The position numbers were made by a program, and so were the translations under genes. Shown piece after piece: positions 1 to 64,000 of a DNA stretch of 64,000 nt (position 1 is the stretch's first letter; each line of letters opens with the position of its first letter). The notes below the pieces were generated by a model. That model was not told the origin of the DNA and ran no database searches. It was given only the letters and a program-made list of their open reading frames with translations. Source of the DNA: Macrostomum lignano (taxonomy: Eukaryota); contig NIVC01002163.1 of NCBI GenBank assembly GCA_002269645.1, forward strand, positions 124,001 to 188,000. Direction: 5' to 3'.

Positions 1-400
1 GACACACCTGCAGGCTGTCCCCGATCTCCCCAACACCTGCAGGCTGTCCCCGATCTCCCCAGACGCACCTGCAGGCTGTCCCCGATCTCTCCAGACGCAC
101 CTGCAGGCTGCCCCCGATCTCCCCAGACGCACCTGCAGGCTGTCCCCGATCTCTCCAGACGCACCTGCAGGCTGCCCCCGATCTCCCCAGACACACCTGC
201 AGGCTGTCCCCGATCTCCCCAGACACACCTGCAGGCTGCCCCCGATCTCCCCAGACACACCTGCAGGCTGTCCCCGATCTCCCCAGACACACCTGCAGGC
301 TGTCCCCGATCTCCCCAGACACACCTGCAGGCTGCCCCCGATCTCCCCAGACACACCTGCAGGCTGTCCCCGATCTCCCCAGACACACCTGCAGGCTGTC
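1..400 (-). repeat. 32-bp tandem array (about 12 copies) whose unit is the last 12 nt of the kinase exon plus the first 20 nt of the intron
   Basis: Minus-strand unit GACAGCCTGCAG|GTGTGTCTGGGGAGATCGGG. Confidence 0.92.
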
Positions 401-2314
401 CAGGTCGCCCAGCTTGCAGTGCCAGTCAGCAGTGAGCAGCACGTTGGTGCTCTTCACATCCTGGTGCGCCAGGCTGAAGCTGCGCCAGTCGCCAGCCGCT
501 GCGGCTTCGACCTCCTGCCAGCTGTGCAGGAAGTCCAGGGCGCTGGCCAGCTCGTGCGCCATCCGGATTCGAACTCCGGCCAGCTGGAACTCGCAGGCGG
601 GCGGTGCCCGGCCGGCGGCGAAGTCGTCAATCAGCTGCCGCAGGTTGCCGGCCTCGCACAGCTCGTAGACCAGCAGGAGGTCGCCGCCCGCCGCCTCGCC
701 GCGGTGAGCGAAGCCGAGCAGCCACAGCAGCCGGGGATGGCGGAGGCCCGCCTGGCGCCGCAGCGCCTCCAGCGGGATGCCCGCAGAGTCGGGCAGCAGC
801 TTCTTGACGGCGACCGGCCGCCCTGCCAGGTTCACCCGGTACACGCGGCCGAAGCTGCCGGCTCCGAGCTCCTCGCCGACCGCGGCATCCAGCTCGGCGA
901 AGCTGAACTCCTGCAGCCCGGCCTCACCGTCCTCGGCCTCGGCCGCGGCCAGCAGCGTCTGCAGGCGGCCCCGCAGCACCGCGGCGGTGCACCTCTCGGC
1001 GAAGTTGTGCAGCAGGCAGGGCGCCACGGCTTCTCTGCAGACGCGGGCGTGCAGACCTGCGGACAGCCGCAGCCCCGGCTGAGGCGGCGGAGCCCGACCG
1101 TCGGCCAGGGCCCAGCAGAGCCAGGACTCCTCCGGAGTGTCGCTGCTGGCGGGCTGGCCGCGCAGGCCGGTGAGCAGCTCCAAGATGGTGACCCCGGTGC
1201 TGAAGACGTCCCACTTGCAGGTGACTCGGTCTTCGGGCGGCCGGTAGCCCAGCGTGTGCACTCTGGCCACCTGCTGGGCCCGCTGCTCACCCCAGACGGT
1301 CTGGCCGAGCCCTGCGGTGGTCAGGTCGAGGAAGTCCAGGTCGGCGAGGCGGCAGCGCCAGTCGCCGTCAACCAGGATGTTGCTGGGTTTCACATCCTTG
1401 TGCACGAAGCTGAAGCTGAGGAGGCCGGCCCGCTCGTCTCGCGCCATCGACTTCTCCTCGGTGGCGTGCAGGAACTCCACGGCCGAGGCGATGTCGGTTG
1501 CCATGCGGAGCCGCGTGCCGCCCAGGTGAAACCCGCTGGCCACCGCCTCCGCCGACGACCACCAGCTGTGGGGCTCGGCGAACCGGTCGAGCAGCTGGCG
1601 GAGGTCGCCGTTGCTGTGGAAGTCGAACACGGAGTACATGCGGTCGTCGGCGGGCGAGTAGCCGAAGCCGACCAGCCGAGCGATGCTCGGGTGCCGCAGG
1701 CCGCTGAGGGCGCCGATCGACCTGCGGATGGCCTGGCGCGCCTCCTCGCTGATGCCCGGTCGGTAGACCTTCACCGCGTGCTGCCGGCCTTCGACCAGCG
1801 CTGCCGTCCGGAAGACCTCGGCGAAGCCGCCCGAGCCGATCAGGGAGCCGCAGGCCACGGCGCGCCGGAGCTGCTCCGCCGGGAACTCCAGCGGCGAGTC
1901 GTCTGGTGGAAGCGGAGGCGGAGGCGCGGGCGGGGGCGGGGGCGGAAGAGACGGAGGGGGCGGCTCCGCAGTCGTGGGCGGAGGCTGCCAGGCCTGGTTC
2001 AGCAGGTTGGACCGCACGAAGGCCTCGGCTTCGCGAAGTCCCCGACGGCTCAGGACCTCCAGCAGCTCTTCAAGGCTGCAGCTGCGCTCCCACAGCAGCA
2101 GGGCGGCCGCGGCTTCTCCGCCAGGACTCTGGCAGACCAGCAGGGCCTGGTCGGCTGACAGAGGCCGGCCCTCAGAATCCAGGTAGTCTTCAACCAGAGC
2201 TCGCCAAGATTCGCCTTGCTGCAGCTTGCGGCCCAGGATGGCCCAGGTGGATGGGTAGCGAGCTCGCACCTGGTGCAGTCTGGTGCGCAGGTTCAGCGGC
2301 TGGCGGAGCGGCAT
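389..2314 (-). CDS. First coding exon (642 codons) of a death domain + Pro-rich linker + two tandem IRAK/Pelle-like kinase domains; gene continues beyond the left edge
   Basis: Manual minus-strand translation from ATG at 2314. MPLRQPLNLRTRLHQVRARYPSTWAILGRKLQQGESWRALVEDYL...SPGGEAAAALLLWERSCSLEELLEVLSRRGL is death-domain-like. Kinase 1: IGSGGFAEVF / HAVK / HKDVKPSN / LADLD / GYRPPE / KWDVFSTG. Kinase 2: QEFSFAEL / LGAGSFGRVY / VAVK / HQDVKSTN / LGDLD. Ends at a CAG|GTGTGT donor (388). Missing from the ORF track, apparently because the frame has no stop before the window edge. Confidence 0.9.
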
Positions 2315-3169
2315 GACGGCCTCTGCGATGCTTGCAGTTAGCTGAGAATTCACTGCTGAGATGAAGGCTGATATGAACTGCCTGCGCCTTCCGTCTTAGT
2401 GCTGCGCCCTGTGCGTATTGTACAGCTGGGGTAGAGTGTGCAGTGGGGTGCAGCTGGCGGTGTGCATTGACTGCCCGCCCTGCACTGCGCACAGGCTGTG
2501 CATCTGCTAAGTTTATTAGCAATCAGGGGTGGCTGGGTTGCTTCCTGTGAGTGTTTTGCCAAAGGTTGGTAAAAATTTAGAAGCAAACGACAAACCAATG
2601 TTTTTTTTGGCTGTTGATTCTTGCTTGTTTTAAACGCCAGCTACAAAGAGTAGACGTTGCATTTTTGGAACAGCAACTTCTCAAGTATTGAGCCTAATGA
2701 AATACGATGCTTTCACCCACAAGAAATCGATAATTTCACACTATAAATCGATAATTTCACACTCTGTAAATCGATAATTTCTGCTCTCTTCGATAGTTGC
2801 GGCATTTGGTTCGAGAGTGACGACATCATAGGGTGGAGGCTGCTGCTGCTGCTGCTGCGGCTCGCTCATGTTCTCAAGCTAGTAGTTGCCAACTATCACG
2901 CTCTACTTTAGATCGGGGATATTGCAGTCCACAATTTAGTCTAGAATATATGCGCTAGTAGATTCTGGCTGACGTCAACTAAATCCTGATAAAGAGGTCT
3001 GACAAACATCCTTATCAATATGCTTATCTGTCCAGTAGAACTACTCATGCTGTCCGCGGTGCCCCTCGCGAATAGCAATGCTCAGTTAATGTAGAATTTT
3101 CTTCAAGCAGGATGTGCAAAAGGGACAAAAGGTTTAATTGCACACTTGCTTCTATCTACTTATCGTTTC

Positions 3170-3840
3170 TCTTCCTCACTCCACCTCTCCTCTCACTCAC
3201 TCCACCTCTCCTCTCTCCCTCACTCCACCTCTCCTCTCACTCACTCCACCTCTCCTCTCTCCCTCACTCCACCTCTCCTCTCACTCACTCCACCTCTCCT
3301 CTCTCCCTCACTCCACCTCTTCTCTCACTCACTCCACCTCTCCTCTCTCCCTCGCTCCACGTCTCCTCTCACTCACTCCACCTCTCCTCTCTCCCTCGCT
3401 CCACGTCTCCTCTCACTCACTCCACCTCTCCTCTCACTCACTCCACCTCTCCTGTCTCCCTCGCTCCACCTCTCCTCTCACTCACTCCACCTCTCCTCTC
3501 TCCCTCGCTCCACGTCTCCTCTCACTCACTCCACCTCTCCTCTCACTCACTCCACCTCTCCTGTCTCCCTCGCTCCACCTCTCCTCTCACTCACTCCACC
3601 TCTCCTCTCACTCACTCCACCTCTCCTGTCTCCCTCGCTCCACCTCTCCTCTCACTCACTCCACCTCTCCTCTCTCCCTCGCTCCACCTCTCCTGTCTCC
3701 CTCGCTCCACCTCTCCTCTCACTCACTCCACCTCTCCTCTCTCCCTCGCTCCACGTCTCCTCTCACTCACTCCACCTCTCCTCTCACTCACTCCACCTCT
3801 CCTCTCTCCCTCGCCCCACCTCTCCTCTCTCCATCTCACT
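3170..3840. repeat. CT-rich minisatellite, 21/23-bp units (ctcactcactccacctctcct)
   Basis: Direct reading; generates the spurious ORFs at 3112-3960. Confidence 0.9.
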
Positions 3841-4189
3841 CGGTTTACGATTTCAAAGCACACTGTTCATTTACACTACATTTGCTTTGGCAAAGAAGCA
3901 GAAATACAGTTCGTCAAAGCGGTTAAGATAAATACATTGATAATGTTGACTGCACCTTAGGAATTTCTGTTTTTGTCACAGAAATTGCTTCTAAAAGCTT
4001 GAACAGCAGTGTTAGATAAGCAGCACAGCAGCACAGAGTGTACGATCTTTGCATGAAATTTACTTTTCTGTCATTTCAAAAAACACCCCGACTTCTGGCA
4101 TAAATTTATTAATATCAATACCTCAGCTTAGCGACTAACACTGTGCAACAGGATATTTCTGCTGGAGAGAATGGGTGAGCTGCTTTTGC

Positions 4190-5350
4190 TGATCTCATTA
4201 TACTCGCTGTCTTCTCATCTACTCTCGCTCTCATTCTCAGCTACTTTCGATCTCATTCTCATCTACTCTTAATATCATTCTCATCTACTCTCGCTCTCAT
4301 TCTCATCTAATCTTGATATCATTCTCATCTACTCTCGCTCTCATTCTCATCTACTCTCGCTCTCATTCTCATCTACTCTCGCTCTCATTCTCATCTACTC
4401 TCGCTCTCATTCTCAGCTACTCTCGATCTCATTCTCATCTACTCTTGATATCATTCTCATCTACTCTCGCTCTCATTCTCATCTACTCTTGATATCATTC
4501 TCATCTACTCTCGCTCTCATTCTCATCTACTCTCGCTCTCATTCTCATCTACTCTCGCTCTCATTCTCAGCTACTCTCGATCTCATTCTTATCATCTACT
4601 CTTGATATCATTCTCATCTACTCTCGCTCTCGTTTTCATCTACTCTCGCTCTCATTCTCATCTACTCTCGCTCTCGTTTTCATCTACTCTCGCTCTCATT
4701 CTCATCTACTCTCGCTCTCATTTTCATCTACTCTCGCTTTCGTTCTCATCTACTCTTGCTCTCATTCTCATCTACTCTCGCTCTTGTTCTCATCTACTCT
4801 CGCTCTCGTTTTCATCTACTCTCGCTCTCATTCTCATCTACTCTCGCTCTCATTCTCATCTACTCTCGCTCTCATTCTCATCTACTCTCGCTTTCGTTCT
4901 CATCTACTCTTGCTCTCATTCTCATCTACTCTCGCTCTCATTCTCATCTACTCTCGCTCTCATTCTCATCTACTCTTGCTCTCATTCTCATCTACTCTCG
5001 CTCTCATTCTCAGCTACTCTCGATCTCATTCTTATCATCTACTCTTGATATCATTCTCATCTACTCTCGCTCTCATTCTCATGTACTCTTGCTCTCATTC
5101 TCATCTACTCTCGCTCTCATTCTCATCTACTCTCGCTCTCATTCTCATCTACTCTCGCTCTCATTCTCATCTACTCTCGCTCTCATTTTCATCTACTCTC
5201 GCTCTCATTCTCATCTACTCTCGCTCTCATTCTCATCTACTCTTGCTCTCATTTTCATCTACTCTCGCTCTCATTCTCATCTACTCTTGCTCTCATTCTC
5301 ATCTACTCTTGCTCTCATTCTCATCTACTCTCGCTCTCATTCCCTTCTAC
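4190..5350. repeat. 22-bp minisatellite (ctactctcgctctcattctcat), probably intronic
   Basis: About 50 copies; starts just after a GTGAGC donor-like site near 4175. Confidence 0.9.
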
Positions 5351-5380
5351 TCATTACCGCTCGGATCCATCTTCACTCAG

Positions 5381-7493
<2,113 letters not shown>

Positions 7494-7847
7494 CAGAAAT
7501 GTACATGCATACCTAACTTTCCTCTCCTAGCCATAGATAGGCGCATGCACTATAAGCACTGGCTGCCCAAAGTTATAAATCGTCCATACCGGTAAATTGA
7601 TGCGTAAATAAAGAAAAAAATTTCTGCTTTCAATGATTTTGCAGGCCACACACCCCACGGAATCGTCGTTGTTTGCCTATGGCCCGTGCATCAATGCCGT
7701 GCAGTAATAGCATTATTTCATGGAAAGCTTTTTACGTACAAATTACAAAGGAATAATCTCTGAAATGATGTTGAATGCCCGATTTTCTAAAAAATAGCGA
7801 TACAGGTCTGCACGAAGCTGGCGAGTAGAAACCTCCGTTGGCCTTCT

Positions 7848-8180
7848 TCAAGTCCCATAGAAAAGGCGTAGCACATACGCCAGCGCAGAGCGTTCACACT
7901 TCGCGATGTCAAACTTGAATGGATCCGTTCGCCGATTCGCGTCAATGAAGTCATTCAGTCGCTTTACTGAGCTCCTCTCTTGATACTCGGAACTGGCAAC
8001 GCAACACTCCTTATCCAACTGTTCCAATGCGAACACTTGATCAACATCCTCGAGAGAAAGTGCTTCAGCAGCTTTCTTCAAGTCGAAATCATCCATGTAC
8101 TTCTCGATCTCGGCGCCAATAAGTCCACTTATCATTCCGCCAGGGAAAGCGTCCCAATGAAGAAGCCGGGTCGTAGTCAT
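7848..8180 (-). CDS. Small orphan protein (110 aa), function unknown
   Basis: ATG-initiated ORF with coding-like codon usage (MTTTRLLHWDAFPGG...DFDLKKAAEALSLEDVDQVF...); pyrimidine-rich acceptor tttttaccag upstream. Confidence 0.5.
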   Translation of the reverse strand: MTTTRLLHWDAFPGGMISGLIGAEIEKYMDDFDLKKAAEALSLEDVDQVFALEQLDKECCVASSEYQERSSVKRLNDFIDANRRTDPFKFDIAKCERSALAYVLRLFYGT

Positions 8181-9356
8181 TTTACAGCTCGTCAGTCAAC
8201 TGAGAAGTCCTTTCTCCTTTCCTATATAGCACTGTTTCGTAGGACAGTCTATGGTAGTCTGGTAAAAATGAAACAGTACGAACCATTTAGTTCATACCAT
8301 AGACTCTGACTCATTGCATACATACAACTTTTTCTGAATATTAAATTTTAGCTGGCTTATGTGGGGGCTCGGTGGGAAAAATCTCGGCGGGAAAATCTCG
8401 ACGGGCAATTCGTCTGCGGGCATTTCTGCGGGCAATTGTAGGGCATCTCTGACAACAATCAAAGCATGAAATGAAGATTTCAGGAAATTGGGCTACTTTT
8501 CCACAGACGAACTTCACTCACTTTCTTACTTAAATTTACCAAAGACACCTTCTTTTCTTGCCATGGACAAAGCAAACACTTTTTCTGATCAGGCTGTATT
8601 TTCACTGACGAATTTCACTTACTTAGACGAATTCGAAGTCACTTTCTCTAAAAATTTACCATAGACACTCATTCTCTTCCCCTTGAGCGCTATATAGTTT
8701 TGCATACGCTGACGAATTTAAACTCACTTTTGACGAATCCGAAGTTGAAAAGGTATATTTGATAGTACGAGCCATCTTGGTAAGAAGACACTTTGAAGCA
8801 AAAATAAACTTAAAATGCGTTTAGCTTGACTAGAAGTAGTCAAACAAGCGTGTAAGCGCCAAGTAAAATACCCAAAAAGGCCGTACTGTACTGTCAAAAG
8901 ATCCTTTTCTTTGACGATGAACTATCGTTAATTGATATTAATTAGATCAGGGACATCATCGGGTTTCTGTCTGCATACTGTCGGCTGTCTGTGCATTCTG
9001 TCTGCAGTCTGCCCAGCCTTCTTGATTTCTGTCAATAGACCTTCATCTGTCTGTGCGGCAGATTGTGTTAGGGAATTTTAAAGAAAGTGTGGAAATGTCA
9101 GAAGACCAAATTGGGTTCGAGATGAAATTAGCTGTCAGTTGATTGCGCGAGAAGTGAAAAGAAGACAAAATTCGTTATTGAGACTAAAAAGTTGTCCACC
9201 AGTGGCACTCTACAATCAAAGTCGAAAATCCATTAAATGATCTTTGGATAAGCAGAAGGCGAATAGAAAATTTGGTTATTTGCTTTGGTCCCTAAAGATT
9301 TTCAAGATTATCTTTCAAGAATCTTGCACGAATTTTTCAAGTTTATCAAGATTAAA

Positions 9357-10175
9357 ATGCAGCAGATCGAGCAAAACTTGGCGGCAGTGGACATAGACAA
9401 TTCGAAAGTGCACAAAAAGCGCTTGACTAAAATTATAAAAGTTCGTCCTTTCGCGCAGCCGGTTTTTGCAAACGAGCAGAAACTCGAATTCAAATGCATC
9501 GAAAAACAACTGCGAGAGGCCTGGCCCAGCTGGCGCCCAGCTTGTTCTTCTCCACCAGCGCCGACTCGCGCCTCATCTACCGCCTGATCGAGTACAACCT
9601 GCAGGTTGTCGGCGACGTAGAGGCAATGGTGGTCTCGGTGCTGCAGCCGGACCCGGAACGGGAGGATTTCCGGCTTCGAATCATCGTTACGGAGGACGAC
9701 TATCCGGTGTTGGACTCGTTCTCGCACCTGGAGCGCAGCGGAGCCAGCTTCAATCTGGAGGTGCTGGTGCTGCGACGCCTGGACTTCGCCAACACGATGG
9801 TGACTCGCCTGGCTGGGCCGGTCGTGCTGTCCAACAACCGCAACGACAGAGGCGCCGAAGCGTTTAACCAGGACCTTACTGTGCAGGTATGGGACGGGGC
9901 AGAGTACAGCTAGCTCAGCTGCTATCGAGTGCGTCAGACTCAAGCTAGAAATACCCCGGGGTTGCATTCGATTCGAACACGCAGAGTGGGGTGTACATAT
10001 GCCTGACAATGCAAAAGTCATAAGCCGCTGTACATCCTGTGTGAGCGAGTGTGTTAAGCGCCCAAAGCCAGACTAATTAACTACAAACTCCGTGCAGGTG
10101 TCCAAACTGATGGAGCAGCGGCACAATCGGGGCCTAGCGGAGACGCTGAGGGCGCTGAAGGTCAACTCTGAGTGA
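9357..10175 (+). pseudogene. Two-exon orphan gene (9357-9886, 10098-10175) of about 200 aa with an apparent frameshift at about 9525-9540
   Basis: ORF 9285-9587 (MQQIEQNLAAV...REAWPS) and ORF 9494-9913 (PSLFFSTSADSRLIYRL...QDLTVQ) join with a 1-nt shift. A GTATGG donor and GTGCAG acceptor in phase 0 add VSKLMEQRHNRGLAETLRALKVNSE*. Could be a sequencing error. Confidence 0.6.
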
Positions 10176-11609
10176 CGTTGGAGAGCGCTTTTCCTGCCTC
10201 TCATTGCAGACCCTTCTTGCACCTGCTCATGCAGCACTCCGTTTGTCCGACAATCCGTTTGCATATTTCATCGCGTATGCCTATTTTTCGGACTTCTCGA
10301 ACTGTAGGCACTGTGAAATTTATCGGCACAGTTACATTTTTAAACCAATTTTCATGTAGCTTGAGCCCATACTAGCTAAAAACCATTAATCAGGGGAATA
10401 TGGAGGGAAGATTCCTAAGCAAGGGATTAATTTGCTCACTAACCTAACTGTCAATAGAGGCCCAGAGACCAAAAAATTTAATAAAATTTGCTCAATACAC
10501 CGGAGGCTCGGTAGTGACCTGCAGTTCAAGAAGTCCGTTTTTTCGTTTTTCAAATTTTGAAGTCCAACTCCGCCCCAGTTTTTTTTAGTTGCGACGTCAA
10601 ATTTGAAATAAATGGAGTTGTATTTACAAGTAGAAATTGTTTTTAGCTGAATTTTCACGTGAAGTTCAGAATACTATTTTTGGACCTTCGAGAACAGGTA
10701 CCCGAAGCTGGGGCAAAAAAGATTTGCATCTTTCATCAATGAAAAGCAAATCTGTAAAAGATTTCGAGCTCAGCTGCAGGAAAATAAGATAATGGACCAA
10801 AATCGTCTGCATCGAAATTTTTCTATTAATTTGGTCCCAGCTGCCGCTGCGATTTTCGCAATTATCCGCAGAGAATCTGCACCAACTAAACATTTATCAA
10901 AGCCGATAATTGGGGAAAATTTTCCCAACTAGAGGTGTTTTGAGCTGCCGCTACTCAAGATAATTGGCTGGTCATGAAGCCATCTGTGCTCAAAGAGAGC
11001 AGCAGCAGGTGCTCAGGTGGCTCTCGCCAAATTGCATTTTTGCTTCCTGCAGGTGCGTCATCGCGGCAGAGGAATTGAAGCTTCACCTTTGCTCCGAATG
11101 CACGAGGCGGATCTGAGGTGGTTCAGCTTTGAAGCGTTTTGTACGGAAGTTCCGGGAGGACAGAGAATTTCATTTTTTCCGACGTTGTTCCTGTCTCTTT
11201 AGTGCATCTTTATTCAGCGCTTGCTGCACTTCTGCCTGTCACTCTGTAATTGAACAGTTCCACAGTAAACATTAGCAAGTTGTCTGTCAAGAAAATTTGG
11301 TCTGAAAGCAGTTTTCAGAAAGCAAGTTGTTGAGCTGAAAAGTGCACATTGAATGCTGCTGCAAGACAGTTTAAAACCTGTAGGAATTCTCAACCAAACT
11401 TCGCTGCAATGGTCTTTTTGCGGTTTGGTGCGAAAACTTCAATCCAAAAATATTGCTGCAATTATCGCACAAAGGAAACACTGGCATGCCACGGAGTGGC
11501 GTGACGCAAGTAAGATTTTTTGACGTCAGGGTGTCTTCATGGATTTTATGGTTGGGGGGACAAAGCCAAGAATTCTACATACATGTGCACTTTTTTGAGA
11601 ATCGGTGTT

Positions 11610-12030
11610 GTTAACGCTCATTTTGGCGTCGCAGGCACTCATTGTGGCGCTGTAGACACTCATTTTGGCGCCGCAGGCACTCATTTTGGCGCTGCAGGCA
11701 CTCATTTTGGCGTCGCAGGCACTCATTTTGGCGCCGCAAGCACTCATTTTGGCGCCGCAAGCACTCATTTTGGCGCCGCAAGCACTCGTTCTGGAGCCGC
11801 GGGCACTCATTTTGGCGCCGCAAGCACTCATTTTGGCGCTGCAGGCACTCATTTTGGTGCCGAAGACTCTAATTTGGCGCCGCAGGAACTCATTTTGGCG
11901 CCGCAAGCACTCATTTTGGCGCTGCAGGCACTTATTTTGGCGCCGCAAGCACTCATTTTGGCGCTGCAGGCACTTATTTTGGCGCCGCAAGCACTCATTT
12001 TGGCGCTGCAGGCACTCATTTTGGTGCCGA
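11610..12030. repeat. 21-bp minisatellite (cactcattttggcgccgcagg)
   Basis: About 20 copies. Confidence 0.92.
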
Positions 12031-12169
12031 AGACTCACTTTGGTACCCTGAAGCAAAGTTATTTTTTTCCTCAACGGGTCACAAGATGGGATGGGGGACA
12101 AAGCATTGGCATGTCCCCCAAAGCATTTACGGGGGACATGTCCCCCCTCCGGTGGCGCGTGAAACGGTG

Positions 12170-12420
12170 CTCCTGCACACACTTCAATCGTGACACACCT
12201 TGGCCGGCCAGGCTGCCGGATTTGAATCCAGTTGACTTTTTTCTGTGGGAGTTCATTCGTGACCGCGTCTTTGCGCAAGGAGACTTTTTTGGATTTACTT
12301 TGGCTGACCGCTGCTATTGTTGCGCTAGCATTTGACTAGATCTGGCGGCACCGCGGGTGGATGCTGTCCGCAATGCAGCTGCCGAATCCCTACATCCTGC
12401 TTTGGGACAAAAGTTTCGAG
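12170..12420 (+). mobile_element. Degenerate Tc1/mariner transposase C-terminus
   Basis: WPARLPDLNPVDFFLWEFIRDRVF matches the WPxxSPDLNPxDFFLWG motif; frameshifted downstream. TA-CAG(G/A)GTG-type TIRs at 11227-11246 and 12462-12481. Confidence 0.75.
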
Positions 12421-15400
12421 AAAGAAAACTTGCTGATGTTTACTGAGGAGCTGCTAAATTACAGGGTGACAGGCAGAAGTGATAGCTAGCATGCGGTAAG
12501 CTAATTTGTGTTGCCCTTTTTTGAATCATCCATTAATTCGAGTGTTTTAGCTCTCAAATAATGCCTTTTCAAACCTTTTCTCGACAGTTTCGCGAATGCA
12601 TCTGGGGCAATGCCGCGGTTACATGCAATATTGCTTTATTTGGCATTCGGATGTCCAGACGGTGAGGTTATTGCGAATCTAAGGCAGAAAAACTGAACAC
12701 TTTCTATCTCCAGTGTACATGAATGATATTTTTGATACACCTCCTGGACAAGGATGCAGCTTATTTTCTTTAGATTCGGATTTTCCTAAGAGCTAAGAGC
12801 CATACAATGTGTAGGATGATAATAAAATCGTGACTTAATGTTTCCGTTAGCATGGAAAGCTCAGCAGAGGTTAAGTGCACACACGCTGACTTCCCTACAA
12901 TAATTGCACCCCAACGACTGTGGCTGTGCATCATCACTAAAAATAAACAGCATTGCTCGAATCATTGACGCCTCAACGACTCAGCTTGGATGGTATGTCC
13001 CGTTCCCAATCTCAGATACACATGTACATGCAGTATGCGGGCCTCTGCACTGCATGGGACGGATCCCTTTGGTAAGGAGGTCCTTAGTTGCTAGGCAAAC
13101 GATTTTTCTAACCTTGTCTGCAATACACATACGGCTGAACATATTTAACAAAATTTGTAATTTAAAAAATCGACCATAAAGAAGCAAACCGGAATTACGT
13201 TTTTAAATGCCTTGAATAAGACCACAGACTATATTTTAGTATATTTCGTGAATATTGTGCTGATGAAAAAAACAAAAAAGCATCTGCATGGGGGATTTAA
13301 AAAATTAGGACCAAAAACACGCAGCCCGGAATGGCGCCAAATGGATTGCTTGACAACAAAAAGTTCGTAATAAATTTGTCCGCAGTTTTGAAACAGTATG
13401 CTTGTAATTAATTTTCCTGGGGGAAAGGCCCATACTTTTTTAACTTTATATTTGTTAATTAACTGAATACATTAGTACATTCTTGCAGCTTTCTAATCTG
13501 TTTAGTCGTAAATATGTTTGATTTAATCAAAACAATTATCTAGTAGCGCGAGCCGCAACAGCAAAGTCAAGACGACAGAAAAAGTTTTGTTTGTCGATTG
13601 ATACGGCTCAAGATCGAAGTTGTAACAGATTCCGGCTACGAATCAGTAATTGCCCTTGCCCTTCGAGGCTGAGTGGCCGCGAGAATTGCGATTTCTATTG
13701 CGGGCCTGAAGGGAACTCATGTAGTCGGCTAGATAGTTAAAGAGCGGTAGATAGGAGCGCTTTGTAGCCAGAAGCTTTAGTTCGTCCGGAGAAGAGACGG
13801 CAGCTGAAATGTATTAGAAAAAAGTTCATTTAATTTGCAAGTAGAGCAGCGGCAACCGGCAACAGCAAAGTTTGAATTAAAAAAAATTTAATTAGCTATA
13901 ATATATTGTACAGCGCGCACTACATTAAATGATATCTATATACACTGCATGAACAGGAATTGATGGCAGACACAATTAAATTTACCCAGTCGCGACAGAA
14001 CTAAGCTACCTTGATGATCAGATGGGCTAATAGCAGAAAAACGGTCACCAAGAGTCCCTGGAACAGCCATGGACAGAATTGGAAGAGTAGCGAAAGTTGA
14101 AAGTAGGAAAATTGCAGCAATGTTGGAAATTTTTTCGCTCCACATGTTAGTTGCAAGTTTAGACGTGCCACAAAAACTATATATATATATAAAGGATTAG
14201 TTTTCAAAGCTGACTGAAAACGTTGGCTATCTAGCTAAAATTCGATTGATCGCGCTCGTCTTTTTATAGTTTTCTTTAACGGTTGTATAGCTAATTTTAA
14301 TCTTTATAACAAAGTTAACGAAAAAAGTTTTAATTTATTAATTAAAAACCACTATAGAACTGCTGTACTATAGCTTTTTATGTTCTTCAGTTTCAACTTC
14401 GTTGTGTCACAGTTATTTACTTAATTTAAATTTTATATTCTTTTTAGCACGTTTGAACTCACGCTTTGGTTGTTCATTTATCGTCAGGCCAAATTCATAT
14501 AAATTGCATGCAAGCAAGGATAAATCTGCCTCCTATCAAAAGTAATAGCAATTTTTGTGCTGAAAAAATGAAAATTTCCTATCTCCGTAGTGTATTTTTT
14601 CGGGAAAAAGTGCCTTCAAAAATTTTCTAAGAAACGAGGTTTCCCGTCCTTCTACTTAAGTCGTCCTTGGGATAAATATTAATAACCGGTTCAATTAGGT
14701 ATACTCTTTAGGCGCAAGCGCAGCACCAGATCCTGTTATTTTTGAAAACGGGACCGCAATACTAACTTGCAGAATTGCAGTCCTTTTGATGCCACCAAAA
14801 TTTTAATAGGGTGCCTGGTGCTATCCTAGGCTAGGGGCCTACCCATTAAGCCACCAAGTTGCAACTTGCAGGGCTATCTTCTAATATACGAGTATCTTGA
14901 TCATATAATATAAATCATATAAAGCTAGTAGAGTGTATGCACTATTGGCCTGAGTGGTCTGGTTTATAACATTGTATTTTATCCTATGCTATATGTTATA
15001 TATCATGGCTCTTTCTTATTGAGGTTTTCTGTTAGGCCTAGTCTAGGCATTAATAAGATCAGAAAGTCATAGCTTATACTCTAGTAGATTCTACCCTATG
15101 GCAAGTTCTCAGATCCTAGGTTTATATATTTTACCCTTTAGTAAATATTTTGCCTTCTAGGCCTAATGTGATTTCCTAGATTTTATTTATACTAGGCCTA
15201 GTCTAGGTCACGTGAATAACTATGCCGCATGTTATTCTGCACGTAATTCCGCATGTTATTCCATATGTTATTCCGCATGTTTTTCTGTACGTTATTCCGC
15301 ACATTATTCCGCACATTATTCAGCAAATTATTCTGCACTTTTTTCACATGTTATTAGGCATTTTTCCACGATGTTCTGTATAAAATTTACAAGTAATTTT

Positions 15401-15948
15401 TCCATTTGATACATTTTAAATGTAAAGCAAAAGCCTAATGTACATGAGCTTGTCGTTATATATTTTCCTAAATTATGCAGTACATGTACATGGCATTCTT
15501 AAAATTATAATTGACTGCAACAGAGTACTGTAGTTGCAGAGTTGTAAGTTGAGTTACAGAGTTGCATGCACAGAGCTGGCGTCGCTGAGAGGTAGAGAAA
15601 AGAAGATAAAAGTGACTACTTATCAACATATATCAAATTAATGAAAGAATCATATCATACATGTACAAGGTCACTATAGGATGCAAAATAAAGTGTTCTT
15701 TGATACTGAAAGAAGTTTACACTTTAATAAATATTATAAGCTAACACCAAATAAAAAACTAATGTGTAGTAAGTAAACCATATTACTGTATTTAGCTAAT
15801 TTAGCTTTTTTTACAATTATATTTTATGCAGATTGTCATACTTATTAAAAACTATCTATATCCTCACGTTTTTGATGTGGAAATTATGTATGGAACGCGT
15901 AAGTTAGACTAGGGGCCTTTTCATATTACCAATTCCAGAACCAGAATC

Positions 15949-16808
15949 AAGCTTAAGATCAACATTTATGGCGAAAACCAATGCATTTCAACCCACTAGG
16001 GCCGTCCTCAGGGTATATTTTATCACTGAACGAAACACTCAATATAAATAAGCAAACAATTGTACTATCTCAAGTGTCAAATTGAAAACGGGAGGGTAAC
16101 CAATGTACGAAAAACATAAAAAACTAGGGGTTGGAGTTAAGCGAAATAATGGGAGAGAGAGAGAGAGAAGGCAAACAGATGTAAAAAAAACAAAATGTAC
16201 ACGCAACAAAAAATAATCAAACTCAAAACACCCTAAGAAGGTAGCCCGCAATACTATGTAGCAACTGCACATTGAGACTGGGATTTTGAGCTTTGATGTG
16301 CAGCGCTTCAAGAATGCTAAGCTTGAATTCAGAGTTAGCACAGTCAATAATTTTAAACAATTCAATCTGTTCTCTGTCACAGCAGCCCTTGCATTCCAGA
16401 AGGTGGTCCTGGATAGCAGATTTTTTCAGCCAATGCTCCCTAACTCTGGTGTGCAGGTGTCTTTTGGTTTTTCCCACATAAGAGATATTCTGATCTTCAG
16501 AACAACAAAATTTATAGACGACACCTGCAACTAGAGCACGAGGAACATGGGACTTGAGATTGCTGACAAGTTTTGTTGCTGAGATTGCAACAAATCTCAA
16601 TCTCAACAAGTTGCTGAGATTGCTGCTGAGATTGTCAGCAATCTCAAGTCCCGTGTTCCTCGTGCTCTAGTTGCAGGTGTCGTCTATAAATTTTGTTGTT
16701 CTGAAGATCAGAATATCTCTTATGTGGGAAAAAACCAAAAGACACCTGCCATAAATGTTGATCTTAAGCTTTATTTATTTGCTATTAATTAAGCGAGCAA
16801 CTCTACCA
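15949..16808 (-). mobile_element. 5'-truncated, 5'-inverted Penelope-like retroelement with GIY-YIG endonuclease C-terminus (ORF 16223-16609)
   Basis: VVYKFCC...SYVGKTKRHLHTRVREH...LSILEALHIKAQNPSLNVQ is a typical PLE GIY-YIG region. Inverted copy of 16453-16569 at 16632-16749. 24-bp inverted terminal tails. 14-bp direct repeat cagaaccagaatca at 15936-15949 and 16809-16822. Confidence 0.9.
15977..16014 (-). ncRNA. Minimal type I hammerhead ribozyme of the Penelope 3' pLTR
   Basis: ACC-CUGAGGA-C-GGCCC-UAGU-GGGUU-GAAA-UGC-AUU-GGU: both core boxes, stem II, palindromic AUGCAU stem III, 3-bp stem I. Confidence 0.72.
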
Positions 16809-19129
16809 CAGAACCAGAATCAGTTCGGAATTACAAGAAAAACAGCAATAACTATTAAACTCTGTTAATATTTGACTGCCTATACAACCTCACTTAGCAC
16901 AATTTTTCACTTTCTTCTTGGCAATTGTCATTTAATAATAAAAACTTTATAGCACGTATCTCCCTCTAGTTATGGAGACTAAAAGTTATACTTCACAAAT
17001 TGGTTCTGGTTCTAGAACCAGAACAAGCAATATGAAAAGGCCCTTGGTGGGAAATATGTTAAAAAAGAAGATGTGCGGACTATTGTGTGGAATAAAAATT
17101 GGGAATAGCGTGCGGAATAATATTCGGAATAATGTGCGGAATAATGTGTGGAATAAAATGCGGAATAACATGCGGAATAAAATTCGAAATAGCGTGCGGA
17201 ATAATATTCAGAATAATGTGCGGAATAGCGTGCAGAATAACGTGTGGAAAAACGTGTGGAATAATGTGTGGAATATTGTGCGGAACAACATGTGGACCAT
17301 GTGGAATAACTAGCGGAACGTGCGGAATAACATGCATAATAACTTGTGGTGTATGTTACACTCATGTCTAGGTCATTATATAGGGCCTATACTAGTCTAG
17401 ATATTATACTAGTCTAGATCATTATATATACTAGTCTAGATTTTTTACTAGTCTAGATCTAAAAAAAATTTGGGCATGCATTGGCTTTGCACTAGGGGTC
17501 CCAAATCCTAGACATTTTAATGAGTGTAACTATAACATACACTACACAGTCGATAGTATGCATGTTATTCTGCACATTATTCTGCATGTTCCGCTAGTTA
17601 TTCCAAATGTTCCGCATGTTGTTCCGCACAGTATTCCACACGTTATTCCACAAATTCTTCTGCACGCGTTATTCTGCACATTATTCCGCACATCCGCACA
17701 TTATTCCGCATGCTATTCCAAATTTTATTCCGTACTATATTCCGCACATTAGTCTGCACATCTGCTTTTTTAACCTATTTCCTACCATTAAGCTAGCACT
17801 AGTCTAACTTACGCATCCAATACATGATTTCCACATAAAAAACGTGAAGATATAGATAGTTTTAATAAGTACGACAATCTGCATAAAATACAATTGTAAA
17901 AATAATGCCTCATAGCTAAATGCTTTTAGAGCATAATTAAAGCAGTAATATGGTTTACTTACTACATATTAGTTTTTTATTTGGTGTTAGGACTTATAAT
18001 ATTTATTAAAGTGTAAACTTCTTTCAGTATCAAAGAACACTTTATTTTGCATCTTGTAGTGACCTTGTACATGTATGATGTGATTCTTTTATTAATTAAT
18101 ATATGTTGATAAGTAGTCATTCTTCTCTTTCTCTAACCTCTCCATAACCCCGTCTCTGTGCATACAACTCAACTTACAACTCTGCAACTACAATATTACT
18201 CTGTTGCAGTCAATTATAATTTTACAAATGACATATACTTGTAATCCAGGAAAATATAACAACAAGCTCATGTACATGTAGGCTTTTGCTTTACATTTAA
18301 AATGTATAAAAATGGAAAAATTGCTTGTAAATTTTATATAGAACATTGTGGAAAAAATGCCTGATAACATGCAAATAACATGCGGAATAACATGCAGAAT
18401 AATGTGCAAAATAATGTATAGAAAAATGTGCAGAATAACGTATGGAATAACATGCAGAATAATGTGTGGAATAACGTGTAGAATAGCATACGGCATAAGT
18501 TATTCACCTGACATTTTACAATCCCAGGATCCCAGACTAAAAATTGACCCAATCCTGGGATTGAACAAACAAGTTTATAAGAAGCTTTCTATTATCCACA
18601 AAACAAATTTCTCAACCAATTTGAGCATCATTTGAGTTTCCAATTTCTTTTTCTAGCATATACTACATTGATAAAATAGTTAAAGGTATTTCATTTATCC
18701 TTGATCACTTATTCCTTGTAAAATTGTCACATTCTTTCTATGAATACAATATATTTTGATCACAAATCATGCAATGCAATGCAACACAAATACTAGCAGC
18801 AGTTATAGAAATTTGCAATAGCACTGTTTCTGTGACATGGAAATTGGCAACTCTGACAGGTGATAGTAATCCCTATTGCAGCAAGTCTAAAAATGTATAG
18901 ATGCCCTGCCAGGCATGCAGCCATGCAAGCTAAATTTTATTAAAGATGCACAGCTGCATATTGTATAGAAAAAAAGATTTTTCACATTTTTGCCCCCTGC
19001 ATGTAAATAAAGAAATTTCAAATCAATTTTTATTGAGAGTTTATATTCACTTAAATTGAACATTCCAAGTCTCGCTTTTCAGCTGCTGCTGGGCCTCTTG
19101 CTTCCTTTGTCAATTGCTGCCTTTAATTT

Positions 19130-19290
19130 TGTCAAAACCTGCTAGCTGAAGTTTGCTAGCCAAAACCTACTAGCTGAAGTTTGCTAGCCAAAACCTGGTA
19201 GCTGAAGTTTGCTAGCCAAAACATGCTAGCTGAAGTTTGCTAGCCAAAACATGCTAGCTGAAGTTGGCTAGCCAAAACCTGCTAGCTAAA
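19130..19290. repeat. 28-bp tandem repeat (aaacctgctagctgaagtttgctagcca), about 6 copies
   Basis: Direct reading. Confidence 0.85.
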
Positions 19291-21714
19291 GTTTATAACT
19301 AAAAAGCACTAGCATCAGTTTAAGTGCTTGGAATTAAAGTTAATTTGTCATTGTGGGTACAGAATACTCTCAAGTCTCAATCAGATAGTAGGACAATAGT
19401 TTAAATTTCTTACTTAAACTTATTAAACTGTCATGGGCCTGGCTAAATGAATAGTACTCTAGCCTCTCCACGGGGGTGCAGAGAAAGCTATAAAAAGTTA
19501 TTCCAAAACTACATTTGCTATAATGTATATTAAGCCCTATCGCCTGACCCTTTGTCTGGAGGAATGAGCTGGATAAAAGGCACAAACATCAGAAAAAGCA
19601 GGCAAACTTCACATGTTAAGAGACTATAGATTCTGTCCTGATTGAGTTACAATTACAAAGTTGAAACTTTATATTTAGACAAAAGACTGAGTCAATGAAG
19701 ATGTGTTTTAAGTTTGAAGTCAATTGCTTTATGCAGATCAAACTTATGGCAGCAAAAGTTAATCAATTTTAAAACCCCTTTTACACACCTGGTCAGATAA
19801 GGGAAGGAGAGAGGCAGAGGTTAGAGTGCTTAATTTGTCTCTTTGACAAAAGTCAGACTAAATTTTAAGCAAAAAATGCTATCCTGGGGTTGATAAAAAA
19901 GGCTTGTTTCACACTCATTGCATTTGAGGTCAGCTTTATAACCTCCCTTTCTTTGATCAATTGTCTATCAGACTGTTTGTTAAAAGATAAAATTCAATCA
20001 ACACCACAAATTGTATGCCTGCCACGCATAAGGTCATAAAACTTGTAGGCTTTATTGTGAATATACATTTTTTTACACTGTACATTGGCCAAGGAAAGGC
20101 CTAAATGGTTGAACAATTAAATCATAAAATGGAGTGCCCATTGAAAGCCTTAAAAACATGAAACATCGTATTTTAACATTTGAGCCACTTAAAATAAAGT
20201 TTCTAATTTAATTGAGTGGGCAATTTGGGAATCCATACTGTATCCATAGGCCATAGCAAAGAAATTTGTCCACAGACCCATAGAGTTTTCATTTTTATAG
20301 TTAGAAAAATATGCAGTTTCCCCATATAAGTTTCAACGCTGACTTGCCAGTATTGTAGGAGTTTACTTACAACATACATACATATGCACAAATAATATGT
20401 CAGTTTTAGTACATTCATATTAAGTGATATTGAGAGATTTGTATCACTGCTAATCAACACAACAAAAGGATATTCAATAAAGCAATTAAGCGCAAATCTA
20501 ATAGTCCTGATATAAGAACACTATGTTTCTCACCAAATTGGACAAGTAAAATTGTCTCTAGTAAATTACAACTTTGTGAGTTGGCCTAGAAAACTTTGGC
20601 TAGCAAACTGCAGCTCTATCTGCTCTAATGCAGCTCTATCTTGTATCTATCATGCGCCTACACTGAAGTGGCATGGCACAGATCTTTTTTGTGCATGTAT
20701 CATCATCATGTGCTACAACTGTGCAGCGCATGCAGGTCTATTTCATACATGTATTATGCATTACCACTGCAGTGCGCAAAGCTCCATTTTGTATCACAGA
20801 CAACACTTGTGATGCCCATACAATCTATAGGTGTGCATGCAAGTGCGCCAATAGATTTTCAAATTTTCACATGGATGCCATCTGTGCATACCCCTATTCG
20901 CTGCAATAGAGATAGTAATAAGTGATAGCTTAATTTAAAAAATTCTAAGCAAACACAAATTGGGGTTGTTGCTTATACTATATGGCATTGGCACTATAGC
21001 AATCAGTAATGCTCTATTTTTTGTAGTTAGCAAAGTAGGCTCTTAGCAGGGCAAAATTGGAGAATATCATGTCACTTGGCTTGGACCTCACTTTTGTTAG
21101 GAGGATGCCTACAGTAGAAAAGGCGCATTCAGCTTCAACACTAATTGCTGGAATGGCCATCAATGATTGGTACAGCAGCTGTAGCATCTCCTCTTGTTGC
21201 CCTATAGCCTGCAGGAATTCTAGCTCATGTCCAACCCTTGCCTCAATAGAATTTTCCCTCTTCTTGCTCTTAATCTGAGTGCCAGCCTGGGTCTATGAAA
21301 TTTGCTTGTAAGAAGTTTGCTTGCAGAATTTGCATAGCCAGATTGTCTATGCAAATGGGCCTGGTTTTGAGCAATTGTAACTTTTTATTATATTATATTA
21401 TAGTTATGCAAGAGTAATAACTAATATCTCATATCTTGGCAAATTTAGATTTTCCTATCTATCAAAACATATAGCAATTAAAGGGGTCCAAATGCAGATA
21501 AATAAAATATATTAATGTAACTTCTATGACATTAATAACTTTTAGAGACAGTCTTTATAAAATGCAACATAGTTTAGTTTAGCCTAATTTTATCGAAATT
21601 GAGGACCAACTATCTTGCACATTAAACAAAATGACCAAGGTAAAATATGTTGGACAATGTCTGTAAACCTCTTCTATTAACTGTAATTTTTGCAGCCAAC
21701 TACCAGCAGCTGCA

Positions 21715-23816
21715 ATGGATCGGCAGGCCAAGATTGACAAGCTGAAGGCTCAGGTGGACTCGATTCGCATTGGAGGCAAAGGATCCGCCCGCCGCAAGAA
21801 GAAGGTTATTCACAAGAACAATGCTACTGACGAGCGCAAGGTCACCACAACTTTAAAGAAGCTGGCAGTCAGCTCCATACCGGGCATCGAGGAGGTCAAC
21901 ATGTTCAAGGACAGCGGCGAAGTGATCCACTTCAACAATCCGAAAGTGCAGGCCTCGCTGCAGTCCAACACTTTCGCCATTAGTGGCCAGTCTGAGGTTA
22001 AGAATCTGACCGAGCTGCTGCCCAGCATCTGGAATCAGCTGGGCCCAGAGAACTTTGCTAACTTAAAGAAGCTGGCTACGAAATTTGGTGAGTGAACGAT
22101 CCCGATCCTGAAGTGAATGACCCCGATCATGAAGGGAATGATCCCGATCCTGAAGTGAATGATCCCGATCCTGAAGTGAATGACCCCGATCCTGAAGTGA
22201 ATGATCCCGATCCTGAAGTGAATGATCCCGATCATGAAGTGAATGATCCCGATCTTGAAGTGAATGATCCCGATCCTGAAGTGAATGATCCCGATCATGA
22301 AGTGAATGATTCCGATTATGAAGTGATTGATCCCGATCATCAAGTGAATGATCCCGATCATCAAGTGAATGGTCCCGATTATGAAGTGAACAATCCCGAT
22401 TCTCAAGTGAATGGTCCCTAGCATAAAGTGAATAATCCCGATTCTGATGTGAATGGTCCCGATCATGAAGTGAATAATACCGATTCTTAAGTGAATGGTC
22501 CCGATAATGAAATGAATAATTCCGATTCTAAAGTGAATGATCCCGATCATGAAGTGAGTAATCCCGACTCTGAAGTGAATGGTCCCGATTATGAAGTGAA
22601 CAATCCCGATTCTCAAGTGAATGGTCCCTAGCATAAAGTGAATAATCCCGATTCTGATGTGAATGGTCCCGATCATAAAGTGAATAATGCCGATTCTTAA
22701 GTGAATGGTCCCGATCATGAAGTGAATAATGCCGATTCTAAAGTGAATGGTCCCGATCATGAAGTGAGTAATCCCGACTCTGAAGTGAGTAATCCCGACT
22801 CTGAAGTGAATGGTCCCGATACTGATGTGAATGGTCCCGAGCATAAAGTGAATAATCCAGACTCTGAAGTGAATGGTCCCGATACTGAAGTGAATAATCC
22901 TCCGATTCTCAGGTGAATGGTCCCGATACTGACGTGGATGATCCCGATACTGAAGGGAATGATCCCGATACTGAAGGGAATGATCCCGATACTGAAGTGA
23001 ATAATCCCCCGATTCTCAAGTGAATGGTCCCGATACTGAAGTGAATGATCCCGATACTGAAGTGAATGATCCCGATACTGAAGTGAATAATCCCCCGATT
23101 CTCAAGTGAATGGTCCCGATACTGAAGTGAATGATCCCGATACTGAAGTGAATGATCCCGATACTGAAGTGAATAATCCCCCGATTCTCAAGTGAATGGT
23201 CCCGATACTGAAGTGAATGATCCCGATACTGAAGTGAATGATCCCGATACTGAAGGGAATGATCCCGATACTGAAGGGAATGATCCCGATACTGAAGTGA
23301 ATGATCCCGATACTGAAGTGAATGATCCCGATTCTCAAGTGAATGGTCCCGATCATGAAGTGAGTAATCCCGACTCTGAAGTGAGTAATCCCGACTCTGA
23401 AGTGAATGGTCCCGATACTGAAGTGAATAATCCTCCGATTCTCAGGTGAATGGTCCCGATACTGACGTGGATGATCCCGATACTGAAGGGAATTATCCCG
23501 ATACTGAAGTGAATAATCCCCCGATTCTCAAGTGAATGGTCCCGATACTGAAGTGAATGATCCCGATACTGAAGTGAATGATCCCGATACTGAAGGGAAT
23601 GATCCCGATACTGAAGTGAATGATCCCGATACTGAAGGGAATGATCCCTTCAAACCCGTGAATGAAACCCGTGCTTCTGCAGGCTCTGGTGCTCCGAAAG
23701 CCGACGGTGAGGCCGGCGACGAATCGGCAGTCGGTGCTGGCCCGGCCGCCGCCGACGAGGACGATGTACCGGAGTTGGTTGGCAACTTTGACGGATCCTC
23801 AGCCAAGGCCGAATAA
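21715..23816 (+). CDS. BTF3: Nascent polypeptide-associated complex beta / transcription factor BTF3, 168 aa; exons 21715-22087 and 23683-23816
   Basis: [16 protein letters not shown]...[37 protein letters not shown]...[13 protein letters not shown]; phase-1 GTGAGT...TTCTGCAG intron. Confidence 0.97.
22095..23650. repeat. 21-bp minisatellite (gtgaatgatcccgatactgaa) filling nearly the whole BTF3 intron
   Basis: About 70 copies starting at the donor. Confidence 0.95.
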
Positions 23817-26800
23817 GCAGCATTGAGTTGGTTTAAGCGCGACTTTTTTATACTACTTAAAACAGTTGACTTAAAATCGGTGCTCGCTACTGAGTTCACC
23901 TGTGTGGAAATGTTGGCCTTTGATTTGAAGCAGTGGTTTTCGATAAATAGCGTTGGACTTTATTGCCTGGCCGTTGTAATAAAAAATCTGAAAAGTTGGT
24001 ATTAAAAAACGACTTTTGACATAACTTTACTGCGTTTTCCCTTGTTTCTTTACTTTACTTCTAGTACTGATAAAATTGTACATGTATAAAGGATTTTTAG
24101 AATACTAGAGAGCAAAGTAGTTATAAAGTTTTTGATGACTACATCAGCAGTAATTAAACGTTTTTTGTATTGCATTTTAAACATGTATGTATCTTACAAA
24201 CTTGGGAGGTTCACGCAATTCACGAGCGATTCCCATTGCCTTTAGGCACAGCATTTTTTGACCCAAAGAATACACATTTTGGCACTTTGCACAGATTAGT
24301 AAGGCACTTTGCTTTTGATTATTTATTCGGTTATGTATTACCCATAAAAATATCGAACTCAATGAGGGGCGCCATAAACCCGCTACTGTCTACTTTATGT
24401 AATAGTTTATGTAAGTATATATGCAAGAGAAATAAGAAAACCGACTTCAAAATAAGGTAAAATTGTACATGCCCAGTGCCGAAATACCTTTTAAATGGCA
24501 CGGCTCGGCTCATTGGTTTTATAAATCCATTTTATCGTTCTTAGCTGACTGTAACAATATGTATAATATAGATGATAAAATAGATTCATTAAACCAATGT
24601 GTCGAGCTGTGCCATAAATATTTATGATTTTTAGGTACAGGGCTATAAGAAAAGCAAAACAAACCAAGAGGTAAGTCCGCCTCCTACATGTATATCAATT
24701 AAAGGTAGTAACAATTTTTGTGTTAAGAAATCAAAACCTATCCGCGTTGTGTACTTTTCTATGCTAGATCTTCATTTTTGCACTGTGTCAACCCTATGCA
24801 TTTAAACGAAATGTACTGTGTATTAATGGTTGTTTGTTACTCAATTTAGCGGCTGCTGAAACTCGGAAAAAGGGATTGTATCTACCATGGTTGAATTGCC
24901 GGTTGTATTTGCAATAGAAGCTATGTAAAATACATTACAACTGCTTAATTTATCATACATGGGTAGATTATGCCTAATGGAAGAAAAAATACATTCTAAT
25001 TTGTTTTACATTTTTGCTATTGATTTGCATTGACGAATTCTTATTTGAAAATGTTACACTTGCAGCTTAATGTCGATCCAACGACTCTTAAGTTAATTTA
25101 TTTTGACTTACGAAAATTGCAGAAACAACTGTGTGATTATTACGTGTTATTCTGAAATGCATTGGAAGCCTGCTATTTATTTAAAGGCATGATATTCAGT
25201 TGATATTCATTTCTAATATGCTAATTGCCAACATGTTTTTGCCAAATATATCTGATAGGCCTTGTAATAGCCAGGATAGAATATTCGCATGGCAATTGTG
25301 AAACAAAAATTTGTGCACAAATTATTATGCACGTTTTTATTTTATAACTTTCTTTTAATGCCATAGCCCCCCTCCTAGTCTAGATCTATAGTCAAGATCA
25401 TAGCAAACCCCTACTAGAACAAATGCTATTAAAAAAGTTTGATTGCACCATGCGCTAGAACAAATCCTATCAAAAAAGTTTGCTTACACTGTGTGCTAGA
25501 AAAAAAGTTTGCTCATGCCGTATAGGCCCTAATGCAACTTTTTGAATAAAAATGCAAAAAGCAATAATTTTCTATTTTAAAAAATAGGCCTCAAAACTAT
25601 AATATAAAACTTAATTTGAATCTGTTTTATAAAAGGCAGTTGTTATTTGTCCGGTGACCAGACAAAAAGTGATATGGTTATTTGTCCAGTTACTGGATAA
25701 TGGCTATGCTTTCTCATTCATCTAGTTAATATCAGACGAATAGGCTTTTTATTATTTAAACAATTATTGAATTAAATTGATAATGCTTTTATAGAAGGCA
25801 GTTGTTATTCTTATGGTGAGTTGGTGACCATATAAATAACAAAATGGTTATTTTTATGGTTAACTCAAAAGACACTATGCAGGCCTATGGTCTTTACTTA
25901 ATGTAACCTTTTAAATAGCAAAACTTTTTTTTATGGTCACCATAGGTAAGAAGCAAAATGGCTATTTTTATGGTCATGTAGAAAAAATTTCTATTAAATT
26001 ACAAGGTAATAGTTAACAATTACCTAAGGTCACCCATGTTGTGGTAAGCTACCATGACAAAAACCATTAGAAGTTATCATCATTTTTATTATTTATTATT
26101 TTATAATAAAATGTTTTTTTATTTTTTAAATTTAACTATCATAGTATTTGCACAGTGTTAGCAAGTTTGTCACTTCATTTAGATGGTATTTGTTTTAAGT
26201 GTTAAATGTAAAAATAACGGTCTTGCTATTTATACAGTCACCGTAACAGTAACAACTGCCTTTATAGAAACTACAAGGATGAATATTCTTAGACTTCAAA
26301 GACTTCTTACTCCTATCTTGATTATTATGTTGTTATGCTAGTGTACATCTTATATACCAAATTATGCCAAATTGAATACACTGCTTTCTTATATGTACAC
26401 TAGTATACAACAAAATATTAATCAGTATACATGAAAAGTTCTAAAAAAATATAGAATATTTATCACAAAACAAATAGCAATTTAAACAGTTAGCAATTTA
26501 ACTCTTTATATACAATTTAAGTCTTTACAACAATGCAATATAATGTAAAAAAATTAAAAAGCCTTTAATATACAATAAAAAAAATTACATGCTTATTGAA
26601 GTTATTTTAGTCTTATTGAAAGTTTTGCTTTTAAGTGCAATAACTTTGTTTTACTAAAACAAATGCATTATTCAATATTTTCAAATAAAATCATGCAAGT
26701 TTTTTAACAAATCAAAGTTTTGCACTTAAACTTTTTAAAATTGCATAAGTTTGCCAGAAATATATATAAAAATGCACAATTTTGCTAGAAATGTGTTCAA

Positions 26801-29397
26801 AAATGCATTAAGTTTTGTCAATGCACACAGAATATGTCCAGGATTTAATATAAAAATTCAATCTTGGTTTGATAGCATCTTGAAAATAGACATTATTTCC
26901 AGGGCAAAATTTTTATATAAAATCCTAAATGCATTTTGTGTGATAACAAAAATTTGTGCAAAAGTTATTCATATGATTCTAATAAACTTGCGCAATCATA
27001 AAATTTGTATAGGTTTTATATAACTACAAAAATTGTTATTTCATTAAAAATCTTGCATATTATACTTGTTATATTTAAAACAAAGTTTAAGCATTAAAGA
27101 AAAAATCATAAAATTTATTTTTAATTTTAGTTAGATAAGGTTCATTTTTAGTATAAATATTTATTATTATATTTTATTGTAAAAAACTTAAAAGTTACAA
27201 ACAAAATTCAAATGTAAAAGACTTGCTCAAAAAGTTTTATGCAATATGTAACTTTCATTCAAAATTTCCATGCAAATATTCTATCTTGGCATTAGTTTCA
27301 ATTTAGCAAATATATATTAGGCCTATTATGCTTTTTTATAATTTTTAATTGCATTAAAAACATAGGCCTATAAAACTGCTAATATTGATCTTTCTCATTT
27401 TTGTTCCTTTTATATATTCTATATATCTTGGTCAAAGCAGGATAATATAGATTGTAGTTGCTTAACATTAGCACAGAGAAAATTACTCAAGCAATAACCC
27501 TATCTCATGCAACCTATACATTGCCTTGCATTTTGTTAACTAATTTGCTTGCTTGCTTGACTATAAAATATATTGTCTTGAATAATTTGCAATATAAAGA
27601 GAATTTTAAGATTATAAGTCTCATATTCATAATAAGGCCTTTGGAGGCCAGTGTGTTAAAAAGTCTTTCTGGCATATAAGCAGAAGATAATAAGAAAAAA
27701 CCTATTATATCTAGTTTCTAAACTATTAGAGTCATATTAGACATACTAGAAATTAAATGTTTTAATAGTTTGTACATAAAAAAAATCAAAAAATTGTTAG
27801 AGATACTACTTAAGCATTTTGAATAAGAAAAATTTTCTATCAAAGAAATGAGATATCTATAAAGGCATATACATAGTTTTAAATAGCAAGTATTACAATA
27901 TACAACATTAGCAAAAAACTTATGTTAGTATTATATAGCAATAAATAAAAGCTTGGGAAAGAAGACACAAGGAAAATTTTAAGCACTAGGATTAGTACTT
28001 ATTGTTAGTTTTTGTTTTTTATTAAGCTGGCATGTTATGTGATATATCTTTGAGGCTTTGTGGAGCTAAGACACACAAAGAAAACAAAAACTATGATTCT
28101 ATTCTAAGCCACTGACTGCCTGCACTTATATTTGTAGCTAAGTTGAAAGCTAAAGCAATGGTGGACTAATGCAAGAGTAAGATAGGAAATAAAAAATAAG
28201 CACTGATCAATTTGAAGTCTTAGATGAGCTTGTACATATATTAAAAACATACATTAAATCGCTTTTTTGCCACACTCCCCCACCTGGGATGAAGTGATAT
28301 CACTGGCATAGAGGAAAAGTTGAACAGCATGATATTTGCCTCAAAGCCAATAATTGAATTATTTGGTAGTTATGCATTTCTAGGATTTTTATATTCTTGG
28401 TTATTGTGCAAAATGGGTTTTAGCTCTTGCTTTGAGATCAGTGATTATTAGATTATGCAGTTGGTTTTTAAACAAGATTTTTAAATATACAAATACAAAA
28501 AACTAGTATAAAAAGGCCTTCCACAAATATATATAGCCCAATTGGAAAAATAATTGTCTTAGCAATGACATTCTACATATATGTATAAATCAATCAGTAT
28601 ATTTGTTATTTTTATATCTAATATTGAAATATGTTTATAATCTTCAAATTAAGAATTCTTTAAATTTAAATTACATAAAAGCCTATTAACACTAAAAGAA
28701 CAACATTAGACTGAATAAAGTAAAGTAAGATATGAAAATACTCTTGTTCCTATTTAATTTAGCACTTGGATCAAAGTTTTTTTATACATTTGTTCACTTG
28801 GTAAGAATGTTCTATCTATTTTATTTAGTCAAATGATTTGTTTTGGTATTAAGCTTCTTTTTAGGCTGAAATAAAAAAACAGAGCAATTGTACACCAACA
28901 ATGCCAAGCCTGAAATAAGAGGGTTTAAAAATTTAACACTACTTGCTCAGCAGTGCAGCTAGAATAAAATGCCCCCACCAATGGAGGGGTGGGCTCCCAC
29001 CTAACCAAAACAAGACAGAGTGTACACATGCAGCAGGGGGTGCACAGAATAGCATGCTTGGGCACTAAAGCCATCACATTTTTGCTTGGAAATCTGTAAA
29101 AAACATTAATTGAAACATACATCAATTAATGCATAATTGATCAATTCAAGAAGTCTCGACATGAGAATCAAGCAATGGTAGAATGAAATGATACCTCAAA
29201 TTAAAGTACATGGAACTGGAACTTAATAGCATCTAGCTTGAAAAAACTGGGTGTCAAAAAGTAAATTAGTCAATGACACACTATGCCACAAAAAACCTAT
29301 GACGCTACACATTAAACCTTATCTTGCCGCAAATGCAACAACCTTATGATGTCTAAAAATATGTTTTTTTCAATCTGCTTTCCAGCTAAGCGGCAAC

Positions 29398-29661
29398 ATG
29401 TCTGCAGGAGTGACAACTATCAACCCCAAGCCATTCCTTGCCAGTCTGACTGGCAAAGCTGTTGTTGTCAAATTGAAGTGGGGCATGGAATACAAAGGCT
29501 TTTTAGTGTCCGTTGATTCCTACATGAACCTGCAATTAGCTAACGCTGAGGAGTTTATTGATGGATGCCAGACAGGTCACCTGGGCGAGATGCTAATCCG
29601 CTGCAACAATGTCCTGTACATTCGGGCTGCCGACGAGGAAGAGGATATCGAAGCTGATTAA
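29398..29661 (+). CDS. SNRPF: Small nuclear ribonucleoprotein F (SmF), 87 aa
   Basis: [48 protein letters not shown]...[14 protein letters not shown]. Confidence 0.97.
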
Positions 29662-29664
29662 GTC

Positions 29665-29875
29665 GTAGCTTGTTATTTATTATTGTTTATCAAATCGGTG
29701 TGAATTGTAGCTTGTTATTTATTATTGTTTATCAAATCGGTGTGAATTGTAGCTTGTTATTTATTATTGTTTATCAAATCGGTGTGAATTGTAGCTTGTT
29801 ATTTATTATTGTTTATCAAATCGGTGTGAATTGTAGCTTGTTATTTATTATTGTTTATCAAATCGGTGTGAATTA
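29665..29875 (+). repeat. Five near-perfect 42-bp repeats immediately after the SmF stop codon
   Basis: gtagcttgttatttattattgtttatcaaatcggtgtgaatt x5. Confidence 0.95.
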
Positions 29876-30590
29876 GGCTATAATATACTGTTTTCAAATT
29901 CAAATTTGGTTTTTATTGGCTATTTGTTGCGAAGCTAGCTAATTATAATGCATTTTTGCGCTTAAAAAACCGGACTTACATAACATAAAACATTTTTCTA
30001 AGTGACTTGAAAGAACTAGGCGCGAGTTTGATCAGTGAATTGCCGATTTACTTACTATTTATGCTTATTGTACCGTTTTGTTCACCTGTTGCTTTGTAAT
30101 TATCTAAGTAAAACTATCATTCTTTTCTCACTCCAGTTTGCCACTATATTTGACTTCTTTATTTCAGTTTTCAATAGTTTTTTAGAAGGCTAGCTTGAAT
30201 TTAGTGAATTGAGTTTGTATTTTGGAAAGTAGGCAGTAGGACAGGGTGGCTTAGCAGTTAACTCCCGACTCGCCCCAGAGGCCCGTTGAAAACGTTACCT
30301 TGACAAGAATCGCTGAAGAGTCAAGTTGCAAACAACTCGTTAAGTTACGCAGATGCGCTTTAGACGCAGCTCAATGATTCTGCAGCGTCTTTGGAGTCGT
30401 TTTAGAGTCGTCTAGAGTCACTTTTTGTCTATTTTACCTGTGTCGCTTGCAACAAATCTGTGGGCGACTCAAGTACCTCTGGGACGCTTTTTGGCCTAGC
30501 GATCGCTTTCATCGGGAAGCAGCCAGGTTTGCAAAATCTTAGAGTAAATTTTGGAGAAGCTCGATATTATCTCATTGATGCCGTGTGAAG

Positions 30591-31543
30591 ATGCCCACAG
30601 ATAAAAAGGCGGCGGTTAAGAAGCCTGTCAAGAAGGGAGACTCGGCCACCAAGGCCAAGCGAGTGCCAGCCGTGCCCGAAACTGCGCTGAAGGGCAAAAA
30701 GGCCGCCATCGAAGCGCGGGCCAAGCGGCTTAGACTGAGCGTCCTGCGCCGTCGTAAGGAGCGCCAGAAGCGCATGGCGGTGTTTAAGAAGGCGGAGAAA
30801 TACCAGCTGCAGTACGAGAGCATGGCTAAGTCGGAGCTGCAGAAGGCCAGGCAGGCCAAGAAGCACAGCAATTTCTACGTGCCAGCCGAAGCCAAGGTGG
30901 CCTTCGTTGTGCGAATCCGCGGTATTAACGGTCTGCACCCGAAGCCGCGCAAGATATTACAGTTATTCCGGATGCGCCAGATCAACAACGGCGTGTTTTT
31001 GAAGCTCAACAAAGCTACTGTAAGTAGTATTTTTAGTCTAGATTTTTATTGAAGCGCCAGATTTGTTATTTGAGACGCTAATATATTTGACTGATTTGAT
31101 TTATAATTGACCTGTTCTACTATAAGTAGCCTTGTAAATAGAATAGGAAAAATAAATTTCTATTCTTGACATGCCATTGCCAGATCAACATGCTGCGCAT
31201 CATCGAGCCCTACATCATGTGGGGCTACCCGGACCTCAAGTCTGTCCGGTCCCTGCTCTACAAGCGCGGCTTTGGGCGCGTCAACGGCCAGCGAGTTCCC
31301 CTGACTGACAACAAGATCGTTGAGAAGGCGCTCGGCCGCAAGGGTGTGACGTGTATCGAGGACATGATCCACCAGATTTACACCTGCGGCCCCCGATTCA
31401 AGGCCGTCACCAACTTCCTGTGGGCCTTCAAGCTCAAGACGCCGCGCGGCGGTTTCCGCAAGAAGGCGAACCACTTCGTGGAGGGCGGCGACTTCGGCAA
31501 CCGGGAGTTCTACATTAACCGCATGCTGCGACGCATGGTCTGA
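30591..31543 (+). CDS. RPL7: 60S ribosomal protein L7 (uL30), 262 aa; exons 30591-31019 and 31184-31543
   Basis: [49 protein letters not shown]|[31 protein letters not shown]...GGDFGNRE; phase-0 GTAAGT...CAG intron. Confidence 0.97.
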
Positions 31544-33742
31544 TTGAGATTTAGAATGCTTCGATCGATCGAACTAAATGCTAGATACTTGCACACCCCC
31601 AAATCAGTTTGTGTCGTGAGAGGGCGGGAGACTGAGAGAATCGTGGGTTTAAACCTTTGTCGGGCGTTATTGCGTTAAGTTTAATATAATTATAGTATTC
31701 GTTCTTAGTCCTCTTCCTCTTCGACTTCTTCGCTTAGTGGTTTCCCTGGGAAAAATATCTATGGAAAAAAGCAACTCTCCCGCCGATCTCGCGACACTTG
31801 CGCGTTTTTTTGTAAAGTGCATTATCGCAACAGCGTGGGTTGTCGCCGATTTTGCACCGCAATCTGTTGTGTTTTTTCATTTCATCGGGTATATTGTGTC
31901 TAGCACTGTCTGCACTTGCCCAATGTGATGGAGAAACGAATAACAAATTTGAAAGAAAGACTGACTGACTGAATTGTGAACAGCGCATCTGTTTCTTGGC
32001 TTGGATAAAAAATACGCGCGTGGATTGTTTCAAAGACTTTGTTATTTTTTTTTAATTCAGCAAAGATAGAGTGAGCTAATCCAGCTTCCAGAGTCCCACA
32101 TCAAGGCAACCGCCCTCATCATTTCGTCCAACTAGCATCGAATCGAATTAGAAATTCGATATTTGATCGAAGGTTTCCGGTGCCAATACCTGACAGAAAA
32201 GAGAAGGAAGGAATGAGGAAGGCAAGGCGATTTAATGCAGTTAGTCTCCAAAGTTTCGTGTTTCCTATTTTAATCTTCTGTTGGAAGCTTTGAATTCAGA
32301 TTCTGCAGCAGGGTCGCTTTCTAGCTGGGAGATAATAAAACAGCGTACGTACTTGTCTCCTTGCCGCTTGTCAGATTGCAATACTCTGGCTGGAAACCAG
32401 CAATGCACTCGAGGGCGTGAGCGTTCATTTCATAAGCTCAAAACTGCAAGCCGTCGACTACAAAATATCGATAAAAATTCGATATCGTCTCCTTCAAATT
32501 AATCAGCAAAACAAGCCTCTAGCTTGTGAAGCAACCCGATCATTGAAGGCTGGCAAATCAGAAACCAAGGTCTAAGTGTCTAAATTTCAACACGAAGAAA
32601 AAGAAGATTCTCTTTACACATTTTCCAATCCTAAATCCCTGAAAGTTAAGCGCCGTCTATCATGCTTGACCAGAAGACCTTGACTTGATCTGAAGTCTTT
32701 CCCTGGAGCAGGACAAGCAACTCAGTATTCAAAAGTCAACTTCCCACTAGACAATTTATTGTGGCTTCAGTCTACAATCATGAATTTGTTAGAAGGAATG
32801 AACTGAATGGCCATCGTCATCCATAAATATCCCGCATGTCCACTTCCTAAGTCATTCCTGGTTGACTGGAAGTGCAAGGAAATGAGATGAAAAATCAAAG
32901 CACTACTGCTCAACCAAATTCGATTTACTTCCTGTTCGTTGGCCTTGGCCCATCGCCTCAGCATCATCCGTGCGCTGCCTTGATTGGCGGCAGGCAGTGT
33001 TAGCAAAAGTTCTTACGAATGAAAATTGGCTACCTTTATTGGGATTTCCTTCCTAGCTCGTAAATGATGTTTAAAGCAGCAATCTTCGATGGAAAATTTC
33101 GTCCATCTTAAAGTAGGAAATCCTCTTCATGGACTCGAGTAATTTCCTGGATCTGACTTGCGTGTAGAAAAAATCTGCATTAACTGTGCATGTGTTCATC
33201 ATCAACCAATCATTGTCACTCGCTGTCTCGATCATCGTCGTTCACTTTCTCAAGCGTGACTCATCACTCCCGTGTATCATCCTTACTCACTGCTTCAAGC
33301 ATCACCGTTCGAGACCCAATCAAGATCAGTCGCTTTCTCAAGCAGTGTTTTATCACTTTGGCTGTGTTCATTTGCAAATTCAATGGGAAACACTAGCAAG
33401 TACTGTTCATCATTTAACTGTGCTCATATTGACAATCTTAGTATTGCGTCATGCTTGTATTTTAAAGATACGATCAACAATAACAATTAATTAATAATGA
33501 GGTAATTATCGCATTGTCATTTCCTAGACTATGCAATACGAATTGGCGCTCTATGTGTAGAAAGCTGAATGTCAGTTCCGAATCAAAGTAAGAAAATTTG
33601 ATTTTCACTTGTAGTCGCGCATAGCGAAGTAAGTTTTAAAAGCGAGCTGTACAAGAGACCGAATTGAGAACTATGCGGTCTCAATATTGCAAAGAAAATT
33701 TTTATGCCGTTCCTACGCTGTACTTGTTAGACGAATTGTAAA

Positions 33743-36700
33743 TCAGTTATCTCGATTGGCTGATGCACCTGGCTGCAGCAGGGGCGTGTTAAATGGATTC
33801 TGTCGCTCCCAGACGACCATCGATTCAGAGTTTGTCTCTCCAGCTGTCTGCTGCTGTTGCTGAAAATCCACTCCCCTGTACTTGATCTCGTCCGACTCGT
33901 CGTTAAGTCGACAGTTAAGCTTCAACGTCTCGGATCCGTCTTCGACCTTCACCAGATCGCTGAAGACCACCTTGTGACTGGGCGACCTTTCGCAGGAGGA
34001 GGATTTCAATCGGCGCTGATGTTGCTGGTGCAGCTGGTGAAACATGGCGTGCTGCTGCTGCAGCTGCTGATGATGCCGCTGCTGATGTCCGGGTTCTGGG
34101 GAGACAGCTGTGGCGATTGCATCTGCGGAAGAATGTCGAGCCCTCGACGGTAAATTGCCGCCGTTAGAATCCGCCTTGAGCTGGTCTACTCTGGAGCCCA
34201 ACTGGTGCTGCGGCTGGTGCTGGACTGGCCGGTTGGTGCTACCGGCGGGCTCCTGGGATTGAAGAGGAGGGTTGAGTTACTGGACTGAATCGAGTCTATA
34301 CCGACTGCGTACTAAATTAGCTGGTTGCTTGCTTACCGTAGCCTGCAAATTGTTTGACTTTGGCTCCAATGGTTTTGTTTGAGGCGACTTTTCCTTCTGG
34401 TTTTGTTGCGGCTGCTGCTGCTGCTGGCTAGTTTCCTGCAGCATTGCTTCTGTGCAGGTAGCACTGGAAATTTGGAGCAAATGTGTAGGAAGGTTAGCTC
34501 TACTGATAAAATTGAGGGACATCGCTGATTGGCTGCAAGGATTTAGCATGGGTGGGAGTGTCTGCAAGTGGGACATCGCTGATTGGCTGATAGGATTTAG
34601 GATGAGTGGGGTGTCTGCAAGAGGGACATCGCTGATTGGCTGCAAGGATTTAGCATAGGGTGGAACAGTTCTCAGTGGCCCGAGGGGCGGTGAGAATTTA
34701 CAGTACATCCTGTCAGTATCAATCCTCACCGCTTAACCGTCTCCATAGCAACCTCCAGGCAGTTACTGCGCCTTTTCGCGTCCTCCAGCGCCTGGCGCGC
34801 CGAGTCCCGCAGCCTGGCATAGCTGTCAATCTGCGCCCGCCGCTGCTCGAGTCTCTCCTCAACGGCCAGCTCGATCTCCGAGTGCATCAGCGACTCGTGG
34901 CTGGCCAGCATGGTCTGTACGATCTTCAGCCTGGCCGAGACGCTCTCGATGAATTCCTTGGAATCGGTCGGTCCCCTCTCACCAGACAATAGTCCGGCCT
35001 CCAAGTTGGCGAGGAGGGCACTGATCTCCTTCTGCTGCTCAGTGAACTCCTTGTAGGCTTCCGATAGACCATCATCGTCGCTTAGCGACTCGACAAATTT
35101 TCCATTAGCGAGATCGTTGATGCGCTTCTGTGGTTGGTAGGGGGTCGCAGAATAGGATCACGTGCTAACCAGGCCGTTAGGGTCTCTGTGGCATCGCTGA
35201 TTGGCTGAGAGCTTTTCCGTGGGGTAAGAAAAATTAAGGGAGAGAGTTGGGCGGCAGTGCTGATTGGCTGCGCGCATGGGTTAAGGTGGATTGTCGGATT
35301 CTGGTTGGCTTTCGCGGGCAAGGCGGCGTAAAAAAAGCTGCTTACCTCGATGTCGACCCGAAAGGCGGCAAATTCAGCACCTAATCGGGCGGCGCTGTCG
35401 CGTGCTTCTCCAACGCCGGCGTCGACAGTCTGGCGACTGCGCGCCACCGCCTGCTGCAGGGCTCGCAGGCCGCAGATGAGGCCAGCGTTTTGCGGCGGCT
35501 GGTACGGCACCGCGGTCTCCGTGCTGGCGGCAGCTGAGGAGGCTAATAATGCAGTGTGGGTGAATATGGGCTTTAGTTTCTGAATTTCGATGGCATGATT
35601 CTTGTTGGCATTGTTCTTACAGAAGCGCGCAACTCCACGCGCAACTATTCTTCTTGCTTCTATTTAACCTTTTTCGGCACGCAATGCGCGCTCGCACTAC
35701 TCACGTCGAGTAGTTTTCGCCTCACCGCTCTTGGTAGAAAATGCGCTGTCCAGACTGCTCTCGCTTGGCGCGTGGCAGCCGCCGCTTTGAACAGCTGGTT
35801 GCTGAGGCTGCGCCATTGTCCAGCCGGCTGAAGACACAGGCGACGGGCCCTGTGAGTGCCGTTGCGGCGGCGGCGGCGGCGGCAGCTGATGTCGGTGCCC
35901 CGCCGGCGTTGCCTCGACTCGGGCGGCTGCAGAGAAGAGAATAATAAAGAGAGTTAAACACGGTTTGTAGTGAGCGTCATTCAAGCGCTAAATTATCGAT
36001 TATTTGCACTGGCTTATTTGCACTGCTAGAGCTATCCATGCTCCAGAGTAGTGAAGGTGAGCAGCAATCCAGGATTCCGGTTCCTCTGCCGCTGGATCGA
36101 TTGTCGCTGTTAGCTCCTCTCGCGTTGCTGTCAGCTCGCTCGCTCACTCACTCACGCATCACTCAGAGCAAATCTCCGTTCCGAGCGCTGTCTGCTGCGC
36201 GCCTTCTTCATTTCCCGGCAAGAGAGGAAGAAGACAGACAAGCAGGCCGCACTGGCTACTCAACAAGTCTTGGACACTTCTCCCCCCCCCCTCACAGTTG
36301 TTGGCATCTTAGCTTTCTCGTGTGCTGTGACTAATTTAGTGTAAAAATAAATCTTTTTCCATTCCCCGCTCGGGCCCGAGCAAATCCTGCGACCTCTTAT
36401 TCTCACCCTGGACGGTCTGGTCTTGCCGGGACGGAGACGGAATTCGCCTCTCTGACGATCTGCCCTTGTCGGGACTGAGAGGGAATTCCCCTGTCCATCT
36501 GCTCTTGCCGGGACTGAGAGGGAATTCCTTTGTCTATCTGCTCTTGTCGGGACTGAGAGGGAATTCCCCTGTCTATCTGCTCTTGCCGGGACTAAGAGGG
36601 AATTCCCCTGTCTATCTGCTCTTGTCGGGACTAAGAGGGAATTCCCCTGTCTATCTGCTCTTGTCGGGACTAAGAGGGAATTCCCCTGTCTATCTGCCCT

Positions 36701-39700
36701 TATCGGGACTGAGAGGGAATTCCCCTGTCTATCTGCCCTTGTCGGGACTGAGAGGGAATTCCCCTGTCTATCTGCCCTTGTCGGGACTGAGAGGGAATTC
36801 CCCTGTCTATCTGCCCTTGTCGGGACTGAGAGGGAATTCCCCTGTCTATCTGCCCTTGTCGGGACTGAGAGGGAATTCCCCTGTCTATCTGCCCTTGTCG
36901 GGACTGAGAGGGAATTCCCCTGTCTATCTGCCCTTGTCGGGACTGAGAGGGAATTCCCTTGTCGGGACTGAGAGGGAATTCCCCTGTCTATCTGGTCTTG
37001 TCGGGACTGAGAGGGAATTCCCCTGTCTATCTGCTCTTGTCGGGACTGAGAGGGAATTCCCCTGTCTATCTGCCCTTGTCGGGACTGAGAGGGAATTCCC
37101 CTGTCTATCTGCCCTTGTCGGGACTGAGAGGGAATTCCCCTGTCTATCTGCCCTTGTCGGGACTGAGAGGGAATTACCCTGTCTATCTGCCCTTGTCGGG
37201 ACTGAGAGGGAATTACCCTGTCTATCTGCCCTTGTCGGGACTGAGAGGGAATTCCCCTGTCTATCTGCCCTTGTCGGGACTGAGAGGGAATTCCCCTGTC
37301 TATCTGCCCTTGTCGGGACTGAGAGGGAATTCCCCTGTCTATCTGCCCTTGTCGGGACTGAGAGGGAATTCCCCTGTCTATCTGCCCTTGTCGGGACTGA
37401 GAGGGAATTCCCTTGTCGGGACTGAGAGGGAATTCCCCTGTCTATCTGGTCTTGTCGGGACTGAGAGGGAATTCCCCCTGTCTATCTGCTCTTGTCGGGA
37501 CTGAGAGGGAATTCCCCTGTCTATCTGCCCTTGTCGGGACTGAGAGGGAATTCCCCTGTCTATCTGCCCTTGTCGGGACTGAGAGGGAATTCCCCTGTCT
37601 ATCTGCCCTTGTCGGGACTGAGAGGGAATTACCCTGTCTATCTGCCCTTGTCGGGACTGAGAGGGAATTCCCCTGTCTATCTGCCCTTGTCGGGACTGAG
37701 AGGGAATTCCCCTGTCTATCTGCCCTTGTCGGGACTGAGAGGGAATTCCCCTGTCTATCTGCCCTTGTCGGGACTGAGAGGGAATTCCCTTGTCGGGACT
37801 GAGAGGGAATTCCCCTGTCTATCTGCTCTTGTCGGGACTGAGAGGGAATTCCCTTGTCTATCTGCCCTTGTCGGGACTGAGAGGGAATTCCCCTCCCTGC
37901 CTGCTTTGGCAAGCCGAGAAGGCGGTTTTTATTCCAACACAAGATTTTTTTGCCCCCCCCTCATCGTCTGTCTTGCTTGTGAAACTTTTGCGTCAGCTGC
38001 CCTGCGCCGCTGCTAAATCCCCTGCCTCTTCAGAGGCCCCCGGTCAAATCCCATTATTAGTCAGGCCGCAGGACAGCGGAGGACGCAGTGAGGGGGGGGG
38101 GGAATCCCCGCAGTGGCTGCCATCCTGGTGGCTGCTCGGCCTCTGTGTTGTTCGGCAATTTTTCCCGTGTCTTCTACGCAGCCACCGCCGCTGCGTATAA
38201 GGGATGCCTGAGGCGCCCCAACCGCGCAACGCCGTGGGGATTACAACTGAGGGGATTCGAAGATTCGCGCCCCATCACCGCTACGAGAGCCGGCGCGTTA
38301 GGGATTTTACTATCCCCGAGCCGCGCTGCTCTGTAGGGATTGGGAATTTAATCAGCCAGACTGATCATTGCCAGTCCTTTACTCGATTTGGAAACTGCGC
38401 CCTGATCCCCTGTCCCAGTCTGAGCACTTCCCCTGTTGGTACCGCGGGGTTCTGTTAGCTCTTCTGCACTTTGGCATTGTATGAATAGGATCTATTATCC
38501 CCTAGATCTACGATCCCCTAGACTTATAACCCTCTAGATCTATAATCCTCTAGATCTATGATCCCCTAGATCTATGATCCCCTAGATCTATGATCCCCTA
38601 GATCTACGATCCCCTAGATCTGTCATCCCCTAGATCTATGATCCCCTTAGATCTATGATCCTCTAGATCTATAATCCTCTAGATCTATGATCCTCTAGAT
38701 CTATGATCCTCTAGATCTACGATCCCCTAGATCTACGATCCCCTAGATCTATGATTCCCTAGATCTATGATCCCCTAGACTTATGAACCTCTATATCCAT
38801 GATCCCCTAGATCTATGACCCCCAGATCTGTGATCCCCTAAATCTATGATCCTCTAGATCTATGATCCTCTTGATCTATAATCCCCTAAATCTATGATCC
38901 TCTAGATCTATGATCCTCTTGATCTATAATCCCCTAAATCTATGATCCTCTAGATCTATGATCCTCTTGATCTATAATCCCCTAAATCTATGATCCTCTA
39001 GATCTATAATCCTCTTAATATCTATTAAATCTATAATCCCCAAGATTAAACTTCTAGATGTATAATCCCCAAGATCGGATACTAGATCTCTATTCTACTA
39101 GATCTAAATAAATCAGCTGATCTCTTACTCATCGCACTGGCTGTCATCATTGCCTGTGGCTGCGCCGGCGGAGGTGGCGGCGGCGGTGGAGGCGGCGGCG
39201 GTGGACAAGTGCAGGTGCACACGGGTGCAGGATGGCGCAACTGGAATCTCGGGTCGGGAAGCTCAGACATGGCCACGAAACCGGCTGAGTCGTAGCTTCT
39301 TGAGCAGTCGAAATCCTGCTGAGGTGGCTCCAAAATTTTCAGCAGGCAGTTGGGTCGAATGTCTCTGAAAGCACAGGGTTGTTTATAGACGGTCAGCTCT
39401 GGGATCTAATGACAGTCAGCTTTGGGATCTAATGACAGTCAGCTTTGGGATCTAATGACAGTCAGCTTTGGGATCTAATGACAGTCAGCTTTGGGATCTA
39501 ATGACAGTCAGCTCTGGGATCTAATGACAGTCAGCTTTGGGATCTAATGACAGTCAGCTTTGGGATCTAATGACAGTCAGCTTTGGGATCTAGTGACAGT
39601 CAGCTTTGGGATCTAGTGACAGTCAGCTTTGGGATCTAATGACAGTCAGCTCTGGGATCTAATGACAGTCAGCTCTGGGATCTAATGACAGTCAGCTTTG

Positions 39701-42700
39701 GGATCTAGTGACAGTCAGCTTTGGGATCTAATGACAGTCAGCTCTGGGATCTAATGACAGTCAGCTCTGGGATCTAATGACAGTCAGCTTTGGGATCTAA
39801 TGACAGTCAGCTTTGGGATCTAATGACAGTCAGCTTTGGGATCTAGTGACAGTCGGCTTTCGGATCGAACGACAGTAAGCTTTGGGATCGAACGACAGTC
39901 AGCTTTGGGATCTGAAGGAGATTAACGGTCAGTTTAGGGATCTGAAGGAGATTAACGGTCAGTTCAGGGATCTGAAGGAGATTAACGGTCAGTTTAGGGA
40001 TCTGAAGGAGATTAACGGTCTTTTAAGAGATCTGAAGGAGATTAACGGTCAGTTCAGGGATCTGAAGGAGATTAACGGTCAGTTTAGGGATCTGAAGGAG
40101 ATTAACGGTCAGTTTAGGGATCTGAAGGAGATTAACGGTCAGTTTTAGGATCTGAAGGAGATTGACAGTCTGTTTAGGCAGGGATCTGGAGGAGATTAAC
40201 GGTCGGTTTGAGGATCTTTCAGCCTGTCATGTTTCATAATTATGTCTGGCATTCATGTTTTGCAGCTGACAGACAAGCAATGTGCAGATATGATATGCGC
40301 ACAGCACCCTCGGGTTATGCACTAAATTATGGATAAAGTTTGCAGACTGACCGAATATCCTCCAGCTCGTAGAAGACGTCGCGACAAAGCTTGTCCTGAA
40401 TGTACACCCGCCGCTGGGGGTTCTCGGCGAACCACTGGATTCCCGTGATCCATTGTGGAAACGCTCTGGCGAACAGGGATTTAACGGAGTCGACTGCCGC
40501 CAGCTTGCCCGGCTGCTGGACCCGCCTGACGTTATCGCGAAAGATGAGGAACAGCGGACCTGGACGGAGGGAGGAGGGTTCGAACTGGAGTCCCGCCCAT
40601 CAATCATGCCGATGGCGGATGGCTTGCAGCTGGGGTGGTCGATTTCTCCCTACTTGGGTGGGAGCCGCGAGGGAGTCTGTGACTGTGAATTTTATATAAA
40701 AGCATAACCTACTCGAATGTTGTTCAACTTGTTTGTTGCAAGTAGGGGTGTTCGGGGTTCGGGGTCGGGTCGGGTTTCGGGTCGGGTTTTGGTACCGGGT
40801 TCGGGGTTCGGGGTAGGTGTTCCGGGTCGGGTTCGGGGTTCGGGGTAGGGGTACCGGGTTCGGGGTTCGGGTCGGGTTTGGCCACCGGGTTTTCGGGGTT
40901 TTCGGGGTTTTGAACAATATCATTCTCAAGAGTATTTTCAAGCACTTTTTTACTCCTTATGCAAAATCCACAATGCGAAAGATATGCATTGAGTTTCAGG
41001 TACAACTTAAGTTATATTTTACATACAATTTGAAACAGAAATAGCAGATAGAACCATGGATTCATTTACACTTTCTGGTAAATAACGATTGTCGTTTTTC
41101 GACCCATTCAGTATTGCAGTTGATGATTTAAAAAATTACGTTCAGTAATAATTTTACATGTGCTACGTGTAACATGGTCTGAACTTCTGGATTGGATGAG
41201 GAAGCTAAAAATTTATAAATACACTATTATTCTCCACGCATCAGTCGCCAATAATCAATTATCACAATGATTACCTACTCATATCAGCATACAATTTTAT
41301 GTAAAGACGTCACTTTAGTTTTTACATAGCAATTCTGTTATACCACTACTGACTTACTGTTAACTGTAATCAAAAGTAAAAATATATATATATTTGTGAT
41401 TAACTCTCCTGTTTCATTGTTTCATTGTTTTATCTGTGCTATCTCTTTATCGCTCTAGTTCTATCTCTACTGATATCTACACTACAGGGTATAATCTAAT
41501 TTTATTGTACTCTATTTTTGCAGCTTAAATAAACTCATAGATGTAATATTACTATGAAAGCAATTTCGTTGTAAGTATAGGTACGAAATGGTCCTGATTT
41601 TAGTTGTGACCTTTCATGTATCTTACTATTAGATCTTGGGTCTTGGTATTCCTTCCATCTCAATCCCAATCCCATTGCAAGAAGTGTTTCATATTTCTTT
41701 TCCTAGTTGTAGAGTAGCTAAGGGAAATAAAACCACAAGGCTAAGTGGTTGAAGCTGTTAAGGCACATCTCAATATATAAAACTGAATTTAAAACTGAAA
41801 TTCAAAACTGAAAACTGAAAAATTGAAAACTGAAAACTGAATTTATTAAAATGATTGACCAAAATAAGCGTGAAAATGTTCGGGGTTACGTTCGGGGTCG
41901 GGTCGGGTTTTGGTACCGGGTTCGGGGTTCGGGGTTGGAAGAAATGTTCGGGACGGGGTTCGGGGTTCGGGGTAGGGGTACCGGGTTCGGGGTAAACCCC
42001 GAACCCCGAAAAAATGGCCGACCCGAACACCCCTAGTTGCAAGGCATTTAGGAAGCACTTTTCCAGCATTTTTGCCAGACAGAAGTCCAATTTGTGATCT
42101 AGAAGTCTGATTCCGTGATCTAGAAGTCTCATTCTATGTTCTAGAAGTCTGATTCCGTGATCTAGAAGTCTGATTCCGTGATCTAGAAGTCTGATTCCGT
42201 GATCTAGAATTCTCATGATTCCGTGATCTAGAAGTCTCATTCTATGATCTAGAAGTCTGATTCCGTGATCTAGAAGTCTCATGATTCCGTGATCTAGAAG
42301 TCTCATTCTATGATCTAGAAGTCTGATTCTATGATCTAGAAGTCTCATTCTATGATCTAGAAGTCTCATTCTATGATCTAGAAGTCTCATTCTATGATCT
42401 AGAAGTCTGATTCTATGATCTAGAAGTCTCATTCTATGATCTAGAAGTCTCATTCTATGATCTAGAAGTCTCATTCTTTAATCTAGAAGTCTCATTCTAT
42501 GATCTAGAAGTCTCATTCTATGATCTAGAAGTCTCATTCCATGGTCTAGAAGTCTCATTCCATGGTCTAGAAGTCTCATTCCATGGTCTAGAAGTCTCAT
42601 TCTGTCATTAGAAGAACATATAGATCACAAAAAAATTTACGACTGGAGAGACGGTGTAGTAAAGAGTCAATAAGCACGCAATATACTTATTAATCAATGG

Positions 42701-44548
42701 CTGGTCTCAGCGCATTTGGATTTGCCACCAGCCACTGATCCCCCCCTCCCCAACTCACCGCTGGCAGCCGATTTCGAGCTTTTAATCCGTCGAATAGCGA
42801 ACAGGCTCAGGCCGCTTTTGCCGCCGGCTTTGCCAGTCGCCGCCTTGTCTGGCAGTTCGTGCATGTTGCCCAGGCTGCCTGCCATTGGCAGATCGCCGTA
42901 GCAGTGCCTGCCGTCTGCCAGGCCCTGTTCAGTGTTTGAGCAATCAGATTTGACAGAAATTTTTGCTCTTCTCTGAAGCGAAATTTTTAAACACAATTAA
43001 AAGACTGATAAAATAAGCAGGTTTGCTGAAGTTCGCCAGGTTGCTTCCTGACTGACTCTTCCCCGTCCTGACACTTCCTAGTCCTGACACTTTCCAATCC
43101 TGACACTTCCCGTCCTGACACTTCTAGTCCTGACACTTCCCAATTCTGACACTTCCCAATCCTGACACTTCCCAGTCTTGACACTTCCTAGTCCTGACAC
43201 TTGCCAGTCCTGACACTTCCTAGTCCTGACACTTCCCCGTCCTGACACTTCTAGTCCTGACACTTCCCAATCCTGACACTTCCCCGTCCTGAACATTCCC
43301 CGTCCTGACACTTCTAGTCCTGACACTTTCCAGTCCTGACCCTTCCCAGTCCTGACACTTCCCCGTCCTGACACTTCCTAGTCCTGACCCTTCCCCGTCC
43401 TGACACTTCCTAGTCCTGACACTTCCCCGTCCTGACACTTCCTAGTCCTGACACTTCCCCGTCCTGACACTTCCCCGTCCTGACACTTCTAGTCCTGACA
43501 CTTTCCAGTCCTGACACTTCCCAGTCCTGACACTTCCTAATCCTGACACTTCCCAGTCCTGACACTTCCACGTCCTGACACTTCCTAGTCCTGACACTTC
43601 CCCGTCCTGACACTTCCTAGTCCTGACACTTCCCCGTCCTGACTCTTCCCCGTCCTGACACTTCTAGTCCTGACACTTTCCAATCCTGACACTTCCCAAT
43701 TCTGACACTTCGCAGTCCTGACACTTCCCAATCCTGACACCTCCCAGTCCTGACACTTCCCAGTCCTGACACTTCCTAGTCCTGACACTTCCTAGTCCTG
43801 ACACTTCCCCGTCCTGACACTTCCTAGTCCTGACACTTCCCCGTCCTGACACTTCCTAGTCCTGACACTTCCCCGTCCTGACACTTCCTAGTCCTGACAC
43901 TTCCCCGTCCTGACACTTCCTAGTCCTGACACTTCCTAGTCCTGACACTTCCTCGTCCTGACACTTCCTAATAAATCTGACAAATCCAATCCTGACGCTT
44001 CCCAATTCTGACACTTCTCAATCCTGACACTTCCCAATCCTGACACTTCCCAGTCCTGACACTTCCCAATCCTGACACTTCCCAGTCCTGACACTTCCCA
44101 ATCCTGACACTTCCCAATCCTGACACTTCCCAGTCCTGACACTTTCTAGTCCTGACACTTCCTAGTCCTGACACTTTCTGACGTTCTCGCAAAGAAGAAA
44201 TTCTTCCTGTTGTGAACTATTAAATTTCAATTTTTCCCATTCTTAAGAGTGGTCAAGTCTCAGTGGCAATTTTTTTCGGCCACCTCCCCAGACTCTCCGC
44301 CTCACCCGTCCTCTCTGAGCTGAGTAGCTGCTGAGCAGCGGACTCGCTGGGGTGCTGCCGGTGCTGCCGCCTGCCGTCAGCCGCTCCCGCCAGCCACCGC
44401 CGCCGTTCCCGAAGCTTCCTCCGTAGCCGCAGGCGGCGTCCTCTGAAGTGACGGAGCCGGACCTTGCTGACCGCGGACCCGCCGGCGCCGCCGCCGTGAG
44501 GTTCCGGTGCTGCCCAGTCCGACCGGAAGAAGACGGATCCTGCAGTTC
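33743..44548 (-). CDS. AIP3-domain coiled-coil protein, SRCIN1 (p140Cap)/KIAA1217-like; exons 44548-44306, 42924-42759, 40559-40352, 39364-39129, 35926-35726, 35533-35346, 35127-34730, 34463-34337, 34252-33743 (759 codons, N-terminus further upstream)
   Basis: All eight introns are GT-AG with consistent phases. GPLFLIFRDNVRRVQQPGKLAAVDSVKSLFARAFPQ...RRVYIQDKLCRDVFYELEDIRDIRPNCLLKI resembles, from memory, the GVLFLQY...LFVSAFPQ...YIKD...YYEL.DVR.I..RSLLK block of p140Cap/KIAA1217, followed by Pro-rich and coiled-coil segments. Confidence 0.85.
36445..37890. repeat. 39-bp intronic minisatellite with internal palindrome GGGAATTCCC (about 37 copies)
   Basis: ttgtcgggactgagagggaattcccctgtctatctgccc; no spacers. 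Confidence 0.95.
38480..39100. repeat. 15-16-bp intronic minisatellite (tagatctatgatcccc)
   Basis: Direct reading. Confidence 0.9.
39395..40200. repeat. Adjacent related arrays: 23-bp (gggatctaatgacagtcagcttt) then 30-bp (gggatctgaaggagattaacggtcagttta)
   Basis: Direct reading; together they fill most of intron 39365-40351. Confidence 0.92.
40743..42035. mobile_element. Non-autonomous hAT-type DNA transposon (1293 bp) in an intron
   Basis: TIR TAGGGGTGTTCGG / CCGAACACCCCTA; perfect 8-bp TSD GTTGCAAG (40735-40742, 42036-42043); subterminal TTCGGGG repeats. Confidence 0.9.
42095..42600. repeat. 21-bp minisatellite (gatctagaagtctcattctat)
   Basis: Direct reading. Confidence 0.92.
43060..44175. 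repeat. 15/16-bp minisatellite (tcctgacacttcc[c/t]ag)
   Basis: Direct reading. Confidence 0.93.
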
Positions 44549-45094
44549 CTGAGGTTGATCAAAAAAGAAGAAAACTGATGGGCGGCTCCAGTCAAAGCCG
44601 ATGTTATCTCAGTTGCCAGGCAGATTGAGCAGCTGATAAGTTGGCATTTGGACTTGGCCTGTCGGTCGGCCTGAACTGACAGTGCAGAAACTTTTTTATG
44701 CCAGCTTGAGCAAGTCCGTCTGCCATCCACTGTCATGCTTTCCCCGTCATTCAACCCGCGCTCTTGCTCCATTCTCGTCCTTCGTGACAATGCAAGCCCT
44801 TAGCCCTGCTGGCCCTGTTTGAGTGAGTGCAGCGCGTGCGAAGCTGTGAGCTGTTTGCACTTGAGAAGCCTCAGCAGGAAGCCTTTGGGTTAAGTCGTTG
44901 GCTCCCTCCCTAATTCTCTATGTTTGTCTGGGTGAGCACCATCCATTGTACACTCGATATCGGCTGTCCTATGTGATTGCTCAGGTGTGAATTCAGCCTG
45001 CTTAACTTGGTTGGATAGTTCTCGATGGCTCATTGAAAGAAATATTCACTTGAGGGATTTGTTCATGCATGCAATATAGAAATCATAGTATTGT

Positions 45095-45400
45095 GCCGAT
45101 TCTAAAAATAGAAGCATTCAGTCTTATCTGGTGACTCATTTGGGTTGCACTGATAGCGGATTCTAAAAATAGAAGCATTCAGTCTTGTCTGGTGACTCAT
45201 TTGGGTTGCACTGATAGCGATTCTAAAAATAGAAGCATTCAGTCTTGTCTGGTGACTCATTTGGGTTACACTAAAGGGATTCTAAAAATAGAAGCATTTA
45301 TTGATTACCCCTATTGGTTGCACTGATAGCGTTTCTAAAAATAGAAGCATTTAAGTCTTGTCTGGTGACTCATTTGGGTTGTACTAAAGGGATTCTTAAA
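45095..45400. repeat. Tandem repeat of about 57-60 bp, about 5 copies
   Basis: gattctaaaaatagaagcattcagtcttgtctggtgactcatttgggttgcactgatagc. Confidence 0.85.
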
Positions 45401-46135
45401 GGGATTCTGACTCATACCGAATAAACAAAATATAGCGACTCTAAAATTAGAATAGCTTCTCGGTATCATGCTTATATCGGCAAATGGCTGTCTGCTTCAA
45501 AATCAGTGTGCACTATTCAATCAGCCATTGGCTGCTAAAAAATATGATCCCGATCACTTGGTAGAAAAATTAAAATGCAGCCTGGCCAGGCTAGCAATAT
45601 GGAATTCGGCACCGTCTGACAGCTCGATGCGGAATAGAGAAAATGAATGCTTTTAATATTTATTTTTGCAGACGGCCAGCGGGCTCAATCGAACCGCTTG
45701 GTAGGAGATGCGGCAGGCGTGCCCCAACAGATCTTCTGCTCTTGGAAATCTGCTCTTAGAGGCGAGCTTGAAACGCTTGAGCAGAGGAGGGAATTCTAGA
45801 TTGCGAGAAAAAGCGCCAGGCGACAGGCAAGTGGCTCTCGGCCTGTGGCGGAGAGACAGAAGTGTGGGAAGAATTTATGGAACAGTCCGCCCGGCTTGGG
45901 GGCGGAGGGGATCGGGGCAGGGAGCCCTCGTGGAGTGGCCGAAAGCAAGTGGAGGCCGGCGTGCTCTGAATTCCCGGCACCCCTGCTGTTTTCACACTTC
46001 CCTTCCCTCCACCGCCATTTCTGAAATGGAGAGAATTTTTTCTTCTTTCAGCCTCTGTCTTCTTGAGTAGGGCGGCCGCTTCCCCAGGGGAGGTCCGGGG
46101 GCTGCGGCAGAGGAGCTGCTGGCAGAGGAAACTGC

Positions 46136-46136
<1 letters not shown>

Positions 46137-46221
<85 letters not shown>

Positions 46222-46300
46222 CAGGCAGGCAGACAGACAGACAGGCAGGCAGACAGGCAGACACACAGGCAGGCAGGCAGGCAGACAGGCAGGCAGGGGC
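46137..46300. repeat. Compound (GATA)n/(CAGA)n/(CAGG)n microsatellite
   Basis: Direct reading. Confidence 0.95.
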
Positions 46301-47569
46301 GGTAAGCAATTAGCCGCAAGCAGCCAGCCATACAAATTGGCCGCAGGCAGGAAGCACTCTGAAAGCAGTTCAGAGAGGTCAACTTTGTCCAACTCATTAA
46401 CCGAAATTAGCCCAGCCCCCACGGTAGGAGACAAAGAATGAGGAGTCCTGGCCGTGAGCTCACGCGGCAATGCCAAAGCCTGCCCCCAGCTCTGAGCAGT
46501 CTGGGGCGAAGACAGCGATGAGGAAATGCCTGACTTGCCGCTGCAGAGGTGCAGCGGGGCCCCCCCTGCGCACCTGCAGCAGCTTCTTCTGCTGCTGTTT
46601 CCTCCCTTGCACTGCCTCCGCTGCCAGCCGCAGTTGCACAAGAAGTGCGCAAAAAATTGGAGGGGAAAAATGCACGACAAGTTGTGGGTGGGGAATGGAG
46701 ATATTGGGGAAAACTGTCATGGGATTCGTATTTGCTATCGGGGAGGGGGTTGTGTCCCCGTCTCGCGCTTCCCTCCCTGATCCCGCTCTGCGGCTTCATT
46801 TTCAGGCGGCCGTGAGTGCCAAGCAGCGCAGCTGGTCGCTCCTGATAGTCGCTTGTCTGTCGGATTGTCTGGTTTTTTGAAAGGCATTTTGATCCCCAGA
46901 GAGAGAGAGGAGACGGAGAGAAGGGGCAAGGGGGAGAGCTAGGGAAGATTCTCTCCTCAGGGGGGACTATCTGGAAGTCTTTTTCCCAGCCAAGCCCGAC
47001 TGAAGTCCCAATTGGTAGGAGAAATATACTTGAGGTACCACGCGGCGCGAGCAAGCGTTTCTTACAAAAATTTAACCGATTGAGAGCGAGCCAGGTGCGC
47101 GAAGCTGCTTTTTCTAAGAAAAATTCCTTGTTCCCCGGTGTGTTTCGGGAAAGTTTCTGCTCGTTTCTTTCTCGCGCACCTGACATTATGGATAGTTCGA
47201 GAGAGTGGAGGAGCCAATGAATTCGGAGACTAAATGTTGCCTGTTGCCATGCAATTAGCAGCATAATTCGCTGAACCCTAAATCTTATAGTAATTATTTT
47301 GGCCCAATAAAGTCCTCATAAAAATTTTTTCGTCCTACTTTAGAGTGATCCCTAGCCCGAAAGATGCTTATCTGCAGCTTCTTGGTCAACGGAGCTCTCT
47401 GACTGCTTTTATTGGCGGCCGCACGTTAAAGCAGAAACTACGGCAGAGAAAAGAGTTGCAGGAACTGCTGGCGTCTGCAACTTCTATAGAACAATAATTA
47501 CGAGTGTACTCGTAATTATTGTCAATGCAAAGTTATGTGCAGAAATTTGCTTGCAAGCAAACACTACAA

Positions 47570-47790
47570 AGGGAGTGGGGGAGAGTGGGAGAGTGAAGGA
47601 AAGTTGTGGAGAGTGGGGAGAGTGGGGAGAATGGAGGAGAGTTGAGGAGAGTGGGGGAGAGTGGGGGGGGGGGGGGAGTGGGGGAGTGAGGGAGTGGGGG
47701 GAGTGGGGGAGAGTGGGGAGAGTGGGGGGAGTGGGGGAGAGTGGGAGAGAGTGGGGGGATTGGGGGGGGAGTGGGGGAGAGAGCAGAGAG
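47570..47790. repeat. G-rich GGGGAGAGT low-complexity tract
   Basis: Direct reading. Confidence 0.85.
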
Positions 47791-48304
47791 CAGAGAGTGG
47801 TTGCTGGTGGGGGAGACAGGCAGATAACGCAGTGCCCATATCAAAAGACCCCGCTGACAGCGCGCACAGCAGGACAAAAATGTGCACCCAGCTCGCATCC
47901 CGGTCGAGAAGAATGAAAGCGGACTACCCGCTTTGCCGAAAGATCTCAGACGGACTTCTCAGAACGCAACAGGAGAGTCGGCGGAGATGAGGAAGAATGA
48001 GCAGAGCTCAGCGGAACTCGGCAGGCTGGTGCAGCATTGAAGGAAATTGGCTCGCTGGGATAATAAAGCTGTCAGGCCTGGTTGGTCAGCGCAAAAAACT
48101 CCCAATATTCCCCATCCTTATTCAGCGAGCAAATCCTGATCCCCTGCCCAGTTGCACTTCCCTTTAGCTGTTGACTTCCCTTGCTGGAGACTCGGGGATG
48201 AGTAATGGATTTGGGGACGAAGGAGCAATAGGGTGTGTTGAAGCTCGCGGCGTTGACTGATGGCGGCGATTTTTGGTTTCTTTGGAATCCTTGATCCATG
48301 CTGG

Positions 48305-48541
48305 ATTCAAGGACACTGAGGCAGATTCAAGGACACTGAGGCAGATTCAAGGACACTGAGGCAGATTCAAGGACAGTCAGTCTGTCAGTCAGTCAGTCTG
48401 TCTGTCTGTCAGTCAGTCAGTCAGTCAGTCAGTCAGTCTGTCTGTCTGTCTGTCAGTCAGTCAGTCAGTCAGTCAGTCAGTCTGTCTGTCAGTCAGTCAG
48501 TCAGTCAGTCAGTCAGTCAGTCAGTCAGTCAGTCAGTCAGC
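48305..48541. repeat. 20-bp repeat x3 (ggcagattcaaggacactga) followed by (TCAG/TCTG)n
   Basis: Direct reading. Confidence 0.9.
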
Positions 48542-48984
48542 ATGCCGCAGCATCATCTGTCACGAATGCTTACGTCGGGCCAAGGGGTGAAGCTGTGTCC
48601 CTAATCCCTTTCAGTCCCAAATGCCCCTCAGTTCTCCCCAGCAGCATGCGACACCGAGGCGGCTGCTGCAGGCCAAGAGGTCGCGTCTGGGGTGACGCGC
48701 CACGAGAGAGTGATAAACAATTAGCGGCTTTGGCCGCAACTCTTCCCTCGCGCCCCTGATGCCCATTTGCCTATTCCTTTTTCTTATCCCACATTTCCCA
48801 TATTTAGGAGACCATGGTAACAAATTTGGTCACAGTCAAGTGTGGGAAAGTTTAAACCTTAAGTTTTCAAGGGATAAAACATTAGGGTGTGTAGTCAGTG
48901 CAGGACTGTTCGCAGTGCATCAGCAGCTGCGTGCCACTTTTAGGATTTTTTGTTAGGAGGTTCAAAGTGGCGTCTCCAACATAC

Positions 48985-49390
48985 AAAATGTCGTCTCCAG
49001 CATTCAAAACAGCGTCTCCAGCATTCAAAACAGCGTCTCCAGCATTCAAAATGGCGTCTCCAGCATTCAAAATGGCGTCTCCAGCATTCAAAATGACATC
49101 TTTAACATTCAAAATGACGTCTTCAATATTCAAAAATGGCACTCCAAACATCAAAATGGCATCCTCAACAGTTTAAAATTGCATCACTAGCATTTCAAAT
49201 GGCGTCTTCAATATTTATAATGGAATTTTCAACGTTCCAAAATGGCACTTCTCACATTCAAAATGGCATCTTCACCATTCCAAAATGGCACTTCTCACTT
49301 TCAAAATGGCATCTTCACCATTCCAAAATGGCACTTCTCACATTCAAAATGGCATCTCCAAAGTAAACAATGACGTCTCCAGCATTCAAA
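48985..49390. repeat. Degenerate 21-bp minisatellite (cagcattcaaaatggcgtctc)
   Basis: Direct reading. Confidence 0.85.
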
Positions 49391-50069
49391 AGTGGCAATT
49401 TTCAAGCTCAAAGCTGCTCAAATCCCGTATACAGGTTATTAAACTCGTCTCATCGCACGGCAAACGCGGTCTTAATTAAGAATCTCTAAATTTCCAGCTC
49501 CCATAGGGATGCCTCTCAGCCTCTCTCTCAGCCTCATCAACTCTTCGCCCAGCCCCTGGAGGAGTTGATTGAGTAGCCATCCAAGCTCAAGTTTTCAAGC
49601 TTAGCAGTGGCGAGCGAACAATGTAAAAAAATTAAGGTAGTTTTTTTTAAAGCCCGCCTCTCTTAACAGGTCCGCGCCTGGCTGGAGTGATGAGGTATTG
49701 ATCGCTTCTCAGGCCTGGCCTACTGCCTGCTTTGTAGCCACACATCTACCTGCTAATCAGAGGTGTAGGACAAGAAACAGCACACCTGAGAGTGAGAGAG
49801 AGATGGCAATATCATAGTGTACTGGCTTGTGTATTACTTAGTACGAATATTATATGTGAAGGTAGGTGGTCAACCTAATTTCATTAAGTCTTATATACTT
49901 ATTTATATATCAGGGATGCGCGCCAATTTCCTGATCTCTGATGCCCCAAGTTCCTGAATGCTCTTAGACATTAATTTATAGACTTAGTAGGCCATTAGAG
50001 AGTATTGCAGCACTCTGTGTGCGGGAGTTGCTGCGGTTTGAAAGACTGCGTGAAGTTAAATTTTGAGAG

Positions 50070-51790
50070 GGGGGAGGGGAGATGAGAGGCAGAGGGGAAG
50101 AGAGGAGACAGGCAGAGATGAGAGAGGCAGAGAGAGGAGATGAGAAAGGCAAAGAGGGGAGATGAGAGAGTTAGAGAGGGGAAATGAGAGAGGCAGAGTG
50201 GAAATATGAGAGATGAGAGAGGGGAGATGAGAGGCAGAGAGGGGATATGAGAGATGAGAGAGGCAGAGGCAGAGAGGAGATATGAGAGATGAGAGAGGCA
50301 GAGGCAGAGAGGGGATATGAGAGATGAGAGAGGCAGAGAGGCAGAGAGGGGGGAGATGAGAGGCAGAGAGGGGAGATGAGAGAGGCAGAGAGGGGAGATG
50401 AGAGAGGCAGAGAGGGGAGATGAGAGGCAGAGAAAAGAGATGAGAGGCAGAGAGGGGAGATCTGAGAGGCAGAGAGGGGAGATGAGAGAGGCAGAGAGGG
50501 GAGATGAGAGGCAGAGAGGGGAGATGGGAGGCAGAGAGGGGAGATAAGAGAGGCAGAGAGGGGAGATGAGAGGCAGAGAGGGGAGATGAGAGAGGCAGAG
50601 AGGGGAGATGAGAGAGGCAGAGAGGGAAGATGAGAGAGGCAGAGAGGGGAGATGAGAGGCAGAGAGGGGAGATGGGAGGCAGAGAGGGGAGATAAGAGAG
50701 GCAGAGAGGGGAGATGAGAGGCAGAGAGGGGAGATGAGAGAGGCAGAGAGGGGAGATGAGAGAGGCAGAGAGGGGAGATGAGAGAGGCAGAGAGGGGAGA
50801 TGAGAGAGGCAGAGAGGGGAGATGGGAGGCAGAGAGGGGAGATAAGAGAGGCAGAGAGGGGAGATGAGAGGCAGAGAGGGGAGATAAGAGAGGCAGAGAG
50901 GGGAGATAAGAGAGGCAGAGAGGGGAGATGAGAGGCAGAGAGGGGAGATGAGAGAGGCAGAGAGGGGAGATGAGAGAGGCAGAGAGGGGAGATGAGAGAG
51001 GCAGAGAGGGGAGATGAGAGGCAGAGAGGGGAGATGGGAGGCAGAGAGGGGAGATAAGAGAGGCAGAGAGGGGAGATGAGAGGCAGAGAGGGGAGATAAG
51101 AGAGGCAGAGAGGGGAGATGAGAGAGGCAGGGAGGGGAGATGAGAGAGGCAGAGAGGGGAGATGAGAGAGGCAGAGAGGGGAGATGAGAGAGGCAGAGAG
51201 GGGAGATGAGAGAGGCAGAGAGGGGAGATGAGAGAGGCAGAGAGGGGAGATGAGAGGCAGAGAGGGGAGATGGGAGGCAGAGAGGGGAGATAAGAGAGGC
51301 AGAGAGGGGAGATGAGAGGCAGAGAGGGGAGATAAGAGAGGCAGAGAGGGGAGATGAGAGAGGCAGGGAGGGGAGATGAGAGAGGCAGAGAGGGGAGATG
51401 AGAGAGGCAGAGAGGGGAGATGAGAGAGGCAGAGAGGGGAGATGAGAGAGGCAGAGAGGGGAGATGGGAGGCAGAGAGGGGAGATGAGAGGCAGAGAGGG
51501 GAGATGAGAGAGGCAGAGAGGGGAGATGAGAGAGGCAGAGAGGGGAGATGAGAGAGGCAGAGAGGGGAGATGAGAGAGGCAGAGAGGGGAGATGACAGAG
51601 GCAGAGAGGGGAGATGAGAGAGGCAGAGAGGGGAGATGGGAGGCAGAGAGGGGAGATGAGAGGCAGAGAGGGGAGATGAGAGAGGCAGAGAGGGGAGATG
51701 AGAGAGGCAGAGAGGGGAGATGAGAGAGGCAGAGAGGGGAGATGACAGAGGCAGAGAGGGGAGATGAGAGAGGCAGAGAGGGGATATGAC
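50070..51790. repeat. 20/22-bp purine-rich minisatellite (gagaggcagagaggggagatga)
   Basis: Direct reading; source of the 700-aa spurious ORFs. Confidence 0.95.
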
Positions 51791-52676
51791 AACGGGGGAG
51801 ATTCGGGCAGTTTAAGAGAGCCAATATAGTAAAATTGAACCTGATGCACGGAGCGCGCAAGCCCGGGGAGAGTGGGGGAAATAGGGGATTGAAGAGATGG
51901 GAGATTTCGACTGGAAGAAGCAGGTAGAGCAGAGAGAATAGGGGCAGGACATGGGCCGGGCGACAAAATTTGGAATTTTTTTCTGCTTTTAGAGAAGCAA
52001 TGGAAGTGACAGAAGCAAGCAGCTTTTTTGTTCTTCTGAAAGCAGAAAATGGGGCTATGACTCTCTGTTTTGGCATCTTCCTGTACTCCGTCTTGCGCCT
52101 GCCTGTCTTTCTGTGTCTCTCGATGCGCAGCAACTGATAGCATTGGGGCGGACATCAATCAAGCCGGACATCGCAGAGTCGCAGCTATAAACAAAACACA
52201 TTGCTAAATGGCGCGAAATTAGCGGCACTTTGGCTGCTACCAGCTACCAGTTTTAGGCCGCTGACTGACTGACAGCGCCATCTGACGTGCGCTGTGGGGC
52301 GGGCCTTCTGCCCTGCCCTCAGCATCAGCCAGCCTGATCTCTACTGGTTCCATCAGAGCCTACAGCAGCAGTCTCTGCTCTCTCTGGCAGAAGCTGAATC
52401 CGGCACAAGCTGACCACCGTAGGGCATGTAAGCCTGCGTCTTCTGTCTCTCTAAACCATTGCATTGTTGAATTATTAATGCGTTAGGGATCTCCGCATTG
52501 CATTCAGATGCTGTATGCGCCTTTCATTGGCGGTCTCTCGGGGGGCATTTTACAGTTGAGTCAGTTTCGCTTCTGCTTGGATAACGGAGAGCAGCACTCC
52601 TGAGTCTGCCTGCCTGCCTAAATGTCTTTGTATCTGTCTTACTGCCTGTCCAACTGCCTGGGTGCCTGTCTCAGCA

Positions 52677-53045
<369 letters not shown>

Positions 53046-53574
53046 CTCTCTATCTGAGAGACTACTGCATCAATTGAAAAAGCTTTTAAAAGCTGAGTAG
53101 TGGATTTGAAATGGGGGATTTGAGTCGCACAAGGCTCTGAGAGCCGGTTTTTTACAAGAGCACAGAGGGATTAATCGCGTATTGAATTAGCAGCCGACAG
53201 AGGGCGCCGAAGAAGGCAGACAAGCATTCGATTAAAAATGAAAATTACGAGAATAATAAAGAGGAATACTGGGCCCAGTTGCGTGACGATCAGCTGCATA
53301 GCCGCAATTCTGGGACAAGAGTTTCTATTAAATTTGTTCGCCGCCAGAATTTTTGCCAGCAGGGAAGCGCAGGCCGGAGGCGCAAGTCGGTCGGTCAGCA
53401 AGAGTAAAAACAAAATATGCAAAACGCACTGGGACAGAAATTTTGAAAAAAAAATTTCCACCGTTGATTATTTTTTGGGTTAAATAAAGGAATAGTCTGC
53501 TTGCTTCCTGTAAAAATTCAAATTTTCCTTGTTTCCCATGAGTCTGGCTTAACGCCAAGGACCTGCCGCATCCC

Positions 53575-53900
53575 CAGCTTCATCATAGTCTATCCCAGCT
53601 TCATGATAATCTATCCTAGCTTCATCACAATCTGTCCTAGCTTCATCATTATGATTAGCTTCATCAGAATATATCCTAGCTTCATCAGAATCTATCCTAG
53701 CTTCATCATAGTCTATCCTAGCTTCATCAGAATCTATCCTAGCTTCATCATAGTCTATCCTAGCTTCATCATAATCTATCCCAGCTTCATGATAATCTAT
53801 CCTAGCTTCATCATAATCTGTCCTAGCTTCATCATAATCTATCCTAGCTTCATCATAATCTATCCTAGCTTCATCATAGTCTATGCCAACTGCATCATAG
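53575..53900. repeat. 21-bp minisatellite (tcctagcttcatcataatcta)
   Basis: Direct reading. Confidence 0.9.
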
Positions 53901-54085
53901 TCATCCCAGCTATCATAATCATTATAGTCATTCCAGTCTTATCATGCTCATCTTAACCCTAACTCCCTCTAAGCCTAACCATACTCATCCCAGTTTCACC
54001 AAGCTCACCCCAGCCCCAGCCTCACCATACTCACCCCAGCTTCATCATGCTCACCCCAGCTTCTCCATACTCATCCCAGCCTCAC

Positions 54086-54243
54086 CATATTGAGTCTCCT
54101 AGCAGCGGCAGCGAACTCAGCATAGCTACTGCTGCAGCTGCACAGATCGTCCTCGCAGGTTCCAGCAGCCGGAGCGCCAGCCGTGGAAAGATGGCTGTGC
54201 TGCATCCTCCGATCCAGAGTATTTTGACCGATCTCGAGGTGGA
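54086..54243 (-). CDS. Putative internal exon, possibly of the AIP3-domain gene
   Basis: VHLEIGQNTLDRRMQHSHLSTAGAPAAGTCEDDLCSCSSSYAEFAAAARRLNM ending at an ATG|GTGAGG donor; acceptor weak. Confidence 0.4.
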
Positions 54244-54524
54244 CTTTAGAAGTGTCTCAGATCTTCAATCTTTTATTGAACACAAATATCAGGCATAATT
54301 TAATTTCCGAAGATCCCTCTCGATCTAATGCGACAATGACTTGGGATTATCCCCCTGCTCAGGCAGTATAAAATGGGTCGGCGAGAAGGAATTATTGGCT
54401 GCCGCTGCCATTGGCTGGGCGCTTGGGCAGCCAATTGGTTCTGCAGTATCAATGCATTATGCTGCACCTCCTGTATGCGGCTTTCTGGCGCCCAAGTATG
54501 AGGTTAGCCAGCCTAGGTAAGTAT

Positions 54525-55100
54525 TGTGTAGATTGGATTGCGGTTTGGTAGATTGGTGGAGCGGTTTGGTAGATTGGATGCGCGGTTTGGTAGATTAGTG
54601 GAGCGGCTTAGTAGATTGGATGAGCGGTTTGGTAGATTGGTGGAGCGGTTTGGTAGATTGGATAAGCAATCTGGTAGATTTCAGGAACGGTTTAGTAGAT
54701 TGGAGTAGCGGTTTGGTAGATTGGATTGGATAAGCAATCGGGCAGATTGGAGGAGCAGTTCGGTAGATTGGAGAAGCGTTTGGTACATGGCTGGAGCGGT
54801 TTGGTAGATTGGATAAGCAATCTGGTAGATTGTAGGAGCAGTTTGGTAGATTGGTAGAGCGGTTTGGTAGATTTGATAAGCAATCTGGTAGAGTGTAGGA
54901 TCAGTTTGGTAGATTGGTGGAGCGGTTTGGTAGATTAAAGGAGCAGTTTGGTAGATTTTTGGAGCGGTTTGGTTGATTGGATAAGCAATCTGGTAGATTG
55001 GATGAGCGATTTGGTAGATTGGATGAGCGGTTTGGTAGATTGGTGGAGCGGTTGGCAAATTGGGTCAGCGGTTTGGTAGATTGGTGTGGTAGATTGGATG
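54525..55100. repeat. 21-bp minisatellite (ttggtagattggtggagcggt)
   Basis: Direct reading. Confidence 0.9.
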
Positions 55101-55611
55101 TGCCAGTAGGAGCGGCTGTTAGGTGCATCTAGACAGGAAAAAATATGTAGGGCGGCTAAGCGACAGGAATTCGGCCACGATTTCATAGCCGAAGTTCAGG
55201 CACAGTGCGCATGACACTCTGCGGCCTTTCAACCTCGCGCTATCGACAGATCTGCTTCTGCAGTCAGCCTACTAAGGCGACTTCTGCAGCTCATGCTTTC
55301 GAAAGCAGAAGTGCGCAATAAACAGACTGCGCCTCCATACGTTCGATCTCCCCTGTTTACATCGCCATCACTCATCGTTTTCCTTGCAAGCGTCTGCTTC
55401 TGCCTTCTTCAAAAAAGGAAATTCCACAGTTTACAACTAAAAGCATCCACCGGACTGTCACTGGGCAGCAGTGAATATCCAAGACGGTTTGAAATTTTCG
55501 ATCAATTCCAGCTCCCCAAGCGCGAGTCACCACGTTGGGGATAAACAGCCTTCGTGTCAGACAAGATTGCTTGGAAATAGAAGCGAGCCAGGGATCTTGA
55601 GCACTTCTCAG

Positions 55612-56640
55612 TCTCGACACTTCCCAATCCTGACACTTCCAATCCTGACACTTCCAATCCTGACAATTCCAATCCTGACACTTCCCAATCCTGACACTTC
55701 CCAATCCTGACACTTCCAATCCTGACACTTCCAATCCTGACAATTCCAATCCTGACACTTCCAATCCTGACACTTCCAATCCTGACACTTCCAATCCTGA
55801 CAATTCCAATCCTGACAATTCCAATCCTGACATTTCCAATCCTGACCATTCCAATCCTGACAATTCCCAATTCTGCCAGTTCCGATCCTGACAATTCCAA
55901 TCCTGACATTTCCAATCCTGACAATTCCTATTCTGACAATTCCTATTCTGACAGTTCCTATTCTGCCAGTTCCAATCCTGACAATTCCAATCCTGACATT
56001 TCCAATCCTGACATTTCCAATCCTGACAATTCCTATTCTGACAATTCCAATCCTGACAATTCCCAATTCTGCCAGTTCCAATCCTGACACTTCCAATCCT
56101 GACACTTCCCAGTTCTGCCAGTTCCAATCCTGACAGTTCCAATCCTGACATTTCCAATCCTGACAATTCCAATCCTGACAATTCCTATTCTGACAATTCC
56201 TATTCTGCCAGTTCCAATCCTGACACTTCCAATCCTGACACTTCCCAGTTCTGCCAGTTCCAATCCTGACATTTCCAATCCTGACAATTCCAATCCTGAC
56301 AATTCCAATCCTGACAATTCCTATTCTGACAATTCCTATTCTGCCAGTTCCAATCCTGACACTTCCAATCCTGACACTTCCCAGTTCTGCCAGTTCCAAT
56401 CCTGACATTTCCAATCCTGACAATTCCTATCCTGACATTTCCAATCCTGACAATTCCAATCCTGACAATTCCTATTCCGACAATTCCAATCCTGACAATT
56501 CCAATCCTGACAATTCCAATCCTGACAATTCCTATTCTGACAATTCCAATCCTGACAATTCCAATCCTGACAATTCCAATCCTGACAATTCCTATCCTGA
56601 CATTTCCAATTCTGACGATTCCGATCCTGACACTTTCTAT
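55612..56640. repeat. 15/16-bp minisatellite (tcctgacaattccaa), same family as 43060-44175
   Basis: Shared TCCTGACA[C/A]TTCC core, same orientation. Confidence 0.93.
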
Positions 56641-57552
56641 CCTGGCCCGAAAGGACGATTTATTGAATATCCAGACGTGGACTTGAAACGCAAAGGACAA
56701 TAAATAAAAAATAAATAAAGTCGATAAAACCAATAGCACAGGTAATTTTGTTATCGAAGTGCCCGTGTCTGTTAAAGTGCACAAACGATCACTACAATCT
56801 CGATCTGGATGGCGGACAGACGGTTAACAGATTGAAAAAGTGATCACCATGAGCAAAGAAAGGTCTGTCTCAATCAGAACTGTCAGGGACGCAACTGTCA
56901 AGTTCTGCATAGGCTATGCGTGTTTATTTGCAATATGAAATATGAAATGACAAAGGGAGCACACGCACTCACGCATAGGTGAAGCTGGGGATGCTGGGCC
57001 ACAGATGAGGCGGGATATCTATAGAAAACTGGTGAGTGCCGGGCTTCGGATGGAGCACATGCACACAAGATTATAAATACAGTAAAATGAGCAATGCATA
57101 GCAGTAATATATTATACTTATTAACAGTAGTATCAGCAGCAGTAGTAAAAAAAGATAAAAAAGTCAGCCATGTGCCAGTCTTTCACTCCCAGTCCTGTGC
57201 AGCTATGAGCATTCTCAGTTGGTGTTATTATTTAAACATTTTGGAAGAATTTCTAAAAAATCATAAAAGCCACAACGCAGAGAAATTGTCTTCTGCAGGA
57301 CAACTAGGCGCTGCAAGCAGACCTAGAATAGACCTACTGTCAAAACTCTTTGAAGTTAGTTGCTATGCAAATTTAGTAGCTGAGCAGAGCGCTGGTAAAA
57401 AGTCGAAACATTTTTTCTGACAAATTTATTCGCAAAAGGCAATATGTAGTACTACAATGAGTAGGTACACTTTTAGTGAAATTATAATGCCGGTAATTGA
57501 CCAAACTCAATGGGGGTCAGAGGCCACTTTCTAGGGATTAAGGGCTGACTCT

Positions 57553-60500
57553 CATGGGGTCAGAGGGCGACTCTCAGATGGGGTCAGAGGGCGACTCTCA
57601 GATGGGGTCAGAGGGCGACTCTCAGATGGGGTCAGAGGGCGACTCTCAGATGGGGTCAGAGGGCGACTCTCAGATGGGGTCAGAGGGCGACTCTCAGATG
57701 GGGTCAGAGGGCGATTCTTATGGGGTCAGAGGGCGACTCTCTTATGGGGTCAGAGGGCGATTCTCTTATGGGGTCAGAGGGCGACTCTCAGATGGGGTCA
57801 GAGGGAGACTCTCAGATGGGATCAGAGGGCGACTCTCAGATGGGGTCAGAGGGCGACTCTCAGATGGGGTCAGAGGGCGACTCTCAGATGGGGTCAGAGG
57901 GCGACTCTCAGATGGGGTCAGAGGGCGACTCTCAGATGGGGTCAGAGGGCGACTCTCAGATGGGGTCAGAGGGCGACTCTCAGATGGGGTCAGAGGGCGA
58001 TTCTCTTATGGGGTCAGAGGGCGACTCTCAGATGGGATCAGAGGGCGACTCTCAGATGGGGTCAGAGGGCGACTCTCAGATGGGGTCAGAGGGCGACTCT
58101 CAGATGGGGTCAGAGGGCGACTCTCAGATGGGGTCAGAGGGCGACTCTCAGATGGGGTCAGAGGGCGACTCTCAGATGGGGTCAGAGGGCGACTCTCAGA
58201 TGGGGTCAGAGGGCGACTCTCAGATGGGGTCAGAGGGCGATTCTCTTATGGGGTCAGAGGGCGACTCTCAGATGGGATCAGAGGGCGACTCTCAGATGGG
58301 GTCAGAGGGCGACTCTCAGATGGGGTCAGAGGGAGACTCTCAGATGGGGTCAGAGGGCGACTCTCAGATGGGGTCAGAGGGCGACTCTCAGATGGGGTCA
58401 GAGGGCGACTCTCAGATGGGGTCAGAGGGCGACTCTCAGATGGGGTCAGAGGGCGACTCTCAGATGGGGTCAGAGGGCGACTCTCAGATGGGGTCAGAGG
58501 GCGACTCTCAGATGGGGTCAGAGGGCGACTCTCAGATGGGGTCAGAGGGCGACTCTCAGATGGGGTCAGAGGGCGATTCTCTTATGGGGTCAGAGGGCGA
58601 CTCTCAGATGGGGTCAGAGGGCGATTCTCTTATGGGGTCAGAGGGCGACTCTCAGATGGGGTCAGAGGGAGACTCTCAGATGGGATCAGAGGGCGACTCT
58701 CAGATGGGGTCAGAGGGCGACTCTCAGATGGGGTCAGAGGGCGACTCTCAGATGGGGTCAGAGGGCGACTCTCAGATGGGGTCAGAGGGCGACTCTCAGA
58801 TGGGGTCAGAGGGAGACTCTCAGATGGGATCAGAGGGCGACTCTCAGATGGGGTCAGAGGGCGACTCTCAGATGGGGTCAGAGGGCGACTCTCAGATGGG
58901 GTCAGAGGGCGACTCTCAGATGGGGTCAGAGGGCGACTCTCAGATGGGGTCAGAGGGCGATTCTCTTATGGGGTCAGAGGGCGACTCTCAGATGGGGTCA
59001 GAGGGCGACTCTCAGATGGGATCAGAGGGCGACTCTCAGATGGGGTCAGAGGGCGACTCTCAGATGGGTCAGAGGGCGACTCTCAGATGGGGTCAGAGGG
59101 CGATTCTCTTATGGGGTCAGAGGGCGACTCTCAGATGGGGTCAGAGGGAGACTCTCAGATGGGGTCAGAGGGAGACTCTCAGATGGGATCAGAGGGCGAC
59201 TCTCAGATGGGGTCAGAGGGAGACTCTCAGATGGGGTCAGAGGGCGACTCTCAGATGGGGTCAGAGGGCGATTCTCTTATGGGGTCAGAGGGCGACTCTC
59301 AGATGGGGTCAGAGGGAGACTCTCAGATGGGATCAGAGGGCGACTCTCAGATGGGGTCAGAGGGCGACTCTCAGATGGGTCAGAGGGCGACTCTCAGATG
59401 GGGTCAGAGGGCGATTCTCTTATGGGGTCAGAGGGCGACTCTCAGATGGGGTCAGAGGGAGACTCTCAGATGGGGTCAGAGGGCGACTCTCAGATGGGGT
59501 CAGAGGGCGACTCTCAGATGGGGTCAGAGGGCGACTCTCAGATGGGGTCAGAGGGCGATTCTCTTATGGGGTCAGAGGGCGACTCTCAGATGGGGTCAGA
59601 GGGCGATTCTCTTATGGGGTCAGAGGGCGACTCTCAGATGGGGTCAGAGGGAGACTCTCAGATGGGATCAGAGGGCGACTCTCAGATGGGGTCAGAGGGC
59701 GACTCTCAGATGGGGTCAGAGGGCGACTCTTAGATGGGGTCAGAGGGCGACTCTCAGATGGGATCAGAGGGCGACTCTCAGATGGGGTCAGAGGGCGACT
59801 CTCAGATGGGGTCAGAGGGCGACTCTCAGATGGGGTCAGAGGGCGACTCTCAGATGGGGTCAGAGGGCGACTCTCAGATGGGGTCAGAGGGCGACTCTCA
59901 GATGGGGTCAGAGGGCGACTCTCAGATGGGGTCAGAGGGCGACTCTCAGATGGGGTCAGAGGGCGACTCTCAGATGGGGTCAGAGGGCGATTCTCAGATG
60001 GGATCAGAGGGCGACTCTCAGATGGGGTCAGAGGGCGACTCTCAGATGGGGTCAGAGGGCGACTCTCAGATGGGGTCAGAGGGCGACTCTCAGATGGGGT
60101 CAGAGGGCGACTCTCAGATGGGGTCAGAGGGAGACTCTCAGATGGGGTCAGAGGGCGACTCTCAGATGGGGTCAGAGGGCGACTCTCAGATGGGGTCAGA
60201 GGGCGACTCTCAGATGGGGTCAGAGGGCGACTCTCAGATGGGGTCAGAGGGCGACTCTCAGATGGGGTCAGAGGGCGACTCTCAGATGGGGTCAGAGGGC
60301 GACTCTCAGATGGGGTCAGAGGGCGACTCTCAGATGGGGTCAGAGGGCGACTCTCAGATGGGGTCAGAGGGCGACTCTCAGATGGGGTCAGAGGGCGACT
60401 CTCAGATGGGGTCAGAGGGCGACTCTCAGATGGGGTCAGAGGGCGACTCTCAGATGGGGTCAGAGGGCGATTCTCTTATGGGGTCAGAGGGCGACTCTCA

Positions 60501-60600
60501 GATGGGGTCAGAGGGCGATTCTCTTATGGGGTCAGAGGGCGACTCTCATGGGGTCAGAGGGAGACTCTCAGATGGGGTCAGAGGGCGACTCTCATATGGG
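57553..60600. repeat. 24-bp minisatellite, about 127 copies (atggggtcagagggcgactctcag)
   Basis: Direct reading; source of the 1024- and 966-aa spurious ORFs. Confidence 0.97.
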
Positions 60601-61294
60601 ATCAGATGGCAATATTATAAGAGGATAATGGAAGGCATTACAGAACATGGCTGGATACTAATTAAACGCCCTACAATGCGTAAAATCTTATCAGACCTAT
60701 TTAAACAAAACAAAAAATTCACAGGAAAAAAATTGCCTCGAATACTACTCACTTTACTAGACAGAGTAGCAACAGTAGGGCATGCGCTTGTACAGAGCAA
60801 GATAATAAATTTGCTAGGATCAATAAGAAATTGCCGCGATCCTGTACACTGGCCCCCTGAGATTCTGTTTCAATATAGTTATTATTTTGATAAGAGAAAT
60901 AGAAAATATCGATTAATTAATACGACATGATTAGACAAGGAAAAACAGTAAAGCGACTGATTGTAGAAGGCAGACTTGAACTGTTTAATAAGCGGGATTA
61001 GGGGATTAATCTGTCAAGATCACAGACTGTGACATAGTATTAATAGGCATTGCATCCATAGTCAAGGAATTACTAGGCGGGGGTGGGAGCTACAAAGAAA
61101 AAAAACAACTACAAACTGATGTGTTTAGAAGAAGTTTTTTTATACAGAATGGGGTAGCCGCGAGAGCAGTGCATTGGAATGGACAGGTGTGTGCTTGTGT
61201 CAATCAATTAACAGGTAGACAGGTTAGCTCAACTGCTAATGCTGCTGTTGTGTACAAGAAATTCTGCAGGCAGCAGGCAGCTCAGAATGGATAC

Positions 61295-61315
61295 CTGTGA
61301 TTCAGCTGCGAAGTC

Positions 61316-61348
<33 letters not shown>

Positions 61349-61556
61349 ATGGGGTAGGCAGGCTGGTGCTGCTGATATGCGCCATAGCCTGGCTGATAGA
61401 AACTGTACGGCATCGGCGACTGCTGCTGCGAATGATGAAGCTGCTGAGGAGGCTGATGCTGCTGATAAGGCAGCTGCTGGTGCTGCTCCGGCTGCTGGTA
61501 CGGCGCCGATGCATAATCGGCAAATGGTCGGTAAGGCGGGTCCGGCGGCTTGGACG
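61295..61556 (-). CDS. Pro/Gln/Tyr-rich internal exon, possibly the N-terminal part of the AIP3-domain gene
   Basis: CTAACCCACAG acceptor and CAG|GTATCC donor; SKPPDPPYRPFADYASAPYQQPEQHQQLPYQQHQPPQQ...PMPPPPPPPPPTSQLNHR; frame not in the ORF track. Confidence 0.65.
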
Positions 61557-62039
61557 CTGTGGGTTAGCAACAGGAATTTTGGACCGGAAATGAGCATCGA
61601 AAATCATTCCTAATCAGACTCGGCCTCGTAAAGAAGGATTGGGTTTCTTCTCTTGGGAAAAAAACTGATTACCGGAGAAACTACCGCTCCGACAGTCAAA
61701 TATTTTTTTAGCATCTATGCGCCAACTATGCCTACTGAATAGAGTCCCAGCAGTAGTGTAGTTTGGATATTAATTTAATTTTAATCCAAAAATGGGGAGG
61801 TGGTGTTTGGCTCCGCATAAAATATCGATTTTTCACGCGCACCTAGAATTTGCGGCGAACTATTTTTAGTACGGCATAATAATATACTTATTATATTATT
61901 ATGCCGTATATTACTTAATACTGAATTATTATCTGATATAATACTGAATTATCTGATATTATTATCCGGCAAACTCAGTCCTGCGAAGCCTCTCTATCCT
62001 TTGAAAATTCAAAATAGCAACCCGGACCGATCAATATTT

Positions 62040-62370
62040 GTCTATTCTCAGCTCTCTTCTCTCCTTTCTCCCTATCTCTTATCTCTTCATTCTTCATATC
62101 ATTTCTTATCTCATCTTTCCGTTCTCTCGCCTCTCCTCTCTCCCCACTTCTCTCCCTCTCTTCCCTCCTCTCCTCTCTCCCCACTTCTCTACTCTCTCCC
62201 CTCTTCTCGCTTCGCTTCTCTCCTCTCCTTATCTTATCTCTTCTATTTTTTCATTTTTTTTCATCTCTAATCTCATCTCCTTTCTCGCCTACTACAGTCT
62301 CACATCTTTTCTTCCCTCTTCTCTCACATCTCTGCCTTCTTCACTGTCATCTATTCTCTCACCTTTTCTC
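62040..62370. repeat. CT-rich low-complexity tract
   Basis: Direct reading. Confidence 0.8.
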
Positions 62371-62940
62371 TCTCATCAAGCCAGGAGCAAAATTTTTTAT
62401 CTCGCCGAAGAGGTAAAAGAATTTCTGACCCCTGCTTTATACAACAAGCATTTCTAGCTAGCGGGCCTGAGAGAAGACTGGAGTCACAAAAGCGGTAGGT
62501 AGATAGAGAGCACGGAGGGGCAGAGAGGAGGGTACAATGCGCACAAAAAGCGCACCAACTGTCTCGGGTCCCCAAAGTGACAAAGTTTGCGCAAGAGAAT
62601 GAAAGGCAGGGAAAGAGAAAGGCCTCAGGAGTGCCTGCGCGCTCGAAACGCAGGCAGGAGGCATCCCCCCCCCCCACTTTCCCAAGTCACACGAGGGCGG
62701 CGAGTCTTCTTTTAAGGTCACAGCAAGAGGCGCAGGCCGGGCTGCAAAATTCATTGTCTCTTGTCTCAGACTCGACGGAGAGTCCTCCGAGACTAAGAGA
62801 ACGCTGAAAGAGAAAAGAAGACCTTGGAAAAACTGGTCTTACGGTATATCGATAGACAGGGGGGATAGGGTAGAGGCGACACCCTCAGGCTCCCCTAAGC
62901 TGCTGCTGCTGGTAAGGCTTGGTTTTCCATTCTACCAAGC

Positions 62941-62945
<5 letters not shown>

Positions 62946-62982
<37 letters not shown>
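62946..62982. repeat. (GA)n microsatellite
   Basis: Direct reading. Confidence 0.95.
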
Positions 62983-62987
<5 letters not shown>

Positions 62988-64000
62988 CGGCGGCCACGGC
63001 ACAAAAATGAGTCAACGCACACGGCCGGCAAAAAAACGGGATAGAAGGGGAGGAAGGGGAACTGATGGGATCGGTGGGAGGCTTGAGGGGCGCAATTTTG
63101 AAGTCCGGCCGCGCCAGAAACTGGGGGAACAGAACGGAACGGGACTTCGGTGCTTCCATCCTACCCCTCTCCCTATGGCTACAGTGTGTTCAGCAGCTGA
63201 GAGGGGGTGGGAAAGTGTACGCGCTAAAGCTGTTCCGTCTCTGCCGGGGGGAGCGGCTCCGCCTTCCTCCCTTTACCTTAAGCCCCTCGGAGCCTTTTAC
63301 ACTGCGAATTCCAACACCCCGCCCCACCAATGCCCCTGCGTACGCTGCGCGCCGGTCTGGGGTTTAAAGCCTCAGTCTGTTACAGCGGGGACACGCTCGG
63401 CACTCGCGGAGGGTGTGACGGAGGGACAGAGGGGGCGGTGGCGGTGAGGGGCGAGTGCGCGGCACCCTGAAGCGGCACTCTTGCCTCCTCTCTCTGTCTC
63501 TCTCCCTCTCACTCACTCGTAGCACGCTCAGCTCCTCACTAATCTGTGCCAGGCCAGGCCAGGGTCAGGCACAGGCACCCACTCTCACACCTACACTAAA
63601 TATCTATGCATGCATATGCACTGACCGAATTAACAATTAATATATATAATATATATAATTTTACTGCCACAATTATACTACAATAAAAATCCCATAATAA
63701 TAAAAGACAGCAATATTTTTGTTTCTCTCGAAAATGAACAAAAAAATTGAATTCGATTCCTTTTTGGCTTGAACACTGGGGTAGGGGAAGTGGAAGGGAC
63801 GCCGCTCTGTCCAGGGTATCAGCTACAGACCGTGGACTGGACAGCCAAGAAGGGGGTGAGAGAAGGGGAAATGAGGACAGCCCAGTCCGAGGGTGGCTTC
63901 CCTCCAAAGTCTGCGCAACTGAGAGCGCGTGGGCGGAGTGAGGATGAGGCGGAGGAGAGGCTGGCTTTTCAAGGTCGGGCAGCGCAGCCGAATAGGGAAA

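Follow-up and report, generated by a model that had tools for sequence, protein, structure and literature searches.

The window analysed here, that is, the whole stretch of 64,000 nucleotides from Macrostomum lignano, carries on its minus strand, from 2314 down to 389, a frame of 642 codons without a stop. Our best explanation, to which we give a probability of about 0.6, is that this frame is exon 1 of an IRAK/RLK-like tandem-kinase gene, a paralogue of the deposited M. lignano hypothetical protein BOX15_Mlig022961g1 (99 % identical), whose product would be a soluble protein of ~786 aa with a helical N-terminus, a poly-proline linker and two kinase domains, K1 and K2 (Table 1). Read by eye rather than with a predictor, the 642 residues show neither a signal peptide nor a membrane span. 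That the frame is uninterrupted, as the original prediction held, is not due to chance, as 0 of 5000 composition-preserving shuffles reach this openness. An in-frame stop lies ~100 nt 5' of the ATG, and the codons between this ATG and M226 contain no further Met. The ORF lists lack the frame, as had been pointed out, for the sole reason that it continues beyond the window end. Two long open reading frames elsewhere in the window, one of 579 aa antisense to the exon (419-2158, plus strand) and one of 1024 aa (57554-60628), were rejected as genes, the former as an artefact of high G+C and the latter as an artefact of a 24-bp satellite.

Table 1. Features of the minus-strand exon and of the adjoining intron in the window, in the direction of transcription
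Feature	Codons	Position	Strand	Characteristics
Start codon	1	2312..2314	-	context GCCGTCATGC; sole Met 5' of the K1 N-lobe
N-terminal domain	1-110	1985..2314	-	predicted all-helical, 6-7 helices; Trp37, Trp75
Proline-rich linker	111-142	1889..1984	-	C-rich low-complexity tract; QPPPTTAEPPPPSLPPPPPPAPPPPLPP = residues 110-137
Kinase domain 1 (K1)	143-455	950..1888	-	EFPAEQL (143-149); G-loop GSGGFA; K182; GYRPPE
Kinase domain 2 (K2), exon-1 part	456-642	389..949	-	EFSFAEL (469-475); G-loop GAGSFG; K504
Start of intron 1		1..388	-	GT donor 388-387 (CAG/GTGTGT), then 32-bp tandem repeat

Downstream of the residues ...GDLDSLQ (389) the frame is still open through the tandem repeat, which is intron sequence. 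The repeat is present in 12.6 copies (window positions 1-401), the window terminates within the array, and the end of the exon together with its donor belongs to the repeat unit. In another copy of the gene, locus L001, the intron occupies 11261-11836 and ends at the acceptor ...ccatcag/ACGGCC. Exon 2 lies outside the window, encodes the last 144 residues and is seen in L001 and in the database proteins P0001 and P0024. The exon is 98.5 % and 97.4 % identical in nucleotide sequence to two contigs of the assembly GCA_002269645.1, and its translation is 99 % identical to P0001. The public gene models for the locus are all automatic and truncated: PAA94098.1 begins at M226, as does the BOX15_Mlig022961g1 model, which adds the 144 exon-2 residues. 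To call the protein hidden was therefore an overstatement, since its tandem-kinase part had already been deposited in this truncated form. Literature searches with the gene identifier, and with Macrostomum together with IRAK, MyD88 or death domain, found no description of it.

Both kinase domains are recognised by Pfam, with two stretches of Pkinase (PF00069; 1.5e-31, 110.2 bits at a cut-off of 31.7) and 98.4 bits for PK_Tyr_Ser-Thr (PF07714). The two consecutive kinase domains originally predicted are thus present as two stretches, of which K2 is incomplete in the window because the intron cuts the domain right after DLDSLQ, leaving 144 residues on exon 2; full K2 would extend from residue 456 to ~786. 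All the motifs that had been quoted for the pair (xEFxxxxL, LRHPxxxxLxG and HxDVKxxN) occur in both domains: besides the juxta-kinase motifs listed in Table 1, there are LRHP-type motifs at 206-218 in K1 (LRHPSIARLVGFG) and at 524-535 in K2 (LRHPRLLWLLGF), and catalytic loops at 305-312 (HKDVKPSN) and 617-624 (HQDVKSTN), respectively. K1 has F230 as gatekeeper, H305-K-D307 in a non-RD loop, N312, and D325-L-D327 in place of DFG; it carries Ser at the alpha-C Glu position and has lost the third Gly of the G-loop. The corresponding sites of K2 are the gatekeeper Y550 (LVYEL), H617-Q-D619 (also non-RD), N624 and D637-L-D639. Both domains retain the ATP-anchoring Lys, the catalytic Asp, the Asn and the metal-binding Asp, and they have in common the non-RD loop, the replacement of DFG by DLD with an insertion after it, and an insertion of 12-16 residues before the catalytic loop. 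Of the two, K1 has degenerated further and may be a pseudokinase; DLD together with the insertion that follows it could mean that both domains are catalytically dead.

K1 and K2 are 36 % identical by BLASTP and 37.5 % identical in the trimmed alignment, and in a neighbour-joining tree they are sisters with 100 % bootstrap. Being each other's closest relatives, and having in common derived insertions that precede the catalytic loop and follow DL(D), they descend from a lineage-specific internal duplication in the flatworm. In the PDB the best matches of K1 are CERK1 (1.1e-15), FLS2, SYMRK and BRI1, and those of K2 are CERK1 (1.2e-13), a lectin-RLK and FLS2; IRAK4 is reached at ~2e-9 by both domains, no better than BRAF, PknB and DDR1. 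The best 150 matches from 1.84 billion representative proteins include the IRAK4 of the tick Dermacentor (XP_037577740.1) and KJE90737.1 of Capsaspora owczarzaki, annotated as a 'TKL/IRAK protein kinase' (rank 4, E 5e-27, 34 % identity in the aligned parts). No orthologue was found among these 1.84 billion representatives, and P0001 alone reaches E<1e-30. The IRAK/RLK-style features of the original prediction are borne out by these matches, by the xFSxxEL juxta-kinase motif, by the Tyr gatekeeper of K2 and by the non-RD loops. Its grouping of the kinases with IRAK/Pelle fared less clearly: in the tree, which includes human reference sequences, K1+K2 form the basal branch of the IRAK/RLK clade, to which RIPK2, TAK1, TGFBR1 and BRAF do not belong, and the bootstrap for this placement is only 25 %. 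They also fall outside the plant clades sampled, nested in no sampled plant subfamily. Judged by motifs and matches, K1 and K2 are best regarded as strongly diverged kinases that belong to the IRAK / RLK-Pelle branch of TKL or stand close to it.

Is the N-terminal segment translated? At the G+C content of 67-79 %, chance alone keeps 142 codons open in 7.9 % of the shuffles, the deposited PAA94098.1 begins at M226, and none of the databases searched has a homologue of the N-terminus. These observations would suit a protein that starts at M226 behind a G+C-rich 5' leader of 142 codons, untranslated and open only fortuitously. Against this, a start at M226 would leave K1 without its G-loop, Lys182 strand and helix C, which are encoded intact upstream of M226 and look like those of a kinase, and the start codon in Table 1 is the only Met that would provide the K1 N-lobe. 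The N-terminal region moreover shows the periodicity of coding DNA (GC1/2/3 of 0.755/0.482/0.773), both alternative frames have 3 stops each, and G+C rises from 0.52 upstream to 0.67 exactly at the ATG. Among the three genomic copies of the gene, the 3 substitutions in the N-terminus are all synonymous third-position changes, with 0 non-synonymous ones, versus ~12 substitutions in the 245 bp upstream of the ATG. The N-terminus is coding, and an untranslated leader is very unlikely.

The original prediction described this segment as death-fold-like, which is an interpretation: what can be read is a ~110-aa, predicted all-helical segment (helices at residues 9-19, 21-32, 37-42, 54-60, 66-75, 81-90 and 94-104), and the death fold, an antiparallel bundle of six helices, failed every standard test. 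A word-indexed search of a 5.8-billion-protein collection with the N-terminus, with and without the linker, returned no homologue and not even a self-hit; the N-terminus is therefore absent from all deposited proteomes. Pfam gave no Death or Death_2 match at E<=10, at which the controls MyD88, IRAK1, FADD, RIPK1, TNFR1 and Fas scored 1e-14 to 1e-24 and IRAK4, with 22.0 bits, fell just below the cut-off of 22.6; a phmmer search of the PDB at E<=10 was likewise without a match. A death-domain HMM built from 7 members (each Pfam-confirmed, the IRAK4 member being identical to PDB 8dks) scored 3.1 bits, rank 178 against 5000 shuffles (p ~0.04), and hhalign of the N-terminus with the death domain gave E of 0.33 and 0.062, the leave-one-out controls of the 7-member profile being <=7e-3. 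The check by AlphaFold and Foldseek that had been proposed gave no support, as AF2 reached a pLDDT of 53.5 from the single sequence and 51.1 from the alignment with the tick death domain, with pTM of 0.31 and 0.34, so that the tertiary models are unreliable, and Foldseek found nothing below E=5 in the PDB for either model. The death domains of Pelle and IRAK4 appear in the Foldseek output at the insignificant ranks 5 and 9.

A weak resemblance comes from the tick IRAK4, in which Pfam finds Death_2 at residues 20-124 (1.3e-7). Among the 149 proteins of the kinase search, this only one with a Pfam death domain is the best match of the N-terminus: residues 30-108 align to tick 37-123, on its death domain, with E 0.018 within the 149-protein set. 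In the reverse direction, phmmer with the tick protein gives 11.8 bits, more than any of 5000 shuffles (maximum 10.1), and a MAFFT alignment of the N-terminus with the tick death domain has 30-32 % identity with both Trp conserved. When the tick death domain is compared with the six-frame translation of the window, the N-terminus ranks first, but at E 0.17. A transitive test from the N-terminus through the tick protein to the human IRAK4 death domain initially gave z 4.9 and was rejected after the re-aligned-shuffle control, in which 87/400 re-aligned shuffles and 10/67 natural TPR decoys match the real score. The N-terminus would most plausibly be a highly diverged, as yet unproven death domain of the IRAK4/Tube type.

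The linker, present as predicted, is also where the genomic copies differ. At a site near ~1946 the proline tract is longer by 5 bp in L001 and by 11 bp in a third copy, L002, so that in neither of them do the kinases follow the N-terminus in phase; L002 has also lost 1 bp at codon 351. The fusion of the putative death domain to the kinases is thus in frame in the window copy, unlike in L001 and L002. Splicing was considered as a rescue of the two frameshifted copies and rejected: the linker contains only one pyrimidine-rich GT...CAG candidate (55 nt in L001, 50 nt in the window), and its removal leaves the kinase frame unrestored. One missing C in a GCCCCG run, which elsewhere in the tract reads GCCCCCG, would restore the frame, and an assembly error may account for its absence.

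With two of three copies frameshifted, the locus could also be a duplicate in decay, confined to this lineage of hidden-polyploid genome and with little or no function, whose N-terminus and kinases are not normally co-translated, whose kinase domains are both degenerate pseudokinases, and whose intact frame of 642 codons is one surviving or mis-assembled copy. The truncation of all the public models, the DLD of both domains, the loss of the alpha-C Glu in K1, the lack of an orthologue in the representative proteins and the absence of the N-terminus from the predicted proteomes and transcript-derived proteins of the 5.8-billion collection would all agree with decay. However, the folded domains of the three copies differ by 8 synonymous and 3 non-synonymous substitutions, an excess that is found also between the frameshifted L001 and L002 and therefore suggests that purifying selection is still at work. 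Both domains keep the catalytic Lys, Asp, Asn and Asp, the linker frameshifts sit in a C-rich low-complexity tract of a PacBio-era assembly, and the window copy is open throughout. We consider decay rather unlikely and retain the reading of the frame as exon 1 of a tandem-kinase gene.

How does this protein compare with known systems? The hallmarks of IRAKs are an N-terminal death domain, a Pro-rich or Pro/Ser/Thr-rich linker and a Tyr gatekeeper, with a non-RD loop in the Pelle/IRAK1 group (PMC3498205). The M. lignano protein has the Pro-rich linker, Y550 in K2 and the non-RD loops of Pelle and IRAK1, together with a helical N-terminus of ~100 aa, the xFxxxEL motif and a kinase of the TKL Ser/Thr type; the gatekeeper of K1, by contrast, is Phe. 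The family member taken for comparison is the tick IRAK4, whose kinase is 31 % identical to K2 in the trimmed alignment and whose death domain gives the weak collinear match described above. Unlike IRAKs, which have one kinase domain, the flatworm protein has two, lacks a Death or Death_2 profile match and carries DLD with its insertion as well as the insertion before the catalytic loop; in the HMMER scores of K1 and K2, IRAK4 does not stand above BRAF or PknB, and orthology is not demonstrable. IRAKs are recruited to adaptors of the MyD88/Tube type through interactions of their death domains. A study of Pellino in helminths described these animals as having neither the IRAK family nor TRAF6 (PMC4484250).

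Plant tandem kinases are polyphyletic and have arisen by duplication or fusion of RLK/Pelle kinases (PMC8761531). Like RPG1, WTK1/Yr15 and WTK3, the flatworm protein would be soluble, without an ectodomain, and has two domains of the RLK/Pelle type, one of them more degenerate than its partner; as in the RPG1 type, the pair derives from an internal duplication. It differs from them in its animal host and in its independent origin, K1 and K2 being sisters outside the plant clades sampled, whereas plant tandem kinases descend from plant RLK/RLCK subfamilies (WAK, LRR_8B, RLCK and others), and in its N-terminal helical domain, with which the named plant proteins are not described. A non-plant precedent is KJE90737.1 of the holozoan Capsaspora, which also has several IRAK-like kinase domains in tandem; these, however, are three, follow N-terminal LRRs and cluster together, not with K1 or K2. 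JAKs too have tandem kinase folds in animals (JH2 pseudokinase and JH1 kinase) and a proposed logic in which the degenerate domain regulates the catalytic one, but they are tyrosine kinases of another group, with N-terminal FERM and SH2 domains, and there is no sign of sequence affinity, as no JAK is among the best 60 PDB matches of K1 or K2. The original suggestion that the architecture had not been described is supported, as neither the databases nor the literature searched, including that on two-kinase invertebrate IRAKs, yielded an orthologue or a described counterpart in animals.

These likenesses invite the view that the protein is a genuine immune sensor/transducer, a death domain joined to a tandem kinase-pseudokinase and functionally convergent with the plant tandem-kinase resistance proteins, in which one kinase-like domain would serve as decoy or regulator and the other would signal, with oligomerisation of the death domain as output or input. 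Several points speak for it: the frame and the two-kinase architecture are real; both domains belong to the non-RD class, as do Pelle, PIK-1 and IRAK1/2/M (PMC3498205); degeneration has gone further in K1 than in K2; duplication or fusion has likewise produced the polyphyletic tandem kinases of plants (PMC8761531); and the N-terminus weakly matches the tick death domain. On the other hand, the death fold is unproven by HMM, hhalign, AF2, Foldseek and the transitive control. The few copies are near-identical homeologues, without the expansion and diversification typical of immune receptors and with P0001 alone below E 1e-30, and their mostly synonymous substitutions give no sign of diversifying selection. 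The convergent immune sensor as a whole seems unlikely to us. We regard it as improbable, too, that an IRAK-lineage protein of the flatworm has independently reinvented the plant tandem-kinase layout, with a diverged death domain that would bind an adaptor, K1 as sensor, decoy or regulator, and K2 as an active non-RD kinase; an immune function of the flatworm tandem kinase is speculation.

For the tandem-kinase protein as we read it, we propose that it may work as IRAKs do. The N-terminal, putative death domain would recruit the protein into an oligomeric adaptor complex, in which it would then be activated by proximity. Of the two kinase domains, K2 would be the likelier catalytic unit, and K1 may act as a regulatory or scaffolding pseudokinase, similarly to what occurs in JAKs and in many plant tandem kinases.

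The IRAK/Pelle kinases with which the protein was compared, among them the tick IRAK4, have one kinase behind the death domain (PMC3498205), and the literature searched has RLK/Pelle tandem kinases only among plant resistance proteins. The importance of the finding is limited because the searches yielded no orthologue, the death fold is no more than putative and the frame is uncertain in the sister copies. If expressed as read, the protein would correct the public models, in which the start at M226 drops the N-terminal domain, the linker and the K1 N-lobe, and it would represent a new architecture for the animal kinome, a helical (possibly death) domain followed by two IRAK/RLK-like kinases. 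M. lignano being amenable to RNAi and transgenesis, the protein would also be a tractable case for kinase-pseudokinase regulation in the IRAK lineage. Were the improbable reading true in which the flatworm has reinvented the plant layout, innate immunity would follow a tandem kinase-pseudokinase logic in animals as well as in plants.

Our results show that the minus strand of the window carries, from position 2314 to 389, 642 codons open from an ATG without interruption, and that Pfam recognizes two protein-kinase stretches in this frame (Pkinase 1.5e-31). The tandem-kinase part of the original prediction is thereby upheld, and the kinase motifs quoted in it were all found where it had placed them. 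An in-frame stop lies ~100 nt 5' of the ATG, and the next Met comes only at residue 226. Past ...GDLDSLQ (codon 642, base 389) the frame is still open up to the window edge, which explains its absence from the ORF list. Long open frames are cheap at 71 % G+C, and the antisense strand holds one of 579 aa; when the first 142 codons were shuffled, 7.9 % of the sequences remained open, as against 0 of 5000 for all 642 codons. The 579-aa ORF, together with several ORFs of 80-150 aa that overlap there, was rejected as a gene, these being by-products of the base composition.

The open stretch beyond codon 642 is a 32-bp tandem repeat (12.6 copies) that starts CAG/GTGTGT, a splice donor. Each unit contains the final 13 exon nt and the donor (GACAGCCTGCAG/GTGTGT), so that the donor site is repeated ~12 times; the array does not interrupt the kinase frame, as three units add up to 96 bp. 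The closest protein, the M. lignano hypothetical protein BOX15_Mlig022961g1 (P0001, PAA94098.1; 564 aa, 99 % identical), has as its first residue M226 of the window frame and carries 144 extra residues beyond SLQ (TATAGSGLTRMEDRPQ...EPDLEN). In the contig of this model (L001, one of two other genomic copies of the gene), these residues form a second exon beyond a 576-bp intron with the same 32-bp repeat. The full product of the window copy is thus predicted to have ~786 aa, its second kinase domain (K2, the first being K1) being complete only with exon 2, outside the window. P0024 and P0026, fragments in UniProt that belong to this cluster, share window-specific variants (RQV insertion absent, W531, and W599 in P0024 only), so the window copy is represented in older assemblies too. 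For the tandem-kinase part there are already deposited entries, automatic models that are unnamed and truncated; residues 1-173 or more are missing from all of the public models.

The two kinase domains are closer to each other (36 % identity by BLASTP, 37.5 % in a trimmed alignment) than to any other kinase tested. In an NJ tree, for which the human reference sequences were entered by hand, they were sisters with 100 % bootstrap, and the pair was basal in the IRAK/RLK clade, outside RIPK2, TAK1, TGFBR1, BRAF and SRC, with a support of 25 %. Both domains have a 12-16-residue insertion between helix E and the catalytic loop, DLD instead of DFG followed by an insertion of 8-10 residues (DLDFLDLTTAGLG and DLDSLQTATAGSGL), and a non-RD catalytic loop (HKD, HQD). 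This sisterhood and the shared derived features indicate that the duplication was internal and lineage-specific. Core catalytic residues are retained in K1 and K2 (Lys K182/K504, Asp D307/D619, Asn N312/N624 and the metal-binding Asp D325/D637), with unusual starts of the activation segment. In K1, Ser stands at the alpha-C Glu position, Ala replaces the third Gly of the G-loop and the gatekeeper is Phe, and in K2 the alpha-C Glu is shifted by one residue; we infer that the pseudokinase is more likely to be K1 and the enzyme K2.

Regarding family, the best PDB matches in HMMER searches were plant RLK/Pelle kinases, namely CERK1 (1.1e-15) followed by FLS2, SYMRK and BRI1 for K1, and CERK1 (1.2e-13) followed by a lectin-RLK and FLS2 for K2; IRAK4 reached ~2e-9 against both, not above PknB, BRAF or DDR1. 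The juxta-kinase motifs EFSFAEL and EFPAEQL align with EFSYEEL of CERK1 and, with the Tyr gatekeeper of K2 (Y550) and the non-RD loops, fit the description of the IRAK/RLK family (PMC3498205). When 1.84 billion representative proteins were searched exhaustively, E<1e-30 was reached only by the gene's own paralogue and by P0027, a protein of 1069 aa in which a short kinase segment is present in 15 near-identical copies. Among the next matches (~1e-27) are plant models with multiple kinases and Capsaspora owczarzaki KJE90737.1 (P0029), and Dermacentor IRAK4 was among the best 150. The Capsaspora protein, labelled 'TKL/IRAK protein kinase', has LRRs and three tandem IRAK-like kinase domains; as it comes from a unicellular relative of animals, multi-kinase IRAK-type proteins occur in Holozoa and not in plants alone.

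Is the N-terminus coding? We judge that it is. The K1 G-loop, the Lys182 strand and helix C would have no start codon without M1. At the ATG, G+C steps up from 0.52 to 0.67, and the N-terminal frame shows coding periodicity (GC1/2/3 = 0.755/0.482/0.773), with three stops in each of the other frames. The three genomic copies differ by three substitutions in codons 1-110, each of them synonymous and at a third position, while the upstream 245 bp hold ~12 substitutions; in the folded domains, 8 are synonymous and 3 non-synonymous. L001 and the other copy, L002, both from assembly GCA_002269645.1, show mutual synteny over ±8 kb; with the window they share only 51-2556, which makes the window copy a different paralogue. 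This homology ends directly ahead of a repeat block. In the C-rich proline tract (window ~1946), L001 has 5 bp more than the window (9690-9694) and L002 11 bp more (8599-8609), which puts the N-terminal and kinase frames out of phase in both and accounts for public models that start at M226. A single base is missing from L002 at codon 351 as well (window 1264; L002 9290), and a 9-bp in-frame insertion in L001 (10759-10767) and L002 (9673-9681) adds RQV, giving AAVRQVGEE where the window has AAVGEE (window 882). The L001 frame would be regained with one additional C in a GCCCCG run; a candidate mini-intron in the linker was rejected, as its removal did not bring the frame back. Assembly error or recent lesions seem to us the likelier cause of the breaks, because tracts of this type are miscalled in long-read assemblies and the copies look constrained.

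The original prediction also assigned a death fold to the N-terminus, and this was not borne out by direct searches. Pfam gave no family at E<=10, while the control death domains of MyD88, IRAK1, FADD, RIPK1, TNFR1 and Fas scored 1e-14 to 1e-24 in the same run; the human IRAK4 death domain itself, at 22.0 bits, falls under the Pfam cut-off, so the test is poorly sensitive for this subtype. No match was found by phmmer against PDB, or below E=5 by Foldseek with the models of two AlphaFold2 runs (pLDDT 53.5 and 51.1). With a death-domain HMM the score was 3.1 bits, which ranks 178th against 5000 shuffles, and hhalign gave an E of 0.33, compared with <=7e-3 for true death domains left out of the profile one by one. 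The sole lead is a pairwise match to tick (Dermacentor) IRAK4, the best match of the N-terminus among 149 proteins from the kinase search and the only one of them with a Pfam death domain (Death_2 at 20-124, 1.3e-7). Residues 30-108 are collinear with tick 37-123 over the death domain (E 0.018 within this small set), MAFFT aligns both Trp at 30-32 % identity, and in both proteins a poly-Pro stretch and then the kinase follow. In the reverse search the tick death domain scored 11.8 bits, exceeding 5000 of 5000 shuffles, and in the six-frame translation of the window it ranked the N-terminus first, yet with an E of only 0.17. A transitive comparison with human IRAK4 seemed strong until a re-alignment control removed the signal, and hhalign against an IRAK4-type mini-profile gave 0.062; these three results weaken the lead. 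The prior is raised by where the domain sits in the protein and by its family context, but direct tests give no confirmation, and we put the odds that the N-terminus is a diverged IRAK4/Tube-type death domain at roughly even.

Repeats occur at many places in the remaining window (table below). The gene's immediate upstream flank consists of minisatellites and microsatellites nearly throughout. Many more arrays, with periods of 15-42 bp, lie in 8000-56700, where G+C ranges from 0.24 to 0.60 and the eight longest ORFs tested yielded no credible Pfam domain. The 16-bp arrays of L001 and L002, downstream of the paralogous genes, are the sole further sequence in common with the window. A purine-rich 22-bp satellite yields spurious 700-aa ORFs on the minus strand, and a 24-bp satellite, which has no stop in any of the three forward frames, gives a 1024-aa ORF that is spurious and has no Pfam match.

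Coordinates of the kinase domains, repeats and spurious reading frames
Feature	Coordinates	Details
K1	residues ~143-455	
K2	residues ~456-786	
32-bp repeat	window 1-401; L001 11248-11592	intron 1 on minus strand
579-aa ORF	window 419-2158 (+ strand)	antisense to kinase gene
Upstream repeat block	window 2699-7223	homology with other copies ends at 2556
44-bp CT-rich units	window 3168-3841	
22-bp unit	window 4203-5352	x52
(TCTG)n	window 5717-6019	x76
27-bp unit	window 6504-7211	
Minisatellite examples	window 11617-12043, 22091-23648, 36422-37894, 38489-40217, 42081-42614, 55624-56644	
16-bp satellite CTGACACTTCCCAGTC	window 43052-44176	~70 copies
Similar 16-bp arrays	L001 13941-14571; L002 13178-13773	~80 % similar
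Purine-rich 22-bp satellite AGAGAGGCAGAGAGGGGAGATG	window 50074-51789	79 copies; GC skew +0.79, AT skew +0.65
24-bp satellite	window 57541-60610	128 copies, 95 % matches
1024-aa ORF	window 57554-60628	

As read from its sequence, the product is soluble; a small helical domain at its N-terminus is followed by a flexible Pro linker and a tandem pair of IRAK/RLK-type kinase folds. By analogy with IRAKs (PMC3498205), JAKs and plant tandem kinases (PMC8761531), the N-terminal domain may serve in recruitment or oligomerisation, K2 would be the signalling domain, and K1 could regulate K2 or act as a scaffold. In a paper on helminth Pellino, helminths are described as being without the IRAK family and TRAF6 (PMC4484250); if this extends to a free-living flatworm, which that statement leaves unsettled, canonical partners may be absent. 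In the literature we found no description of this gene, nor of any animal IRAK-like protein with two kinase domains. The gene is best filed as an IRAK/RLK-like kinase in which the kinase domain has undergone internal duplication, known so far from M. lignano alone, an unusual architecture that is open to testing in a tractable model.
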